Shown here: in pieces, positions 1-61,770 of the stretch
Numbering within the stretch: position 1 is the first letter of the stretch
How the letters are laid out: every line of letters begins with the position of its first letter
Virus record (IMG/VR): IMGVR_UViG_3300023301_000009
Location: 1-61,770 of that record
DNA: 61,770 bases
Direction: 5' to 3' (one strand)
Source of the DNA: a virus
Lineage: Duplodnaviria > Caudoviricetes
Position numbers and translations under genes: made by a program
The notes under the pieces: model-generated
What the model saw: only the letters and a program-made list of their open reading frames with translations
Databases searched by the model: none
What the model was told of the DNA's origin: nothing

Positions 1-84
1 TATAAGATCCTCTGCAATGAACGCGCCTGCCCCGCTAGCTGCAACAGACGACCTTGTTGGGATGATGGGACTGTCAAATAACAT
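1..84 (-). CDS. 5' end of a gene running out of the window (probable virion-associated protein)
   Basis: ATG at 84 preceded by TAAGGA; frame MLFDSPIIPTRSSVAASGAGAFIAEDLI is open to the window edge. Confidence 0.5.
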   Translation of the reverse strand, partial: MLFDSPIIPTRSSVAASGAGAFIAEDLI

Positions 85-93
85 AGCCGATCC

Positions 94-552
94 TTAGTCT
101 GGGGAAATGGGTGCCATCTTAATCGTCACGTCTCCGTCGTTATCCACCACCTGCACATACAGGCGCTCCACTGCTACAGTCGTCGTACGGTCTAAAAAGT
201 CTGTGCCAATATCAAGCGTACCGTCCCCCGGCACACCCCACACGCCGTCCACGTAGACCCACACCTTCACAGATGCCACCGTGGCCGTCGTGAGCGTAAT
301 GGACAAAAAGGTCTCCGCTGAACCTGATAGCATATAGCCATCGGTACTCAACGTAGGCTTAACCGTGGTTCCAGAAACCACCTCACTTATCAGCCAGACG
401 GCAGTAGCGCCTGCTCCACCTCGCGCCCTGTCTACTAAGCGTTTCACGGATCGGATAACGCCGCGCAAGCCTTGCTCGGTGGACAGCCCAAAAGCATTCG
501 GGTCGTCTACCGCATCGGCGCGCTCTCGCTTTGAATATGCAATCTGTGTCAT
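94..552 (-). CDS. hypothetical protein, likely virion/tail-fibre associated
   Basis: 152 aa, SD AAGGAGAAG, beta-rich C-terminus, downstream of the fibre gene. Confidence 0.6.
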   Translation of the reverse strand: MTQIAYSKRERADAVDDPNAFGLSTEQGLRGVIRSVKRLVDRARGGAGATAVWLISEVVSGTTVKPTLSTDGYMLSGSAETFLSITLTTATVASVKVWVYVDGVWGVPGDGTLDIGTDFLDRTTTVAVERLYVQVVDNDGDVTIKMAPISPD

Positions 553-561
553 ATCTTCTCC

Positions 562-915
562 TTAAACGCTTGCGTTATAAGTCTTGCGTATGTTCCACCC
601 TGTGTTCCCCGTCACGTTCGTAATTTGTGCCACAAATCTTTCGCTGGCGTAAACACCGAACACCTCAGAGTACGCTTCTGTAAAGCCCTGACCCTTGAAG
701 TGCAAGCTCCACCGCACACCATCATGCACGTAAACTTCGAGGTCGTACCCACTAACGTCTAGCAGGTCGGTTACAGACACGCGGACAAAATTCTCCCCAA
801 CTGTGCTAACCCCATAGCCTGCCCCCGGAACTGTATCGGATGCCACTATCGTCTCATCCGAAAGCTGCTCCGTAGCAAACGATTCCTTTGCAAATTCTCG
901 CCGCAGGTTGCTCAT
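562..915 (-). CDS. hypothetical protein, likely virion-associated beta-rich domain
   Basis: 117 aa, tightly packed in the late operon. Confidence 0.6.
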   Translation of the reverse strand: MSNLRREFAKESFATEQLSDETIVASDTVPGAGYGVSTVGENFVRVSVTDLLDVSGYDLEVYVHDGVRWSLHFKGQGFTEAYSEVFGVYASERFVAQITNVTGNTGWNIRKTYNASV

Positions 916-954
916 AGCCTTGTCCGTTTGTGTTTAGCAGTGTTTGTCAATAAC

Positions 955-3900
955 TCAGGAATCGCCAAGCACGTTGTACGTCTCAAGCGATAAGCCGTAG
1001 TGCTCTCCAGTACCGCCATTCGCGCTGCTATTTTTCTCGCTGGGGCGATTCACTTCGATGGATGCCGTAATCCTACAGCCACAGAACGGTGGGTTGAAGC
1101 CATTGGGTACGGTGCTGTCGACCATCTGCTGTCCAAACTTGCCTGTGTACAGCACGAACATAAGCTCATGGTCTCCCGGTCCTGTCATCTCCTCGACCGT
1201 TGGAATCATGTCAGCCCAGCTCTCGCCGAAGCTACCCATTTGGTCGATGCCATGCGCAGCTTTGTTCTCCCTCACGTAGCGTAGCTCACTTACGAGGTCG
1301 ATCTCAATACCGCTGTTCTGATTCTGCCGGTCGTTCATTGCGATCTTTGCGCTAGAATCCTGTGCATTGTTGTACGCGTAGTCGAACGGGTCGGCATTGT
1401 ACGTGTCACCCGTCATGCTCATCATGTGCTCGGGAGAATCAAAGTCTGCGCCCGTTAACCGAGTATCGCCATCCAAAAGCGTCTTGGTATACAGGTTTCG
1501 CCCAGCCCCCGCGCTGTTTGCACCCAAGCTATCCGAGATCATCGGGTACAGGTGCCCAAGCTGAGCGTGATTCGGATGCTGCCTGAATGATCCGCCACCA
1601 CTGGCAGAGGGGTGCATAGATTCAAAGTGTAAATATGGCTTGTCCTCCGGTGCATTCGGGGGTTTAGGCATTGGCTTGGCTACGCCCTCCGCGCGGTCGC
1701 GTACAACGAACAGCTCAGTGAGCGACTTCGGCTTGGAGGAGCGCAGTGGGAATGCCATCCCTGAATGCTGACCCCCGCCGGGGCGTGTGTGTAAAACCCT
1801 AAACGAGCAATTCCACAGTAGCTTCTGTGCAAGCCCCATGTGTTGCACGGCCTTGAACGTGTTGATCAAAGGTGCAAACGTCGGGTCACTGCCTGCGCCG
1901 TAGGCGTCTGTGCGCTCCGCGTGCGCCAGCTCAAACATATCATGGTAAACTTCGCTGTAGTGTGCATTTTGCATGGGGCGAAGCGTCGTCTTGTCCACCG
2001 GAATTGAGAACACAAGCGGGTGCAAGTAGCTGGTGCGCTCCCGTAGCCCAGCGGGGTCGATGTTTACCGACGTACCTAGGTCTCCGACAAAGGAGGTATC
2101 TGTGGTCATCTCCGGTCCAGCACCCGGTTTGTTAAGCGCGTTGTTCGGAATGGTCGAACCATCCCAAGCGAACTTGGTTCTAACCAGATCCACAATCCCC
2201 GCCACGGTTGGCGTGCTAATGTGTGCGCGCATAACTGGGAAGGACCAGTCAAAGGACGAGTCTGTATCGTTGCTTCCCCTTCCGTACAGAAAGTAGTCAC
2301 CTGAATCGGAGTCCGTTCCTACAACGTCGCGGTCTGGCCAGTAAGCGTACTCATTCTCGTACCCATCCAGCCGCACCTTGAACAGCGGGTGGAAGTCAAC
2401 ATTGGAATCAAGATCGGCGTCAGCACCGCTATACTGCCTGAACGCAGGAACGAACACGGGACCGGGATACCCTTCAGCAGCAGTCGCCGTTCTGTCTAGG
2501 GGATCTATTGCTGAGACTTCAGGCACGAAAGGGAAGAACCCGTCCGAACCGCTTACTGTAACCTGTGTACTATCGGGCATCTGCATATCGTGCTCGTCAC
2601 CTGTGTCTCCGAACATTGAGTAGTGCGAGCCCATAATTTCACTTGCATCGGCATCATTGTTGCTCGCCTTGAAGTTATCTATGGTGCTTGTGGACTGTGC
2701 ATCAGGGGAAGTCTTATTGCGCAGCGCGCTTGGGTTGTGCACCACCGATGGAATAATTAAAGACCGTTCACCCCACTTGGCGTAAACCGAGTATCGCGTG
2801 GCAGGTCCAGGGTATTCATTGTTGCCAGTCCCTGTACTTTCGTAGGGTCTCGGTGCTTCGATGTGCTCCATGTTTGGGTGGTACCAATGTGTAAAAGGCT
2901 GGTACTTGTCCGCGAAGGGTCTCGATGTGACATCGACGTCACCAACAGTTGCCGTACCACCGTTACCCACAGCATCCGGTGACGTTTCAGTTACCAGCGG
3001 TTCCTCATTAAAATAGAGCAAGTGATCAGTTGTACCCAGCCCCTCAAGGTAATCAAGAAATAGGTCAAGCCCGCTCAAGTTGGACATGGACGCTTCAAGA
3101 GCCGGGTGTTGATGTTTGGGCATTGTAGCCCAATGCACAAGGGGTAGCGGGTCAAACCGAACGTACAAATTTAACGTGTCGACCAGTGCGTTGACCTTGG
3201 TCCCTGCTTCCTCACCGTCTGGACCGGGGTAAAAATCACCAATGTGGTAGCGCAGCCTAAACGTCGTGTTGCGATTCTCCCACACGTCCTTCATGTCAGT
3301 TGGCAGTAGCGCGTAGCGCGACCATGGTCCGTTTTGCTCATCAACCTTAATATCGCTGGTGGCATCCTCGATACTCTTTGAGCCTTTCCCATTGGTGAGC
3401 ACCCCAGCATCGCCTGTGTTATCCCACGTCTCCCCATAGGACTGGAAATTTTCTGGAGAAGCGGCTGCGTCGTTCTGTGCGCCTGTTGCGTCTTGGATAA
3501 GCCCCATCGAGCTTTTGGCTCGCGTAGCGCCGGGGCCGGTAATCGCGTTTGGATCGCCTATCCAGTAATTGAACATATCCATTTCGCCATGCGCACTCGT
3601 CTTGACCGCGAGTTTCCTGAAGTTCAGTGAGTCCCGTGCCATAATAGCTTGGGCCTTACCATCCTCAAACTTTCTACGTGTTGTATCGCTAAATGGGTTG
3701 TTCCCTCCCGTCACCCCAAGGTCATCATTCATGTAGTGTGACCAGCCATCCTCGGAGTCAACCTCGATGAACGTGCCATCCCGGAGGTAGTAGCCACCCG
3801 GCCCTGAAACGAACTCGCCAATGGCTATGTCCTTACCAGTGTCAGTACCTACAAGCGGGTCAATTGCGTGCACTGAGCCTTGCGCTGAAGCCATAGGGTT

Positions 3901-5844
3901 AAGCTGGTATTGTGAACCCACACGGTACTTGTCAGAACTTTGCCCCGATTGGAACAACGACTGCTGTGCATTCTTGAACAGAAAATTCTTAGACGAGCTG
4001 ATACGTGTCGCAGCACCATCATCATCGTAGTTCAAGTTCGTGCGGCCAAGCTGGTTCCCCAAACCCGTGATCCCAAGCACCGCAGTGTCCAACGCTGCGA
4101 AATGCTCCGCAAGCGATCCATAAAGCAAGGGCACCTGTTGCAATCCCACCTGCGCGAATAGCTGCCCCGCAGAATTGTCAAGTATTGGGCCATCATGGTT
4201 ATTTGCCGCAACCCCACGACCTACGCTAATATCGTAGCCCATCTCCTTTACGCTCATGAGCTGGGGGATGGCAGTCCACACAAATCCGGGTTCGACTTCG
4301 CCCCCACTACCCGTGATTTCCTTATACGTGTTCGGGTACGTTGCAAGTCTCGCATGGTTCGCTGGTGGATTGCCTACCTCTTGCGCAAGTCCGGGATGGA
4401 AGGACGGATGCAGCGGCTCACTACCTGTTCCACCCACAGTGCGGGAGTGTGGTGCAGTCATCATCAGCAGCACATGGTGGACCGCAGGCGCGTTTTGGCT
4501 TACGAGCTTCGCCTCCATTGCTGCACTTACTGCTTCGGGCAGTAGCTGGTTATACCCATTCCAATATTGCGAGGGGAAAGTTTGGTACTTACTGTTTACA
4601 TATTGGTGCGCGCGAGTAAGCCCAGACTCAGGCGCGCCTTGAAATGGATCTGCCCACGAGCGTACGGCGTCGGTAGCCCAGCCTGCACTGAAGCGCTGGC
4701 CATCATCAATCTCGCCAGTAAGCACATGATCCCCGTCGTTAAGCATATCGCGGGTCATATCTGCGCGGACACCTCCCGACGTATACGCGCCTGACAACAT
4801 CTTGCGTACATGGAGAGGGGCAAGCGTCGTGCCTCCGCCGCCGGTACCATCAGCGCTCATGCGTATATTCGTAGTGCGGATGCACCAGCTCAGCTTAGTT
4901 CTATGTGACACGTCCTCGGGCAAGCTCGGGTGCTCAAGCTCGGGGTCTTCGTCTGGGGAAATATCCTCCTCCCACACCATGACGTTTAGTACGGCGGTGT
5001 ACGCTCCGGCTTTGCCAGATACCCAATTTGACTCATTTGCGTTCGTTGTAGAGTTGAAATGCGTACGTTGCGCGTCCAACGCGTTGCCGGGAACAATTAC
5101 ATACTCGTCTCCGACATTGACAGGGTTAAGAAACCCTTGGTCTATGCCTAGTGTGGTCGCAGACACGCGTGATGAAATCAGGTACGGATTACCCGTGTTA
5201 GCCCCGGTCAAGAAAATGACGTTGCATGCTGGCTCCTCAAACTCGATAACCCAATCGCCAACCGTGTACGCAGGCTCGAATGGTCCCGGAGCTATGGGTC
5301 CACCCGGTACGGTCAATAAATCTGAAACCCCCGCGAGTCTGTGATTGTCTGTGAACGCCTTATTCTCGTCGACCAACTCATTTGACGTTCCAACGGCTGT
5401 CACCTGCCCTCGGAACATCACATTGGCGAACTGCCTGTCTTCTGGGCTCTCGCCACCCAGCACAGAAATTCCTGTGTAGTCAAAGATTACGGACTCAGAA
5501 AGCCCGTCTTCGCTCATTGACTTCGTATCAAGTATTCCAAAAGGTGTGGTCAGCCTTCCCAACGTCACCGCAAAGTTATCCGCATTGCGAAGGGATGCAG
5601 GGTCGCTCGCTTCCACCGGTTGCACCTGCCATTCGCGGGCAAAATCTTGTGTGAGCGCGTACCCACGGTCTGCGCGCATGTGCTGGGAGGCGCTATGATT
5701 CAGTGCATCCACCGCGTCATTAAAATCCGCCGCCACTAGGGGTTTACCCATGTTGAGCTTAACCTTGGTGTACCCCTTCTCGGGCTTGAACGTGTCGTCA
5801 CGGGATACGTTGGGCTTGTTAGACGGATCAATGGGCATAGTCAC
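955..5844 (-). CDS. large tail fibre/baseplate-attached protein with DUF6519-like N-terminus
   Basis: 1629 aa; N-terminal SRDDTFKPEKGYTKVKLNMGKPLVAADFND and VWEEDISPDEDPEL..SHRTKLSW resemble DUF6519 fibres of contractile injection systems; lies after the baseplate genes. Confidence 0.7.
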   Translation of the reverse strand: MTMPIDPSNKPNVSRDDTFKPEKGYTKVKLNMGKPLVAADFNDAVDALNHSASQHMRADRGYALTQDFAREWQVQPVEASDPASLRNADNFAVTLGRLTTPFGILDTKSMSEDGLSESVIFDYTGISVLGGESPEDRQFANVMFRGQVTAVGTSNELVDENKAFTDNHRLAGVSDLLTVPGGPIAPGPFEPAYTVGDWVIEFEEPACNVIFLTGANTGNPYLISSRVSATTLGIDQGFLNPVNVGDEYVIVPGNALDAQRTHFNSTTNANESNWVSGKAGAYTAVLNVMVWEEDISPDEDPELEHPSLPEDVSHRTKLSWCIRTTNIRMSADGTGGGGTTLAPLHVRKMLSGAYTSGGVRADMTRDMLNDGDHVLTGEIDDGQRFSAGWATDAVRSWADPFQGAPESGLTRAHQYVNSKYQTFPSQYWNGYNQLLPEAVSAAMEAKLVSQNAPAVHHVLLMMTAPHSRTVGGTGSEPLHPSFHPGLAQEVGNPPANHARLATYPNTYKEITGSGGEVEPGFVWTAIPQLMSVKEMGYDISVGRGVAANNHDGPILDNSAGQLFAQVGLQQVPLLYGSLAEHFAALDTAVLGITGLGNQLGRTNLNYDDDGAATRISSSKNFLFKNAQQSLFQSGQSSDKYRVGSQYQLNPMASAQGSVHAIDPLVGTDTGKDIAIGEFVSGPGGYYLRDGTFIEVDSEDGWSHYMNDDLGVTGGNNPFSDTTRRKFEDGKAQAIMARDSLNFRKLAVKTSAHGEMDMFNYWIGDPNAITGPGATRAKSSMGLIQDATGAQNDAAASPENFQSYGETWDNTGDAGVLTNGKGSKSIEDATSDIKVDEQNGPWSRYALLPTDMKDVWENRNTTFRLRYHIGDFYPGPDGEEAGTKVNALVDTLNLYVRFDPLPLVHWATMPKHQHPALEASMSNLSGLDLFLDYLEGLGTTDHLLYFNEEPLVTETSPDAVGNGGTATVGDVDVTSRPFADKYQPFTHWYHPNMEHIEAPRPYESTGTGNNEYPGPATRYSVYAKWGERSLIIPSVVHNPSALRNKTSPDAQSTSTIDNFKASNNDADASEIMGSHYSMFGDTGDEHDMQMPDSTQVTVSGSDGFFPFVPEVSAIDPLDRTATAAEGYPGPVFVPAFRQYSGADADLDSNVDFHPLFKVRLDGYENEYAYWPDRDVVGTDSDSGDYFLYGRGSNDTDSSFDWSFPVMRAHISTPTVAGIVDLVRTKFAWDGSTIPNNALNKPGAGPEMTTDTSFVGDLGTSVNIDPAGLRERTSYLHPLVFSIPVDKTTLRPMQNAHYSEVYHDMFELAHAERTDAYGAGSDPTFAPLINTFKAVQHMGLAQKLLWNCSFRVLHTRPGGGQHSGMAFPLRSSKPKSLTELFVVRDRAEGVAKPMPKPPNAPEDKPYLHFESMHPSASGGGSFRQHPNHAQLGHLYPMISDSLGANSAGAGRNLYTKTLLDGDTRLTGADFDSPEHMMSMTGDTYNADPFDYAYNNAQDSSAKIAMNDRQNQNSGIEIDLVSELRYVRENKAAHGIDQMGSFGESWADMIPTVEEMTGPGDHELMFVLYTGKFGQQMVDSTVPNGFNPPFCGCRITASIEVNRPSEKNSSANGGTGEHYGLSLETYNVLGDS

Positions 5845-5847
5845 TCC

Positions 5848-6405
5848 TTACACGGGGTAGGCAATCTTAATTTCTACAGTACGCACAATACTAAACGACG
5901 CATCTTTATCAATCTTCGGGTGGACGATCCAGTTGAACATCATGCCTGAGTCTGGTGCGCTCGTGGCGAGGCCACCAAACAGGCCAAACTCTCGTAGCGA
6001 GCCATTCGCTTCTGAAGATTCAAACCGTACAGACATTGAGATCACAGTGGACGGACCCACAACCACGACTCCCCCATCACCGCTGAAATCGTCAAGCCAT
6101 GCTGTATTTACAAAGGACGTCTCCTTTCGGAAACTTTCATTTTCCAGTGTTGTCTGAGTCTTGGGTTGTGTTGGTGCTGCGGCATCCCACGTCACATCGC
6201 CGCTACCAAGAACCATGTACCCAAGGGATAAAAAACTAGGGTTTGCCGCAGCCTCGCCTTTAAGCAGTGCAGCAACAAGTGGGGCAGCGGAGTTCTGAAT
6301 CTGGTTATCCGCCCACGTACCTACCACACGAGAACCATCCGCGTACTCGTAAACGTCCCGCCACCTTCCACGCATCTTTGCGATCACGCATTCACTGAAA
6401 CTCAT
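5848..6405 (-). CDS. baseplate/tail-fibre attachment protein (tail collar-like)
   Basis: LGSGD..TTLENESFRK..EANGSLREFGLFGG..MFN motif typical of P2 gpH/DUF3751-like N-terminal fibre domains. Confidence 0.65.
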   Translation of the reverse strand: MSFSECVIAKMRGRWRDVYEYADGSRVVGTWADNQIQNSAAPLVAALLKGEAAANPSFLSLGYMVLGSGDVTWDAAAPTQPKTQTTLENESFRKETSFVNTAWLDDFSGDGGVVVVGPSTVISMSVRFESSEANGSLREFGLFGGLATSAPDSGMMFNWIVHPKIDKDASFSIVRTVEIKIAYPV

Positions 6406-7937
6406 TAGAAATCCTCGTTTGGTAACTCTCGCCTGCGCCTGCCCATAATCTCGACGTTATTGTACGGGTCGGGTTCTGAAAATACCAGCCACGAATGCCA
6501 CGTAGCCACGTAGCGGTCGTTGGTTGTGTTAACTAGTGGCCATTTGGGGTGCGGGTATGTGTACAGCAACATCTTATCGTATGACGTGTCTAAAGCATAG
6601 TCAGCCAGTTCGTCGAACGCCAGCGTTTCATTGTAGACGTGCTCTTCCACCCACGCGTCTGAATCCAATGGCGCGTACTCCTCCTCATGAACCACGGACA
6701 GGTTAAACGTGTACGTCGCGTAGTGGCCGACGAACAATGGTGCCATCTTTGCCATTTTTTGAATAACCACTTCTGGCAACGAGACGCCTTGGTCGGGGAC
6801 AGGGTGCAGCTCAATGTACAACCCATTGGTATTCTGCCATGGCCAGCCCACTCCATTAGACGACACGATCTGGTTTGAGAAGGTGAACGTCTTGCCATCA
6901 TTGGTATTGCGTATGGACGTAACCATCGACGGGTCGTTAGGGTCGAACGTCCCAGACTTAGGTATCGAATTTACAACGTCCGCCCACACTCCATCGGTTA
7001 GTGCGTTCCACCCGGCTGGAGGATTGTTCTTATCTACAGGCTCCGCCCCATCGTGGGTTCGTAGCACCCATGGATACCCCTCCGTCACAGTCACCGCCCA
7101 ACCCGTGAGCGCTTGCAGTGCAAACTCTAACGACGGTATGCTGCCCTTCTTCTTCCATAACTCGACAGCCTGCTTCGTTTCCCTGCGGCGGTACTGTGAT
7201 GATAGCTCAAAATTCGTGGGCCACCCAAGAAACTGGTCGATGTAAGGGATGTTGGCTGCATCGGTGTTGTCCGGGTCATAGACCCTTTTGCGCGTCTGCT
7301 CAATATCCTCCCAAGCCATGTCAAAAATACGCCCAAATATGTGCGTAAGCCTTTTCAGGTCTTCGTTCGCCTCGCGCCAATCCAGCTTGCGGTCTACAGG
7401 TGGCAGGTACTCGTAAAGAACGTCTGCGTACTTTGACTCAGGTTCCCCATTTTCTCCCACGCGGTTCTGGTAGGCCCAGTTTCTTACAAAACCATGTGCT
7501 GGCGAGAAAGCCCATTTGCCCGAAACCGTGTTCTCGTAAAATATCGTGTAGTACCAAGTCGTCCCCGGATCTCCAATATCTTGGTCGAGTAGGTACCTTG
7601 AATCGTTGTAGCCCAGCGCCCCAACGTCAGGCCCATCGAAAACAATACTAGCAGAGCTGTCCGTAACGTCGTGGCAATACTCTCGGGTCTTCTTCAAAAT
7701 CTTGATACGCCCGCCGTAGGCAAAAACGGGTGACACGTCTTTAGGGACGCCAAACTCCACTTTCAGGTACGGGCCTTGGACCGTTGAAGGTTGAAAGGCT
7801 GGGCCAACCACAGACCCAACGGGTAAGTTCTCACGAGTAACGCGTAGCGGCGCGTTGGCCCCGAGGACGTTCACCTTCTCAGTAGTGTCTCCCACCTGCA
7901 CCACAAAGTGAAACTGCCAGTCGGAGTTCTTGCTCAC
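6405..7937 (-). CDS. baseplate wedge protein (P2 gpI-like phage tail protein)
   Basis: IPYIDQFLGW..RRRETKQAVELWKKKGS..LEFALQALTGW motif; follows baseplate J. Confidence 0.75.
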   Translation of the reverse strand: MSKNSDWQFHFVVQVGDTTEKVNVLGANAPLRVTRENLPVGSVVGPAFQPSTVQGPYLKVEFGVPKDVSPVFAYGGRIKILKKTREYCHDVTDSSASIVFDGPDVGALGYNDSRYLLDQDIGDPGTTWYYTIFYENTVSGKWAFSPAHGFVRNWAYQNRVGENGEPESKYADVLYEYLPPVDRKLDWREANEDLKRLTHIFGRIFDMAWEDIEQTRKRVYDPDNTDAANIPYIDQFLGWPTNFELSSQYRRRETKQAVELWKKKGSIPSLEFALQALTGWAVTVTEGYPWVLRTHDGAEPVDKNNPPAGWNALTDGVWADVVNSIPKSGTFDPNDPSMVTSIRNTNDGKTFTFSNQIVSSNGVGWPWQNTNGLYIELHPVPDQGVSLPEVVIQKMAKMAPLFVGHYATYTFNLSVVHEEEYAPLDSDAWVEEHVYNETLAFDELADYALDTSYDKMLLYTYPHPKWPLVNTTNDRYVATWHSWLVFSEPDPYNNVEIMGRRRRELPNEDF

Positions 7938-9784
7938 TGCCTACCTCCATACGATAAGACAAATTCCTTAGCGTCAAGCTCACCAGTCGCGTATAACGTC
8001 GGGACTACCATCGCGAATTCTCCCACGCTGATATCCCCCCTAAAATTGTCTGTGGAAAAGCTGAACTTATTTCCATGCTGGGGGACGACGCCATTACCTC
8101 CAACTGTGATCTTGAAATCAAACTGTGGCAGCTCCCTAGCCCTGCGGGGGTCGTTCCCTGAATTATATTGCGTAATGGTGTACGTGTTCCCTGTTTCAAA
8201 TAGGCGCTGAACGCCTTGGGCGTCTACGACCTTGCCATAGTTCTTTGAAAACATCTTAAAACGAACATAGTTGAGCCATTCCACTTCGTACTCATCCTCA
8301 ACCTGAGAATCATAGGCACGTCCGACCGTAATGCTTGCACCGTCTATAAGATCACGGTGGCCTGTCACCAATCTCAGCGCGGGGACGTGATGGAACGCGT
8401 TGACGTTAATTTTGTAGACACCCCGGACGCCCTCCACCACGGCAATGATATCTGATTCTGGGATAGCATCACCAAATGTAGCCCCGCTATCTGTGAAATA
8501 CTTTTTAAGTGCCTCTTGGACGTAGAAGCTCACGTCGTTAACGCGGATGCCTGGCTGGTACGTGATATGTGCTTTTAGGTAGGGCCGAACTATGACGGGG
8601 CCTTCGACAAATAACCGCGCGCCACCGACCTTGAGTGACGTAAGGTACCTGCCCACCTCGCCTATAACGCCATGCCCGGCCTTCATGTCAGGGAACCACT
8701 CACCAGTCGGAACTGGGTTCGCTCCTTCAGCGGCCACGAACACATGGACCTCGTATGCGCTCCCCATGTGCGAGGCTTTTGCCATGCGGATTCCCGCGCT
8801 CGGAGTTTGCACCGCAAGTGTCTCGAAATCTCCTAGCTCCACGGCTCGGTCTAGCGCACGAAGCGACAATGGCCCATGTGCCTTGGCATGTTTGATGGAC
8901 TCCGGGTCTGCGCCACTGGACGGTTGGGCTGGGTTGCTCGCTGATACTACACCATCCACGGTTCCCGGAAGCTCAGTCAGCGTTCCCCGGCCCACGGAAT
9001 TTGCAGCTTTGCCACCGCCGACCCTGTAGGTCACTTCGATGGACTGGCCCGTCACTGGGATCTTACCATTTGTCCCATCTCCAAATTCGAGGGTCGTCTT
9101 GCCCACCTCGTCTACGAAGTACCTGAATACCTTCGCAGAATAATCCTGCTCAATAAACGTCTGGACCGGAGACCAGATACTACCTCCAACGCTTACCTCC
9201 ACTGGGTCTGCAATTCCCGGCGTCAGTGCAAGGGGCTGTCTTCCAAGCTGTACTCGCTGTCCCGCTTTCCCTGAAGTTACGCCTGCACCTTCGTCAGTCA
9301 CCGTTTCGCCGTGGACCAGCGTGACAACGTGTGTGCCCGCTGCGCTTAGCACAACTGCCTGTGCCAGCTCAAAGCGCATCGCGTCGGACTGGGCGGATGG
9401 CTTGGATTCCACAGACCATCCCGCAGGAAGCACAACGGTCGCTTTGTCTGTAAGCACTTCAACGGACACCGAAGCCGCCGCACCCGGCGATAGCTCGTAC
9501 CCGATAAGCCGTAGGATATCGACGACATTACTTCGCTGCTGCGCCGTCAGCAGGTACGACTCATTCTGTGCCCTGTCCTGCTGGTATGACAAAATGCCCG
9601 CCGCGTAGGACATGGCTTCGAGCAGGACCACTCCCGGATCGCCGGGATAGAAATCTGTCCACTCCTCGGTTAATTGCTTTGTCAGCTCGACGAGCGCTTC
9701 CCGGTAGCCCACGAAATCGCGGACCATCGGGTCGAGTTGTATGGGCAGATTCCCCAAAGAACTAAAACTCAGTTTACTAGCCAT
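7934..9784 (-). CDS. baseplate J-like wedge protein
   Basis: EWTDFYPGDPGVVLLEAMSY, LEFGDGTNGKIP, YRVGGG, GADPES, RAVELGDFE motifs. Confidence 0.88.
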   Translation of the reverse strand: MASKLSFSSLGNLPIQLDPMVRDFVGYREALVELTKQLTEEWTDFYPGDPGVVLLEAMSYAAGILSYQQDRAQNESYLLTAQQRSNVVDILRLIGYELSPGAAASVSVEVLTDKATVVLPAGWSVESKPSAQSDAMRFELAQAVVLSAAGTHVVTLVHGETVTDEGAGVTSGKAGQRVQLGRQPLALTPGIADPVEVSVGGSIWSPVQTFIEQDYSAKVFRYFVDEVGKTTLEFGDGTNGKIPVTGQSIEVTYRVGGGKAANSVGRGTLTELPGTVDGVVSASNPAQPSSGADPESIKHAKAHGPLSLRALDRAVELGDFETLAVQTPSAGIRMAKASHMGSAYEVHVFVAAEGANPVPTGEWFPDMKAGHGVIGEVGRYLTSLKVGGARLFVEGPVIVRPYLKAHITYQPGIRVNDVSFYVQEALKKYFTDSGATFGDAIPESDIIAVVEGVRGVYKINVNAFHHVPALRLVTGHRDLIDGASITVGRAYDSQVEDEYEVEWLNYVRFKMFSKNYGKVVDAQGVQRLFETGNTYTITQYNSGNDPRRARELPQFDFKITVGGNGVVPQHGNKFSFSTDNFRGDISVGEFAMVVPTLYATGELDAKEFVLSYGGRQ

Positions 9785-10155
9785 TACCCTTCCATCGTGA
9801 AAGTAAGATCGTCCTCTCCACTCATACCTCGGAACCGGTAGGTAGAGGAAACTATTGCTTCGCCCGTGTTGGGGTCGCTAGTCACGTCAATGCGTCGCAC
9901 GGAAACTCTCGGCTCCCACTGCGCGACACATTTCCCTAGCTCATCAGAAATAACCACGGCGTTTGAATAGCTAAGATCTCTGAACACCATCGCCATGTTG
10001 AGCGTACCTACTCTTGGTGACATAGGTCTGTCACCTTTGCGAGTCTGCATCAGGTGCTCCAGATTCTCCCGGATTTTCTGCGCACCCTCTGCCCGCTCCA
10101 AATGACCAAGCGGCCCAAACCGAACTGGGAAAGAGAGTCCTTTAGGTTTACTCAT
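9784..10155 (-). CDS. gp25/GPW-like baseplate (sheath initiator) protein
   Basis: GLSFP..IRENL..LMQTRKGDRPMSP.VG..QWEPRV motif. Confidence 0.88.
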   Translation of the reverse strand: MSKPKGLSFPVRFGPLGHLERAEGAQKIRENLEHLMQTRKGDRPMSPRVGTLNMAMVFRDLSYSNAVVISDELGKCVAQWEPRVSVRRIDVTSDPNTGEAIVSSTYRFRGMSGEDDLTFTMEG

Positions 10156-11104
10156 CGTTCATCCTCAGTAGGGTAACAAGCGCGTCGAGCGCAGGCTTAG
10201 TCGAAGGTTGCATGTGCAAAACGATGCACGCAGAAATTTTTCCTTTGGGCGCACCCGATAACAAATGCGCGTTTCGCAGTGCTTGTGTTTGGGAGCGCGT
10301 GTCACCTTGGCCATACACAGATAGGCTGAACACATCAGCAGCGTTTGCCGTAGCAGCGAGCACGTCCGTTACTTTCAGCACGTCGTCTATCTGCCCTGTA
10401 ATCTTGTCCAGCCGCTTCTTAATCACCCCAATAGCTTTTTTGATAAAGTCGACTTGGGACTCCGCCATAGTCAGCGAGGCTTTGGCGTTCTTCAAGAATT
10501 GGACCGGTACGCTCAGGACTCCAAGCTCGGATAGCTTTAGTGAGCGCCAGTCCGGTGCCATGCCTTGCCCACCGAAACTTGCTGTTGTTGCACGCTCCCT
10601 AATCTCCTCATCCGACATGACCTCGAATTCGATGGGGATGCCAAATAGCTCCATGAAGGGCTTGAACAGGTCTATAAGCTCTTGTAGCGAATCCATTGTA
10701 GCAATAACAATGTAAGACGCAAAGTACGTCTCCGAGCTTTTTGCTTGTGGCCGCTCATCGTCTGTCTTGTCATAATAGCTTTGGGCTACCTTTGCTAGCG
10801 TGCCCTCAACCGTATCAGCTTGGCGATATGACTTTGGGATAACCCATGTCATGCCAAGCTCCGTTTCATCAAACAGCTCCAGCGCTTTATCAATCGCAGC
10901 AATCACCGCTTTAAGGGCTTGTGCCGCTAGGTCAACGTCCGCGCTCCGCGTGAGTAGTGCAGCTTCCAACGCCGTCGTCACAACGGCGATCGCGTCCCCT
11001 AGTGTCCCTACAACTGAGTCGATGGCTGACACCGCATCTGTGATCTCGCTTCCGATAAGCTCCGACAACGCTGGGGTGCCCCATTTGGTTTCTATCTGTG
11101 CCAT
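10148..11104 (-). CDS. hypothetical baseplate-region protein, helical
   Basis: 318 aa, SD AAGAGG, overlaps the gp25 start. Confidence 0.65.
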   Translation of the reverse strand: MAQIETKWGTPALSELIGSEITDAVSAIDSVVGTLGDAIAVVTTALEAALLTRSADVDLAAQALKAVIAAIDKALELFDETELGMTWVIPKSYRQADTVEGTLAKVAQSYYDKTDDERPQAKSSETYFASYIVIATMDSLQELIDLFKPFMELFGIPIEFEVMSDEEIRERATTASFGGQGMAPDWRSLKLSELGVLSVPVQFLKNAKASLTMAESQVDFIKKAIGVIKKRLDKITGQIDDVLKVTDVLAATANAADVFSLSVYGQGDTRSQTQALRNAHLLSGAPKGKISACIVLHMQPSTKPALDALVTLLRMNDE

Positions 11105-11351
11105 GTAGTTGCTTCCTCTTTGCGGTCTGGGCGAGTGCGTGTATCTGCATCGCAGCTTTGCACGTTGCTACCCAGCCGACCAGCTTTAATGCAGACCCGA
11201 TGCTCTCGGATAGTGGGCGGTTCAGCGTCACATCTTCACCGGACAACGCTTGCCCAATTTTTATAAAATCGTCGCGGACGGTGGTCATGAATACTGTCGA
11301 CGAGTCACCCCAAGGTACGGGAATCTTGTCTAGCACCTTAACCATACTCAT
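10932..11351 (-). CDS. hypothetical protein (overlaps downstream gene by 173 nt)
   Basis: Start coupled (ATGA) to the stop of 11348-11608; fills the gap 11105-11351. Confidence 0.5.
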   Translation of the reverse strand: MSMVKVLDKIPVPWGDSSTVFMTTVRDDFIKIGQALSGEDVTLNRPLSESIGSALKLVGWVATCKAAMQIHALAQTAKRKQLHGTDRNQMGHPSVVGAYRKRDHRCGVSHRLSCRDTRGRDRRCDDGVGSCTTHAERGR

Positions 11352-11608
11352 GTAATGCTCCCAACACCTGTACCCGGTCCAGTGGTCACGCCGGTCTGAG
11401 CTGCCGGAGACCCTGCTGTAGCGACGGGCGTTCCCGGAGCCACAGTCACATTCACCGTCGCTTGTCTTATGTACGCGTCTATTGCCATCGCTATTTTCTG
11501 GTTCTTCTGCTGGATGCGCTGTTTGACGTCTGGTTCTACCTCAGCGCCCTGCACCTCCATGTCGATATCGGTCAAGTTGGCTGCTAGCTTTGTTGGATTC
11601 AACGGCAT
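11348..11608 (-). CDS. small protein downstream of spike, possible spike-tip protein
   Basis: 86 aa, Gly/Thr-rich beta C-terminus; occupies the usual PAAR position. Confidence 0.5.
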   Translation of the reverse strand: MPLNPTKLAANLTDIDMEVQGAEVEPDVKQRIQQKNQKIAMAIDAYIRQATVNVTVAPGTPVATAGSPAAQTGVTTGPGTGVGSIT

Positions 11609-11636
11609 GATGGTTTACCTGTGTTTGTAAATAACT

Positions 11637-13049
11637 CTAACCTTTAGAGACGTGTACGGTATCTGAAAGTATAGCAGGTCGAGCCTTCGGACTGGTAGGA
11701 GCCAAGTATTGTGCTTGCAACATCTTGATTTGTGGCGTGAGCACTCCGGCCATCGCAGCCGAAGTGTACGATGGACTGAACCACGGGTGTCCATGGGCCA
11801 AGTAATCTGAAAGCCATATATCCAGAAAACTCACAAGGTCGTTCAAGAACCCCGAAAGCTGATCTCCCATAACAGATGGCTCAAACGCGTCCGCACTCAG
11901 GTTCCCAATATTCACGAATGGCCCATCGTCGCCCACAAGGGCAATAGGTGACTGAGCAAGTGAGGACAACGGCTGTACGTCAATACCCATTTTGCTCACC
12001 GAGCCAGTCATGTCGGAAGCGAACATCTCCAGCCTACCATTAAGCACGCCCAATTCTGCTGTCAATGTCGACGCCCCCTTTACGTTCATCGCGTTGCTGA
12101 AAATTAAAGAGCCGGAACCTGCCACGGTCAACAGCAGATTGTCTTGTACTCCTACGTTCATGGCCTTGCCCGAGACCACCTCAAAATTGTTCAACGATTC
12201 AAAGGAAGTACTACCTGCCACCTCGTAACGTAAGTCACCGTCAACTGTGTGCGCCTCATCTCCTGATACACCCCACGTTAGGCTGCTGCCTACCGAGCGC
12301 TCAGATTTTCCTTCTACAGTATGCGTGTGGTTCCCCTTAATTTCGCTCAGGTCGTCTGCTGAAACCTTGCGTGTGCTTGGCCCATCAACTATCTCAGATT
12401 TTCCGACGCTGTATTCTATTTTGTTGCCGGGGGATACGACGTGTATCGACCCATCCGGCTGGATTTCTATGTACCCGCCTTTGGCATGCGATATCTGAAT
12501 TCGCTCAGCTCCGGGCGTGTCATCGAATTCTATAATATGCCCACCCGGTGTCTTGCGTACTTTGTTGTTCGGGTACTCCGCAGCGTAATTCGATTCTGGC
12601 ACGCCGCTCGTTCCCCGAAGCGTTCCACCAACATCGCTGCTGTCCTTGTGTCCTCTCGCCCTGCGTGCCACGGGGTTTGGGTCTTGCTGCGTCACTGGTG
12701 CTTCGGCTACAGGGGAACCATCTGACGGTCGACCCAAGGGGTTGGGCGAAAAGAAGAACCCCGTGTAAATTGGGTAGGCTGCTTTACCCTCCTCAAACTC
12801 CATCCAGACACCTGCGTCTATCGGAGGCACGTTTACGTCCCCGTTCTCCGGGTGCCCGCCCGATGGGAAGCAAGGCATGGCCCAAGGGCTTAAATCATTT
12901 CCATAAACGGTTGGACAGTACACGCGGACGCGCCCCAGCTCCTTGGGGTCTTTGTTACTCTTTACCACCGCCCTAACTTTACCGAAGTGCCTGCCCGCAA
13001 ACCTGTCGAAAAATTCTGTTGGGCCGAGCAAGTAGTTACTGCTCATCAC
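11637..13049 (-). CDS. baseplate spike protein (gp5/gpV/VgrG-like OB fold plus beta-helix)
   Basis: RAVVKSNKDPKELGRVRV.CP..SPWAMPC..VPP..VWMEFEEG..YPIY.G; KTPGGHIIEFDDTPGAERI. Confidence 0.88.
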   Translation of the reverse strand: MMSSNYLLGPTEFFDRFAGRHFGKVRAVVKSNKDPKELGRVRVYCPTVYGNDLSPWAMPCFPSGGHPENGDVNVPPIDAGVWMEFEEGKAAYPIYTGFFFSPNPLGRPSDGSPVAEAPVTQQDPNPVARRARGHKDSSDVGGTLRGTSGVPESNYAAEYPNNKVRKTPGGHIIEFDDTPGAERIQISHAKGGYIEIQPDGSIHVVSPGNKIEYSVGKSEIVDGPSTRKVSADDLSEIKGNHTHTVEGKSERSVGSSLTWGVSGDEAHTVDGDLRYEVAGSTSFESLNNFEVVSGKAMNVGVQDNLLLTVAGSGSLIFSNAMNVKGASTLTAELGVLNGRLEMFASDMTGSVSKMGIDVQPLSSLAQSPIALVGDDGPFVNIGNLSADAFEPSVMGDQLSGFLNDLVSFLDIWLSDYLAHGHPWFSPSYTSAAMAGVLTPQIKMLQAQYLAPTSPKARPAILSDTVHVSKG

Positions 13050-14488
13050 TATTTCCTTTGTGCGTTACCAAATTTGTCAATCGTGACTGTCGTCGCACCT
13101 TGCACGTCACTGCTCCACATCTCCGCGTAGTCCGGTGTCGTCTCTTCCTCAGTCGGCTGGGGCACAAAGTAATTTCCTGACCCTAAGTTTCCCGGTTCCG
13201 TAACCGCAGGCTTGGACTTCTTTCTGACCCAGCCGCTCTTCATTGTAACCGTAGTCTTAAACCCTGTGCTAAATTCATGCTTCACCTTCGCAGCGCGGTA
13301 GTCCCCATCTACCTTCTTTCCTGCTCCAAGAAATGACACCTTCTGCTTTGGCTTAAACCACATCGACCCCATCATGAGTCCGACCTCAAGCTCTACCACG
13401 GACGACCCGCGTGCGACCCCTTTAGCAACCCGCACCTTTTCCGCTCGCTTTTTATTCTCGTGCTCCGCTCCCGCAGGCTCGCGTGTTGGTTCTGGTTCAG
13501 CGGAGCCGGATGCTTCAAACACGACCCTGTTTCCGTAGGCGTCAATCTTCACGCGCTGCGTGCTCGCCTTTGGTTTTTTCTCTTTGGGCGTTTCTTTCTT
13601 ATACGCGCTGTCGAACACACTCCCTTGCAGCATGTCCTTCACCCCTGCGTCCGTCCCAACCATCTGGGAAAGCGTATCAGTAGGACTCCACGCGGTGCTA
13701 GCCAAAGAGTGGGGCATTACAATGGCGACAGCTTTGTCTACTTTGGACTGCGCGTTCTTTAAGTCTGCCGGAAGTTTCGGCCCTGCCTGCTTAACGCGAG
13801 GTTTGCGCTCCTTTAGCTTGAGCGACGTGGTGTTAGCATCTGCTCTGTTATATCGTAGTTCAATAACCCCCAATGATTTTCTGGCGAAAGGCGGCGAGAA
13901 CATTACCTTGCCGCGAGCGCATGTCATGTGCCACCCATACTGGTTCGCTATCGTCTGAAGGAATTGCGCGTCCGTCTCTCCGGTCTGTACGAGCGCGTAG
14001 TCTGCGTCGATGGGTATATCCAAAGCCCCGTCATCGTTAGCCTCAAACTCGACGTCGTAGCCGTGGCTACGAACGATCTCCTCCAACACGCTTTTAACAG
14101 TCCCTTTGGTTATGACTCGCTTTGTCGCGCTGCTTGCGAGCTTGGAGCCTTGGCGTGCTTTGATCTTTAGCTTCGCGTCCCCGCTCACTGTGGTCACGTC
14201 CACGTCTTCGATATCAAAAGGCCCCCGCGACTCATAGCTTGTTCTGTATCCGCAGTATAGCATTACGCTCTGGCCGCGTCTGAAATATGGCTTGTTCAAG
14301 TGATTGGCGTCGGGGTCAAAATAATCCAACGTGAGCTGCGCGCGTTGGTTCTCCGTCTCTTCCAGAATTACGCTGCGAATATTACGGTGCTGCTCGCCCG
14401 TCATTTTCTCGCCATTTATCTCCACCCGGAAATATGGCTCTAATTCCACCATCAGGCTCGGCGAGTATATATACTTCAGCACGTTCAT
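13049..14488 (-). CDS. baseplate hub protein (late control D/gpD-like)
   Basis: QTGETDAQFLQTIANQYGW and G.GKKVDGDY...KVKHEF..GFKTTV motifs. Confidence 0.8.
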   Translation of the reverse strand: MNVLKYIYSPSLMVELEPYFRVEINGEKMTGEQHRNIRSVILEETENQRAQLTLDYFDPDANHLNKPYFRRGQSVMLYCGYRTSYESRGPFDIEDVDVTTVSGDAKLKIKARQGSKLASSATKRVITKGTVKSVLEEIVRSHGYDVEFEANDDGALDIPIDADYALVQTGETDAQFLQTIANQYGWHMTCARGKVMFSPPFARKSLGVIELRYNRADANTTSLKLKERKPRVKQAGPKLPADLKNAQSKVDKAVAIVMPHSLASTAWSPTDTLSQMVGTDAGVKDMLQGSVFDSAYKKETPKEKKPKASTQRVKIDAYGNRVVFEASGSAEPEPTREPAGAEHENKKRAEKVRVAKGVARGSSVVELEVGLMMGSMWFKPKQKVSFLGAGKKVDGDYRAAKVKHEFSTGFKTTVTMKSGWVRKKSKPAVTEPGNLGSGNYFVPQPTEEETTPDYAEMWSSDVQGATTVTIDKFGNAQRK

Positions 14489-14829
14489 GAAAACTCCAGC
14501 CCAGCATACGTCAACGGCGGCACGTTAATATTCTCTCCAATAGGCAGCTCGGTTACGTCGTACACCTGTGGATTAAAATCGGCGAGCACGTACCAAAGCA
14601 TAGGGTCGCTGTAAAAGCGGTACGCGAGTATCTGGTATGTCTCGCCTTCTCGAACGCGGTACTGGACCATACCGTCGACTGGGGCGAAGGTCGTGTACCT
14701 ACGACCAAACACCCTATCAACGCGCTCCGGCGAATCCCCAGATAACGCACCCGGAGAATACTGGGCTGCCCTCTCGATGCGTGCCTGCATGTACCGGGAC
14801 TTGGTATATATTTTAGCCACTAAGCTCAC
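14485..14829 (-). CDS. LysM/tail protein X-like baseplate protein
   Basis: YRVREGETYQILAYRFYSDPMLWYVLADFNP..LPIGENINVP. Confidence 0.8.
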   Translation of the reverse strand: MSLVAKIYTKSRYMQARIERAAQYSPGALSGDSPERVDRVFGRRYTTFAPVDGMVQYRVREGETYQILAYRFYSDPMLWYVLADFNPQVYDVTELPIGENINVPPLTYAGLEFS

Positions 14830-15337
14830 CTGCGTATTGGCGGATTCGTTCGAGGAAGGCGACGTCGTTCTGTACGCCCGTGGAGATCACGGTAAACTGG
14901 AGCGACGCCCGAAGCGACACTGTGTTCATCTGCCGGTCCATGATTTCATGGGTGAACTTGATCCGGGGGATAATGACATCCCAAGGGTGCTTGCCAATAA
15001 CGAGTTTCGCCCGGCCCGGTGACACGAACTGTGTGGACTCGATTCCAAAGTCGGGGCCGGGAGACGCAAACAGCTCAAGGCGTGCCCGAGACTCCTCCAC
15101 GTTGTTCTCACCGTCCCTTCCATAGAATAGCAGATCCATTTTAATCGTGCGCTCGCCTATTTTATTAAATGACGCAGATGGCAAGAACTGACCGGGGGAA
15201 TCGCTGAGGTTCCAGTCGACGCCTAGCTCCTCCTCATATTTTGTCGGGTTAAACTGGAACTCAAGCTGGTCGACCACGGAGTCTTTCACAATGCGGTAGA
15301 GCTTGCCTTTTTCTAGTGGGGACTGTCCATAGCTCAT
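14813..15337 (-). CDS. tube initiator (CIS tube-like) protein
   Basis: LEFQFNPTKY..R.IKMDLLF motif; position after the tape measure gene. Confidence 0.75.
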   Translation of the reverse strand: MSYGQSPLEKGKLYRIVKDSVVDQLEFQFNPTKYEEELGVDWNLSDSPGQFLPSASFNKIGERTIKMDLLFYGRDGENNVEESRARLELFASPGPDFGIESTQFVSPGRAKLVIGKHPWDVIIPRIKFTHEIMDRQMNTVSLRASLQFTVISTGVQNDVAFLERIRQYAGELSG

Positions 15338-15363
15338 AACGCTATTCTCCTGTTTGTCAGAAA

Positions 15364-18300
15364 CTACCCGAGGTTCATGCCCTCGACCTTATCTCGAATC
15401 TTGTCACCAAGACGTTCCGATAACAACTCAACCAAATCGTCTAGGCCCTTGTCGTCTAGTGAGCTTGGGTCAACCCGTAAATTATCAATCTGTATTGGGA
15501 CTGTGACACTCACCGTGTGTGCCTCACTTCTGAGTTCACTGCTGTTGCTGCTTGAGTTCTCCACACTCGTCTGTTCTAGCACACGCATTGGGGACTCGGC
15601 CCTCGCTGGTTCAGCAGGCCCTTGGCCCGTGAACGCGCTAATACCTAGCCCGTCGGAAGCACTTGGAAAATCACCAAGAAGGTCTGCCCAAAAGCCTGGC
15701 ACGCTTCCACCGCCTGAATCAGCAACACCACTTATCTGCGCTTGGATATGGCTTGTGACTCCTGAGATAGCTTGGTCGACCGGCGCTTTCGCGCTGCGCA
15801 TCCCATCGGCCAGCATCTCCATGATGTTGCCACCCGCCTCGTCTGGGGGATTGTTCCGTAGCGGTCCTGCCTTGGCTGGGGAGAATGGTAGGAACTCGCG
15901 AACGCTGCTGACCGCTTCACCCATTGCACCTTTGACGGATTCGACTCCGGCCATGATGCCTTTGCGTATTGACTCCATAATTGACATACCAGCCCCGAAC
16001 CACGTATCCGGTGATAGCATCAGGTCAATGACACCACCCCAGAACGACACAACCCAATCCTTGTACGCAAGGAAGCCGCCTTTGACCAAGTTCCAAACAC
16101 CTTGGATTCCTACCCAGACAGCAGTAGCAGCACTGATGAACGCATCCTTAATAGTTGTACCTAGGCCACTAAAGAACTGTGTGATCTTTGCCCAATGGTC
16201 ATAGATTTTCTTCACGATTAGAACTATTGCGCCAATGATCAGCGCGGGGATACCGAGGAACAGCGCAGCAACGCCTGCGACGACCGCTATCGTGACATCG
16301 AGTATATCAAAGAATCCGCCCGTCCACGCGTCGACTGTTCCCCACAACGTATTTCGCAAATTCCACACCCATACAACCAGTGCAATAATTGCCGCGACCA
16401 GAAGTAAAGGCCATAGCACCATCACTGCTCCAAGCACTCCCACGACTAGCATCGCAGCCGCCAGCACAAGCATAACCCCTACCACAACGCCAAGCACGGC
16501 ACCCAACCATTTGAGTATGCCACCCATATTCTCTAGCATGCCTTTGGAGAACTCGACGTAGCCTAACATCTCCGCAATGGCGTCTACGAAGCCTAGAACT
16601 TTCTCGACGAGCCAACCTAGCACTGAACCCACCACCCCCATGACAGGAAGGAAACTCGACTTGAACCCATCCACCCATTCCTTAGCCAAGTGCCACGCGA
16701 CTGTGAATGTTTTACCTAGGTCTTTGGCTGTGTCACTCATCTCATCCCAACGCTCAGTGCTTACCCCTTTGCCGCTGATGACCCCGCGAATTAACTCCCA
16801 TGCGTGCACAACGTCTGTGACCCAGCCGTCAATAAAGTCTTTCAGTCCACCAAAATTTTCCCGATATGCCAAGGCCACTAGTGCGGTGGCCGCAACGATC
16901 GCGGACATCGCAAGGAGCACTGGGGTGATGGCAGCAAGCAGCGGCAGTAGTGCAGTCTCAAACAGCGCAGCTCCCGCAGCCGCAAAACTAAACCCTCCGC
17001 CTGCTACAGCGCCCGTAGGACCAAGAATCATCATTGCGCCCTGTGCGCCAGCCATAGCGCCAATGCCAACAGCTAAGATGGCAGCCAGTGCGGCCACCGC
17101 TACGGTCAGTCCTATAAACGCTTTAGCGAGGATTGGGTTCGCAGTAATAAGGCTCGTAATCACGTTGAGCAGGGGCGTCGCAAAGTCAAGTACGGGCACC
17201 ACGAAGGACTTGACCAGTTTACCTACAGCTATTTTCAAAAGGTCGATTGTGCTTGAGAGAATATTCCCTTTCCCCGTGACAGTGTTGAGAAAATTAGCCT
17301 GCGCAGCTTTGGCATCCCCATCTGCGGCCTCAATCCCTTGGGCGAACTCGTTGAAACTTTTCATCCCCTTATTCTTCATGAATTGTAGCTGCTTCTGAAA
17401 CATCTCGACAGCGCGCGCGTCCATGCCCTTAAACAAGTTCATGCCCACGTCAGCCTGTGACATTCCCTCGTCCATAGACTTCTGCATCTTGCCCGTGATG
17501 TTATCAATCAAGTCTGGGAGTGTGTTCATCTCTCCTGTCAGTTCATTGATAAAATCGCCTTTTTCGATACCTAGCGCGGTGAGCGCCTTAAACTTGTCCC
17601 CATTCCCACTTTCTAGTCCCTTGAGCACTTGCGGAATGGTGCGACTCAGCCCTCGTACCATCTGGGCAGACCTGCCCGCCGTTGTACCCATCGTGCGCAG
17701 TGCGCCAACCGTAGCTAGAATGTCCGCTGGGGCAGTATCCTTAAACGTGGTCGCAGTAGCACCAAGGCCACGCATGACTTGGTTCATCTCCGTCATGGAC
17801 AACTTTGACTTGTTCGTGAGGCGAATTAGCATATCCATCGTATGCCCTGTGCCCTCCGCTCCAGTCTGTAGCACTGCCATAGCGTTTGTCGCTAGGTCAG
17901 CAGCTTCCTCAAGCTCCACCGCTCCTGCCGACGCAGATGAAAACGCCTGTGTGCTGTCGATGGCCGAGAGCGCTTCTTTTGCTGAAAGCCCCGACTGGAG
18001 TAGGTTGGTAAACGCATCCTCGATATCCCTTGTCGTGAACTCAGTTTCGCGACCTAATTTTTGGATACGTTCTTCAATAAGGTCGAAGTCTTTGACTAGG
18101 CCCGGAAGCTGCGCACGGTCTCCGATCTTGCCCATGACCACTTCGATGTTATTCAGCCCCACCTCGTGCTCAGCGTATGAGTCCAGCGAGGATTCTAGCA
18201 CTGAGGTGATACCTGTAGCTATACCAGTGAGTGCACGTTGGGCCATTTGTAGCCCTTGGACCATGCGCTCGCTTTCATTAGTGACGTTCGTAGCCGCGTC

Positions 18301-18438
18301 GTCGAACTGGTCCATCCCCGTTTTGGCGCCATGCCCTGCCTGCTTCACTTGGTCCAGACCGTCACCAAGACGCCGCGCACTAGTGATCGCACCCTTGGCG
18401 TTTAGTTCTAGCTCAATTCCAATTACGCTGCCAGCCAT
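15364..18438 (-). CDS. tail tape measure protein
   Basis: 1024 aa; TP901-like core (KLGRETEFT..LLQSGLSAKE..EAADL), Ala-rich helices, hydrophobic segments. Confidence 0.92.
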   Translation of the reverse strand: MAGSVIGIELELNAKGAITSARRLGDGLDQVKQAGHGAKTGMDQFDDAATNVTNESERMVQGLQMAQRALTGIATGITSVLESSLDSYAEHEVGLNNIEVVMGKIGDRAQLPGLVKDFDLIEERIQKLGRETEFTTRDIEDAFTNLLQSGLSAKEALSAIDSTQAFSSASAGAVELEEAADLATNAMAVLQTGAEGTGHTMDMLIRLTNKSKLSMTEMNQVMRGLGATATTFKDTAPADILATVGALRTMGTTAGRSAQMVRGLSRTIPQVLKGLESGNGDKFKALTALGIEKGDFINELTGEMNTLPDLIDNITGKMQKSMDEGMSQADVGMNLFKGMDARAVEMFQKQLQFMKNKGMKSFNEFAQGIEAADGDAKAAQANFLNTVTGKGNILSSTIDLLKIAVGKLVKSFVVPVLDFATPLLNVITSLITANPILAKAFIGLTVAVAALAAILAVGIGAMAGAQGAMMILGPTGAVAGGGFSFAAAGAALFETALLPLLAAITPVLLAMSAIVAATALVALAYRENFGGLKDFIDGWVTDVVHAWELIRGVISGKGVSTERWDEMSDTAKDLGKTFTVAWHLAKEWVDGFKSSFLPVMGVVGSVLGWLVEKVLGFVDAIAEMLGYVEFSKGMLENMGGILKWLGAVLGVVVGVMLVLAAAMLVVGVLGAVMVLWPLLLVAAIIALVVWVWNLRNTLWGTVDAWTGGFFDILDVTIAVVAGVAALFLGIPALIIGAIVLIVKKIYDHWAKITQFFSGLGTTIKDAFISAATAVWVGIQGVWNLVKGGFLAYKDWVVSFWGGVIDLMLSPDTWFGAGMSIMESIRKGIMAGVESVKGAMGEAVSSVREFLPFSPAKAGPLRNNPPDEAGGNIMEMLADGMRSAKAPVDQAISGVTSHIQAQISGVADSGGGSVPGFWADLLGDFPSASDGLGISAFTGQGPAEPARAESPMRVLEQTSVENSSSNSSELRSEAHTVSVTVPIQIDNLRVDPSSLDDKGLDDLVELLSERLGDKIRDKVEGMNLG

Positions 18439-18452
18439 GTCTCCGTCCGCTG

Positions 18453-18617
18453 TTAGTGTTTGCTCCTCGCCTTTCGAGTCTGCTGTCTTTGTCGGTCCAT
18501 TATCTCCCCGAGTTCTTCTAGGAACATTTCACGCTTACGGACGGATAGGTGTAGCACCGTGTTGGGAGCCCATCCCCAATGCTGCGCGAAGCTGGCACAA
18601 ATTCTTACGAGATTCAT
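18453..18617 (-). CDS. small tail assembly chaperone (T-like, DUF6760-like)
   Basis: ATG at 18617 overlaps the TGA of the upstream chaperone; FAQHWGWAPNTVLHLSVRKRE motif. Confidence 0.7.
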   Translation of the reverse strand: MNLVRICASFAQHWGWAPNTVLHLSVRKREMFLEELGEIMDRQRQQTRKARSKH

Positions 18618-19444
18618 CTCTTTTTGAGCCGTCCACGTGCGCCACTCTTCGTAGCCCTCTTCGGTGCCTTGTTCCCCCCGCGAATAAAATTTGCTGGGGA
18701 AATGCTCGCAAGCCATGACCAATCACACCGGTCACAGATTGCTTCGTGTCGTAGGTCAACTCCAGGAGTCCACTCCGACACAATCGTCATTGCGTGCTCA
18801 CGATCTCGAAATGACATGCGCTTGACTGTTTCGGAGTCAAGCGGACCCTCCATGTCAGGCACAGTCAAGCATGCTGCTAACGTCGCTGTCTGGACTTCGT
18901 GCCTCGGGAGGCCAGCAATCCGTTCTTGTAGCGACCCCTTTGGGAAATTCCAAACCACGTCCTTGTACACTACGCCATCACGCTCAATGCCACGGGGTAG
19001 TTTGACCTCAACGCAGGGTCGAGACGTGGGGTTATCCTCGGGGCCTTCCCATTCCAGTACGTCCATTTTGGCAAGGTCAATCTCAATGCTATTCTTCTCA
19101 GAACAGTTTGGGCACTGGAGCGAGATTTCAATCTCAGGGTCCATCCCAAGCAAACGAATGCTGATGAACAGAAAATCCCTATCCGCCACGTACATACGCC
19201 TAAACAGGTCTGCGCTTAGGAGCATGAACGGGTCGGACTTGCCTTCGGTTAACCCAACAATCTCCTGCACGCATCGGCGTAGTAATCGGGACACAGCTTT
19301 CGCCCCATTGTTGCGGATCTCCTTCTTCGACAAGTTCTCTTCATCCACGCCCGTCATCTCGTCAATGCGGATGGTGCGGTATCGCTCGCCTTCCCAGTCG
19401 AGTCCAATGGGTAGTGTAACTTCGTTGCTTGGTAACAGTGCCAT
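18614..19444 (-). CDS. tail assembly chaperone with Zn ribbons (T4 gp26-like)
   Basis: EMTGVDEE, DRDFLFISIR, CPNC and CDRC, PGVDL; lies between tube and tape measure. Confidence 0.75.
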   Translation of the reverse strand: MALLPSNEVTLPIGLDWEGERYRTIRIDEMTGVDEENLSKKEIRNNGAKAVSRLLRRCVQEIVGLTEGKSDPFMLLSADLFRRMYVADRDFLFISIRLLGMDPEIEISLQCPNCSEKNSIEIDLAKMDVLEWEGPEDNPTSRPCVEVKLPRGIERDGVVYKDVVWNFPKGSLQERIAGLPRHEVQTATLAACLTVPDMEGPLDSETVKRMSFRDREHAMTIVSEWTPGVDLRHEAICDRCDWSWLASISPANFIRGGNKAPKRATKSGARGRLKKR

Positions 19445-19492
19445 GTGTTTCCTCTTAGTCAGATATTAGTTCTGTGTCTCAATTCTCCCAGC

Positions 19493-19954
19493 TTATGCTA
19501 GGTTCTCTTCCTTGATGCCTTCGTTCTGAATCTCCAATGTTTCGATAAGCACGTCGTTGCCACTCGCGTCTAAGTCTCCAACGGTTCTGCTGCTTGGCCA
19601 CGCGTTGAACACCGTCCACTTCTTCACGCGGTCGCCCGCTTTGTTCTTCAAGTAGATTGTAATATCTTTCCTGAAGCTCTCATCGTCACCTTGGGCACCC
19701 GCAACCGCATCGAGATTAAAAATCTCTTTTGCCCAATCGTTGAAATCGTTAAACGCACCCGTGCCTCGCTCAAGAGTAACAGGATCGAAGCTCGATTGTC
19801 CGGGGAGCTTGCGGCTGGTCTCGTTCTCACCGCCTTCCCGGTATTCAATTACCTCGATGGTGTGGCTCAACCCTGTTACCTTGGCAAAACCTAGATGCGT
19901 GAAGCCATCAATCTCGACTTCAAACTTATAATTTCTAAATGGATCTCGTGCCAT
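19493..19954 (-). CDS. tail tube protein (T4 gp19 family)
   Basis: DPFRNYKFEVEIDG..GFAKVTGL..EVIEYREGGE..KLPG..VTLERG..NAWP. Confidence 0.95.
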   Translation of the reverse strand: MARDPFRNYKFEVEIDGFTHLGFAKVTGLSHTIEVIEYREGGENETSRKLPGQSSFDPVTLERGTGAFNDFNDWAKEIFNLDAVAGAQGDDESFRKDITIYLKNKAGDRVKKWTVFNAWPSSRTVGDLDASGNDVLIETLEIQNEGIKEENLA

Positions 19955-19969
19955 TGTTTAGCGCTCCGA

Positions 19970-22501
19970 TTATAGTTCGGTGATTGTAGACTGGCCGGAT
20001 TCGAGCAAACCGAATCGGAACCGGATAAACTCAGCAGGCTTTTTAGGCGCAATTCCAATTTCGCCTAAAAGAACACCACTGTCGATCTCATCGCTTGTGG
20101 TCGTCGACTCGTCGATGCGCACGTAGAACGCTTCCTCGGAAGTACGTCCCGCCAGCATCTTGGATGAATGCGTGCGACGCAGAAATGTAGTAACGCGGTC
20201 GCTCAACTCTCCCCAAAGTAGGAAATCATTGTCACGAAACACAGCATAACGTGAACCCTCGATGATGGACTGCTCCACGTAGGTCAACAAACGGCGTACC
20301 TGAATGTAGCGCCATGTCTGTGAGCTGCTCAAAGTACGTGCGCCATAGACGGTCACACCCGGATTCGCGCTGCGCACGAAATTGCGGATCGCGTTAATGC
20401 CCTCGGGATTGAGTGTGCCTTGCACCTTGTCATCCACCTGAAATGCCAGACCAAGGACACCATGTATTTTACCGAATGCGCCTTCGCCAGCCGGAGCAGT
20501 AGACACGCCGCCGTTGGGTGGAGCCATTGCATCGACACGGGCGTACAACCCAAGAATGTGTCCTGAGTTCGGAACATCAACCACGCCGTTCTTCGCAGAC
20601 GACAGCGGGTCGGCTACGCGTAGCGCTGGGTAGTAGATCGCACCCCAAGCTGTGTCGAGGCCAAGCACGTTGGACCGGTAGTTAAGCGCAGCCTCCGGCG
20701 TCATTCCCACCTCAAAATCGAGAACGGGGTAACAGTCGTGACGGTCTTCCGAGTACGTCGAAAGGGCCGTGTGCACGATTGGGTTTGCCCCAATCGTTAC
20801 CGTACCCCCAAAGCTGGGAGGACAAGCCAAGGAGTTAATCGGTTGGCCGTCAAACACATACAGCCCAGTACGCGCTGTGGCGACACCCACCACGTCCGCG
20901 TCAGCAAAGCCTACAGTCTCCGACGTACCTCCCGTAAGGGGCGTCTTGCTCAAACCAACCGCGACGCTTTCAGGGAACAGGAGTTCATGGTCCTCCACCG
21001 TGATTGTGACCGAACCCAGTACGGTATCGTTAATCCGGGAAACAATAAAATCTTCCCTTGCAGGGTCAAACGATACACCTTCGATGGTCTCAAGAACGCG
21101 ACGCCCGTCGTAGACAATCAGGGTTACTTCTGTTGAGGCTAATGCCGTGGATGCTGAGGTAAATGAATTCACCAGCGCAGCATCAAGGAGTGCAGTGCGT
21201 GTTACTCCAGAACCGCTCACTTGGGTCGTGACGCCGAGCACCCGCACGAGTTCCATACTCATGCCGTCCACTAGCATTAGAATTGACCCTTCGGTGATTC
21301 CCTTTGCAGACACGAGCTGCAACTCATTTGAGCCAGCATTCGCGTCTACTGTTAGGGCAACCCCCGGTTCAGATTCTGCCTTTGGTGTGGCAGAGGCAAC
21401 AATGGCGAGGCGGTTTCCGTATTGGCCGGGGGACACGATCCCTTTATAACCAGCCCGGATGGTATATGGCAGTGACATCGACCCCGGCTGTCCACCAACC
21501 TGCTGCCCGTTTGCTAAGCCTAATGCAATGTCCAACCCTGTAGAGAAGTTACTGGACAGTAGGTCCGACGTTACGGCGCTAACAGACTCGTCCACAACGA
21601 CGAGCACCAGAAAACCAGCACGGCTGCCCACGTCAACTTGGGGATCGCTGTTACCATCTTGGACGTCACGGTCGAGCACGGTCTGTAGCTCAGCAAGGGA
21701 AACACTATCTGCATCCGCAACGTCGTTGCCCGTTGAAATAGCAGACCCAACACTGAATCCGGTTTCGGCGGCGAAGTCTGCGCCCACACTCACAATTTCG
21801 ATAGATGCGCTCGAACCCCTGCGGTCGGTACTGATTATAACGTCACCCGTTACAGTGCTTGCCTTAACGCCATCCATTAACTGCCCAAGCAAAGAAGCAT
21901 ACCCTGCTGCGTCAGCGGTAGGCGGCGTGTTGGTAGAAAGGTCAACCCTCTTGGTCGGACCCCCATTCACGCTGTAGTCCGCGAAGCACGAAGCGCCCGC
22001 AGTGGCGGGGAAGCTCGCGCTTGCTCCGGTCATCTCAGCAGGCTTGGTCGTGATGGTCGCAGTCTGGGGAGACCCTAAGTTCACAGCTAGGTCAAAGGTA
22101 TGTACCTCGCCAGTTGGTAAGACAACACCTTCGCTCATCGGACCACCTGTGAGCGTTGCATAAGCAGGACCACCAAACCCAGCAAGGTCTACTCCCGCCG
22201 CGCTGCCCACCAGCGTGTTCTTATCCGCAGGATCGCTGAGATGGCCAAGCCTGTTCACGTACACTTCCGTGCCGCCATTGTTAAAAAAGCCTCGTACGGC
22301 GTAGTGCAACGATTCACCGGCCATTGCCCCACCGTAGATTCGCTCAAAAGCAGCAAAGCTCTTCACGCTCACGGACTCACCAATGGGTCCACGCTGGGCA
22401 ATCCCTGCGATTCCGGCAACGGCTGTGCTCACCCCAGAAATGGGCTGTCGGCGAGTAGCCTCTTCGGTGATGCTTACGCCCGGTACTTGCGGTTGTGCCA
22501 T
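19970..22501 (-). CDS. tail sheath protein (extended)
   Basis: PGVSITE..ISGVSTAVAG..GP..SFAAFERIYG..FFNNGG; C-terminal LNPEGINAIR..GARTLS..WRYIQVRR..P.KPAEFI. Confidence 0.95.
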   Translation of the reverse strand: MAQPQVPGVSITEEATRRQPISGVSTAVAGIAGIAQRGPIGESVSVKSFAAFERIYGGAMAGESLHYAVRGFFNNGGTEVYVNRLGHLSDPADKNTLVGSAAGVDLAGFGGPAYATLTGGPMSEGVVLPTGEVHTFDLAVNLGSPQTATITTKPAEMTGASASFPATAGASCFADYSVNGGPTKRVDLSTNTPPTADAAGYASLLGQLMDGVKASTVTGDVIISTDRRGSSASIEIVSVGADFAAETGFSVGSAISTGNDVADADSVSLAELQTVLDRDVQDGNSDPQVDVGSRAGFLVLVVVDESVSAVTSDLLSSNFSTGLDIALGLANGQQVGGQPGSMSLPYTIRAGYKGIVSPGQYGNRLAIVASATPKAESEPGVALTVDANAGSNELQLVSAKGITEGSILMLVDGMSMELVRVLGVTTQVSGSGVTRTALLDAALVNSFTSASTALASTEVTLIVYDGRRVLETIEGVSFDPAREDFIVSRINDTVLGSVTITVEDHELLFPESVAVGLSKTPLTGGTSETVGFADADVVGVATARTGLYVFDGQPINSLACPPSFGGTVTIGANPIVHTALSTYSEDRHDCYPVLDFEVGMTPEAALNYRSNVLGLDTAWGAIYYPALRVADPLSSAKNGVVDVPNSGHILGLYARVDAMAPPNGGVSTAPAGEGAFGKIHGVLGLAFQVDDKVQGTLNPEGINAIRNFVRSANPGVTVYGARTLSSSQTWRYIQVRRLLTYVEQSIIEGSRYAVFRDNDFLLWGELSDRVTTFLRRTHSSKMLAGRTSEEAFYVRIDESTTTSDEIDSGVLLGEIGIAPKKPAEFIRFRFGLLESGQSTITEL

Positions 22502-22513
22502 GCTATGCTCCTA

Positions 22514-23263
22514 TTACGGTATCCAGAAGTTTGATTCGTTAAACCCGACAACGCCTGCTGAAGTAACTGTGGCCTTGGCCGCTGTAACTACTTCGTTTTG
22601 TGTATTAACCGGAACGAGCCGACCCTTATAAAGAGATCGCCCACCTTGTTGATCCGTAAGCACCTGAGCTTTAGCTTTGTCTTGGTCTATTGCTTTCAGT
22701 TGAACGATTCCGGTTCTGAACTGTACCTCGTGAACCTGCTTGCCTACGAAGTCTCTTTGATATGGTACAAAGTCGACTATCACCTCAATGGACCACACCC
22801 GGTGATAAATCATCTGGTCCCCGTCCTTACCGTTGGCACTGTCCGCCCCCGATCGGAACAGGTGGTAGTTCTCTTGGTCGACAGTTATCATATCACGGAC
22901 GAGCTTTCGAGTGTCCACTAACTCGACAAGCTGCCTGTCGGCCATAGCATCATCTGCTACCCACGAGTGTAGCTGAAATTCTAAAACGTACCAAGGTGGC
23001 GCTTCGCGGGTCTTTGTCGTGTGTGGAATTACGGTCGTGTCCTCTTCTACCCGGATGTACGTGGTCGACTCTTGCATCCCCGACGCTTCGTGGTATCCGA
23101 GAAGTTCTAATGTAAGCGCGGGAAACGTCTGCACCTTGTTACTTTGATACCACGGCGTGTCCTGAATAAACGGGACTGTCACAACGCTTCCATCAATTAG
23201 CTCGATAGCCCCGCTGCTGTACACGTCGTCTATCGCCTGCTCAACTTTTGCTATAGTGGTCAT
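22514..23263 (-). CDS. tail terminator/completion protein
   Basis: FPALTLE motif; position upstream of the sheath gene. Confidence 0.6.
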   Translation of the reverse strand: MTTIAKVEQAIDDVYSSGAIELIDGSVVTVPFIQDTPWYQSNKVQTFPALTLELLGYHEASGMQESTTYIRVEEDTTVIPHTTKTREAPPWYVLEFQLHSWVADDAMADRQLVELVDTRKLVRDMITVDQENYHLFRSGADSANGKDGDQMIYHRVWSIEVIVDFVPYQRDFVGKQVHEVQFRTGIVQLKAIDQDKAKAQVLTDQQGGRSLYKGRLVPVNTQNEVVTAAKATVTSAGVVGFNESNFWIP

Positions 23264-23281
23264 ATAGTATCAAGGTGTTTG

Positions 23282-23788
23282 TCAAAAAGGTGAGCTAATT
23301 TCCACACGTATTCTATCTTGAATGGACTTAGTGAATTTGTCCATTGGCTTGTACTTGCCTCTTTTGATTGCTCGGTACACGGGTGTAAGCACAGGGCGGC
23401 CCGGCATCTTGGTCGTTCCATATTCTAGCCACTTAAACAAAGTAGACGTGCGCATGTTAGCCTCGGGGTGCACTTTGTCTGTGACGGTCGTAATCAAGGA
23501 CGTGCGACCCAACCGACCCACTTTTACCGAAACCTCCATCGCGTTGTCTATCATCCAGCCGGACTGGTACCATCGCAGGTTGGGAAATGGATATCCCTGC
23601 TGCGCCTTTCGTTCTATCGTCATCGCCGCTAGTACAGGAGGCGGGTTACTTTTCATGTTCGCTATAACATCCGCTGCAATATTGTCACCAAGTATTTGCA
23701 GCTCTTCCTTGGCTGGCCCAGCTATTGTGTCCTTCATATCTTTGAGCTTGCTGGTAACTCGCCTCCACGGCCCTTTGAATATGGACAT
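23282..23788 (-). CDS. neck/tail completion protein (HK97 gp10-like)
   Basis: LAAMTIERK..WLEYGTTKMPGRPVL. Confidence 0.75.
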   Translation of the reverse strand: MSIFKGPWRRVTSKLKDMKDTIAGPAKEELQILGDNIAADVIANMKSNPPPVLAAMTIERKAQQGYPFPNLRWYQSGWMIDNAMEVSVKVGRLGRTSLITTVTDKVHPEANMRTSTLFKWLEYGTTKMPGRPVLTPVYRAIKRGKYKPMDKFTKSIQDRIRVEISSPF

Positions 23789-23789
23789 G

Positions 23790-24200
23790 CTACACCTTTG
23801 GGTTGAATGCTACTACCAGCACTTCCGGCTCCTGCGATATCCTAGCCGTCGGATGGACGCTGGTCACGGCGTACCTCTTGCCTTCCAACACAAGCTCATC
23901 GTCGCCCGTTATGGTGTCGACGATCTCTTCACTGGGAAATGCTTTCTCAAGGTCTGTCCTAATGAACGAGATAACCCCCGCGACAGGTTCCAGTATCCCA
24001 AGCTGCGTTCGCTCTTCAGGGTTCGGGTCGTACACAAGAATGCCACGAACCATGACCGCGTTGGCGTAGGTTCGCTCCGCTTGGCCGTACTGGTTACTCG
24101 TGCCCTGCCCGGTGAACCGGTGCACTGCGATCTGATCGCCAACGCCTGCGGTGTTCATCGCCCACGCAAGATATTTCCCGACGTTGGAGCGTAAGGTCAT
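23790..24200 (-). CDS. head closure protein
   Basis: Size and position; GKRYAVTSV C-terminal motif. Confidence 0.6.
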   Translation of the reverse strand: MTLRSNVGKYLAWAMNTAGVGDQIAVHRFTGQGTSNQYGQAERTYANAVMVRGILVYDPNPEERTQLGILEPVAGVISFIRTDLEKAFPSEEIVDTITGDDELVLEGKRYAVTSVHPTARISQEPEVLVVAFNPKV

Positions 24201-25156
24201 ATTGTCACCTCAACAATGGGCGTCACGCTCTTGAGCTGATTCATGTTCACCAAGGTGAGCTGGTAGAACCATGTGCCGCTGCCCGGCTCGTCCACGAACT
24301 TCGTAATATGATTGTCAGGCTGTACATATATCACTTTTGCGTCTCCCATCTGCGCATCCGCTGACGCACGGACTTGGTAAACTCGAAACTGCATATCGCG
24401 AACCACGTCCCATGAGAGCAAAACCATTCCTCCTTCAACGCCGACGGCAAATGCTGGGGCAGGTATGGGTGAATCCATCACTCTCGGCGTTCGGCGGCCT
24501 GTGGCTCGATTCGTTCTAAACACAACTTGGCTTTGTACGGTCGAAGCCGTGGTGCCATCGGCCATATCAAACTTTGCCAGCAGGTTCTCATACTCCGCTT
24601 CTAACGCGCGGGCGAGTTCAACCCAGAACTTAGGGCCACGCTTGGCGCTTACCGTAGACGACACAGACAGGTTAGGGACGCTAACAGACTGAACAGCCCC
24701 AGATGGGTTCTGATGTATATCGTCGGTAGCGTCTTCGGCTGCGCGTACCCAGCACATTTCAATAGTAGCCCTTATTTCGAGCAGGTAGGTATACTTTAAG
24801 GGTAGCTGCGCAAGACTGTAGTTTTGGTCGATATCCAGATTGACTCTACTCAGTCCCCGTTCCACTGCGTCTTTGTAAACATAATTCGGGTAGAACGGCT
24901 TGACGCTTAGCTCAACTGTAAAGTCTCCATCTGCCACAGCAATATACGCAAGCTCACCCAAGTAGACAATTCCGTACCAATCCACATCACGAGTCCATAC
25001 GTCAAAAGGCCCATCCGTTTCGGGGATGGACCCCACGGATGGACCAGCTTTGACCGCGTACACGTCCGCAGGGTCGGTGGTTAGTGCTACCTCGCCTATA
25101 TAGGTATCATGCACACGCCTTCGGACTTTAACAATCAGGTCTGATTCGACAGCCAC
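24197..25156 (-). CDS. head-tail adaptor with C-terminal fibronectin-III-like domain
   Basis: Position after capsid; LSWD..YQV..FVDEP.SGTWFYQL.LVN...KS FN3-like pattern. Confidence 0.55.
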   Translation of the reverse strand: MAVESDLIVKVRRRVHDTYIGEVALTTDPADVYAVKAGPSVGSIPETDGPFDVWTRDVDWYGIVYLGELAYIAVADGDFTVELSVKPFYPNYVYKDAVERGLSRVNLDIDQNYSLAQLPLKYTYLLEIRATIEMCWVRAAEDATDDIHQNPSGAVQSVSVPNLSVSSTVSAKRGPKFWVELARALEAEYENLLAKFDMADGTTASTVQSQVVFRTNRATGRRTPRVMDSPIPAPAFAVGVEGGMVLLSWDVVRDMQFRVYQVRASADAQMGDAKVIYVQPDNHITKFVDEPGSGTWFYQLTLVNMNQLKSVTPIVEVTI

Positions 25157-25164
25157 GGCTTACC

Positions 25165-25575
25165 TCATTGCTCTGCACGGTTCGTTTTTCGGAGCCATCC
25201 AGCTACTTCGGTGGGGACTGAGGACGACACGCCTTTTCGCAAGCGCATTTTGATGGTCCCGTATTGAACTGCTTGCGTCACCGTTGCTATAATCTCCTCA
25301 TGCTTCAACGCAGGCTTCGACGCAGGCTTCTTCTCTACGTGCTTTTCTTGCTGCACAGCTTCTTCGAGACTATCCATCTTCTCAACGTCGGGGTCATCAG
25401 CTTTGGTCTGTAGGGACGTTAGCTTAGTCTTGAGTGCCTTCGCAACTTCAGGCTTCGTGATGCTGCTTGACAGCGGCGCTTCGGAAAGATCCGATAGAAG
25501 CGAGCGCATGTGTCCGCCATGGTTCTCGTCAAGAGAGTCTTCAATCTCTTCAATCTGCTTTTCGTAATCGTCCAC
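25165..25575 (-). CDS. hypothetical head-region protein
   Basis: GTG start at 25575 after SD GGAGAG; the longer called ORF overlaps the capsid gene and the terminator. Confidence 0.6.
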   Translation of the reverse strand: MDDYEKQIEEIEDSLDENHGGHMRSLLSDLSEAPLSSSITKPEVAKALKTKLTSLQTKADDPDVEKMDSLEEAVQQEKHVEKKPASKPALKHEEIIATVTQAVQYGTIKMRLRKGVSSSVPTEVAGWLRKTNRAEQ

Positions 25576-25599
25576 TGCGTCTCTCCGCTGAGGTTGAAC

Positions 25600-25632
25600 A
25601 ACAAAGGCAGGCCACTGGTTTTGCCAATGGCC
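25600..25632 (-). terminator. hairpin terminator/attenuator after major capsid gene
   Basis: GGCCATTGG-CAAAA-CCAGTGGCC followed by TGCCTTTGTT. Confidence 0.55.
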
Positions 25633-25639
25633 CTTACCC

Positions 25640-26596
25640 TTATGCTGTGATGATGTGATGAACGTAATCATTTTCAAGCACTTTCGCACCCCAGATCCCA
25701 TACCACGCCAACCCATGCAAACGACCGAAGTCCTTTACACCATCGTCACGAAGCTCGACTGGTAATGCGTCAGCAAGGCCAATAGCTTGATCGGAAAACA
25801 GGGTTGCGCGGTATAGATCTGCGGCGGCAGCGCCCGTTCCAACAAGCGTCGCGTCGTACCCCGCGTCGGCACTTCCGGCAACGCCATTACCCTGATGCGT
25901 GGTTTGGATGAACACAACATCTTCCCAACGGCCAATTTCTCCGTTGAAGATTCGTCGTGAACCAGCATACCGCTGAGCGGAAATCCACTCAGGATCACGC
26001 TTGAGCGCAGCAGCCTGATGCGGATGCACAAAGCAGATGTAGAAATCGCCACGGAACTTTGGAGCGTTTGCCGTGCTTAGGTTCTCCACACCGAGGCGGA
26101 TCACTTCAACGTCCATAACGTCGTCATCGGTCACGCCAACCAACGCACTCGCACTCGGGTTGGCAAAAATCACATTGCCACCAGCCACCAGCGCATCGCG
26201 GAGCATGAGATCACGCACGGTAGCGTAGTCACGCCCCAAAAGGACTGAGCCTTCGGCCATCATGTCATCCCATGAAAGCTGCGCCAGCCGTTCGGTAAGC
26301 CCAATCGCGTTACCAAACTCCTTGACAAGAATCTTTGCCTCGGTGGCCGACATGCTCTTTGTCTCCAGTGAGATGCCCTCCGTCAGCTCTCCACCTCGTG
26401 CCAGATTGTTGTAGGTTGTGACCGTGATACTATCACCGGGCGCAGTTCCGAGTTCGGTCTTTTGGACCGCGAACTCCTCGTAGCGCATAACACCCATCGC
26501 CTCATGCTCAATATCGAGCGAGTAGATGGAGCGAAGCGCAGATGGATTTGCCACCACGTTTCCCGAAGTATCTGTACCTGTATACTGATTAGCCAT
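25640..26596 (-). CDS. major capsid protein (N4-gp56 family)
   Basis: GDSITV..LTEG..EFGNAI..YICFVHPHQ..L..DPEW..IFNGEIGRWEDVVF..DFGRLHGLAWYGIWG. Confidence 0.92.
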   Translation of the reverse strand: MANQYTGTDTSGNVVANPSALRSIYSLDIEHEAMGVMRYEEFAVQKTELGTAPGDSITVTTYNNLARGGELTEGISLETKSMSATEAKILVKEFGNAIGLTERLAQLSWDDMMAEGSVLLGRDYATVRDLMLRDALVAGGNVIFANPSASALVGVTDDDVMDVEVIRLGVENLSTANAPKFRGDFYICFVHPHQAAALKRDPEWISAQRYAGSRRIFNGEIGRWEDVVFIQTTHQGNGVAGSADAGYDATLVGTGAAAADLYRATLFSDQAIGLADALPVELRDDGVKDFGRLHGLAWYGIWGAKVLENDYVHHIITA

Positions 26597-26635
26597 TTTC
26601 TCTCCAAGATTCTTAGTTTGCCCTAGTTCCAGCCT

Positions 26636-27439
26636 TTACCCGCCTTGCGCGTCTTGGGCTGCCTGTCTCATTTGTGTGCGTACTTTATTAAACTCCTCGG
26701 GAGGTAGCTGCGCGATATCACGTCGGGACATGCCATTAAAAAATGCTTCTTTGTTGACAGGCTTTGACGCGTTCGGCTCCGGGGGGGCTTTCTCATCCCG
26801 AGGTCGGGGAACTTGTGTGCCGATCTCATCTTGAAGTTCACTCTCTACCTCTTGGCGTGCTGCTTCGCGCGCCTTGTCATAGATCACTTTCTCGCGCTCC
26901 ACTTGCTGGGTGATAGCCGCATCCACTTCTTCCTTCGTGGTGCCCTTCACAAGCTCGGGGAACTGGAGATCAGCAGATTGTAATTTCTGCTGCGTGTACT
27001 GTTCGAGGCGTAGCTCTTCGAGCCGCACCTCTTGTTGGACTTTGGTTTCGCTTAACTCTTCGCGTAGGGTCAGATTGTCCTGCTCCAGCGCTTCCAGCTT
27101 CGCGAGAATTTGTGCAGAGGTGTTTTGCTTCTCCTCGTCTTGCTTCTCTTCGTTTTGCTTGTCCAGATCGTTCATGAGTTTCTCACTCTTCTTTTCGAGG
27201 GTGGATACTTTCTCCTCCAACTCACTTCGATCCGTACGCAACTGCTTTATGGTTGGATACAGCTTGTTCTTCTCCTGCTTACGCGCAGCTTCGATGCGTT
27301 GCGTAATATTGCCTTCCGATTGTGCATCATTGACAGGAGCTTCGGGCTGTTGCGTATTTTCTTGAGTTGAGGACTTTTGCAGAGTCGGGTCTTCTTTCGA
27401 GGTCTCGTCCTCCGGCGTACTCTTAATCGTGTCTGGCAT
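26636..27439 (-). CDS. capsid scaffolding protein
   Basis: Acidic coiled coil immediately upstream of the capsid gene. Confidence 0.8.
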   Translation of the reverse strand: MPDTIKSTPEDETSKEDPTLQKSSTQENTQQPEAPVNDAQSEGNITQRIEAARKQEKNKLYPTIKQLRTDRSELEEKVSTLEKKSEKLMNDLDKQNEEKQDEEKQNTSAQILAKLEALEQDNLTLREELSETKVQQEVRLEELRLEQYTQQKLQSADLQFPELVKGTTKEEVDAAITQQVEREKVIYDKAREAARQEVESELQDEIGTQVPRPRDEKAPPEPNASKPVNKEAFFNGMSRRDIAQLPPEEFNKVRTQMRQAAQDAQGG

Positions 27440-27491
27440 CTAGGTCTCCTCGTGGAATGCCCCACCTACGCTACGCAGATGGGGCAGTTGA

Positions 27492-27695
27492 TCATACGGA
27501 CTGTGGACGCATCGGTGCTCGACGGTAATGCTTGCCGGGCAGGTTGCGTTTCTTCTGGAGTGTAGCAGAGGTAATTTGTGCACTCTTGCGACCACCCGGA
27601 ATGCTCGGCACGCCATTAAAGACCGTGACCGATGCGCGATTATCGTCAGTGGGTTCTGCGCCAGTGGCGATGTTCGGGTTTGCTGATGTAGCCAT
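27492..27695 (-). CDS. small protein with basic C-terminus
   Basis: 67 aa, SD GGAGAGAG. Confidence 0.55.
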   Translation of the reverse strand: MATSANPNIATGAEPTDDNRASVTVFNGVPSIPGGRKSAQITSATLQKKRNLPGKHYRRAPMRPQSV

Positions 27696-27704
27696 TTCTC
27701 TCTC

Positions 27705-28097
27705 CTAGTTTTGCTTACGACTGTCGAGTGTGACCACCATGTCACCGTTGTTATATTTCATATCAGGAATCATGGCGTTGTCAATCGAAACTGTCCCGAT
27801 GGCCTCGCGTGTGTCCTCTAAATCTAGCCCTACGCGATGCAAGTCGTGGGCGGTGGCGAGGTACAAAATCATCTCGTTTTCTGTAGCTAGCTCCTCACGC
27901 ACAAGCACCTCAAGGCGCTTTTTCGTTTCGGTTAGACTTTGCTCCCTGCGTTGCAACGCCTCAAACCGTTGGAGCAACTGCGCTTTTAATCGGTTTGTCA
28001 ATAAGTCGAGATCGTCAGCAAGGTTCTTCAACGCAGGTCCAACGCCCGCAATGTTATTCTCTGTTGGTTCCAAACTTATTCTCCCTAGATTCTTCAC
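27705..28097 (-). CDS. hypothetical coiled-coil protein
   Basis: 130 aa in the head operon. Confidence 0.6.
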   Translation of the reverse strand: MKNLGRISLEPTENNIAGVGPALKNLADDLDLLTNRLKAQLLQRFEALQRREQSLTETKKRLEVLVREELATENEMILYLATAHDLHRVGLDLEDTREAIGTVSIDNAMIPDMKYNNGDMVVTLDSRKQN

Positions 28098-31000
28098 TCA
28101 TCAACGCGACCGCTGGTGCATGTGTGTTGACAGTAGCTGTAATTATTTCTTCATTCAAGGCTAACTCTTTGGTGATGGCCTTGAGTAGCGACTCGGCCTC
28201 CACCTTAGATCTCTTCGCTTTTATCTCGCTGTACGTTGTGAACTCCTTTCGCTTCTGTGTATCAAGCAGCGTAAGCGGTGACATGCGGTCTTCAACTTTT
28301 ACTACCTCGTCGAGCGCAGACAGTATCATACCTTTTTGTTGCATCAGCTCCAGACGCCGCCGGTCTGTGTTCGAGTCTACATTCGTTAGGACATACGAGT
28401 CCACATCCTTCTTCTGCTTCGTTCGCCAGTTGCGTGCTTCCCGCTGCGCGAATTCCGCAAAGGTCCACGGCGTGTCGAAGTGAATCGTGCCAGTAGATTT
28501 CTTTTGAAGGTTCACGCCCGTCGAACCCGCGCGAGTCACAAGTAGCGTGTCGTACTCTCCTGAGTTAAACTTTTGTTTGGCGGTCGACTTCTCCGCGTCG
28601 CTCATGCCACCATGGTATTCGCCTACAACCAAGCCCTTAGATTCTAAAGCGGCCCTAAGCATGTTCTTTGACCCTATTCGCTCAAGATGAATAATCGGCT
28701 TCTTGTCTTTAAGCTCGTTGTCTAGCAGGCGGACGACCTCCTGTGCTTTGGCATTCGTCTTCCAATCGCCTCCGTGAATATTTTTATGGTGCTGGTTGTT
28801 TCTCCATGATTCAGGGTTGAACGTATTCTTAACTCCTTCAATCCTATCCCGATATTTAATCGCACGCTTCATCTTGCGGGACCGCATCCCTGTCGGCCTA
28901 AACTTGTTCGGGTCTATGTCCGTGTCGTACAACACCTTTTCGAGTTCTGGGAACTCTTGAAAATACGCACGTAGACTCGCTTCATCATCTGTCCTTTGGC
29001 TGCGCAATTTCACCTTCGCCTCCGCGTCCATTTTCAACTGGCGCATCTTGAAGCCGGTAAACTCTCCTTCAATCTGTGCAGCACGCTCCTTCTGCTTAGG
29101 CGTCATGGTTAACTCTCTAAGATACTTCGCTTTCTCTGCATCTGAACGCTTCGTCCCATCGGGGTGATAATCTCTAAATGGGTTATTAAGTCTCTTATCC
29201 AGCGGTGACGCTCGCGTAAACGTGTAGGTATCCATCTCCCGTCGGAGCTGCGCCACCATCGACTCGCCAAACACGTTCGAGTTGAGCGTGATATTATCGT
29301 ACTGCTTCGTGAATTCATCTTTGGGCGGAAACTGGCCGGGGTTCAACCAGTTCGATATATCCCAAAACTCACCCATGTTGTTCTTAGCTGCCGTGCCTGT
29401 AAGGCCGACGCGGTACTTCAACCTTCCACCAACCAGCTTTTGTAAACCCTCCGCTTTAGCAGACCCTCCCGTCGGACTCGCAGACGTCATCTGGTGAATC
29501 TCATCAATAGCCATAAAGTCAAACGTGTCCTTAGCCTGTGCAGCGGACGCCGCCAAATCATCATGTGAGATGATCGTGAACAGCGCACCATCTCTTCTGT
29601 CCTCTGCATAGTTGCGCTCCATTGCCACCACATCGTCTTGGAATCCCTTGACCGTGACTCTCGTTAGGCGTGTCGCAATCTCAGCTTCGATTGTGTCGGC
29701 GTACGCTTCTGGTAATCTACTACGGTCTGGTAGTTTCTCACCATCCTCGCCACGGACAAATGGCACGTTCTCCATAACTACATCTCGCACCTTCTCCCTG
29801 ATATCACGCTCAACATCAACCCTGCTGCTGGCAGACGTATAGAGAACGATCTTACCCTTCTCGTTGAACTGCATGATCTCTTGTACCATTTGGTTCCTAA
29901 GTGCCGCAGGCGTTGATATACACCCCGCGTCAATTTCACCCTTAGCATGCAGGTCGGAGACCGCCCCAATGATAGTTGGGGTCTTACCTAGCCCAGCCCC
30001 AAAGTGGAGGAGCGACTGCTTGGCCTCCTCAATGAATTTGATGCCCGACTGCTGCTCGACGTGCATGGCAATTTTGAACCCACCCGTGGGGTCATCGGTC
30101 TCCGGTTGCCACGCCTCGATATGATCTTGCATCCCCAGCGGTGAGATCGCTATTTCATCTGCCTTGATGCGGCGCAGCAAGTCATTTCTTTTCGCATGCT
30201 TCTTTAGCGGCCAAGTGCTTGTTGCCTGCGGGTCCATCTCGACTATGTACTTACCCTTGTCCTTGAGTATCTTGTATGCGCCAGACTCAGGTGGGAATCC
30301 GTTGGCAAGCATAAACTGCCCTAACTCCTCTTTCGTGGTTGCAGAGTTTGAGTGCATTGGCTTACGCTCTCCACCTATATGATTCTCAAGCGACTGGAGA
30401 AGTGCGGCATTTGTTCCAGCCTGTTGCAACTCCCTCGCATACTCCATGCGAATGTTCGCTACCTCCGTAGCCTTAGTGATTGAGCTGAGTGCAGATTCGC
30501 CTAGTACCGCTGCCTCCAACTTATCCCTATGCTCTCCTGCTTTGTTAACACCCTCCATAATCTGCGGTAGCATCCGCTCTTTAATCTCTTGGAGCGTTCC
30601 GCGCATTCGCACACGGTCGAAACCCTCAACCTGCGCCATAAGCAGATTCGCCGCCCCGTCAATTCCCAGCATCGACGCCGCGTGTCTGTCAAATTGCGCG
30701 TTGATTCCCATCTCGCCTGCAACAGCATTAAGCGACGCAGCTACGTTATCTGGAACTTGGCTGGATGACATCGTGTCTTTAGGAAATGGCCTATTCTCAA
30801 CCAGTTGGTCGAGAATAAGCATGCTCAGCTCCTTTGGTGGATGCCACGGCTCTTGGTAGCACATGCAATGCGGGTGGGGCAGACTCGGATATTCCACAAC
30901 TAGGTACATACCCGATATGTCCACATCGCTTAGGTCTACGTCGAACTCCGCGAGCTTTGCTATAACGCCAGCTCCTGTGCCTGATGCCAGTATCTCACAT

Positions 31001-31821
31001 ACCTCATGTCCGCTGTGCCACGCGTGGCTACTGCTCAACCGCCAGTAGCTAAACGCCACCCCTAACTCTTTGTACAAAGCCAAGTTTGCTTCTCTCGCCG
31101 CGCGGGCCTGTTCAGTCCTGTTGATGCGTTGCAGCGACTTGCCCACGGAGCCGCCGTCAACTCTCGTATGCCCCGGCTTTGGGTCGTGTAACCCCCGGCG
31201 CATGTAGTCCATCGCCTTCGTGGAATCCTCGCCGAGCTTAGACTTGATAACACGGTCGTAGCGCAGCTTCGCCTTCCCCGCTTCTCTTGCTAGCCGATCC
31301 TTAGTTGTAGTCTGCGTTCCGGGGAACGGATTGTTCATCGCATTGTTCGTAGCAGTGGCCGAGAGCTGGGCGAGCTTCGCGTCTGTTTGCTTCGGGATGC
31401 CGAGCTTTGCAAGTACCTCAGACTGTGCCCGCAGGTCTCGTTGGACTGCGAGTGCAATGTTTGACTTCATGGACTCTTGAACCTTCCCCATTGCCCCACG
31501 AATCTGTGTGTTCGCTAGTTGGTCTAACTCTAAGCGTGCCTTGGTTGTAAATTCACCAGACTCGGTGCGCGAGCTTTTATTCTTCTCACGGACCTCTGCT
31601 GAGAACGCTACTGTCCCATCCCTGAAATGCTGTCGTAGTGTGCCCGCCTGTTTATGTGATTGGCGTAACGACGTACCCCTAGCACCACGCATTTCTTCTG
31701 GGCCACGCTGAATCAGCTCTTGGCCAATAGCCGCTTCGTCTACTGTCACTCCACCCACCTTGGCCGCATCAACGGGCGTGCTCGATTCGGGTCGCTCATT
31801 TTCTTCTGGTCTCTCAGCCAA
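28054..31821 (-). CDS. MuF/minor capsid (head morphogenesis) protein fused to SNF2-type SF2 helicase
   Basis: N-terminal RINRTEQARA..YWRLSSSH..C..PHPHCMC; C-terminal GAGLGKT, TPAAL, DEIH, LTGT, YHGG, TRAGSTGVNLQ, FDTPW, QREARNWR; directly after portal. Confidence 0.85.
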   Translation of the reverse strand: MAERPEENERPESSTPVDAAKVGGVTVDEAAIGQELIQRGPEEMRGARGTSLRQSHKQAGTLRQHFRDGTVAFSAEVREKNKSSRTESGEFTTKARLELDQLANTQIRGAMGKVQESMKSNIALAVQRDLRAQSEVLAKLGIPKQTDAKLAQLSATATNNAMNNPFPGTQTTTKDRLAREAGKAKLRYDRVIKSKLGEDSTKAMDYMRRGLHDPKPGHTRVDGGSVGKSLQRINRTEQARAAREANLALYKELGVAFSYWRLSSSHAWHSGHEVCEILASGTGAGVIAKLAEFDVDLSDVDISGMYLVVEYPSLPHPHCMCYQEPWHPPKELSMLILDQLVENRPFPKDTMSSSQVPDNVAASLNAVAGEMGINAQFDRHAASMLGIDGAANLLMAQVEGFDRVRMRGTLQEIKERMLPQIMEGVNKAGEHRDKLEAAVLGESALSSITKATEVANIRMEYARELQQAGTNAALLQSLENHIGGERKPMHSNSATTKEELGQFMLANGFPPESGAYKILKDKGKYIVEMDPQATSTWPLKKHAKRNDLLRRIKADEIAISPLGMQDHIEAWQPETDDPTGGFKIAMHVEQQSGIKFIEEAKQSLLHFGAGLGKTPTIIGAVSDLHAKGEIDAGCISTPAALRNQMVQEIMQFNEKGKIVLYTSASSRVDVERDIREKVRDVVMENVPFVRGEDGEKLPDRSRLPEAYADTIEAEIATRLTRVTVKGFQDDVVAMERNYAEDRRDGALFTIISHDDLAASAAQAKDTFDFMAIDEIHQMTSASPTGGSAKAEGLQKLVGGRLKYRVGLTGTAAKNNMGEFWDISNWLNPGQFPPKDEFTKQYDNITLNSNVFGESMVAQLRREMDTYTFTRASPLDKRLNNPFRDYHPDGTKRSDAEKAKYLRELTMTPKQKERAAQIEGEFTGFKMRQLKMDAEAKVKLRSQRTDDEASLRAYFQEFPELEKVLYDTDIDPNKFRPTGMRSRKMKRAIKYRDRIEGVKNTFNPESWRNNQHHKNIHGGDWKTNAKAQEVVRLLDNELKDKKPIIHLERIGSKNMLRAALESKGLVVGEYHGGMSDAEKSTAKQKFNSGEYDTLLVTRAGSTGVNLQKKSTGTIHFDTPWTFAEFAQREARNWRTKQKKDVDSYVLTNVDSNTDRRRLELMQQKGMILSALDEVVKVEDRMSPLTLLDTQKRKEFTTYSEIKAKRSKVEAESLLKAITKELALNEEIITATVNTHAPAVALMSEESRENKFGTNRE

Positions 31822-31861
31822 AGCTACTCCACGTCATGCTAATATATATTTCGGTCTCGGC

Positions 31862-33400
31862 TTACGCCAAGTCTCGCTGTGCAGCGATGGAACGCTTCTC
31901 GCCTTGCACGGTCGGCTCAGGCCGGGTCGGGTTTGGGTTGCCACCCCGATTTGCTTGTTCTTTATCTGGCATCAGCTCTTGCCCGATATTCATCTCAAGC
32001 TGCGCACGTCGCACAAGCTCCTCCTCGCCTACCTTCATGGTGCGCGTAACCTCGGCCTGCGACTTGCCCATGTTCTCCATTTCTTCTTCCCGTGTACTCA
32101 GCCCAAGATCCAGACGCTTGCCCGCCTTCTCCAGCTCCATAAGCTCATCGCGTGGAAGTGGGTCGGGGAACGTGACCTGCGTTCTATAGCGATTCTCTTT
32201 TGGCAGCTTCACCATCTTACGTCTGAACGTAGTGTTCATTAAGGCTTCAAACTTGAGCATGAGCCTGTTCACTTTGCACAGCCCAATCCCATAGGTCAAG
32301 ATTTTCAGGTTCCGTCTCTCATACATAGGCAAGAAGCGCATCGCGAGCGCGACCGCAGATTCCTTACCTCCCCCGCCCATCGCCGCTGGCGGCACGTCGC
32401 CTATTTCGTGCAAATGGTCACGCAGCCTATCGAGGTACGTCAGTGACGTTCCAAGTTCGCCATCTAGTGCTAGGTTCTCGACCGAGGAGTCCATAGGCAT
32501 TGTCCACATGCGGTTAGCGCCGCGTTCGACCTGCCCCAGCTTTGCCCCTTTAACAATCGTGACTGGGCTGCCCTGATAATTGATCACATCGGACACGTCC
32601 GTCATTTTCTCGTTGTACTCGCGGTTCAGCTCCTCCACCAATTCAATATCGCTATCACCATAATGACTCGTTCCGCTGGGGACGTTCGGTACATGTACTA
32701 ACGGAATCTCGCCTAGCACGTTCTTTCGCTCAGTGAGTTCGTTACCGTCCCAGATAAGCACCTTGTCGGGATACCAAGTTTCAATAACAAGCTGGACGAC
32801 CTTGTTCCCCTTCTTGGCCGAGCCTGCTCGCGTTGGCGCGTCTTTATACTCAGGGTACACAATAGTCACGTTCTCCATCTTGGAATTCGGATTCCCCGCT
32901 GGTCCCGAGAACACTGGAAACACCTGCTTGGAATGCAGGATCTCAGCTTTTGGGTATGAGACTGCTGCCGTGTCGTCGTCCTCCTCCCAAGAGACCCGCA
33001 CAAACAAGTCTCCCGTCACGCTCCCCATCTGTCCTGCTTTCCACGCCCATAAGTTCTTATCGTTTAGTGACCAAATGCGTTCGAGCTTCTGTCGGACAAA
33101 CTCGCGCTCGGCTTCCTCGTTCACATCTGTGCTTGGGTCATCGGGAACCACGAGCTTGAACCCCTTACCAAACGTGAAGTTCGTGTGCTTGTTCGCAAAC
33201 TTCTTGCAATAGTTCACCGTCACGACCGGATCGTCTGTCGGAGTCGCGTAGGTCCAGTGCTTACCCTCATAGAAATTCCAGTGCTTCTTATATCTGCGCA
33301 GCCGAATCCGATGCTCCTCTTCTAGCTCCGTCGCAATAGACATCGCAGAGTGGCGAGTTTTCTCAGTTGGAAAATCTCTAAACAGTTCCATTAAACCCAC
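31862..33400 (-). CDS. portal protein (SPP1 gp6-like)
   Basis: WNFYEGKHW..VNYCKKF..GEIPLVHVPN..YGDSDI..LNREYN; position after terminase. Confidence 0.9.
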   Translation of the reverse strand: MGLMELFRDFPTEKTRHSAMSIATELEEEHRIRLRRYKKHWNFYEGKHWTYATPTDDPVVTVNYCKKFANKHTNFTFGKGFKLVVPDDPSTDVNEEAEREFVRQKLERIWSLNDKNLWAWKAGQMGSVTGDLFVRVSWEEDDDTAAVSYPKAEILHSKQVFPVFSGPAGNPNSKMENVTIVYPEYKDAPTRAGSAKKGNKVVQLVIETWYPDKVLIWDGNELTERKNVLGEIPLVHVPNVPSGTSHYGDSDIELVEELNREYNEKMTDVSDVINYQGSPVTIVKGAKLGQVERGANRMWTMPMDSSVENLALDGELGTSLTYLDRLRDHLHEIGDVPPAAMGGGGKESAVALAMRFLPMYERRNLKILTYGIGLCKVNRLMLKFEALMNTTFRRKMVKLPKENRYRTQVTFPDPLPRDELMELEKAGKRLDLGLSTREEEMENMGKSQAEVTRTMKVGEEELVRRAQLEMNIGQELMPDKEQANRGGNPNPTRPEPTVQGEKRSIAAQRDLA

Positions 33401-33402
33401 GG

Positions 33403-33591
33403 TCAGCTCCTAGTCCCTTGGTTCTTTCTACCCGCGCTAATCCGGGCACGGTACAAAATACCCTCTCGGTAGGTAGCATTAAACGAACCCTTTGCCGATT
33501 GGCTGCCATCATGAAAATACTTGACTAGGGTCTTGACCTGCTCGGTCCCTGCCATATCAAGTTTTGTCGGTTTGTCAATAACTTTGGTCAT
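33403..33591 (-). CDS. small hypothetical protein
   Basis: Coupled to the terminase stop; alternative start ATG 33554. Confidence 0.45.
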   Translation of the reverse strand: MTKVIDKPTKLDMAGTEQVKTLVKYFHDGSQSAKGSFNATYREGILYRARISAGRKNQGTRS

Positions 33592-35408
33592 TTTACCCTG
33601 TTCTTAAATGATGGGCGGCGCGACTGCGTGTTGTTGACAAGTCTCTCACGTCCGTACCTTTTGGCATCCTCAGTAGCACTGCGGTCGTAAAATGGGTTGT
33701 CTGCCGATTCGACTCTGTACTCACCAGTGCCATTGACGAGCCAGCATAGCATCATCCACGAATCTGGGTAATCGTCCTTTGCAGTCGAGTTACCAAATTT
33801 GAGCCTATTGCCCTTGTGGTTGGACGGCGCTTCGACAACCATGTGCTTTCCTTTCCAGATCTTTACAAGTTCGGTCGTCTGTTGCACGAACCGTTTCCAC
33901 TTGCGCATACGCTGTGCCCCGGCCCCCGCCGGGTACGTGATTCGCTCCTTTGTAACCTCCTGCTTGAGCAGCTTATATCCACGATGCTTTGAGACCCGGC
34001 TGAAATTGAACGGACGAACGCGGACCTCGCCTTCTATCCCGTGCTCCGGTGCGCCATATTGCAGGTCGTATCTCATTCGATCGTAGATCGGTTCACCCCG
34101 CCCGGTCGAATCGACAATGACCTGTGACACGCTATAGTTTCCCAGAAAATCTAGTATTTGTGGGTACTGCACCTCATGATCGTCGCCGTGAATCTCCAGC
34201 CAGTTCACAACGTGCAGATAATATCGCTGGTCGCCTGAGTATGCTATCGGATTGTCCCACCACACCCGGCCAATCGTGACAACGGTCGAATCTTTGCTCC
34301 GTCCAAAGTCAATGGAGGCTACCTGATCCCGTGTTGTCCTGTCATGTGTAGCTGGGTAGTCTGGTCTCACGAACGTGGTGCGCACGATGTTGGCACCGTC
34401 ATAAACTTTCGCCTTGAGCTTGTCGCGGTTCACGATACCAAGGCTGTCCAACTGCTCGGGTGCAATAAACTGCGAACGCTCTATAAGCCAGTGAAGCCTG
34501 TACGCCATGCGAAATTCGTCAGAGTCGTACCCAAGCCGCTCAATCTCTTTCTTAACATAGCGGTTGTATTTCGGGTTCGCCTTTGCTGCCGCGTGGTAGT
34601 CAAATCGGAAGTGTCGCTGTAGCTGGTGCGTCTCTTTCTCAAGGTCATGCTTCCTACCTCGTGCGCAGGCGTCGTAAAAATCATTCCTGTGCGGGTTCGG
34701 TGTACCAATCTTCACGATGGTACCGTTGGTTGCAGCCAACATAGGATGAATCGACTTTTTGAGTTTGTAGTTCGATATATCCTGCGTCTCCTCGCACAAT
34801 ACTAGATGGTATGTCTTGCCCTCGATATTCGTTTGTGGCCCCGCTGAGTTACAATCGACAAAAGAACCATTGCGCAGTCTGAGAATTTTGGAACCAAACC
34901 CCGGCTCCATGTCAATCTCAGGATCTCGAAGCGTATCGCGCATTTGCTCCGATGACATGCGCATTGCCATACGGCGGTGCATGATTCCAGACTGCTCGTA
35001 GGTCGGCGCGAAAATACCTACCCACAGCCCATCCTTGAACTGGGAGATCCGCGAATCCTCTTTAATCCCGTCGATGGTCGCTAGAATTGGGAGGATGACC
35101 TCACACCCGCACACTATGTTCGCGACTGTCTCAGTCTTACCCGCTTGCCTACTGAACAATGCTGTAATCTCGTCGCCGTCGTTGAGTAGAATGGACTGTA
35201 TAACCCGCAGGCCAAACTGTGCCTGAAATGGGAATAGCTTAACTCCAGTCGACGCTTCGCAGAAGGCGAATACCTTGTCCGCGATATCCAACACCTCCTC
35301 GCGTGTCAGTATAAGATTCTCTTCCAGCGCGTAGCCTTCTGTGGCATCGTTCTGCTCATCCCAGGTTTCGATGCTGTGTGCGTCTGGCTCTTGGTAAAAC
35401 TCTGTCAC
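33588..35408 (-). CDS. terL: terminase large subunit
   Basis: Walker A SRQAGKT, Walker B LVLCEETQ, GTP coupling motif, nuclease SIDFGRSKD..VDSTGRGEP..KDDYPDS. Confidence 0.92.
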   Translation of the reverse strand: MTEFYQEPDAHSIETWDEQNDATEGYALEENLILTREEVLDIADKVFAFCEASTGVKLFPFQAQFGLRVIQSILLNDGDEITALFSRQAGKTETVANIVCGCEVILPILATIDGIKEDSRISQFKDGLWVGIFAPTYEQSGIMHRRMAMRMSSEQMRDTLRDPEIDMEPGFGSKILRLRNGSFVDCNSAGPQTNIEGKTYHLVLCEETQDISNYKLKKSIHPMLAATNGTIVKIGTPNPHRNDFYDACARGRKHDLEKETHQLQRHFRFDYHAAAKANPKYNRYVKKEIERLGYDSDEFRMAYRLHWLIERSQFIAPEQLDSLGIVNRDKLKAKVYDGANIVRTTFVRPDYPATHDRTTRDQVASIDFGRSKDSTVVTIGRVWWDNPIAYSGDQRYYLHVVNWLEIHGDDHEVQYPQILDFLGNYSVSQVIVDSTGRGEPIYDRMRYDLQYGAPEHGIEGEVRVRPFNFSRVSKHRGYKLLKQEVTKERITYPAGAGAQRMRKWKRFVQQTTELVKIWKGKHMVVEAPSNHKGNRLKFGNSTAKDDYPDSWMMLCWLVNGTGEYRVESADNPFYDRSATEDAKRYGRERLVNNTQSRRPSFKNRVK

Positions 35409-35499
35409 TTGCTACTCCAAAGTAAGTTGGCTTCGGGCCACAGTAGCGGACGAGCACTACTTGGGCAAACTTGCTGGGGACTGTAGCACAGCCAAGCAC

Positions 35500-35532
35500 A
35501 GCAAAGGGCACATGCTTTCACACGCGCCCTTG
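35500..35532 (-). terminator. hairpin upstream of terL (terminator or leader structure)
   Basis: AAGGGCGCGTG-TGAAAG-CATGTGCCCTT-TG. Confidence 0.45.
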
Positions 35533-35546
35533 GTTATATCTGTTTG

Positions 35547-35768
35547 TCAATCCAACGTAATAATCCCAGACTTACAACCTTCGTCTGTAGACTCAATCCT
35601 AATCCCGTTCACTTCAATCGCCCAGCCCATCACAGTACCTGTGCCATTGCAGTCCCATTCAGAACAGGAGAACGATTCTCCACATGGCAGCTCGTACAAA
35701 CCAGTCCCCCGACAGGCGGGGCAAGTTACGTCTTGGACTCCTCCGAATATACACTTCTCAACGACCAC
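35547..35768 (-). CDS. small Zn-finger protein (CxxCxGxG)
   Basis: CPACRGTG..CSEWDCNGTG. Confidence 0.55.
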   Translation of the reverse strand: MVVEKCIFGGVQDVTCPACRGTGLYELPCGESFSCSEWDCNGTGTVMGWAIEVNGIRIESTDEGCKSGIITLD

Positions 35769-35814
35769 TTGTAACTCCTTACTTATCCAAGGCGCCCTTG
35801 GTTATACCTGTTTG

Positions 35815-36057
35815 TCAATCCAGTGCAATAATCTCGGACTCGTAACCTTGGCGGCTGGCGTCCGCCTTTGTGCGTTCCGCGCAATCTGGGCATAGCCTGT
35901 GAATTGACATCTCGCTGTAGTCTGCCTTCGTGTCGTAGTAGATGATCACGCGCTTGGTGGCTTCGCTGCTGGAGCACTGCGGCTTGAGTACGCCGAAGCC
36001 TTGGGTGCTTGAGTTGTCGCAAACGCGTTGTCTAAGCGAACGTCGGTGGTGATGCAC
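35815..36057 (-). CDS. small Cys-rich hypothetical protein
   Basis: SD GGAGGA; LCPDC motif. Confidence 0.55.
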   Translation of the reverse strand: MHHHRRSLRQRVCDNSSTQGFGVLKPQCSSSEATKRVIIYYDTKADYSEMSIHRLCPDCAERTKADASRQGYESEIIALD

Positions 36058-36130
36058 GGGTTCCTCCGTATGGTTGGGGTATGGGGTAGTGCCCCAGTAT
36101 GAACTGAGGCACTGTGGTTGTGCGGCGTTC

Positions 36131-36373
36131 TTATCTCTCGTCTTCGTACACCTGTGACATCAGCGTGTGGAATACGCCGCTGGGGATCTGGGCGACGAAC
36201 CGTATAATCATATCAAAGGGTATGAACAATTTCGCGATGCCGTCTGAGTTATGCCGCTCAACGATCAGCCAAGTGCCCTCCTGCTTTACATGCAAGAAAT
36301 ACTTTGTCTTACCCACTCGCGATTTTACCTTCACGTCTTTGAGCACTTCGGCTACGCCTTTTGAATGCTTCAT
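36131..36373 (-). CDS. hypothetical protein
   Basis: SD AAGGAGGG, coupled start. Confidence 0.6.
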   Translation of the reverse strand: MKHSKGVAEVLKDVKVKSRVGKTKYFLHVKQEGTWLIVERHNSDGIAKLFIPFDMIIRFVAQIPSGVFHTLMSQVYEDER

Positions 36374-36693
36374 GTGTCCCTCCTTGTGTTTTGTAGGTTA
36401 AGCGCGGCAACCATCGCCTCTTCTGCTTGATACATGGTCCTAAAATCGGCCATACGCCCGGCCCATCTCGTGAGCGCTCCTGAGTCATGTGGCGTAACGA
36501 CAATACTTAGATCATGACAGGTGGACTCTTTAGGTAGGTGTTCGTAATACCGCACGCTCCTCCCTGTTGCTTGCTCGAACCAAGCACCCTCAGACGTAAA
36601 TACTACGTCTTTGCGCGAGTGTGTAAATCCGACCACCTTATGCACGCGGGCAGAACCTACGGTCCTGTACCGTTTCCCTATTTCGAGAATCAT
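36370..36693 (-). CDS. hypothetical protein
   Basis: Start MILEIGK at 36693 overlaps the upstream stop; SD GGAGGA. Confidence 0.55.
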   Translation of the reverse strand: MILEIGKRYRTVGSARVHKVVGFTHSRKDVVFTSEGAWFEQATGRSVRYYEHLPKESTCHDLSIVVTPHDSGALTRWAGRMADFRTMYQAEEAMVAALNLQNTRRDT

Positions 36694-37061
36694 GCTTCCT
36701 CCTTTGTAGGCCCGCCTTCCATCCCGTAAACCGTCACGATATTTGCTGGGGCACCGAATGGGCCAATTTGCAAACGCCATAGCGGCTTGCTCACGATTCC
36801 AGCTTGGTACAGAATTTCCGACCAGCCCTCGTATTCCGAGTAATTCCGAATCATGCACTCGTATGGTCCCACCTCAACAAGTGACTTGTGCCGGGGGGTC
36901 ATCGTCGGCATCGAGTACAGGATACCATCACTGCCTTGGACCAGTAACGCTATGGGCGATAGTGCCTCGGGGTCTTGAAACTGTGTTGCATAAACAAACA
37001 GCTCCTCGCCTTTATACTGAAACTTGCCAATCATCTCTGCTAACTGCTTTTCATGTTCCAT
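36690..37061 (-). CDS. conserved phage protein (DUF4313-like)
   Basis: IRNYSEYEG....L..AGIV motif. Confidence 0.5.
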   Translation of the reverse strand: MEHEKQLAEMIGKFQYKGEELFVYATQFQDPEALSPIALLVQGSDGILYSMPTMTPRHKSLVEVGPYECMIRNYSEYEGWSEILYQAGIVSKPLWRLQIGPFGAPANIVTVYGMEGGPTKEEA

Positions 37062-37096
37062 GTGCTACTCCTTTAGTTGTCTGAATGCTTGGTCTG

Positions 37097-37468
37097 TTAC
37101 TCATTGTCGTCGGCCAGCGATCGTATCTTCACCAGTCCTCGCGTGTTGGTTGTCGTAAAGCCAGAACCCAGCTCGTATTGTGCGGCCTTGTGAATCGCTT
37201 CGAGCTTTGCCTCCAGCATGTCAATTGTTGCAAGTGCGGCTGGCAGTGCCTCCCTCGCACCCGCGACGAATTTACAGAACGTCTCCGTATGGCCATCAAT
37301 GAACGTCCCCCAACCGAAGGGAGAATCGTCATTGCCGACGCACCATTCCTCATCATCGAGCATATCGTCACATCCCCCAATCCCCGGTCGCGCCTCCCAT
37401 GGCCCCCTCGGTACGCCCGCGCATAGTTCCTTTGCTTGCTCTCTTCCCTTCTTCGTCAGTGTCTTCAT
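37097..37468 (-). CDS. hypothetical protein (Ead/Ea22-like features)
   Basis: PRGPW..FVAGAREALPAALATIDMLEA. Confidence 0.55.
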   Translation of the reverse strand: MKTLTKKGREQAKELCAGVPRGPWEARPGIGGCDDMLDDEEWCVGNDDSPFGWGTFIDGHTETFCKFVAGAREALPAALATIDMLEAKLEAIHKAAQYELGSGFTTTNTRGLVKIRSLADDNE

Positions 37469-37507
37469 TTTGTCTCCTTTTGGAGCGTTGTTTGTGAATT
37501 GCTACCC

Positions 37508-37714
37508 TTAGTGCTTCTTCGTCAGGTCATCGAAGAACTCCTTACTTTTGGTTTTACTGTATGCCAGCGCCTCCTCCCAAGTATCAGCTTCAAATACCTC
37601 CTCAACGACAAGCCCCTCCTCCTCGTGCATAGATGTTAAGGGTTCAACTCCCTGCTCGTGCATTGCGCTAGGGTATCCCGAAATGGGATCTTTCCACCGT
37701 ATGTACGTCACCAT
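37508..37714 (-). CDS. hypothetical protein
   Basis: SD AGGAGGA before MVTYIRW. Confidence 0.55.
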   Translation of the reverse strand: MVTYIRWKDPISGYPSAMHEQGVEPLTSMHEEEGLVVEEVFEADTWEEALAYSKTKSKEFFDDLTKKH

Positions 37715-37745
37715 GTTTCTCCTCCTATGCTGAGCGCACACTTCC

Positions 37746-37991
37746 TTAGAAGTACAGCCCTAGCTTATTGCGCTTATTGCGCTTCTTTTGTATTTCCAAA
37801 ATATGCTTCGCCTTTTCCAGCGAGACACTAATACTCAGAAGCAGCAAGGCTCGCTCCGCTTCCAACGCGTCGATGGTGTCGAGGGCGCGCGCCATCTCAC
37901 CGGAATTAAATGTATGCGCGAAGAGATCAATATTGGGGCGGGCTGTAAACTCTCGCCACTCTTCGCGCTCTTCTTTCGTCAAAATACTCAT
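37746..37991 (-). CDS. hypothetical protein
   Basis: SD AAGGAG; resembles 37097-37468. Confidence 0.55.
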   Translation of the reverse strand: MSILTKEEREEWREFTARPNIDLFAHTFNSGEMARALDTIDALEAERALLLLSISVSLEKAKHILEIQKKRNKRNKLGLYF

Positions 37992-37996
37992 AGATT

Positions 37997-38209
37997 CTAC
38001 TCCTTCATTCTAGCTAAAAAATAGTGCATAGTTTCCTCAATGCAGTCGTCACATGAGGCAAATGTCTCAGATACTGCCTTGCTACGCAGCGTTACAAAAT
38101 GCGTGGCAGGCGGTGCTTTGCCATCCTTGCACAGAACACACCTGTGGTACTTCGTAAAAAGAAACTTGCCGTTTCTTATTGGCTCAACTTTGATTGTGAA
38201 CTCTTTCAT
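37997..38209 (-). CDS. small Zn-finger protein
   Basis: CVLC..CDDC; SD AAGGAG. Confidence 0.6.
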   Translation of the reverse strand: MKEFTIKVEPIRNGKFLFTKYHRCVLCKDGKAPPATHFVTLRSKAVSETFASCDDCIEETMHYFLARMKE

Positions 38210-38225
38210 ATCAACTCCTTTAGTA

Positions 38226-38327
38226 TTACTTTCCCCAAGTGCCTGTTGCCCATGCGGCGAAGCCGTACATTGTCAGTGCTGTTAGTGCACAGGTTATACT
38301 CAATATAAACAAGTGTTCCCAACTCAT
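38226..38327 (-). CDS. 33-aa single-pass membrane peptide (not in ORF track)
   Basis: SD GGAGGAAGG; MSWEHLFILSITCALTALTMYGFAAWATGTWGK fills the gap. Confidence 0.55.
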   Translation of the reverse strand: MSWEHLFILSITCALTALTMYGFAAWATGTWGK

Positions 38328-38342
38328 CCTTCCTCCTTTGGT

Positions 38343-39287
38343 TTACAGTTCTCGGTATTTCATATCGGCCAACGCCGCATTCAGGTCGTGCACGCAGTCC
38401 TGCATTTTCTGCTGCGTCCCCCGAACGCCTGTGCTCACCACCCCCGGCAGTCCTAAGATACTGGCCACCGCTTTCCGTGCGTGACTCGCCGCCTCCTCCA
38501 GACCTTCGACCTGTTCGTACAGTGCGCTGTCGGTCACGGGCTTTTCCCCCGTCATGTCGTGGTGGATTGTCTCGGCGAGCCGGATTCTCGCGCTTAGCTT
38601 CGGGTTCGCCAATCGTGTTCGCTTAAACCCGTACGGGTCTTCTTCGTGGAGAAGCACAAGGTTCGCGTAGCTTTGCGCCATATTGAACACCGCCCTTGTG
38701 TGCAGGTCCGTTTGCCCACGCTTCTTTCCCTCCTTATACCGCCGGTGCCACTCATCGAACCCCGACGCGTTCTGGAACATCGCCTCCTGCGTTTCGGGCA
38801 CAGCCTCGATGGCGCGCAAAAACGAATGCTTGTGCCCCTCAGATGCGACTGTAAGCAAGTACCGTGAACTGCGGCTCATCAACGCACCGCACATATTCCA
38901 GTATTCATCCGTCAACTCTTGTACTCGAATCGCCACCTCTTCGTTTGTCATGCTCCGTATACGTCGGGTCAGCAGCGCCTCCTTGAGCGTGTCCGCCACT
39001 TCGTGACCGAGCTTCCCGAATTCGCCTAACGTGTAAATCGTTTCGTTGACCCACGCCCAGACTCCATACTCATTGTGGAACCACGTCCCTGCTCGGCCCT
39101 CGGAATCCAGCGTGCTCAGTATCACCGCCTTTCTCTCCACCTCCACCAGCGAGTTCAGAAAATCCGCAGGTTCCAACCCTTCCAGCCGTCCTCCGGTCCC
39201 CCACTTATCGAACGCGCTCTTGGCAACGTGCTGGAGGAATGTCGGTGTCGATTCAACGGCCAATGCTTTCAATATTTCTTTGTACAT
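38343..39287 (-). CDS. hypothetical protein
   Basis: 314 aa, SD AAGGAG. Confidence 0.7.
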   Translation of the reverse strand: MYKEILKALAVESTPTFLQHVAKSAFDKWGTGGRLEGLEPADFLNSLVEVERKAVILSTLDSEGRAGTWFHNEYGVWAWVNETIYTLGEFGKLGHEVADTLKEALLTRRIRSMTNEEVAIRVQELTDEYWNMCGALMSRSSRYLLTVASEGHKHSFLRAIEAVPETQEAMFQNASGFDEWHRRYKEGKKRGQTDLHTRAVFNMAQSYANLVLLHEEDPYGFKRTRLANPKLSARIRLAETIHHDMTGEKPVTDSALYEQVEGLEEAASHARKAVASILGLPGVVSTGVRGTQQKMQDCVHDLNAALADMKYREL

Positions 39288-39383
39288 CTGCTACTCCTTC
39301 TCAATGTGGGACCGTTTAGACCCCGTTGGGAGCTTTGGCCAAATTACCAGCCAAAACCCGCGTTTAGTATAGAAATAACAACC

Positions 39384-40007
39384 CTATTTTCGCTCGATCA
39401 CCTCCATATCCTTAAAGCGTATATCCAGATTCGCCCACGCCCCCGTAAGGCGTATTACGCCCTCGGGGAACGCTTCGAGCAACTGCTTACGGTACTCGTC
39501 TTTGTAGTAGCGCGCCGTTCGGCCCCGCCCCCCGAGTACGCGTGACTCAATCTCCACCTTGTCCTCCACATGCACCTGCCAAAGCAGCTTGAGCACGTCG
39601 CCGGTCTTAACCAGCTCCCACCACGCTTTCGCGTAATCGTGCAACCCTTCCTCGGAGCAGCACCACGTAAACGCGCCCCAATCCAGATACAGCGAACAGA
39701 TTGGCACGCGTCCCTTCACCATCGCGGCACTGGCGCACGATGATATCTCCCAGAGCTCACGCGGCTCCAACTCCTTGTACTCCGCCAACTCGTAAATCTT
39801 GAGCCAGTCTGCCCCGTCGCGCCCGTCGCGCCCCCATGTCAGCCTCGGATGGTAGTGAATCATTTTCTTCAGCAATCCCACCTCAACGACCTGTGCATTG
39901 GTAGCAATCTCAATTACGTTCGTGTCTAATTTTCGCTGTCCAGTCATCTCACTACTCCATGTGCTTGTTTCGTTAATGCTTCCCAATCGTTTCTTACTCA
40001 GTCCCAC
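39384..40007 (-). CDS. hypothetical protein
   Basis: 207 aa in operon context. Confidence 0.65.
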   Translation of the reverse strand: MGLSKKRLGSINETSTWSSEMTGQRKLDTNVIEIATNAQVVEVGLLKKMIHYHPRLTWGRDGRDGADWLKIYELAEYKELEPRELWEISSCASAAMVKGRVPICSLYLDWGAFTWCCSEEGLHDYAKAWWELVKTGDVLKLLWQVHVEDKVEIESRVLGGRGRTARYYKDEYRKQLLEAFPEGVIRLTGAWANLDIRFKDMEVIERK

Positions 40008-40648
40008 CAGATCCGCAGTCCCTCGTCTGGGTAGTTCGAGGAATTAAACGTCTGGCTCCAATCCAGCTCATCCGCGATCCGATGCTTCTTGAAATACGCG
40101 TAAACCTGCTGGAGCAAATCCGTCGGCCCGCTCACGTACACCACTGGGGAGGATTCCCTTCCCGGCGTCAGCATCAGGTGCTGCACATCTGCTACACTCA
40201 CCGCATCCCGAAATGCTCGCGCGACGTGTTGTGCCGTGAATTCGTTGTAGTTCCCCGGCACGGCCATCAACATCAGCCATTCCCAATCGAATAGCGACAG
40301 CTTCAGCTCGGACCTGAAACCTAAATCCCGCTCCTTCTTGCTCAGCTCGTTGGCATCCGAGTACGCATCCACCACCGTCTTATGCTCCGGCCCAAGCTCT
40401 GAGAACCCAAGCGTCCGCGCGTCATCCACAATCAGCGACGTCTGGTAAACCCCATCGAGCAGCTCCTCAACTTTGCTGTTGAGCATTGCCACCATCCGGT
40501 CCTGCTCCTCCTTGGTGCTGGCCAGATATTCCTTCAACTCCCGTCTCGCCTCTTCCAAATCCAACGCGATCTGTATCAACTCTTTATTACTAAGTGGCAT
40601 TGCTAGTCTCCTGAACTCGTTCGTGTTGTCTGGGGAGGCGCAGCCCAT
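39998..40648 (-). CDS. hypothetical protein (likely start near 40600)
   Basis: SD AGGAG before MPLSNKEL. Confidence 0.65.
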   Translation of the reverse strand: MGCASPDNTNEFRRLAMPLSNKELIQIALDLEEARRELKEYLASTKEEQDRMVAMLNSKVEELLDGVYQTSLIVDDARTLGFSELGPEHKTVVDAYSDANELSKKERDLGFRSELKLSLFDWEWLMLMAVPGNYNEFTAQHVARAFRDAVSVADVQHLMLTPGRESSPVVYVSGPTDLLQQVYAYFKKHRIADELDWSQTFNSSNYPDEGLRIWWD

Positions 40649-40666
40649 TGACCACGCCCCAGTAAA

Positions 40667-40873
40667 TTAAATCATCCCTGCGTCGTGCAGTGGTGACGAC
40701 AGCGTCCCTTCGCACCCTTCACTTTGACACGCGTACTCTCGGGCATCCGGCTCCACCGTGCGCTCCGCCCCGCAATCCGTGCACGTTGCTTCCACCGACC
40801 CGTAATCCTGCATCTGGCGAAACGCCTCCATCACACTCTGCGATTGCTCGTAATCTTTTCGTTCGTCCAACAT
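40667..40873 (-). CDS. small Zn-ribbon protein
   Basis: CTDC..VEPDA..CQSEGC; SD AAGGAG. Confidence 0.65.
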   Translation of the reverse strand: MLDERKDYEQSQSVMEAFRQMQDYGSVEATCTDCGAERTVEPDAREYACQSEGCEGTLSSPLHDAGMI

Positions 40874-41054
40874 CCGCTTCTCCTTACCTGTTTTCCAATT
40901 CAGTGCCCCACTCGCCCCATTGGCTCGTAGTGGCTTCGTACTCGCACACCTGTAGAATTATCTGCTATCAGATTCGTCCTCGGGCATCGTTGCCGTCTTC
41001 AGATGTTTTCTCGTTGCTCAGTACACCCACGCTGAAATTTTGTGGGTGCTCCTT

Positions 41055-41083
41055 AGTATATATAATATTTATGTGTTTGTCAA
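41055..41083 (-). promoter_or_regulatory. strong sigma70-type early promoter P1
   Basis: TTGACA-17 bp-TATACT. Confidence 0.85.
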
Positions 41084-41285
41084 TAAGTATTTAATGATAG
41101 GTAGTCCACCGTTCTCCACCTTGGTTCGCCTTACCTCGTAATGGCTCCGCTTTGCTCCTACTCAGGTGACGTGGATTCTGCTTGGGCTTAGCTCGTACCA
41201 AAGGGTCTTAGTTCTTAAATTTTCTCATCTGTGAAGATAGCAGTAGGGTGGGTTTTGTGGCAGATCTTGGCGGGGGTCCGAACTG

Positions 41286-41489
41286 GACTTGGCCTGAATC
41301 TTTTTCTGGATTTTGCTTGACACCTAGCTTTTTTCATGAGTGAGCTTTGGCTTGGCTTGGGGCCAAATTATTCCTGGATTTTGCTTGACACCTAGCTTTT
41401 TTTATGAGTGAGCTTTGGCTTGACTTGGCACCAAATTATTTCTGGATTTTGCTTGACACCTAGCTTTTTTTATGAATGAGCTTTGGGCT
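41286..41489. repeat. three tandem ~68-bp direct repeats
   Basis: ctggattttgcttgacacctagcttttttYatgaRtgagctttgg at 41306, 41374 and 41442 (period 68). Confidence 0.92.
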
Positions 41490-41945
41490 CGGCTGCCCAT
41501 AAATCCAAAACCAGATTCGGTAGCTGGGCTGGCTTGTCGTCACTGGGGAAAGGACTTGTCGGGGCTGGCTTTGCTTGCCGCATAAAATTCAGATCTTGAA
41601 CTACGCTCGCCAGCGAATCCTAGCATGCCAATCCATACGCCCAAACCGGCTCCCAAGGCTTTCCATGGGTTTTGCTTGACATCATAGTTCTACCCTTTTC
41701 TCGGAGGGGGGGCCTAATTCCTAAACCAAAATCCTCACCTTGACATACACTACTGAACATAGGGGCGGCTCTTAATCATGGCAGCTCCAAATCCCAGTCC
41801 TATGCCCAGCCATGGGGGTCGCCACATTTACGCGTCTAATGGGCTGAGACAAAACACGGGGAATTCCGGCACTACCCCTCGCCAGAAAAATCCATATAAC
41901 GCTTTTACTAGCGCCAAATATCAATCCGTAATTCCAATTCGCGCC

Positions 41946-42033
41946 TAAAAAGTTCCTGACAAACCTACCCAAACCCTATGCACCAAACCTGACCCTAAAA
42001 AAGTTCCTGTCAAACCTACCCAAACGCTATATG
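41946..42033. repeat. two ~35-bp direct repeats
   Basis: taaaaagttcctgWcaaacctacccaaac..ctat at ~41946 and ~41997. Confidence 0.8.
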
Positions 42034-42370
42034 CCAGCACGTATATCTGTGCATTTGTCAGAACCAAGACTGCCAACCAAGTGCCAAAGTCGCTCTAAGT
42101 AGCCACATCGGGATCGTCCTCTATGGTACGTCTCTACCCTTACTCTCTGTACTACTACTTATACACCTCATAGATCGCCTCCGGCTCTCTCTCCCCGCAA
42201 AACCTGGGAAATACCGTGCCTGCCAGTGTGCTCATGGGGGTGTGCTTATACGTTCTCTAGCGCTTTGCCTTGCTAACACTCTCCTTGAATACATGCTTTC
42301 AAATGTTTTCTTGCTCCCCGCCTATTTCAGCTTTCGGGCTGCTCGGTCCTGCTATAGACCCCACCACACC

Positions 42371-42414
42371 AAAAGGGCAGGGAGGACCAAATCAACTGGC
42401 CTTCCGCTGCCCTT
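42371..42414 (-). terminator. intrinsic terminator closing the operon ending at 42469
   Basis: AAGGGCAGCGGAAGGCCA..TGGTCCTCCCTGCCCTT-TT. Confidence 0.6.
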
Positions 42415-42468
42415 ACGTGAGGGTCTATATGCTTTCTTGCTACTCGCTGCTCAAACCGTACCTAATAA

Positions 42469-42681
42469 CTAGATGACCTCAAAATATTTCGCTGCTGTAG
42501 CAAGAAGCATATTGTAATCACCAGCCATCATCTCAGCCAATAACTTATCAACCTCCTCCTTATTGCAACCATACTCTCTGGCCGCACGCTGACATCTGCC
42601 CATTACACTATACGCATTCCCATCCTCTCCAGCCAACTTTACTTCAGGCTTGCCTGCTTCCAAATCACTTAGCGTTTTCAT
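42469..42681 (-). CDS. conserved small phage protein
   Basis: VKLAGEDGNAYSVMG..A..G....EMMAGDY..LL motif common in phages. Confidence 0.7.
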   Translation of the reverse strand: MKTLSDLEAGKPEVKLAGEDGNAYSVMGRCQRAAREYGCNKEEVDKLLAEMMAGDYNMLLATAAKYFEVI

Positions 42682-42961
42682 TCTCTTCTCCTTTCATGAC
42701 TGGGGTATCAAGCCCCTTGGGTAGTTCACTCTCTTCTTTAACCGCTCTCCCTCGCTGGGGAGTTGCGCTCCTGGCTAACTCTTCCGCGAATCTCAGGACT
42801 GTTCTCGCACTCGTCCAGCTACCTTTGCTGAAGCTACCATCTCCCGATTCTGAGTTCTGGTTTCTCCATACGATCTCCGCTAACTCCTGTAGCTCTTTTG
42901 GGTGGGGAGCCAATCGTTTAATCAGCTCCGCCGCCCTCGCTTTGTCTGATAACTTGCACAT
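42665..42961 (-). CDS. hypothetical protein
   Basis: SD GGAGAAGGAG. Confidence 0.6.
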   Translation of the reverse strand: MCKLSDKARAAELIKRLAPHPKELQELAEIVWRNQNSESGDGSFSKGSWTSARTVLRFAEELARSATPQRGRAVKEESELPKGLDTPVMKGEENENAK

Positions 42962-43027
42962 CTCCTTCTCCTACCTGTGGTTTCTGGGGGATAACTCATT
43001 GATTCTTCCGCGAATCTCAGCTTAAAC

Positions 43028-43390
43028 CTACCTCCTCATTTTCAGCACTCCAACCATCGCCCTCCCCTTCCTCATGGAACACCTAAAATCCACTTTCCTT
43101 CCACGGAAACTAGCTGTCCCCTCGACCACTGTCTTCCGCTCGCTCCCGCTCACAGCTTGAGGCACGATGGACGGGTATGCGAGAACCACAGGTGATTTCT
43201 GTGAAATTACGTGCTTACAGAGAACCCATGCCTCGACCTTTTTCTGGGTACTGAGCTTCTTTTCAGTGGTTTTCCGTAGCTCTCTTGGTGGTGGTTCCGG
43301 TGCACTTCTATCACGCGATGTCACAACTACGAGTAACACAACCGCCATTATCGCAAACGTAACCAACACTTTCACACTGTTACTAGGCAT
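43028..43390 (-). CDS. membrane-anchored hypothetical protein
   Basis: N-terminal hydrophobic helix VLVTFAIMAVVLLVVV. Confidence 0.6.
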   Translation of the reverse strand: MPSNSVKVLVTFAIMAVVLLVVVTSRDRSAPEPPPRELRKTTEKKLSTQKKVEAWVLCKHVISQKSPVVLAYPSIVPQAVSGSERKTVVEGTASFRGRKVDFRCSMRKGRAMVGVLKMRR

Positions 43391-43414
43391 CTTCTTACCT
43401 TCTCTTAGGGGGAA

Positions 43415-43915
43415 TTATTCTCCGATAACCGTTAGGTCATTTAGTGCTATGCACGCCTCTCGTCCTACAATCCAGACTACTGCTTTGCCATTTTCTACGC
43501 GTGCCACCCGCCGGGTTTTCGCCACTGCGCTATCCATTCCTTCAGGCAGCTCTCGAATTCGGGTGCCTACTGCGTGAAGCCCGTTCCACAATTCCGCATA
43601 CATTTGCTCATCTTGTAGGGGAGTAACCCAGTTATTTTCATGAATTTTCTGGAGATGCTCTTCTATGGACGTAATTCTTTGGCGGACTAAGCGTAATTCC
43701 TGTAGGACAGCAGTGTTTTCGGCTACTTTTTCTGCATCTATTTGCTCCCCATTATCTGTTATCCAGTCCGTTAACCATGAGTGTAAATCGTCAAACAAAT
43801 GCACACTCAACTCACGTCCATCACCATCTCTACGGAGTAAAACTCCCAATATTTTCTGTAGCATCTCGAATTTTATCTTGTCTTTTCCTGGGATTTTCCT
43901 ACTCATTTCTTGCAC
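43415..43915 (-). CDS. hypothetical protein
   Basis: 166 aa, operon packing. Confidence 0.6.
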   Translation of the reverse strand: MQEMSRKIPGKDKIKFEMLQKILGVLLRRDGDGRELSVHLFDDLHSWLTDWITDNGEQIDAEKVAENTAVLQELRLVRQRITSIEEHLQKIHENNWVTPLQDEQMYAELWNGLHAVGTRIRELPEGMDSAVAKTRRVARVENGKAVVWIVGREACIALNDLTVIGE

Positions 43916-44136
43916 CTTTTTACTGAAAAATTACCAATATCTTGATGGTCTCTAAGCACTTCTCTCAGGGGAAATTCCTGCTCCAAAGCAGTGAAAATCT
44001 CCTTAGATCTTTGGGTGTCGCTGGGGTGTAATCCAGTCCTCATAACCACCCATGTCCTGTTGTGAGAATACGTTATCTCACCAATGATTTTAGCTGCTTT
44101 TCTCATGCGATTTCGCATCACGCCGAGCGTCTCCAT
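43903..44136 (-). CDS. hypothetical protein
   Basis: 77 aa, operon packing. Confidence 0.5.
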   Translation of the reverse strand: METLGVMRNRMRKAAKIIGEITYSHNRTWVVMRTGLHPSDTQRSKEIFTALEQEFPLREVLRDHQDIGNFSVKRCKK

Positions 44137-44316
44137 ATTCCATTCCGTACCATGCGTGGTTAACAGTGTAGCCCGTAGTAGAACTCCGCCTCTTCACATA
44201 CGCCCAAGTCGTTGTGTACATCTTTAAGACGCTGTAAGCGCTTTCTGTTCAAGTAATTCCTATGTCCCTCTGGCCTCCAGTCTCCCGCTGACTTCATACC
44301 AAACCTGCTTTTCGGC

Positions 44317-44628
44317 TTATAGCTTTTCATAACATCCCTTTGAAATGTACTCCGTGAATAACCACTCGGGCTCTCCCCAGTTCGTCACTGTGACTATCTC
44401 CCCTGACAAAACCCGGTCACGCACAAGGCGTAAACCCGTCACCATAAGCACCGCCTTTGACGTGGTGTGCCCTCGTATTTTATCAGCTATCTGCACGTAC
44501 ATCACGGGCTTGCCATAGTGGGTAATCACAGCCTCCTTAACCCCTGCCTGATGCTGCATAAATTCAGTAGAACTCAGTATTAAATTCTCATGTTTCCAAG
44601 GTGCCCATTTCGTGTTTTTCTTCCTCAT
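44317..44628 (-). CDS. hypothetical protein with two Phd/YefM-like repeats
   Basis: Start MRKKN after leader-motif SD GAGGA; VITHYGKPV and VTVTNWGEPE. Confidence 0.5.
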   Translation of the reverse strand: MRKKNTKWAPWKHENLILSSTEFMQHQAGVKEAVITHYGKPVMYVQIADKIRGHTTSKAVLMVTGLRLVRDRVLSGEIVTVTNWGEPEWLFTEYISKGCYEKL

Positions 44629-44662
44629 AATTTCCTCGGCCTTAGTGGCGTCTTCGGTTTTC

Positions 44663-44983
44663 TTAATTATCGAATTTGTACTGCATACTATACTCACCAT
44701 CCTCCTTGGCTATATCGCTCAGCTTAATCATCATCCTCCCTGCGTTCGGCATGGAATTATCCCATTGGGATTCTGATACCTTCAGTAGCATCATGTGCGG
44801 CCCTTCGACCTTGTACTCCTTCATCATGTGTGGCTCTTCGATCTTGTATAAAAAGCCGATTCCATCGGGCATGAACGCTGCTCCTTCTGGCTCGGCTGGG
44901 ACCGCATACTGCTGGGGTAGGTTTCTTGCGATTTTCGCTACTGTCTCGTTCTGTAACGTCTTTTTTGAGAATGTGATTTTCAA
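44663..44983 (-). CDS. hypothetical protein
   Basis: SD GGAGAAGGA, TTG start. Confidence 0.55.
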   Translation of the reverse strand: MKITFSKKTLQNETVAKIARNLPQQYAVPAEPEGAAFMPDGIGFLYKIEEPHMMKEYKVEGPHMMLLKVSESQWDNSMPNAGRMMIKLSDIAKEDGEYSMQYKFDN

Positions 44984-45035
44984 CGTCCTTCTCCGCTTGT
45001 GTGAATGTGAGTCTCAATGTCACCAACCATCTCGC

Positions 45036-45332
45036 TCATATTGCGAGGACTTCGTAGGCGGCTGTGCCTTCCTCGCATGTGAGTACCACCTCGACCGAGG
45101 CTCCTGTTCCGCTCCTGCGGCAAAGGTGAATTGCCTCTTTCGCCGTTCCGTTGAGTGCGCCGTGGATCATGTTGAGAATCATCGCAACTTCCGCTTTGTC
45201 ATCGAAGTGTCGTACGGCGTAGGGCGCGAAACTTTCTGGGACGTCGAACATCGTAACCCTGATTCGAGCGTTGACGAAGGACTTGAGAATGGCGAGAGTT
45301 TCATTGTCTGTGATTTTCTTCATTTTGTTCAT
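45036..45332 (-). CDS. early hypothetical protein
   Basis: First gene after promoter P2; leader motif plus SD. Confidence 0.7.
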   Translation of the reverse strand: MNKMKKITDNETLAILKSFVNARIRVTMFDVPESFAPYAVRHFDDKAEVAMILNMIHGALNGTAKEAIHLCRRSGTGASVEVVLTCEEGTAAYEVLAI

Positions 45333-45411
45333 TTTGTTTCCTCGGGCTTGGTTGCCGTCTTAGGTTTTATGGGTGAAGTGCTTACCCGCAATGTTTTTTG
45401 GGGTATGCCTC

Positions 45412-45440
45412 AGTATATATGATTTTTATGTGTTTGTCAA
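45412..45440 (-). promoter_or_regulatory. strong sigma70-type early promoter P2
   Basis: TTGACA-17 bp-TATACT. Confidence 0.85.
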
Positions 45441-45480
45441 GTATAAATGGGGAATAGTGTTCCAACGACTCTCAGTCTGA

Positions 45481-45984
45481 TCAACCCCAAATCATCTCGC
45501 TCACTGCTTTGCCTTCCTTGGACACCACCAGCACATCGTAACCTGCCTCCTTCTCAATCTCGGCAAACCCTGCCTCGACCAATTCGTCATCTCCCGCTGG
45601 GCAAAACCACACTCTCTCACTTCTACTCCTATGAAACTCCCAGAGCCTTTCAGCGGCCCTAGCGCTTAACGCGTTTCCTGCGCTTAGCATCTCCTCGTCA
45701 GTTGCATACTTCTCTTGTGTTCTCAAATACGACATTGCCGTACTCCAGCTAAGCACAAAATACAGCCCCACTTCGCTCCCATCAAACCGCAACTGGTAAC
45801 TACACACATGCGCTGATTGCTCCACTCGGGCAGATTCTTTAAGCAAGTCAAAAATCGCACCCATGCCCTGCGACCCTCTGACTGTACTTATGTTAAACTC
45901 ATTCTCCAGTGCTGATACCACAATATCCTGTGATTGCATTACTACATCAATAAGCGCGAATAATCTTTTCGTATGGTCTTTCAT
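45481..45984 (-). CDS. hypothetical protein
   Basis: 167 aa; leader motif with SD GAGGA. Confidence 0.7.
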   Translation of the reverse strand: MKDHTKRLFALIDVVMQSQDIVVSALENEFNISTVRGSQGMGAIFDLLKESARVEQSAHVCSYQLRFDGSEVGLYFVLSWSTAMSYLRTQEKYATDEEMLSAGNALSARAAERLWEFHRSRSERVWFCPAGDDELVEAGFAEIEKEAGYDVLVVSKEGKAVSEMIWG

Positions 45985-46123
45985 AGTGTCCTCGGGCTTG
46001 TGGCCGTCTTAGGTTTCTGTGCATACCTTACGCGAATGTAAAGCATGATGTTTCAAGGTGTTTGTAAAGAACTATTACGGAGCCGGTTACGGTACTGGCT
46101 CTTCGCTGTGGTGGCAACGCCAA

Positions 46124-46363
46124 TCACTTTACTCTTTTCATTCCTTTGGTTTGAATCTTAATGCTAAGATTCTGGCCAAGCGGTTCAAGACTTAGCTCGC
46201 ACTCCCCAGCCTCCACTGCCTGAAGCACAGCGCCATATAATGTCAGGGCCTTCTTAACTAATTCAGTCGCATCTTTTGAACTCGACTTACGAACTAGTTC
46301 TCCAACCTTGCGCACCATATCGCCGTCAACCGTCACGACAAGCTGGGGGGTATCATCACTCAC
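46124..46363 (-). CDS. ribbon-helix-helix-like DNA-binding protein
   Basis: LVVTVD..MVRKV.EL....DATELVKKALTLY pattern. Confidence 0.5.
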   Translation of the reverse strand: MSDDTPQLVVTVDGDMVRKVGELVRKSSSKDATELVKKALTLYGAVLQAVEAGECELSLEPLGQNLSIKIQTKGMKRVK

Positions 46364-46744
46364 TTACTGTATGTCACCTTGTGTCTGAGCCTCTTCATAG
46401 AACTTAGCAGCACCAGCTCGATCTCGCTCCGCGAAGGCGCGCTGAATTACTTGCTTCTGCGTCATCGTAGCTACGTGGCCCAAATCATTCACTACCTCCA
46501 CCATCTTCATGGAGTTGATGAACTCACCTTCCGCGAGATGATCATTGACTAGGCACCCCATAGCCTCCTCCTCCAGCGCAGCCCGACACATCTCAGCCTC
46601 CATCTTAACTACCTCAGCGACGAACTCTTGCTTTGCTCGCTCGCTCGCTTCTTCAGTCGTTTCTAAACTCACAATCACCAACGTATCTCGCAAACTCATA
46701 ACTACTACTCCAGTCACTACTTGGGTGCGGGGTAGGCCCACCAT
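46364..46744 (-). CDS. hypothetical protein
   Basis: Operon packing. Confidence 0.55.
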   Translation of the reverse strand: MVGLPRTQVVTGVVVMSLRDTLVIVSLETTEEASERAKQEFVAEVVKMEAEMCRAALEEEAMGCLVNDHLAEGEFINSMKMVEVVNDLGHVATMTQKQVIQRAFAERDRAGAAKFYEEAQTQGDIQ

Positions 46745-46761
46745 GGACCTACCCCATTTTA

Positions 46762-47082
46762 TTACTCGGCTACTTTATCCTCTTCGTTCATCTGAGCTTC
46801 CATCTCCTCCGTGCTCATGCCAGTCGCTTTCGGGTTAAGATCCTCCACTACGGTCTGTGTCACCGTCTGAGTTTTTACGCCCAACTCTTTCATCACACGG
46901 ACAACCAAGTACGTGCCTTCCTCATCACATTCTTTGATAAACCGTTCCGCCTCTTTCGATGAATTGCTTTCAAACTCTCGTTCGACGAACACGTACTCTA
47001 CGCGTGCAAAGGGTTCTCCCTCTTCCGCTGCGAACTTGTTATCGACTTCTTTCATTACTGCAACATCTCCGAATCTACTCAT
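46762..47082 (-). CDS. acidic hypothetical protein
   Basis: 106 aa, overlaps the upstream stop. Confidence 0.6.
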   Translation of the reverse strand: MSRFGDVAVMKEVDNKFAAEEGEPFARVEYVFVEREFESNSSKEAERFIKECDEEGTYLVVRVMKELGVKTQTVTQTVVEDLNPKATGMSTEEMEAQMNEEDKVAE

Positions 47083-47287
47083 GCTGGGTATCCTTGGTTT
47101 CGCAGTTTTTCGTCTTCACGACGAACTGCTGTTTATGTAATCCACACCGCAGGATTTTTACCTGTCGGTTTCCTTCACCCTCGGGAGGCGTGTAGCCTGC
47201 CCTTAGATACTTTTCGCGAAGCTCATCGGCTTCCTCAAAATCTTGTGTGTATAACTTTGACCTCCATACCTTGTGTGCCATCGCCAT
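47075..47287 (-). CDS. hypothetical protein
   Basis: SD AGGAG. Confidence 0.6.
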   Translation of the reverse strand: MAMAHKVWRSKLYTQDFEEADELREKYLRAGYTPPEGEGNRQVKILRCGLHKQQFVVKTKNCETKDTQHE

Positions 47288-47317
47288 CTCCTACGCTTGA
47301 GTTACTTGTTACTTGGC

Positions 47318-48682
47318 TCAGTGCATGAGTGATGCAATGATCTCAGCACTGATCATCTCAATCTTGCTCGTATGCGACCGCGCTCCATCATCCCCGTAAA
47401 CGTGTGCGACCTCATGAATCATCACACGTACCAAGTCCACGAAACTTGCGACAACACCGCGCGCTATCTCAATGGAAAAGTCCGCTCCTCGGAATCGCCC
47501 CAACGTGCGCTCGTCGAAGAAATCCACGATATTCACATGCTCCAAAATATCGGCTCCCCAATCCCCGGCTTCGAGGCATGGGTTTATCAGGTCACACACC
47601 TCCCTCAAATTCTCACGCTCGGCTGGAGTAAGATCCTTATGCGAGTACAGCTTCTTCGCTTCCTTCGCGGCTTGTTCCCTTTGCTCTTCAAAGGTTCCTT
47701 TGCGCACCACGATGAGCTCACGCATTGCCTTTGATACAACGACTCCTGTCTTCCCGAAATGCTCCAGCTCCTTTGACTGGCTCATGTTCTCAACGGGTAT
47801 AGCATCTACGCCGTGCTTCTCCTCGAACTGGGCAACCACCTTACTAACCAAGGCTTTGCTATCCTTTAGTGCGTACACCTCGGATACCTCCAACGCGTTT
47901 CCTTCCTCGATCATGCCGAGTATCTCTTCAGTGAAATCTTGGTCGCTAAACTCGAACATCGCCTGCGTCATCCTATTCAGCTCCCATTTAAGATCCCATT
48001 CACTCATCATGTGGCGATCCCGGTTCAACTCCATTCCGCTTAAATCGTAACCGTACCGCATGCTATCCCGTTGCTGCACGAATACACCCTTATGATACAG
48101 CTTCCCCTTGTATCGGTCTTGGAGCAGCACCCTGTTATCTGAATACGCACCCGGCTTGACCGACTGCTTTGGGTCGTAATGCACATCGGTGAACAGGAAC
48201 CTCGTTTGCATCTCCTCCCACTGCTCCTGCTCGACCCCTTCCACAATCACTTGGAATACACCGCGAGACTTCTTCAGCTTCCTCGTTTTCACAGCCAGCA
48301 CATGCGTACCATACGTGTCGGACCACGCGATTTCTGGATACCAAGCCATATCATCATTGTAGACCTTGACCTTGTATCCAGCCATTCTCGACAGCGTGAG
48401 CAACGCCATAGGCAAGCCTTCCCCGAATTGGCCAATCGCATCCTTTCTCTTACGCGAACCCGACGTGCCCATCAGCAGCGCGTTCAGCTCCACCTGCACC
48501 CCAGAATTCTCAACCACCAACACCTTATTGTGCTCGTGATAGACAACTCGCATCGCACCTCTTGCTCGTGAGGCTGATGCTAGTTCTGCGTCTCGTGCGT
48601 TGCTGATAATCTCTCGCACAGCTTCCCACAATCCCCAACTTTCTTGGTAACTCACATCTAAACTTAACTCGAACTTTGCCAT
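47318..48682 (-). CDS. GHKL/HATPase_c-type ATPase with C-terminal HExxH domain
   Basis: REIISNARD, NSG, LLMGTSGS, IGQFGEGL; C-terminal MIHEVAH; start MAKFELSL after SD GAGGAG. Confidence 0.75.
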   Translation of the reverse strand: MAKFELSLDVSYQESWGLWEAVREIISNARDAELASASRARGAMRVVYHEHNKVLVVENSGVQVELNALLMGTSGSRKRKDAIGQFGEGLPMALLTLSRMAGYKVKVYNDDMAWYPEIAWSDTYGTHVLAVKTRKLKKSRGVFQVIVEGVEQEQWEEMQTRFLFTDVHYDPKQSVKPGAYSDNRVLLQDRYKGKLYHKGVFVQQRDSMRYGYDLSGMELNRDRHMMSEWDLKWELNRMTQAMFEFSDQDFTEEILGMIEEGNALEVSEVYALKDSKALVSKVVAQFEEKHGVDAIPVENMSQSKELEHFGKTGVVVSKAMRELIVVRKGTFEEQREQAAKEAKKLYSHKDLTPAERENLREVCDLINPCLEAGDWGADILEHVNIVDFFDERTLGRFRGADFSIEIARGVVASFVDLVRVMIHEVAHVYGDDGARSHTSKIEMISAEIIASLMH

Positions 48683-48752
48683 GCTGCTCTCCTCGGGCGT
48701 AATCGCCGTCTTCAGTTTATTGGCTCTCGCCATTTGTGGGATAATCCCACAG

Positions 48753-48792
48753 GGCTGGGGGAGGAGTCGAACCTTCCCTACACCATCCAGCC
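48753..48792 (-). ncRNA. tRNA-like mini-element 1 (acceptor-like stem plus T-arm, no anticodon arm)
   Basis: GGCTG-GATGGTGTA-GGGAAGG-TTCGACT-CCTCCCC-CAGCC. Confidence 0.55.
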
Positions 48793-48810
48793 AACTAGCA
48801 CACGCTAGAC

Positions 48811-49203
48811 TCACATTGACATATCTTCATCCTGCAACTCGCTGAGCGTTCGGCGGTTTCGCTGTAGCACCGTCACGCCTCGAACCTTCGTCTGCATCTC
48901 TTCATACGCATCGGAATCGGAAGCGACGCGTACATGAGACACCACTGCATCCCTATCGAAGTTCCACGCGTACCTAACCATTGCGTAGGACGTTTCCTCA
49001 TGGGCTGCTGTCGGGTCTACATCGTACACCTCTGCTACTGCGTCTTCTCGCGCACCTATCATCTGCACCATCCCTATCGCTGCAACCATCGCGTCCTCTA
49101 AATCATCAAAAGACACATGCAGTTCCGTGGTGCCTTTGGACGTGTGCACGTAGAACAGGGGCTTGTTCGCATCGTAATCTGACTTACTCGTGAACTTAAT
49201 CAT
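48811..49203 (-). CDS. hypothetical protein
   Basis: Leader motif plus GAGGAAACAAAATG. Confidence 0.7.
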   Translation of the reverse strand: MIKFTSKSDYDANKPLFYVHTSKGTTELHVSFDDLEDAMVAAIGMVQMIGAREDAVAEVYDVDPTAAHEETSYAMVRYAWNFDRDAVVSHVRVASDSDAYEEMQTKVRGVTVLQRNRRTLSELQDEDMSM

Positions 49204-49234
49204 TTTGTTTCCTCGGGCTTTCGCCGTCTTCAGT

Positions 49235-49279
49235 TTACGCCTCGCTACCGGCTAAGGCGGGGTTTACTCTTACTCGCAT
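49235..49279 (-). CDS. possible 14-aa upstream ORF (MRVRVNPALAGSEA)
   Basis: Strong SD GAGGAGAGG; stop lies just before the leader motif. Confidence 0.35.
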   Translation of the reverse strand: MRVRVNPALAGSEA

Positions 49280-49331
49280 ACCTCTCCTCTTATGAGTGAA
49301 GGTCGCCGGATTTTCTCGGGTTGCCCCGAAG

Positions 49332-49376
49332 CCGCTGGAAGGAATCGAACCTTGCCTTGAACACCAGTAGCAGCGG
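49332..49376 (-). ncRNA. tRNA-like mini-element 2
   Basis: CCGCTG-CTACTGGTGTTCAAGG-CAAGG-TTCGATT-CCTTC-CAGCGG. Confidence 0.55.
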
Positions 49377-49382
49377 TGCTGC

Positions 49383-50186
49383 TTAGATGTCTTCTGGTTT
49401 CAGGTGGCGGGGTGAGCTTCCGCCGTACCATTTGTCATGAGCCATCTTCTTCATCCCTTGCACTTGGTCATGTGCCGGAAGGTGTGGAACTCCCGAGCCT
49501 GCCCCAACGATCTTGCGGAGGGTTTGCCATGTGCTTTGGCAAACATGCGCCTTGAGCCGGTGCTCGTCGTAGCGCCAATCGGGCTTTACGATTTTCTTTC
49601 TGGTGAACGTCTGTGAGTTGCCGTTCCCATCCGTCCCCTTGAATCTAATTTTTGAACTCACGTCGCTGGGTTCGACCACTGGGATTCTTGCGAAGGCGAT
49701 TGGAATTTTAGGGTCAACGATTACAACCTCTAAAATGTGAGCCTCGTACAAACCGCTGTATGCTTTCATCCGCTGCTTCCAATCCTTGCGTAGCCACTGG
49801 AGTACGACCCACCTACTGCCAACTAGTAAAGTATGGTCGCTCGCGAGGGTCTTGAGACGTTCCCTGTGGATTCCCGCTTTCACCTTATTGTCTTTGCGAG
49901 TTGCGCTACCTTTCTTGCCGCCCACCTTTCTCGTTGTTGTGGCCGCCATCGCATGTTGTTCATCGGGCGTCAGCATTTGGAACTTGCCCCACAACTCGTC
50001 GTGTTGCTCGGGAGTGATAAGGTTTGACGCCGCGAGCCACTTCAGCGCTTTGTCGTACTTGACTTCTGCTGCGTGAGTAATCTTTGCATCTCGCTCGCTC
50101 TCGGTTTGCCACCCTGTTGTGTGGTCGGAAGGTCCAAAGCAGCTTAGGTCTCTAAGAAGTCCTCGTCCAAAATTGATTTGAGCCAT
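49383..50186 (-). CDS. basic early hypothetical protein
   Basis: 267 aa; first gene after promoter P3; leader motif. Confidence 0.7.
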   Translation of the reverse strand: MAQINFGRGLLRDLSCFGPSDHTTGWQTESERDAKITHAAEVKYDKALKWLAASNLITPEQHDELWGKFQMLTPDEQHAMAATTTRKVGGKKGSATRKDNKVKAGIHRERLKTLASDHTLLVGSRWVVLQWLRKDWKQRMKAYSGLYEAHILEVVIVDPKIPIAFARIPVVEPSDVSSKIRFKGTDGNGNSQTFTRKKIVKPDWRYDEHRLKAHVCQSTWQTLRKIVGAGSGVPHLPAHDQVQGMKKMAHDKWYGGSSPRHLKPEDI

Positions 50187-50272
50187 TTTGTTTCCTCGGG
50201 CTTGATTGCCGTCTTCGGTCTAAGTTAATTACTGGTTGTTCAACACCCGCAGTAAAATTTGGGGTGTGCCTT

Positions 50273-50301
50273 AGTATATATGATGTTTGTGTGTTTGTCA
50301 A
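50273..50301 (-). promoter_or_regulatory. strong sigma70-type early promoter P3
   Basis: TTGACA-17 bp-TATACT. Confidence 0.85.
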
Positions 50302-50329
50302 GTATAAATGAGAGATAGGTGTGCGAGGG

Positions 50330-50518
50330 TTATTTGGTCGTACCTCCGTACTTTGCCTCATCTACTTCTGCGCGGTTCACAGGATACTGTCGCGGAGCTT
50401 TTACCCCAAGCCGCACTTGGCTCCCGCGTAACTCCACGACCATGACCGTTGCTATCTCCTTACCTTGTTCATCCCTGATCACTAGCTCCTCGCCTTCCTT
50501 GCGCGATATCGTAAGCAT
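50330..50518 (-). CDS. csrA: carbon storage regulator CsrA/RsmA homologue
   Basis: MLTISRKEGEELVI..VMVVELRGSQVRLGVKAP..PVNRAEV matches the CsrA consensus; SD GAGGAG. Confidence 0.9.
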   Translation of the reverse strand: MLTISRKEGEELVIRDEQGKEIATVMVVELRGSQVRLGVKAPRQYPVNRAEVDEAKYGGTTK

Positions 50519-50522
50519 CCCT

Positions 50523-51014
50523 TTACTCCTCAATATTCATGTGAGTGAAACCTAAACTCTGAATCTCAAAAACCGGCAGCACTTCGCTGGGGGATATCCG
50601 AACCATGATTCTTGGTGGCTTGTCTATCTCCGCGTACGCCTTCGCAGTGGTGCCCATCACTATCTGCTTGTCGTCCTCGTAGAACCCCTCGTCTTCCATC
50701 ACGTCCTCAACCGGCTTACGCAGGTTTACGATATCCGGCCTGCTTGCAAACCAGATCATGCCTTTCGGATATTTGTATAGCCCTGTTTTCTTATACTTGA
50801 ACTGCATGTATTTCGGCCTTGGATATATCGCTACGATATCAACCCTAAGTGGTACACTCAATGGCTTCGGGGGCCGATGCGGTCGTATGAGCTTTGCAAA
50901 CTTCTTCTCCCAATCACGCATCACCTTTGGCTTGAATGCCCCACCTTTACCAAATCGTACAGATTGCTTTGCCTTTGGCTTAATCGGCCCAACTACGAAT
51001 TCAATGATATCCAT
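50523..51014 (-). CDS. rusA: RusA-like Holliday junction resolvase
   Basis: PKAKQSVR..PLRVDI..YPRPK..RPDIVNLRKPVEDVM..FYEDDKQIV. Confidence 0.8.
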   Translation of the reverse strand: MDIIEFVVGPIKPKAKQSVRFGKGGAFKPKVMRDWEKKFAKLIRPHRPPKPLSVPLRVDIVAIYPRPKYMQFKYKKTGLYKYPKGMIWFASRPDIVNLRKPVEDVMEDEGFYEDDKQIVMGTTAKAYAEIDKPPRIMVRISPSEVLPVFEIQSLGFTHMNIEE

Positions 51015-51015
51015 A

Positions 51016-52563
51016 TCAGTTACCTCGGTCGTACCACGGTCGCTCGGCTAACACTTTTTCTGGCTCATCATCCATTTCAATGACCCCATCTTCGACGTCG
51101 CTATCCTCTAGCGCCTCTCGTTTTTTCTGGTCATCAAAATTCTCATACTCATCTGCGTCATACCTATGGTCCTTACCTGTCTCCGATGGTTTCGTTCCCC
51201 CGCCTTTCCCGTAGCCACCAAATAGCTGGGAAATAATACCATTCCCTTTTGCTTTAATCTCAATCGAATCCTGCGGGTTCAGTATTTCCCGAACTTTTTG
51301 ACAAACATGCACAAACCGGTCTATCTCTTTTGATATATCTGGGTTGACCAGCCCACCCTTAGCCTTCTCCGCTACCAACGCAAACTGCAATCGCTCGTAC
51401 GTCTGCTCGACCACCGCGTTGAGCGCCTTCTCGATACTGAATTTCCCTGCGTGCTCACCCTGTGCCTTTAGCGCAGCTTTCTTAAATGGTATGGAACACG
51501 TCGAGTCCTTTTTGTAGAAGGGACATTTATCTGCGATGTAGCACGTATTGCAATGGTACCCGAACTCGGCCGTCTGGTCCTTCCCTCTTACCTCGGGCCT
51601 TTGGACGGCCTTAATTTCTTTGCGCTCCCCTGCTGCAATCACCGAAGCATCGTTTCGGTGCATCGGGGTTATGACTAGGTTCTGGTACTCAACCCACATT
51701 GACGCGTTGAACTGGTTCACTGCGCCGGAGCTGTCATCCATAAGTGCCGCGTAATCAATACTGTGTTTCTCACACCAGTCTTCATAGTTCGCGCGCACGC
51801 TCTTGTGATCGGGGTCTTTTGTCTTTAGCTCATCACCACTGAATACATACGTCACACCATATTGTGCCCCCATCATCCACGATGTCGAATCAACTGAGTA
51901 GAACGTAAGATTGCGGAACACGTCCTTGTTCGTCATCGCGAACCCGTGAACCTTCCTTCCCGCTTTGTCAGATATCTGTAACATCTCGATGTACTCCGAC
52001 TTCTCCATACCACCTTGTATGCCGATGTACTCATACTTCTCGACCAACTTCGTCCACTCCCTTTTGCGCGTGGTGAGCTGTTCCATTGGGCTGTCATATC
52101 CGTAGTACCCCTCGTAAGACGTGTGGTATACCGGCATGGGAGTTAGTCCCTCCTCCTCCATCAACGCCCGCCACTCCTCAATTTTTTCCACACCTACAAT
52201 GCTGTCAATATCCAGTTCGACGTACACGTCAAAGTAGTGCCCAAACTTTTTAAGCCATGAGATGTATTCTAAAATATACACTTCCGGCTCGACATAACCC
52301 TTTGGCTTCTCCTTCGCTACTGAACTGCCTGCTATATGCTTGCGGTGGAACAGCGACTTGCCGTGAAAACTGAAGTACGTGTGCGCACCAGAATCCAGCA
52401 TCACAAACGCGCCCGCCTCCTTAGCCTTCTCTAAAATCGTGGTCGCCTTCGAGTCGCTCATCTTGCGAAAGTAGAAGTACGAGCACAACAAATTTTCGGC
52501 ACCGACCGACAGTAGCTCGTCCATCGAGCGCTCTTTCTCAGCTCCGGCAAAACAAATTCTCAT
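51016..52563 (-). CDS. TGT/DpdA-like 7-deazaguanine transglycosylase with C-terminal Cys4 domain
   Basis: LLCSYFY, MLDSGAHT, ELDI, MPVYH, IGIQGG, VHGFAMT, YSVDSTSW..GAQYG; then CNTC..CP..C. Confidence 0.75.
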   Translation of the reverse strand: MRICFAGAEKERSMDELLSVGAENLLCSYFYFRKMSDSKATTILEKAKEAGAFVMLDSGAHTYFSFHGKSLFHRKHIAGSSVAKEKPKGYVEPEVYILEYISWLKKFGHYFDVYVELDIDSIVGVEKIEEWRALMEEEGLTPMPVYHTSYEGYYGYDSPMEQLTTRKREWTKLVEKYEYIGIQGGMEKSEYIEMLQISDKAGRKVHGFAMTNKDVFRNLTFYSVDSTSWMMGAQYGVTYVFSGDELKTKDPDHKSVRANYEDWCEKHSIDYAALMDDSSGAVNQFNASMWVEYQNLVITPMHRNDASVIAAGERKEIKAVQRPEVRGKDQTAEFGYHCNTCYIADKCPFYKKDSTCSIPFKKAALKAQGEHAGKFSIEKALNAVVEQTYERLQFALVAEKAKGGLVNPDISKEIDRFVHVCQKVREILNPQDSIEIKAKGNGIISQLFGGYGKGGGTKPSETGKDHRYDADEYENFDDQKKREALEDSDVEDGVIEMDDEPEKVLAERPWYDRGN

Positions 52564-52599
52564 TCCGTGAGTCCTCTTGTGCAGTGTGCGTTAACTTGC

Positions 52600-53598
52600 T
52601 CATTCTATTTCTTGCTTAACACCTTGGGCTTGGGTGTACTCGTGGAATACGCTAGCCATTCGCTGAGCCACCGCAGACTTCTCGTACTTCTCGACACGCT
52701 GTAGTGAATGCGGAGCAAACAGCGCATCCTGTACACATTGTTGAATCTCTTCAATAAGACTTGGGCGGTAGAAAAATTGATCAAGATACTCGTAGTACGG
52801 AGTGCACCCCGGTGCTACCGGATTCGCACCACAAATAACGCCCTCAATTAGCGACACATTTAGTGTGTCAGCCAACCCGCCGGTCACAACTACTTTTGCT
52901 TGGCACAGCAAGTCAGTGAACTCCTTAGCTTTGCAGTATGGCACAACAGCGTACCCGGTCCTGACCAAGTATTTATATACTTCTCCACCAGACGATCGTG
53001 TATCGAGGTCTTGTCCTGTTGAGAATACCACGCGATCCTTAAATGGCCGCAGTGCTTCAGACAAAATCATGGCCTGCTGCTTCTCTGGGGAAAACCTTCC
53101 CGGAACCACGATATACTTCTTCATATATCTAGTGTGATCGGGATAGTCATCCATATCAATGGGGAATCCAGTGACCTTAATAGGTGGCATGTTCTCATAC
53201 GCATCCTGTATCTGCGCTTTATGACTTTCCGTATTCACGGTCATGAAACTCAGCCGAGGCGTCCACTCCGAGAAGTCTATGATGCCACCCGTTGTTGGGG
53301 AATTCATCACCACGTCTATAAACTGTCTTGTTTCAATCCCACCATGGCAATGGGCCGCCGCCGGCTCGTCCCTGATATCCAAAACGTACGGCAGCGCCCA
53401 ATCGTGCTGCCGTTGAAAATACCAAAGGTCACACGGCGGAGCATCTATCACAGCTTGCTTAATCATATTGTATGGCAGTAGCGTAAGGTCGACCTCATGC
53501 ACCTCAATGTTGTTCTCCGCCATCCCCGCTAATACCGCCGCTGAAAACTGCGCAGACCAATCACCTGTACTTTTCTGGCAAACGTAATTCACTTTCAT
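52600..53598 (-). CDS. glycosyltransferase (GT-B, GT4-like)
   Basis: VPGRFSPEKQ..ADTLNVSLIEG..CGA.PVAP...Y.E. Confidence 0.75.
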   Translation of the reverse strand: MKVNYVCQKSTGDWSAQFSAAVLAGMAENNIEVHEVDLTLLPYNMIKQAVIDAPPCDLWYFQRQHDWALPYVLDIRDEPAAAHCHGGIETRQFIDVVMNSPTTGGIIDFSEWTPRLSFMTVNTESHKAQIQDAYENMPPIKVTGFPIDMDDYPDHTRYMKKYIVVPGRFSPEKQQAMILSEALRPFKDRVVFSTGQDLDTRSSGGEVYKYLVRTGYAVVPYCKAKEFTDLLCQAKVVVTGGLADTLNVSLIEGVICGANPVAPGCTPYYEYLDQFFYRPSLIEEIQQCVQDALFAPHSLQRVEKYEKSAVAQRMASVFHEYTQAQGVKQEIE

Positions 53599-54575
53599 AG
53601 TGTATCCTCAGTAATATAACTAGCAATCCTTTCGCACACCTTACCATCTAACATCGCACCAAATAGCATATCAACCCTTGCAGCTCTTTTCGTGGCGAGC
53701 AAGTCTTTGCCTCCCAGCACTCCGCCCATCATGACCTCCAGCTCATCCATGCTGCTGAACTGATAAAAGCAGTCCCTCCACCGGAATGACAAATCATCTG
53801 GGTCAAAGCTAGTGTCCACCGCAGGGTCACAAAGGTCTGTTCGCTTCCTGTCAAACCACCACCTGAACGAATTGTACGCGAACACAGGCTTTCCTGTCGG
53901 TAAGAACTCAAACAGTGCAGACCCCATATCCCCAATAAGTGCATTTGCTCCATCAAAACTTGCGACCAAGCCCCCCAAATTTTCTGCTGCCATTGTCACG
54001 CCGTGATGCCTAGCAGCTTCGCTGGCAATCTGCTGCTTGTACCCGGTGGCCGTCATCGGGTGAAGCTGGACTACTACCTCCTGTGGAATCATCGGGGCGA
54101 ATCGGCGGAGGAAATCTACAACCCAACCATCCCCTATCCCAAATTCGTGATTCCAAGTGGGAGCAACCACTATTTTTCCAGAACCTTCCACCGGTCCTCT
54201 TACCAGTTCGTCCATTTCCATGTAGCCGACGGGCACACACTTTGACACGTTCCTACCGCGCCTCTTCGCTTCTTCTATTGCAAAATTCGAGGCAACAAAT
54301 TCGGCCACCATTCTCTCATCCTTCTCCGCGTACGTCGTATTCTTGCTCGACCCTACCCCATGATGCACATGGTACCCGCGAATTTTAATGTCCGCAGCTA
54401 TCGTACGCAGGAACAAATGGTTTGCTACAACCACAATGTCTCCATCAGACGGCTCCCCTTGCCACTCTCCGAGCGCAACCATGTCAACGGCCACGCTATG
54501 CTTTGCAAGCTCGCCCTGTAGCCTCAGCAGCGTCCTGCGCTCCGCTTCTCCAGCGTACAACAACCAATAATTCAT
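53595..54575 (-). CDS. CDP-glycerol glycerophosphotransferase (TagF/TagB)-family protein
   Basis: HHGV..K, VGY..MD, VAPTWN, LHP, ALIGDMGSALFEFLPTGKPV. Confidence 0.75.
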   Translation of the reverse strand: MNYWLLYAGEAERRTLLRLQGELAKHSVAVDMVALGEWQGEPSDGDIVVVANHLFLRTIAADIKIRGYHVHHGVGSSKNTTYAEKDERMVAEFVASNFAIEEAKRRGRNVSKCVPVGYMEMDELVRGPVEGSGKIVVAPTWNHEFGIGDGWVVDFLRRFAPMIPQEVVVQLHPMTATGYKQQIASEAARHHGVTMAAENLGGLVASFDGANALIGDMGSALFEFLPTGKPVFAYNSFRWWFDRKRTDLCDPAVDTSFDPDDLSFRWRDCFYQFSSMDELEVMMGGVLGGKDLLATKRAARVDMLFGAMLDGKVCERIASYITEDTL

Positions 54576-55132
54576 GCGCCATCCGTAGGATCATTAGTGA
54601 CATGATCATACCGTTGCGCAGCCGAGTCTTGAACCCCACCTGCAATTCGGCTTGGCAACTTGTTTCGCAGACGCACTGCCAAATCCTCCGGCCCGACCTC
54701 AGTGTCATCTTCCCAAATTGGCTGCGACTGCAAAAATGCCAACCCGTTTCCTTTGCGCATCTTAACCGTCAGCGGCGCTTCAGTCCTAAATACAACATCA
54801 ACTCTGCGGTTACCCGCAAACACCAATGATGCGTCTCTTGCCGCAACATAGTCGTCCGTCTCGAATGTAATCTTTTGCTCACCCCATGACAGGCATTCAT
54901 GAATAAGTGCTGGGGGAAGACTCGTTTCTCTTGCTCCGATATAAATACGGTCGACTTCATACACGCTTGCAAGTGCACGCAGCTCATCTGGCAGGAACCG
55001 CTCACCGCCCGCATCTGAAACTCCAGACGCGACGTTGCCAATATTATCCTGCTCCACATCGAACACGAACAGCGTCAGGTCGCCACGCCCTACTGGCTCT
55101 TTCTCTTCGTCAACAAACGCGCTGTACTTCAT
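54572..55132 (-). CDS. hypothetical protein in modification cluster
   Basis: 186 aa, translationally coupled on both sides. Confidence 0.6.
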   Translation of the reverse strand: MKYSAFVDEEKEPVGRGDLTLFVFDVEQDNIGNVASGVSDAGGERFLPDELRALASVYEVDRIYIGARETSLPPALIHECLSWGEQKITFETDDYVAARDASLVFAGNRRVDVVFRTEAPLTVKMRKGNGLAFLQSQPIWEDDTEVGPEDLAVRLRNKLPSRIAGGVQDSAAQRYDHVTNDPTDGA

Positions 55133-56097
55133 CGTGCCTCCTTAATAACCATCCGTAGTTTCTTAAATGCTTGCGTGCCATGTCTCACTCTTAGCTCTTC
55201 CAACTCCTTACGCGAAAGTGGTACTGGCCTTGCCTCTACGCGCCAAACCATATCTTTAGTCGCGCGTACAATGAACCGCTTATCGTACAATTCTGGGTAG
55301 GACAACCTATTGGGCATCAAGCAGTGTGCCCCAAGGTACAAGGCTTCGAGCATAGCAATCCCGAAGGTTTCTTGGCGGTTCCACGATACTACAAACTTAG
55401 CGCTCCCGAGCACTTGGTAGTACCCTCCCTTTGAGCCAGCTTCTTCCTTCGTCACGACTACACTATGCCCACGCCTTCTAAGCTCCTCTATCAACCACGG
55501 GCTTTTCTCAGGGTCCAGCCTATGCGGAAATACTACATCGTGTACTTTGTGAGTGACACGGTACTGTTCAAGCTCTTCGAGTTTATACGGAAACGGGAGC
55601 ACGCGAACTTTACTCGCCAGCAGCTTGCGGTTCTGGAGGACGAGCTGCTTGTGGTATTCACTGAACACCACCACACGGTCGATGCGCTTGAACCAACCAT
55701 TTTCTACGTCTTGGCCCCAGACTGACATCCCGCTTCGGTGCAGAAAATCATTGGGGTCGTAAGAACCAGCGTGCAATATGCCAACCGTCTTCACGTCCAG
55801 TGCTGTTGCGTCGAGCATGTAAAAAATCTGCTCAAGTGGAAACCACATATCATGGAACACCAGCACGTCACCGTCTGCAATTGCGCCATCCCGCATCAGC
55901 TTCGCAATCTGTTGAACCTGTGTCGCCTTGTAGTGGTGCGTGGAATACACGTCTAAAAACGAACCTGTTTCTACCTCTTCGCTTAGGGGTGTCCCCCAGA
56001 TAAACTCGTCCTCCGAATACTCCTCCTTAAACCATCGCATCCACTGCGCGGAATACCTGTCCTCAATCGGCTCGATAGGTACATGCCAAATGCTCAT
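55129..56097 (-). CDS. glycosyltransferase (GT-B)
   Basis: EPIEDRYSAQW, HAGSYDPNDFL, VFPHRLDPEK, QETFGIAMLEA, PNRLSYPEL. Confidence 0.8.
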   Translation of the reverse strand: MSIWHVPIEPIEDRYSAQWMRWFKEEYSEDEFIWGTPLSEEVETGSFLDVYSTHHYKATQVQQIAKLMRDGAIADGDVLVFHDMWFPLEQIFYMLDATALDVKTVGILHAGSYDPNDFLHRSGMSVWGQDVENGWFKRIDRVVVFSEYHKQLVLQNRKLLASKVRVLPFPYKLEELEQYRVTHKVHDVVFPHRLDPEKSPWLIEELRRRGHSVVVTKEEAGSKGGYYQVLGSAKFVVSWNRQETFGIAMLEALYLGAHCLMPNRLSYPELYDKRFIVRATKDMVWRVEARPVPLSRKELEELRVRHGTQAFKKLRMVIKEAR

Positions 56098-56813
56098 GCC
56101 TCCTCCGATAATTTTAACTCAATAGCTTTAAGGTCGCTGGGGGAATCGAACTCTTTGACACACCAGCCGTCTGCTTGCGCCACCATCGTTTCCGTAGATA
56201 GCAGCTCGTTAATGACATCTTCATGATATGCCATCATGTGACTCGGCACGTTGAACTTAGCCTTATACTTGCTAGCCATGCTCTTGCTTAGGAAATACAC
56301 ACCAACCGCTTCTCCGAGTACCACCGCACCAAGGGGGAGCACTTTGCCAAGCTGCGTAATCCTACCACCGTCCTCCGCGCTAGATACCACGGCCTTTACG
56401 TCCTCATCGAGAACGTGTCGTGGGTGGACGAGCGCGGCAGAACCTCCAGCGACTAACTTCTCCAAATCGGGGCGTGCGTAGAACACAAGGTCGCCGTTCA
56501 CCACAATGGTTTCGTCGCTGTGCATTCCCGCAAGTGCAGCATCAAGTGAATACGCGGTGTTCGTAGTAGCATATTCCATATTGTAACAGATGGTCATGTG
56601 GTGGCGTCTGCTAAGCACTGCCTCATGTGCTGCCTTGATGACCTTCTCATGCTCGAACCCAACAACAACGATTATCTCGTCGACCAAGGGCGAAAACATT
56701 GCAACGGTTTTCTCCATGGGGATTCCATACCCTTTGACCGGGTGTATGACCTTCGCTGCCCCACCCAACCGCCGACCCATACCCGCCGCCAATATCACTA
56801 GTGCCCTGCTCAT
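56094..56813 (-). CDS. NTP transferase (LicC/phosphocholine cytidylyltransferase-like)
   Basis: ILAAGMGRRLG..K, YN.EYATTNTAYSL, NGDLVF, GEAVG, EFDSPSDL. Confidence 0.8.
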   Translation of the reverse strand: MSRALVILAAGMGRRLGGAAKVIHPVKGYGIPMEKTVAMFSPLVDEIIVVVGFEHEKVIKAAHEAVLSRRHHMTICYNMEYATTNTAYSLDAALAGMHSDETIVVNGDLVFYARPDLEKLVAGGSAALVHPRHVLDEDVKAVVSSAEDGGRITQLGKVLPLGAVVLGEAVGVYFLSKSMASKYKAKFNVPSHMMAYHEDVINELLSTETMVAQADGWCVKEFDSPSDLKAIELKLSEEA

Positions 56814-57406
56814 TACGTCTCCTTTGTTATTTCAAAATCAGGGTACTCACCTGAAATTTTCTTGTCTAATATTTGATCTCGAATCGACTCGATGATTCGT
56901 CTGGGAGAAGTATGTGCCCATAAATACGCTGACGTTCCAAGGTTATCGCAGATCCAGTTCACTGTAGCGTACTGCACAAACCCAGTCTCTTCCATTTCCA
57001 CAATCATGTTCTGTGCGTAACCACGTAGCTCCCACTTGAAACGCGTCGTCCAGACCGCAGGCAACACAAGCGTGTAGCTGAAGGGGAACCACACCGGGTT
57101 TGCGAACCAATCGCGTAGATGGACCGCTTCATGCCGAAGCAACCCATATCGCTGAAAGTTTTTACTGAAATACTTAACCCCATCGTCGTGCCCCAAAGGC
57201 AGGTAAATCGTATCACCCAGTGTGGTCACGGTGTTCTCGTAAAACCAGTCCTCGAACTTTGGTGCTACTAAGCCCACAAGGGTCATAAACACGGGTATGG
57301 CCTTATGCCACCACCTACGCCAGTTGCCTTTTTCTCGAATCTCCAGCGAGGGCACGTCGTAACGCATCCGTACTAGGTAATCTGTGACTGCACCTGTGTA
57401 GCCCAT
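56813..57406 (-). CDS. HExxH-containing membrane-associated protein
   Basis: TTLGDTIY, LRHEAVH, WELRGY; hydrophobic stretches. Confidence 0.55.
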   Translation of the reverse strand: MGYTGAVTDYLVRMRYDVPSLEIREKGNWRRWWHKAIPVFMTLVGLVAPKFEDWFYENTVTTLGDTIYLPLGHDDGVKYFSKNFQRYGLLRHEAVHLRDWFANPVWFPFSYTLVLPAVWTTRFKWELRGYAQNMIVEMEETGFVQYATVNWICDNLGTSAYLWAHTSPRRIIESIRDQILDKKISGEYPDFEITKET

Positions 57407-57439
57407 GATGTTTTCCAGGTGTTTGTAAAGAACTACTGC

Positions 57440-57802
57440 TTACGCTTGGAATATTAAAACGGCACCATTCTCACCATCCTCGTTTACCTCAACTGTCATG
57501 CTTCTCTCGCCGTACGTGACAGTCATCCATCTTGCTATTTCCACTGCCATCATCTCGCAGCTAAAGTATTCCTTGAACTCGCTTGTGACAAACTGTGCAA
57601 GCTGCTCGTCCAACGCATCCTTGAGTGCAAGGTACTCAAGATCCCTGTCATCATGGTGCTGCTCGACCAACAGCTCGACGTGGAACTCGTGGCGATGCCT
57701 ATTGCGTAAGTGCTCATGCTTGCCTGCGGGTGCGTTCGGCCAGTTGTGCATGAACTGAAACCGTGTACGAACCACTGCCATTAGCTTACTGTCCGTAGCC
57801 AT
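57440..57802 (-). CDS. QueD paralogue, DpdL-like T-fold protein
   Basis: HNWP.AP..LRNRHRHEF (LxxxHRHxF), DRDLEY, SCEMMA, VNEDGENGA. Confidence 0.7.
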   Translation of the reverse strand: MATDSKLMAVVRTRFQFMHNWPNAPAGKHEHLRNRHRHEFHVELLVEQHHDDRDLEYLALKDALDEQLAQFVTSEFKEYFSCEMMAVEIARWMTVTYGERSMTVEVNEDGENGAVLIFQA

Positions 57803-58328
57803 CTAAAACCTCCTTGTACTGTTTGCCCCTCACAGTGCGTAATACATCAAAAAATTCGCTACCCAATTCTTCTACAAGCTGGTCGAGTACATCATTGCCA
57901 TCTGCGTAATCAACCCACGCGAAGCGCATGTCAATCTCTTTATCAAGGATCATCCCTAATGACACACCCACCACGCGTATTGCAATAGCAAGCTCTTCAG
58001 AGTCTACATAGGGGAATACAAACTCGTAGTGCTTGGCCTGTGGCCACAGCGCAATGGCAGTAAGCGGGTATGTTACTAGCTCTACTCGCGTGACAATGTC
58101 CCCCATCAGTAAGGCGTCTGGATTGATCTTCAAAAGCAGGTCAGCCACCAAAGCTACATCAAGTTGCTGGGCGAAGATCGGTGCTACCTGCTCTTGTGCA
58201 GGTGTTAACTTAGTTGCTATCAGCTTGACCGTGCCCGGCGTCTTCAATTCCCTCATCACCGTACCCACTGCTATTGGCGATGCGTCGAATGCAACGAGTT
58301 TTAAGTGTCTTTCTGTTTCTGCAACCAT
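57786..58328 (-). CDS. hypothetical protein
   Basis: 180 aa, SD GGAGG. Confidence 0.6.
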   Translation of the reverse strand: MVAETERHLKLVAFDASPIAVGTVMRELKTPGTVKLIATKLTPAQEQVAPIFAQQLDVALVADLLLKINPDALLMGDIVTRVELVTYPLTAIALWPQAKHYEFVFPYVDSEELAIAIRVVGVSLGMILDKEIDMRFAWVDYADGNDVLDQLVEELGSEFFDVLRTVRGKQYKEVLDGYGQ

Positions 58329-58366
58329 TTGCTGCCTCCACGGTCTTGAGTCTAGGTCTGTTTCAC

Positions 58367-58612
58367 TTATTTGATAGCCAGCGAGTATATACGCGTAGCG
58401 CCATCGGCTGCTGCTTTTATTCTCGTTCTATACGCACCCAACTCGACGTGCGCGTGTACTTTTCTCGGCCCGCCTGTTGAACTAATCTTAATCCCGATAA
58501 TCAGCTCCTCCCACCCATGGTCCTTTGCCTTTTTCATGTAGGCTTCCAGCTCGGGCACCAGCTCCTCAGTAGTGCATGACACTACTACGTCAATTATCAT
58601 TTCAGGTTTCAT
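58367..58612 (-). CDS. hypothetical protein
   Basis: Coupled to the folE stop. Confidence 0.55.
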   Translation of the reverse strand: MKPEMIIDVVVSCTTEELVPELEAYMKKAKDHGWEELIIGIKISSTGGPRKVHAHVELGAYRTRIKAAADGATRIYSLAIK

Positions 58613-59154
58613 GTATGCTTCCTTTGCGCCATCTGCACAAGCTGGAGGAATTCATTTTTGTCTATGTTCCCTCGAATAGCATGAGTCGTTGTGTTTGAAT
58701 GCGGGTCTTCTACGCCTCGAATTGACATGCATAGGTGCTCGGCTGTCATCACCACGCAAACCCCCAGCGGCTCCAGCTCTTTGAACAGGTGGTCTACAAT
58801 TTGTACGGTCAACCTCTCCTGAATCTGTAAGCGATGTGCGAAGTGCCGAACAACCCTTGGTATCTTCGATAGGCCAATCACCTTCTTACCTGGGATATAC
58901 CCGACGTGTGCGGTCCCAATAAATGGCAAAAGGTGGTGCTCACATAAAGAGTTGAACTGAATGTCTGTCAGCAACACCATTTCATCACAGTGCACGCCAT
59001 CCCTATCAGCGGGAAATGTAGTTAACTCAGGTGGTTCGTCATGTCGGACTAGCTCCTTCCACATACGTGCAACCCTAGCTGGGGTCTCCTTCAACCCCTC
59101 CCGCTCAGGATCTTCGCCAAGCTGTTGGAGCAACGTGTAAATTGTGCTCTCCAT
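58609..59154 (-). CDS. folE: GTP cyclohydrolase I
   Basis: REGLKETPARVA, SLCEHHLLPF.G..H.GYIP, GLSKIPR, RLQIQERLT, EHLCM..RGV. Confidence 0.97.
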   Translation of the reverse strand: MESTIYTLLQQLGEDPEREGLKETPARVARMWKELVRHDEPPELTTFPADRDGVHCDEMVLLTDIQFNSLCEHHLLPFIGTAHVGYIPGKKVIGLSKIPRVVRHFAHRLQIQERLTVQIVDHLFKELEPLGVCVVMTAEHLCMSIRGVEDPHSNTTTHAIRGNIDKNEFLQLVQMAQRKHT

Positions 59155-59156
59155 AA

Positions 59157-59603
59157 TTATTCTCCCTTCGATTTTTGGATAATCTGGGCTGTCCCGCTGA
59201 GAATCCGTTGCTCAGCCCGTTGGAAGAACTGCTTCTGCAACTGCCCCAGCTCTCCAATTACGCGTAGCGTACTAATTTGGTCTTGCACGTCTGCGCACAT
59301 GCGGAACACTTCATGTGGTGTGGCCCTGTGGTGTACGTCGACGTCTTCCAAGTTCATGATTGGGAGCACCGCCCCATTCTTATAACGCACCAAAAGTACA
59401 GCAGTTACAATATCAGATGCCGTTGCTTTTTCGGGGTCGACCTCGCCGTGCGGCTCATCGGGCATATCCTCCTGCGTGAACCACTCTCCCGGCGTAGGCT
59501 CTCCCTTCGGCTTTGCTTTACCTTCCGGCTGCGGCTGTTCCTCTTGTGCTGCGTCCGGCTCGTTCGCTGCGTTCCCTTCCCTGTACGGCGTTTCTTCACT
59601 CAT
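59157..59603 (-). CDS. hypothetical protein with acidic N-terminus
   Basis: 148 aa, operon packing. Confidence 0.6.
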   Translation of the reverse strand: MSEETPYREGNAANEPDAAQEEQPQPEGKAKPKGEPTPGEWFTQEDMPDEPHGEVDPEKATASDIVTAVLLVRYKNGAVLPIMNLEDVDVHHRATPHEVFRMCADVQDQISTLRVIGELGQLQKQFFQRAEQRILSGTAQIIQKSKGE

Positions 59604-59606
59604 ATC

Positions 59607-59918
59607 TTATACCTCAAATTTATATTCAACTTCGGTTAATTGACGGCTTGTGACTTTGCTGATGCTAACTTCGGTGTACATGCGCTCGTGCTTCTCGCTG
59701 AGATAACAGGTCAATTCATGCCACACGGCAAACACAACCTCCGCGCCAAACACGCCTTCCCTGCTGAAATCGTCGGTCCACCACTTCTGCAAAACTTCCT
59801 TGGCTTCTGCTATCCCAAGGATCTCCCCATTCTCAGGAAGTTCTTGACAAACAGCTTCAACCTCAAACGTGGCTACCGGATTAGAAAGCTGAACTAGGAC
59901 AACGACGGAAAATCTCAT
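59607..59918 (-). CDS. hypothetical protein, possible degenerate QueD-like T-fold
   Basis: Residue pattern parallels QueD but lacks the His/Cys ligands. Confidence 0.45.
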   Translation of the reverse strand: MRFSVVVLVQLSNPVATFEVEAVCQELPENGEILGIAEAKEVLQKWWTDDFSREGVFGAEVVFAVWHELTCYLSEKHERMYTEVSISKVTSRQLTEVEYKFEV

Positions 59919-59919
59919 C

Positions 59920-60603
59920 TTAGTCTAGCCCCATCACTTTGTGCATCTGGACCGACACGCGCCATGCGGGATTTTTGCAGATGAATTCGTAACAGTCCGT
60001 ATAATGCTGTGCGAGATTTTCATCGTCAACCGGCTGGACGTACTTATGCTCAGCGAGATGTGCGAAATCTGTGGGGTTGAATAGGGGGAATAGCACCTTA
60101 ACCTCATCGTAGTGTTGGTACACCGGCTGGGAAGGAGGCTTGGGTGATACCGTTACCCAGTCAGGCCGACCCTCTTTCGGCATCTTGTTCGTGCCATTGG
60201 TTTCAATGGACGTGAAGAATCCTGCTGCCTTCAAAGCCTGTACCAATTCGGTATCAACTTGCAGCGTTGGCTCGCCCCCTGTCAGGACAATCATCATGCT
60301 TTCTTTGTTCTCCTCCCCAAAATGCGTATTCCATACCCGTGTTGCCTGCTCCGCGATCTCAGCAGAAGTTTTTTTGCCCCCCTGAGCCGTAATATCACGC
60401 ATGGTAAATTTCGTATCACATATAGCAGCGCAACCGCCTTTCTCTTTGGCGTTCATCCCGCGCGTGGCCTCGTAGCCAGACCATATATTACAGCCTGTGA
60501 ACCGGATAAACACCGCAGCTCTACCGGCGTGAACACCTTCGCCCTGAAGGGTTGCAAATAAATCTACGACTATATACCTCTTAGCTTTTTCTTTACTCAT
60601 CAT
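59920..60603 (-). CDS. queE: 7-carboxy-7-deazaguanine synthase (radical SAM)
   Basis: FATLQGEG.HAGR.AVFIRFTGCN..C...CDT; LTGGEP; IETNGT; WVTVSPK; WRVSVQMHK. Confidence 0.93.
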   Translation of the reverse strand: MMSKEKAKRYIVVDLFATLQGEGVHAGRAAVFIRFTGCNIWSGYEATRGMNAKEKGGCAAICDTKFTMRDITAQGGKKTSAEIAEQATRVWNTHFGEENKESMMIVLTGGEPTLQVDTELVQALKAAGFFTSIETNGTNKMPKEGRPDWVTVSPKPPSQPVYQHYDEVKVLFPLFNPTDFAHLAEHKYVQPVDDENLAQHYTDCYEFICKNPAWRVSVQMHKVMGLD

Positions 60604-61051
60604 CTGTCCTTGCCAGTTGTTCCGGCGTCCACTCAAAATAATCTGCGTAGCAATTCGGAGTTTCGTGAATCCTCACTCGCGTCACCAGCAGTTGCGTTTG
60701 CTCAAGCTGTAGCTTGGCTACTCCAAATAACTCCTTCGCGATATTCTCCGCAGTGGGGTTGCCACTCAGCATTCGGTAGTGCTTCCACTTGTTCCTCTTG
60801 CACAGCTCTATCAACTCTCGGTCTTCGGTGTTGAGTATCACGCCGTGGTCCCAGCACTCGTCAATCCAACCCCCGATCTTCTCCTTGAGAATACTGAAGT
60901 CTATGACACGCCCAAGGCTGTCCAGCCCACTCATGTCTTGTACAAAAATTTCCGCAGCATACCTGTGCCCGTGCAGATTTTTACACTTGCTCTCGTGGCG
61001 CATCACACGATGAGCAGCATCGAACTCGATTCTCCGCATGATCTCAAACAT
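60593..61051 (-). CDS. queD: 6-carboxy-5,6,7,8-tetrahydropterin synthase
   Basis: FDAAHRV..CKNLHGHRY..G.VIDF..WDH..NPTAENIA..ETPNC. Confidence 0.95.
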   Translation of the reverse strand: MFEIMRRIEFDAAHRVMRHESKCKNLHGHRYAAEIFVQDMSGLDSLGRVIDFSILKEKIGGWIDECWDHGVILNTEDRELIELCKRNKWKHYRMLSGNPTAENIAKELFGVAKLQLEQTQLLVTRVRIHETPNCYADYFEWTPEQLARTDDE

Positions 61052-61343
61052 GGATACGCTCCCAGATCTCCTGCTCACTCTCAACGCGAAAGCGGAGGCC
61101 CGTTGTTTCCATACCTTGCACTTGCTCTTGGGTAAACTCAGGAATAAATACTAACTTTATCCCATTGTCTTCTCCCATACGTCGGGCGATAGCACACGCT
61201 TTTGTCATCTGATTTACTGCGCCTGCCCCAATGGCAACAATGGTTACTGTCTTTCCCTCTTGGAAATTCATAACTAGCGCTCCCGCTGCTCCGGGTGCGT
61301 GTGTGTCGCCTGCGACTTTAAGTTCTATGCTTTGTTTTGCCAT
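61044..61343 (-). CDS. spoVS: stage V sporulation protein S homologue (Alba-like fold)
   Basis: LKVA....AAGAL..AIGAGAVNQMTKACAIAR..G..L..IP.F....G.E.T. Confidence 0.88.
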   Translation of the reverse strand: MAKQSIELKVAGDTHAPGAAGALVMNFQEGKTVTIVAIGAGAVNQMTKACAIARRMGEDNGIKLVFIPEFTQEQVQGMETTGLRFRVESEQEIWERIHV

Positions 61344-61770
61344 CAGCTCATTTCTCGTTCTTTCTCGCGTCTCGAAATCTCGCGAGAGATTGCGTTGTAT
61401 TTCTTCTCGTATCCATCCAGCAGCGCGCCGATAATCTCAGCGTCATTCTTAATCTGCATTGCTTGGCGTTGCTTACTTCTCACAGCCCGATTCGCACCTG
61501 TAAGGTGCCTCTTGTCTGTAACATGCTTGTGCGAGTCGCTGGCGTAGCGCGCGTCAAACTCTTGGTCAGCCTCAAGCTGCGCTCGCCTTGCTGATGAACT
61601 AAACACCGCGAGCTGGAATCTGCAATAGGCAGCCAGCCCCGTCCAGTATGCAAGATGCTCGGATAGTGCATCACCACGTATATCACTTAGGTCGCTGGGG
61701 AATGCTAAATCTGTGGTTGGCTTGTTTGGGAAGGGTAACTTTTTGCCCTTGGCTAACTCCCTTGCTCGCT
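61343..61770 (-). CDS. 3' part of a helical phage protein (start outside window)
   Basis: Frame is open from the window edge (RARELAKGKK..FPSDLSDI..YWTGLAAY..AISREISRRE). Confidence 0.65.
   Translation of the reverse strand, partial: RARELAKGKKLPFPNKPTTDLAFPSDLSDIRGDALSEHLAYWTGLAAYCRFQLAVFSSSARRAQLEADQEFDARYASDSHKHVTDKRHLTGANRAVRSKQRQAMQIKNDAEIIGALLDGYEKKYNAISREISRREKEREMS

Follow-up and report, generated by a model that had tools for sequence, protein, structure and literature searches.

Sugar-transfer genes within a 7-deazaguanine operon of a Caudoviricetes phage: a candidate hypermodification of guanine in DNA

What use would a phage have for glycosyltransferases and a TagF-type phosphotransferase set among its genes for 7-deazaguanine synthesis? 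The question is raised by IMG/VR record IMGVR_UViG_3300023301_000009 (Caudoviricetes), of which positions 1–61,770 were analyzed; this whole stretch of 61,770 nucleotides, about 50% of the phage genome, is referred to as the window. The original prediction, made from the sequence alone, named nine genes in a packed run, and all nine were confirmed on the minus strand at 51016–61051 by open reading frames and family searches: QueD, QueE, FolE, DpdL, a nucleotidyltransferase, a GT4-type glycosyltransferase (GT), a TagF-type protein, a second GT-B protein and a DpdA-family transglycosylase (Table 1). The presence of sugar genes inside a deazaguanine operon is thereby confirmed. The meaning given to it, a deazaguanine capped with sugar and phospho-alcohol, is partly supported. 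That 51016–61051 is one operon for a glycosylated 7-deazaguanine in DNA, with a phospho-alcohol extension in this lineage, has in our judgment about an even chance of being right.

The operon and its deazaguanine genes

Table 1. Features of the locus by position; the first and last rows are neighbors given for context only.
Feature	Position	Strand	Evidence
RusA-like resolvase (downstream)	50523..51014	-	Pfam RusA 3.7e-20
DpdA-family DNA guanine transglycosylase, C-terminal Cys4 domain	51016..52563	-	phrog_887 9.3e-57
Second GT-B, distant paralog of the first	52600..53598	-	hhalign to GT family 97.4% probability, C-terminal domain
TagF-type CDP-alcohol phosphotransferase-like	53595..54575	-	Family profile to TagF 3l7i 2.5e-12; APTW motif
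p186	54572..55132	-	No family match; low-confidence Atlas model; 4-nt overlap with each neighbor
GT4-type retaining GT-B, DpdL-associated family	55129..56097	-	Glyco_transf_4 30.0 bits (cut-off 28.5)
Sugar-/alcohol-phosphate nucleotidyltransferase	56094..56813	-	Pfam NTP_transf_3 2e-12
p197, HExxH motif	56813..57406	-	No Pfam match; only unnamed clusters in Atlas
DpdL, QueD-like T-fold	57440..57802	-	L-RNR-HRHEF; phrog_17812 4.5e-16
p180	57786..58328	-	ORF only; no family match
p81	58367..58612	-	ORF only; no family match
FolE (GTP cyclohydrolase I)	58609..59154	-	Pfam 5.8e-65; TIGR00063 197.9 bits, above cut-off
p148, acidic protein	59157..59603	-	tblastn to L002 1e-20; position kept in L002
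p103	59607..59918	-	No family match; tblastn to L002 1e-5; position kept in L002
QueE (7-carboxy-7-deazaguanine synthase, radical SAM)	59920..60636	-	NCBIfam TIGR04508 3e-57, score below equivalog cut-off; phrog_2076 1.4e-32
QueD (6-carboxytetrahydropterin synthase)	60593..61084	-	Pfam PTPS 1.2e-29; phrog_2389 1.2e-35; NLHGHRY; start likely the ATG at 61051
SpoVS-like (upstream)	61044..61343	-	Pfam SpoVS 1.7e-20

Six genes, the sugar genes among them, lie between DpdL and DpdA, and neighboring ends overlap by 1–4 nt from p197, whose end overlaps the nucleotidyltransferase gene by 1 nt, through the second GT-B gene. A SpoVS-like gene also stands upstream of the cluster in the relatives L002, L018 and L075 and in BCD7, and the position of the RusA-like resolvase matches in L002. 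The cluster proteins are all free of membrane helices, and neither a polyprenyl-phosphate transferase nor a flippase was found in the cluster.

The conversion of GTP to 7-carboxy-7-deazaguanine by FolE, QueD and QueE is an established pathway. QueC was searched for and not found in the window or in a 78%-complete relative, G001. The window DpdL agrees exactly with LxxxHRHxF, the DpdL signature (Cui 2023, PMC10516641), and in tblastn it matches the DpdL proteins of phiST and ACP17. Among 86 DpdL-type ORFs of the fetched loci, 83 contain HRHxF and none the QueD motif. According to a published proposal, as yet unproven, DpdL is a decarboxylase of 7-carboxy-7-deazaguanine, and the supplementary text describes a pocket that fits only a base (Cui 2023, PMC10516641). 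The window DpdA is homologous by tblastn to YP_007005872 of BCD7 and YP_009126591 of VpKK5, both listed as DpdA (Hutinet 2019, Supplementary Data 1). LDSGA, SVDSTSW and four Cys residues are invariant in this family, of which 0 of 18 members match Pfam TGT. The window protein groups with the BCD7/VpKK5 family, and no relation to DpdA3 of phiST was found.

Two known systems resemble this part of the operon. The phiST pathway to dDG (FolE-QueD-QueE-DpdL-DpdA3; Cui 2023, PMC10516641) shares FolE, QueD, QueE and a DpdL with LxxxHRHxF, likewise lacks QueC and has a DpdA-type gene downstream. Unlike the window, it lacks a GT, TagF and nucleotidyltransferase; what separates DpdL from DpdA3 is an unrelated 159-aa protein, and phiST DNA contains plain dDG (Cui 2023, PMC10516641). 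The BCD7 cluster (SpoVS-like, QueD, QueE, QueC, FolE, long DpdA) is homologous in architecture, DpdA family and upstream SpoVS-like gene, but it includes QueC (the preQ0 route) and has neither DpdL nor sugar genes.

The sugar-transfer proteins

The AF2 model of the GT4-type protein (pLDDT 92.8) is a complete GT-B. In structure it comes closest to GT4 enzymes that glycosylate small molecules (BshA, MshA and LmbT; BshA/MshA at 8e-12 in Foldseek); the tetrahydrobiopterin glucosyltransferase 9v0l ranks 44th, and the best viral match is ACP17 gp124 (TM 0.83). A donor-binding signature, consisting of EX7E (E243, E251), K198 and H109-A-G, is invariant in 35 sequences of the family. No publication reporting this DpdL-linked family was found. 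In MshA/MshB and BshA/BshB a GT4 GlcNAc transferase is accompanied by a PIG-L/LmbE deacetylase, and L002 mirrors MshA/MshB with a PIG-L GlcNAc deacetylase two genes downstream of its GT ortholog; the acceptors of MshA and BshA, however, are inositol phosphate or malate, and the window has no PIG-L gene. HuiG, a GT of PF13439, transfers GlcNAc onto the 2-amino group of a 7-deazapurine base (PMC7439116; bioRxiv 2026.04.15.718813) and may serve by analogy as a precedent for the GT step proposed below. As described in the available parts of these sources, the huimycin and dapiramicin clusters resemble the window, by family and gene setting, in that FolE-QueD-QueE adjoin a Glyco_transf_4-type GT; in contrast, they make bacterial secondary metabolites, include QueC and an O-methyltransferase and lack DpdA.

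The enzyme first described as LicC-like is a nucleotidyltransferase, whose nearest solved relative is CTP:inositol-1-phosphate cytidylyltransferase (PDB 2xme, 4.5e-6); the LicC label is only an approximation as regards the nucleotide and the substrate used. Cytidylyltransferases of the TagD/TarI/LicC type accompany teichoic acid and capsule polymerases, and in the window, too, the nucleotidyltransferase is encoded near a TagF-type gene. By itself the TagF-like protein scores 17.5 bits, below the cut-off of 22.1, whereas 27 of 30 of its relatives match Glyphos_transf, and the family profile reaches TagF, TarL, Cps3D and Bcs3 in the PDB, which have homologous catalytic domains (E 2.5e-12 to 1.5e-7). 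Unlike those polymerases it is a 326-aa single domain devoid of membrane-targeting regions and lies in a putative phage DNA-modification operon. The second GT-B protein has no Pfam match of its own, and its L002 ortholog matches Glycos_transf_1 at 2.3e-4, below the cut-off.

Linkage to deazaguanine genes in phages and bacteria

Co-occurrence across phages had been set beforehand as a test, and it favors linkage. A GT relative is encoded by 582 IMG/VR stretches, of which the best 80 loci were examined over ±6 kb. In these 80, DpdL was found in 73, FolE in 65, QueE in 62, at least one deazaguanine gene in 78 and a DpdA-type gene in 74 (46 of the window type, 28 of the ACP17 gp123 type), counts that overstate independence, since the locus sets were picked via GT or via DpdA and were not dereplicated. 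The GT gene is directly adjacent to DpdA, within 200 nt, in 32 of the best 80 loci, and two of them have a phosphoribosyltransferase and no DpdA-type enzyme. Where a cultured-phage record matches the GT (18 records, ACP17 and PA5oct-like phages among them), DpdL is without exception encoded no more than about 4 kb away. Among cultured-phage records with DpdL, 10 of 28 are without a GT match; a profile search within ±6 kb of DpdL found the GT in none of six loci (phiST, Bakedbeans, D479, RHph_I1_18, MA9V-3 and Ahp1), and it is absent in seven other long-DpdA lineages scanned. In bacterial genomes DpdL is present at 26 of 41 GT loci and at least one deazaguanine gene at 31; the other 10 have no deazaguanine neighbor. 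The GT4-type gene of the window is a member of a family that almost always adjoins DpdL and DpdA.

In ACP17 (gp123-gp124-gp125, DpdA2-GT-DpdL) and in PA5oct (gp168-gp167-gp166, DpdA-GT-DpdL) a member of the window's GT family is flanked immediately by DpdA and DpdL. Unlike the window, these phages have a single GT rather than two, and neither TagF nor a nucleotidyltransferase. Their DpdA proteins are assigned to the DpdA2 and DpdA3 subfamilies, respectively, and the available part of the same Supplementary Data S1 has no entry for the GT (Cui 2023, PMC10516641). DpdL and DpdA of ACP17 gave no dDG, and other enzymes may be needed (Cui 2023, PMC10516641); the GT gene is placed between these two. 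Restriction resistance of PA5oct points to modified G (PMC12191111).

Among the relatives, L002, L018 and L003 keep their sugar genes inside deazaguanine clusters although gene order is rearranged, and in the closest of them the GT, TagF and nucleotidyltransferase genes are all so placed. A single relative contig (L002/L093, with the ortholog in L002) yielded the nucleotidyltransferase, and TagF was detected in that contig and in L018. L002 has in addition an NAD epimerase and a Methyltransf_24 protein. In L018 two GT-B genes, TagF and one GT2 gene lie between FolE and QueC-DpdA, the GT2 having a weak TET-associated-GT match (2.4e-4), and in L003 a GT-B and a GT2 precede DpdA, which is followed by an epimerase and an RGP mutase.

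A proposed pathway and its alternatives

What the genes encode, their folds and motifs, the structure of the operon and the strong GT-DpdL/DpdA linkage are the starting point for a pathway in which guanine in DNA would be replaced by a hypermodified base. FolE, QueD and QueE would make 7-carboxy-7-deazaguanine from GTP, DpdL would convert it, without QueC, to a 7-deazaguanine core, the DpdA-family enzyme would swap this base into phage DNA, and the six genes between DpdL and DpdA would decorate it. The GT4-type enzyme may transfer a first sugar, HexNAc or hexose, from a UDP-sugar to the deazaguanine, either as the free base before insertion or in DNA afterward, at N2, as in huimycin, or at C7/C8 of the pyrrole ring. 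The second GT-B protein would extend the sugar, the nucleotidyltransferase would make an NDP- or CDP-activated alcohol or sugar phosphate, and the TagF-type enzyme might add the activated group as a phosphodiester cap. The GT linkage, the retention of the cluster, and the lack of a ThyA-type enzyme and of membrane helices speak for the sugar- and phospho-alcohol-capped base of the original prediction; attachment to the base, acceptor atom, sugar identity, order of steps and cap are what we infer from them. 7-Deazaguanine has no hydroxyl as a sugar acceptor, and the pathway therefore presupposes either glycosylation of an unusual kind, at N or C, or a product of DpdL other than this base. The occurrence of DpdL in phiST-like phages without a GT, with plain dDG there, counts against a glycosylated base, as do the bacterial GT relatives that have no deazaguanine neighbor.

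GT and DpdL might instead act on a free small molecule, the sugar not being retained in DNA and DpdA inserting an unglycosylated base. The sugar could be a transient handle on a base or pterin precursor, or part of a pterin glycoside made by FolE, the PTPS-like protein and a glucosyltransferase. The acceptors of the top structural matches and of 9v0l, the base-only pocket of DpdL, the two loci with a phosphoribosyltransferase and no DpdA-type enzyme, and the tracking of the GT with DpdL rather than with one insertion enzyme, there being two DpdA types, would all suit such a role, which we nevertheless consider unlikely: the GT often adjoins DpdA, the same cassettes include QueE and DpdA, and the window and L002 between them have a full set of tailoring enzymes, comprising a second GT, TagF, a deacetylase and a methyltransferase, so that a final decoration fits better than a transient handle. 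It is very improbable that the GT-like protein is a non-catalytic helper of DpdA or DpdL that transfers no sugar. Conserved adjacency to DpdA with overlapping stop and start codons in many loci could be read in that way, but the invariant donor-binding residues, the complete GT-B model and the pairing with a GlcNAc deacetylase in L002 argue for an enzyme.

An improbable alternative is that the nucleotidyltransferase, two GTs and TagF act on a protein of the virion or a polymer of the host envelope, for example a teichoic acid or capsule in superinfection exclusion, and lie among deazaguanine genes by chance. Teichoic acid and capsule synthesis is indeed the work of TagF-type enzymes and of their nearest relatives with solved structures, phage-borne teichoic acid GTs such as TarP are known (bioRxiv 2023.12.21.572611), and some chromosomal GT relatives have no deazaguanine neighbors; against this stand the overlapping placement between DpdL and DpdA, its retention in L002, L018 and L003, the deazaguanine genes at nearly all of the best viral loci, and the lack of membrane-linked functions in the cluster. 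Slighter still is the probability that the sugars are placed on another base, a hydroxymethyl- or hydroxy-pyrimidine, with a separate, plain deazaguanine. As far as the available parts of PMC13326640 and bioRxiv 2023.12.21.572611 cover them, every DNA glycosylation known is of a pyrimidine, on which mono- to trisaccharides are assembled by GT-B/GT-A enzymes together with second GTs, cytidylyltransferases and epimerases; the available text of the latter mentions no deazaguanine or TagF-type step. These systems (T4 alpha/beta-GT, metavirome 5hmC glycan clusters, arabinosyl-5hoC of RB69 and DLP3) resemble the window as phage GT clusters, and the L018 GT2 match and the partial completeness of the window leave room for them. 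Their acceptor, however, is a hydroxyl from ThyA-like or TET-like enzymes, none of which was found for the window: no thymidylate synthase homolog was detected in the window or G001, in a search whose positive controls were found in 10 of 14 genomes, Tet_JBP gave no match in a search without a positive control, and the GT family tracks DpdL rather than pyrimidine-modifying genes. No other glycosylatable base is in sight in the window or G001.

A glycosylated 7-deazaguanine, if correct, would be the first case known of a purine in DNA that bears a sugar. Two phages carrying the DpdL-linked GT, PA5oct and ACP17, are in culture.

Layout of the cluster

The window, with an estimated completeness of ~50%, carries a myovirus structural module at ~5.8-35.4 kb, in which PHROG matches identify baseplate, tape measure, sheath, tube, major head, portal and large terminase genes. 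Its long ORFs lie almost all on the minus strand. Every gene named in the original prediction was found on this strand, at 51016-61084. The tight packing was also borne out, the coordinates showing that neighbors from p197 to the second glycosyltransferase (GT) overlap by 1 or 4 nt. A promoter scan returned 8 promoter-like sites, below the shuffle mean of 11.2 and none of them intergenic, and a terminator scan returned 18 terminator-like sites compared to 9.6 in shuffles, but every one was intragenic. Megablast of the cluster region against phages gave zero matches, and Atlas look-ups of p197 and p186 gave functionless results. The proteins encoded at 51016-61343 are mostly strongly acidic, with a net charge of -7 to -18 for most.

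Features of the cluster in the window, with the additional tailoring genes of the closest relative locus, L002
Feature	Position	Strand	Evidence
QueD	60593-61084	-	Pfam PTPS 1.2e-29
QueE	59920-60636	-	NCBIfam TIGR04508 3e-57; phrog_2076
FolE	58609-59154	-	Pfam 5.8e-65
DpdL	57440-57802	-	120 aa; no Pfam match; L-RNR-HRHEF
p197	56813-57406	-	
Nucleotidyltransferase	56094-56813	-	NTP_transf_3 2e-12
First GT	55129-56097	-	Glyco_transf_4 30.0 bits vs cut-off 28.5
p186	54572-55132	-	
TagF-like	53595-54575	-	Glyphos_transf 17.5 bits, under cut-off 22.1
Second GT	52600-53598	-	no Pfam match; hhalign 97.4% probability to family of first GT
DpdA-like	51016-52563	-	515 aa; phrog_887 9.3e-57
L002 NAD-dependent epimerase	between FolE and DpdL		1.5e-12
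L002 Methyltransf_24 protein	between DpdL and GT		3e-14
L002 PIG-L GlcNAc deacetylase	after GT		5.5e-14

In the available portion of Cui 2023 (PMC10516641), the proposed CDG decarboxylase DpdL is distinguished by LxxxHRHxF where QueD has CxxxHGH. The motif of the window's DpdL is an exact fit to this signature, and among its 86 relatives HRHxF was found in 83 and CxxxHGH in none. In tblastn searches the protein matches phiST CGPG_00067 (6e-6) and gp125 of the Acidovorax phage ACP17 (3e-7), both of which are entered as DpdL in Supplementary Data S1 of the same paper (Cui 2023, PMC10516641). The genome context fits as well: FolE, QueD, QueE and DpdA are present, and QueC was found neither in the window (50% complete) nor in G001, the contig holding L002 (78% complete). 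The DpdL domain is also seen at the C-terminal end of longer proteins in Vibrio phage Bakedbeans (L167:5206-6357, 383 aa), where the N-terminal part weakly matches the QueD profile (2.3e-4), and in Chryseobacterium phage MA9V-3 (L170:5449-6330, 293 aa).

By homology, the window's DpdA belongs with proteins classed as DpdA and is predicted to be a transglycosylase. It matches BCD7 YP_007005872 (1e-17) and VpKK5 YP_009126591 (4e-7) by tblastn, both of which sit in the DpdA column of Supplementary Data 1 (Hutinet 2019), and its gene shares an operon with FolE, QueD, QueE and DpdL. Pfam TGT was matched by none of 18 family members at E<=0.1, a family profile search of the PDB gave zero matches, and hhalign of the family against phiST DpdA3, ACP17 gp123 and gp168 of the Pseudomonas phage PA5oct was uninformative. 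LDSGA, SVDSTSW and four Cys are invariant across the family alignment, and the first two, we assume, resemble TGT motifs. The invariant Cys (C338, C341, C347 and C356 in window numbering) lie in the C-terminal domain. In four loci (L014:2551-4165, L016:9950-11640, L017:9956-11612 and L029:9959-11747) two adjacent ORFs match the 515-aa protein, an N-terminal one of ~310 aa and a C-terminal one of ~230-285 aa, and the Cys4 domain is therefore a separable unit.

The label "LicC-like" given to the nucleotidyltransferase fits only approximately, because the closest solved relative is a CTP:inositol-1-phosphate cytidylyltransferase (4.5e-6). Among the loci examined, the gene is present in just one relative contig (L002/L093), and the TagF-like gene in that contig and in the relative locus L018. 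Although the TagF-like protein of the window falls under the Glyphos_transf cut-off, its orthologs clear it, with 31.4 bits in L002 and 40.9 bits in L018, and Glyphos_transf was matched by 27 of 30 relatives from an exhaustive search, which yielded 99 homologs compared to 2 for a word-based search. The family profile matched TagF 3l7i (2.5e-12), Cps3D (1.8e-10), TarL (3.4e-10) and Bcs3 (1.5e-7) in the PDB, showing homology with the catalytic domains of solved TagF-family members. Both H72 and H172 are conserved in all of 30 sequences; H172 aligns to the MHYL histidine of TagF, and H72 falls outside the aligned part.

Many relatives of the first GT carry PF00534. An AF2 model built with 35 homologs (pLDDT 92.8, pTM 0.90) gave 389 Foldseek matches at E<=0.001, the retaining GT4 enzymes BshA 6d9t (8.1e-12) and MshA 3c4q among them, and has the two Rossmann domains of a predicted GT-B fold, GT4-like. 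Across 35 sequences, E243, E251 and K198 never vary; we take these positions to be those of the GT4 donor-site motif (EX7E) and of the phosphate-binding basic residue. Single-sequence PDB searches with the first GT, the TagF-like protein and p332 gave nothing significant. CGPG_00066 of phiST was tried as a counterpart of the first GT and rejected as unrelated.

A glycosyltransferase family linked to DpdL and DpdA

What the analysis chiefly adds is a GT4-family gene that accompanies DpdL and DpdA almost constantly in many phages. Relatives of the first GT are encoded by at least 582 IMG/VR stretches and by the cultured phages PA5oct, ACP17, BCSR5, BUDD/X1, Phosso and BUCT-ZZ01. The best 80 of the 582 loci were kept, with 6 kb on either side. 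In this GT-centred set of the best 80, DpdL was found at 73 loci, FolE at 65, a QueE-like gene at 62 and QueD at 49; at least one deazaguanine gene was present at 78. Of the two exceptions, one is a contig of 4 kb, and in the other the GT sits at the very edge of the locus. The co-occurrence check that accompanied the original prediction thus favours a sugar GT that travels with the deazaguanine genes. A DpdA-type gene was seen at 74 of the same best 80, of the window type in 46 and of a 421-aa type resembling ACP17 gp123 in 28, gp123 being listed as DpdA2 (Cui 2023, PMC10516641). No more than 200 nt separate the GT from DpdA in 32 of these loci, and from DpdL in 22.

Relatives of DpdA were retrieved only when an alignment served as query, which gave 525 viral stretches; a locus search with the single protein found none. 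Profile searches of the best 80 of these 525 loci found the GT in 19 and DpdL in 13, and the GT was present in all 13 loci with DpdL. Loci were picked via GT or DpdA without dereplication, some contigs being shared by two sets (L002/L093, L031/L113 and L091/L182), and the profiles were derived from the very loci they then searched.

The linkage extends to cultured phages, in which each of the 18 GT-matching records also matches DpdL no more than ~4 kb away. They include ACP17, eleven PA5oct-like records, Phosso, BCSR5, Xanthomonas BUDD and X1, and Synechococcus BUCT-ZZ01. The gene order is gp123 (DpdA2), gp124 (GT) and gp125 (DpdL) in ACP17, and gp168, gp167 (GT) and gp166 (DpdL) in PA5oct. 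In bacterial and archaeal genome contigs, DpdL was found at 26 of 41 GT loci and a deazaguanine gene at 31. The literature covered, in which subscription journals were not included, yielded no report of the DpdL/DpdA-associated GT4 gene and no paper joining deazaguanine, DpdL or DpdA to a glycosyltransferase; "glycosyl" is absent from the main text of Cui 2023 (PMC10516641), and none of the columns of its Supplementary Data S1 is for a GT. The reverse linkage fails, since 10 of 28 cultured-phage DpdL records are without a GT match, and when six DpdL loci were searched by profile, those of phiST, Bakedbeans, D479, RHph_I1_18, MA9V-3 and Ahp1, none had a GT within 6 kb. The GT needs DpdL but DpdL does not need the GT, which fits a GT acting downstream of DpdL.

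Possible products of the pathway

FolE, QueD and QueE form CDG by an established pathway. From CDG, the 7-deazaguanine core would be made by DpdL, a published but unproven proposal. The linkage suggests that this core would be glycosylated by the GT4 enzyme, and the sugar may then be extended by the second GT-B. By their family chemistry, the nucleotidyltransferase and the TagF-type enzyme would add a phospho-alcohol. DpdA would put the base into DNA, before or after its decoration. Since 7-deazaguanine has no hydroxyl, the sugar would have to be linked at N2 or at the pyrrole carbons, as an N- or C-glycoside. Huimycin offers a precedent for the N2 linkage, its 7-deazapurine receiving GlcNAc from HuiG, an enzyme with PF13439. 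PF13439 is common to HuiG and the first GT. Huimycin biosynthesis also has QueC, which was found neither in the window nor in G001. Alternatively, the product of DpdL in GT-carrying phages may be other than plain DG.

We consider it possible, if somewhat short of probable, that the DpdL-associated GT4 family carries out a core step, so far overlooked, in many of the 7-deazaguanine pathways of phages, the product being a glycosylated 7-deazaguanine in DNA, which in the window's lineage would be extended to a teichoic-acid-like sugar-phosphate-alcohol chain. The genes of the original prediction are confirmed, and its reading of them as a route to a glycosylated, phospho-alcohol-capped deazaguanine is partly supported; the sugar on DNA is one that we infer.

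If so, this would be the first sugar-bearing purine known in any genome. Glycosylated DNA bases so far described are pyrimidines, according to the available portions of two sources (PMC13326640; bioRxiv 2023.12.21.572611), and the eight phage deazaguanine derivatives listed in the available text of Cui 2023 (PMC10516641) all have small 7-substituents. DNA with a deazapurine that carries a sugar or sugar-phosphate would be chemically new. It would be relevant to escape from restriction, CRISPR and glycosylase defences, and would supply new enzymes for DNA labelling. The same reading would also explain a failed reconstitution. The DNA of phiST contains plain dDG (Cui 2023, PMC10516641), and in that paper E. 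coli yielded no dDG when given DpdL plus DpdA from phiST or from ACP17; its authors suggest that extra enzymes may be required (Cui 2023, PMC10516641). The GT is a concrete candidate for the missing component. The modified G of PA5oct would likewise be explained; the available portion of the END-nuclease preprint gives restriction evidence for it, with MS only on phages F8 and 14-1 (PMC12191111). The proposal is directly testable, because cultured phages have the same GT between DpdA and DpdL.

The sugars might instead be placed on a hydroxymethyl-pyrimidine. Known systems for glycosylating pyrimidines in DNA (T4, RB69 and the 5hmC-glycan type) need a ThyA homolog or TET/JBP, and neither was found in the window. 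A thymidylate-synthase homolog (PF00303) was found in neither the window nor G001, both incomplete, by a search whose controls rang in 10 of 14 genomes; Tet_JBP (PF12851) was also not found in these two incomplete sequences, by a search that had no positive control. Since no thymidylate-synthase homolog was found, such an acceptor is ranked low and is unsupported. That the sugar genes serve an envelope-glycan pathway is made less likely by the lack of a membrane-helix-like stretch in any cluster protein, and by the lack of a polyprenyl-phosphate transferase or flippase among the window's Pfam results. The invariant donor-site residues of the first GT count against a purely structural, non-catalytic protein. 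Glycosylation of the deazaguanine is the reading we prefer.

Relatives with other tailoring genes and minor observations

The DpdA of L002 is 43% identical to that of the window. This locus holds the whole gene set of the cluster in a different order, together with the three genes added in the Table. Here a GT4 gene is paired with a PIG-L deacetylase gene, as in MshA/MshB and BshA/BshB, a hint that the donor may be a HexNAc. L018, with a DpdA 26% identical to the window's, lacks DpdL; the stretch from FolE to QueC-DpdA is occupied there by two GT-B genes, an ortholog of TagF (1.6e-10) and a GT2. In another relative, L003, QueC, a GT-B and a GT2 lie upstream of DpdA, and a sugar-nucleotide epimerase/dehydratase (4.5e-47) and an RGP-type mutase of the UDP-arabinose mutase family (1.5e-15) follow it (L003:10825-12794). 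The latter pair is reminiscent of the genes for UDP-arabinose in phages whose cytosine is arabinosylated. In seven other scanned long-DpdA loci (L014, L016, L021, L023, L029, L038 and L075), QueC is present and the GT absent. Genes for 2OG-Fe(II) oxygenases lie between QueC and DpdA in two of them (L023:8577-9209 and L029:9384-9959), and may tailor the deazaguanine in a further way that has yet to be described.

A 450-aa radical SAM protein is encoded near the GT in 18 of the best 80 of 582 GT-centred loci, with a position between DpdL and the GT in L096 (3380-4729), and a SPASM-domain radical SAM gene (~290 aa) is found directly beside the GT in some loci, for example L094:6996-7856. These proteins may add further deazaguanine chemistry, and the chemistry may therefore vary by lineage. 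A 154-aa phosphoribosyltransferase (Pfam 3.1e-12) is encoded near the GT and DpdL at L160:8032-8496 and at nine other GT-centred loci; neither DpdA type was found in two of these, a hint that some large phages may use a pre-replicative route at the level of the nucleotide. In Magnetospirillum chromosomal contigs (L203-L210; L206:4324-7481) the GT and DpdL genes overlap, with a QueD-like gene 2 kb off, and adjoin genes for a CoiA-like nuclease-domain protein, a HEPN protein and two-component regulators. This locus could be a cellular counterpart, perhaps related to defence.

A metagenome scan yielded only 3 loci. One contig, L164 (1-3233), is 100% identical over the TagF-like gene and reaches ~2.8 kb past the high end of the window; its additional ORFs (162, 364, 314 and 169 aa) had zero Pfam matches. 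Directly upstream of QueD, the window encodes a SpoVS-like small protein (61044-61343, minus strand). A similar gene is upstream in L002 (8-217), L018 (2291-2590), L075 and other DpdA loci, and also at the start of L214; it was found in 8 of 80 DpdA loci by tblastn and in 24 of ~160 loci by profile, and BCD7 has a "sporulation protein" in the matching position. The SpoVS-like protein may be a member of the deazaguanine module. Elsewhere in the window, a 1255-aa protein (28054-31821, minus strand) combines a head-morphogenesis domain (phrog_1657) with helicase-like (phrog_62) and methyltransferase-like (phrog_11801) parts, and may be a candidate for a capsid-packaged anti-restriction protein.
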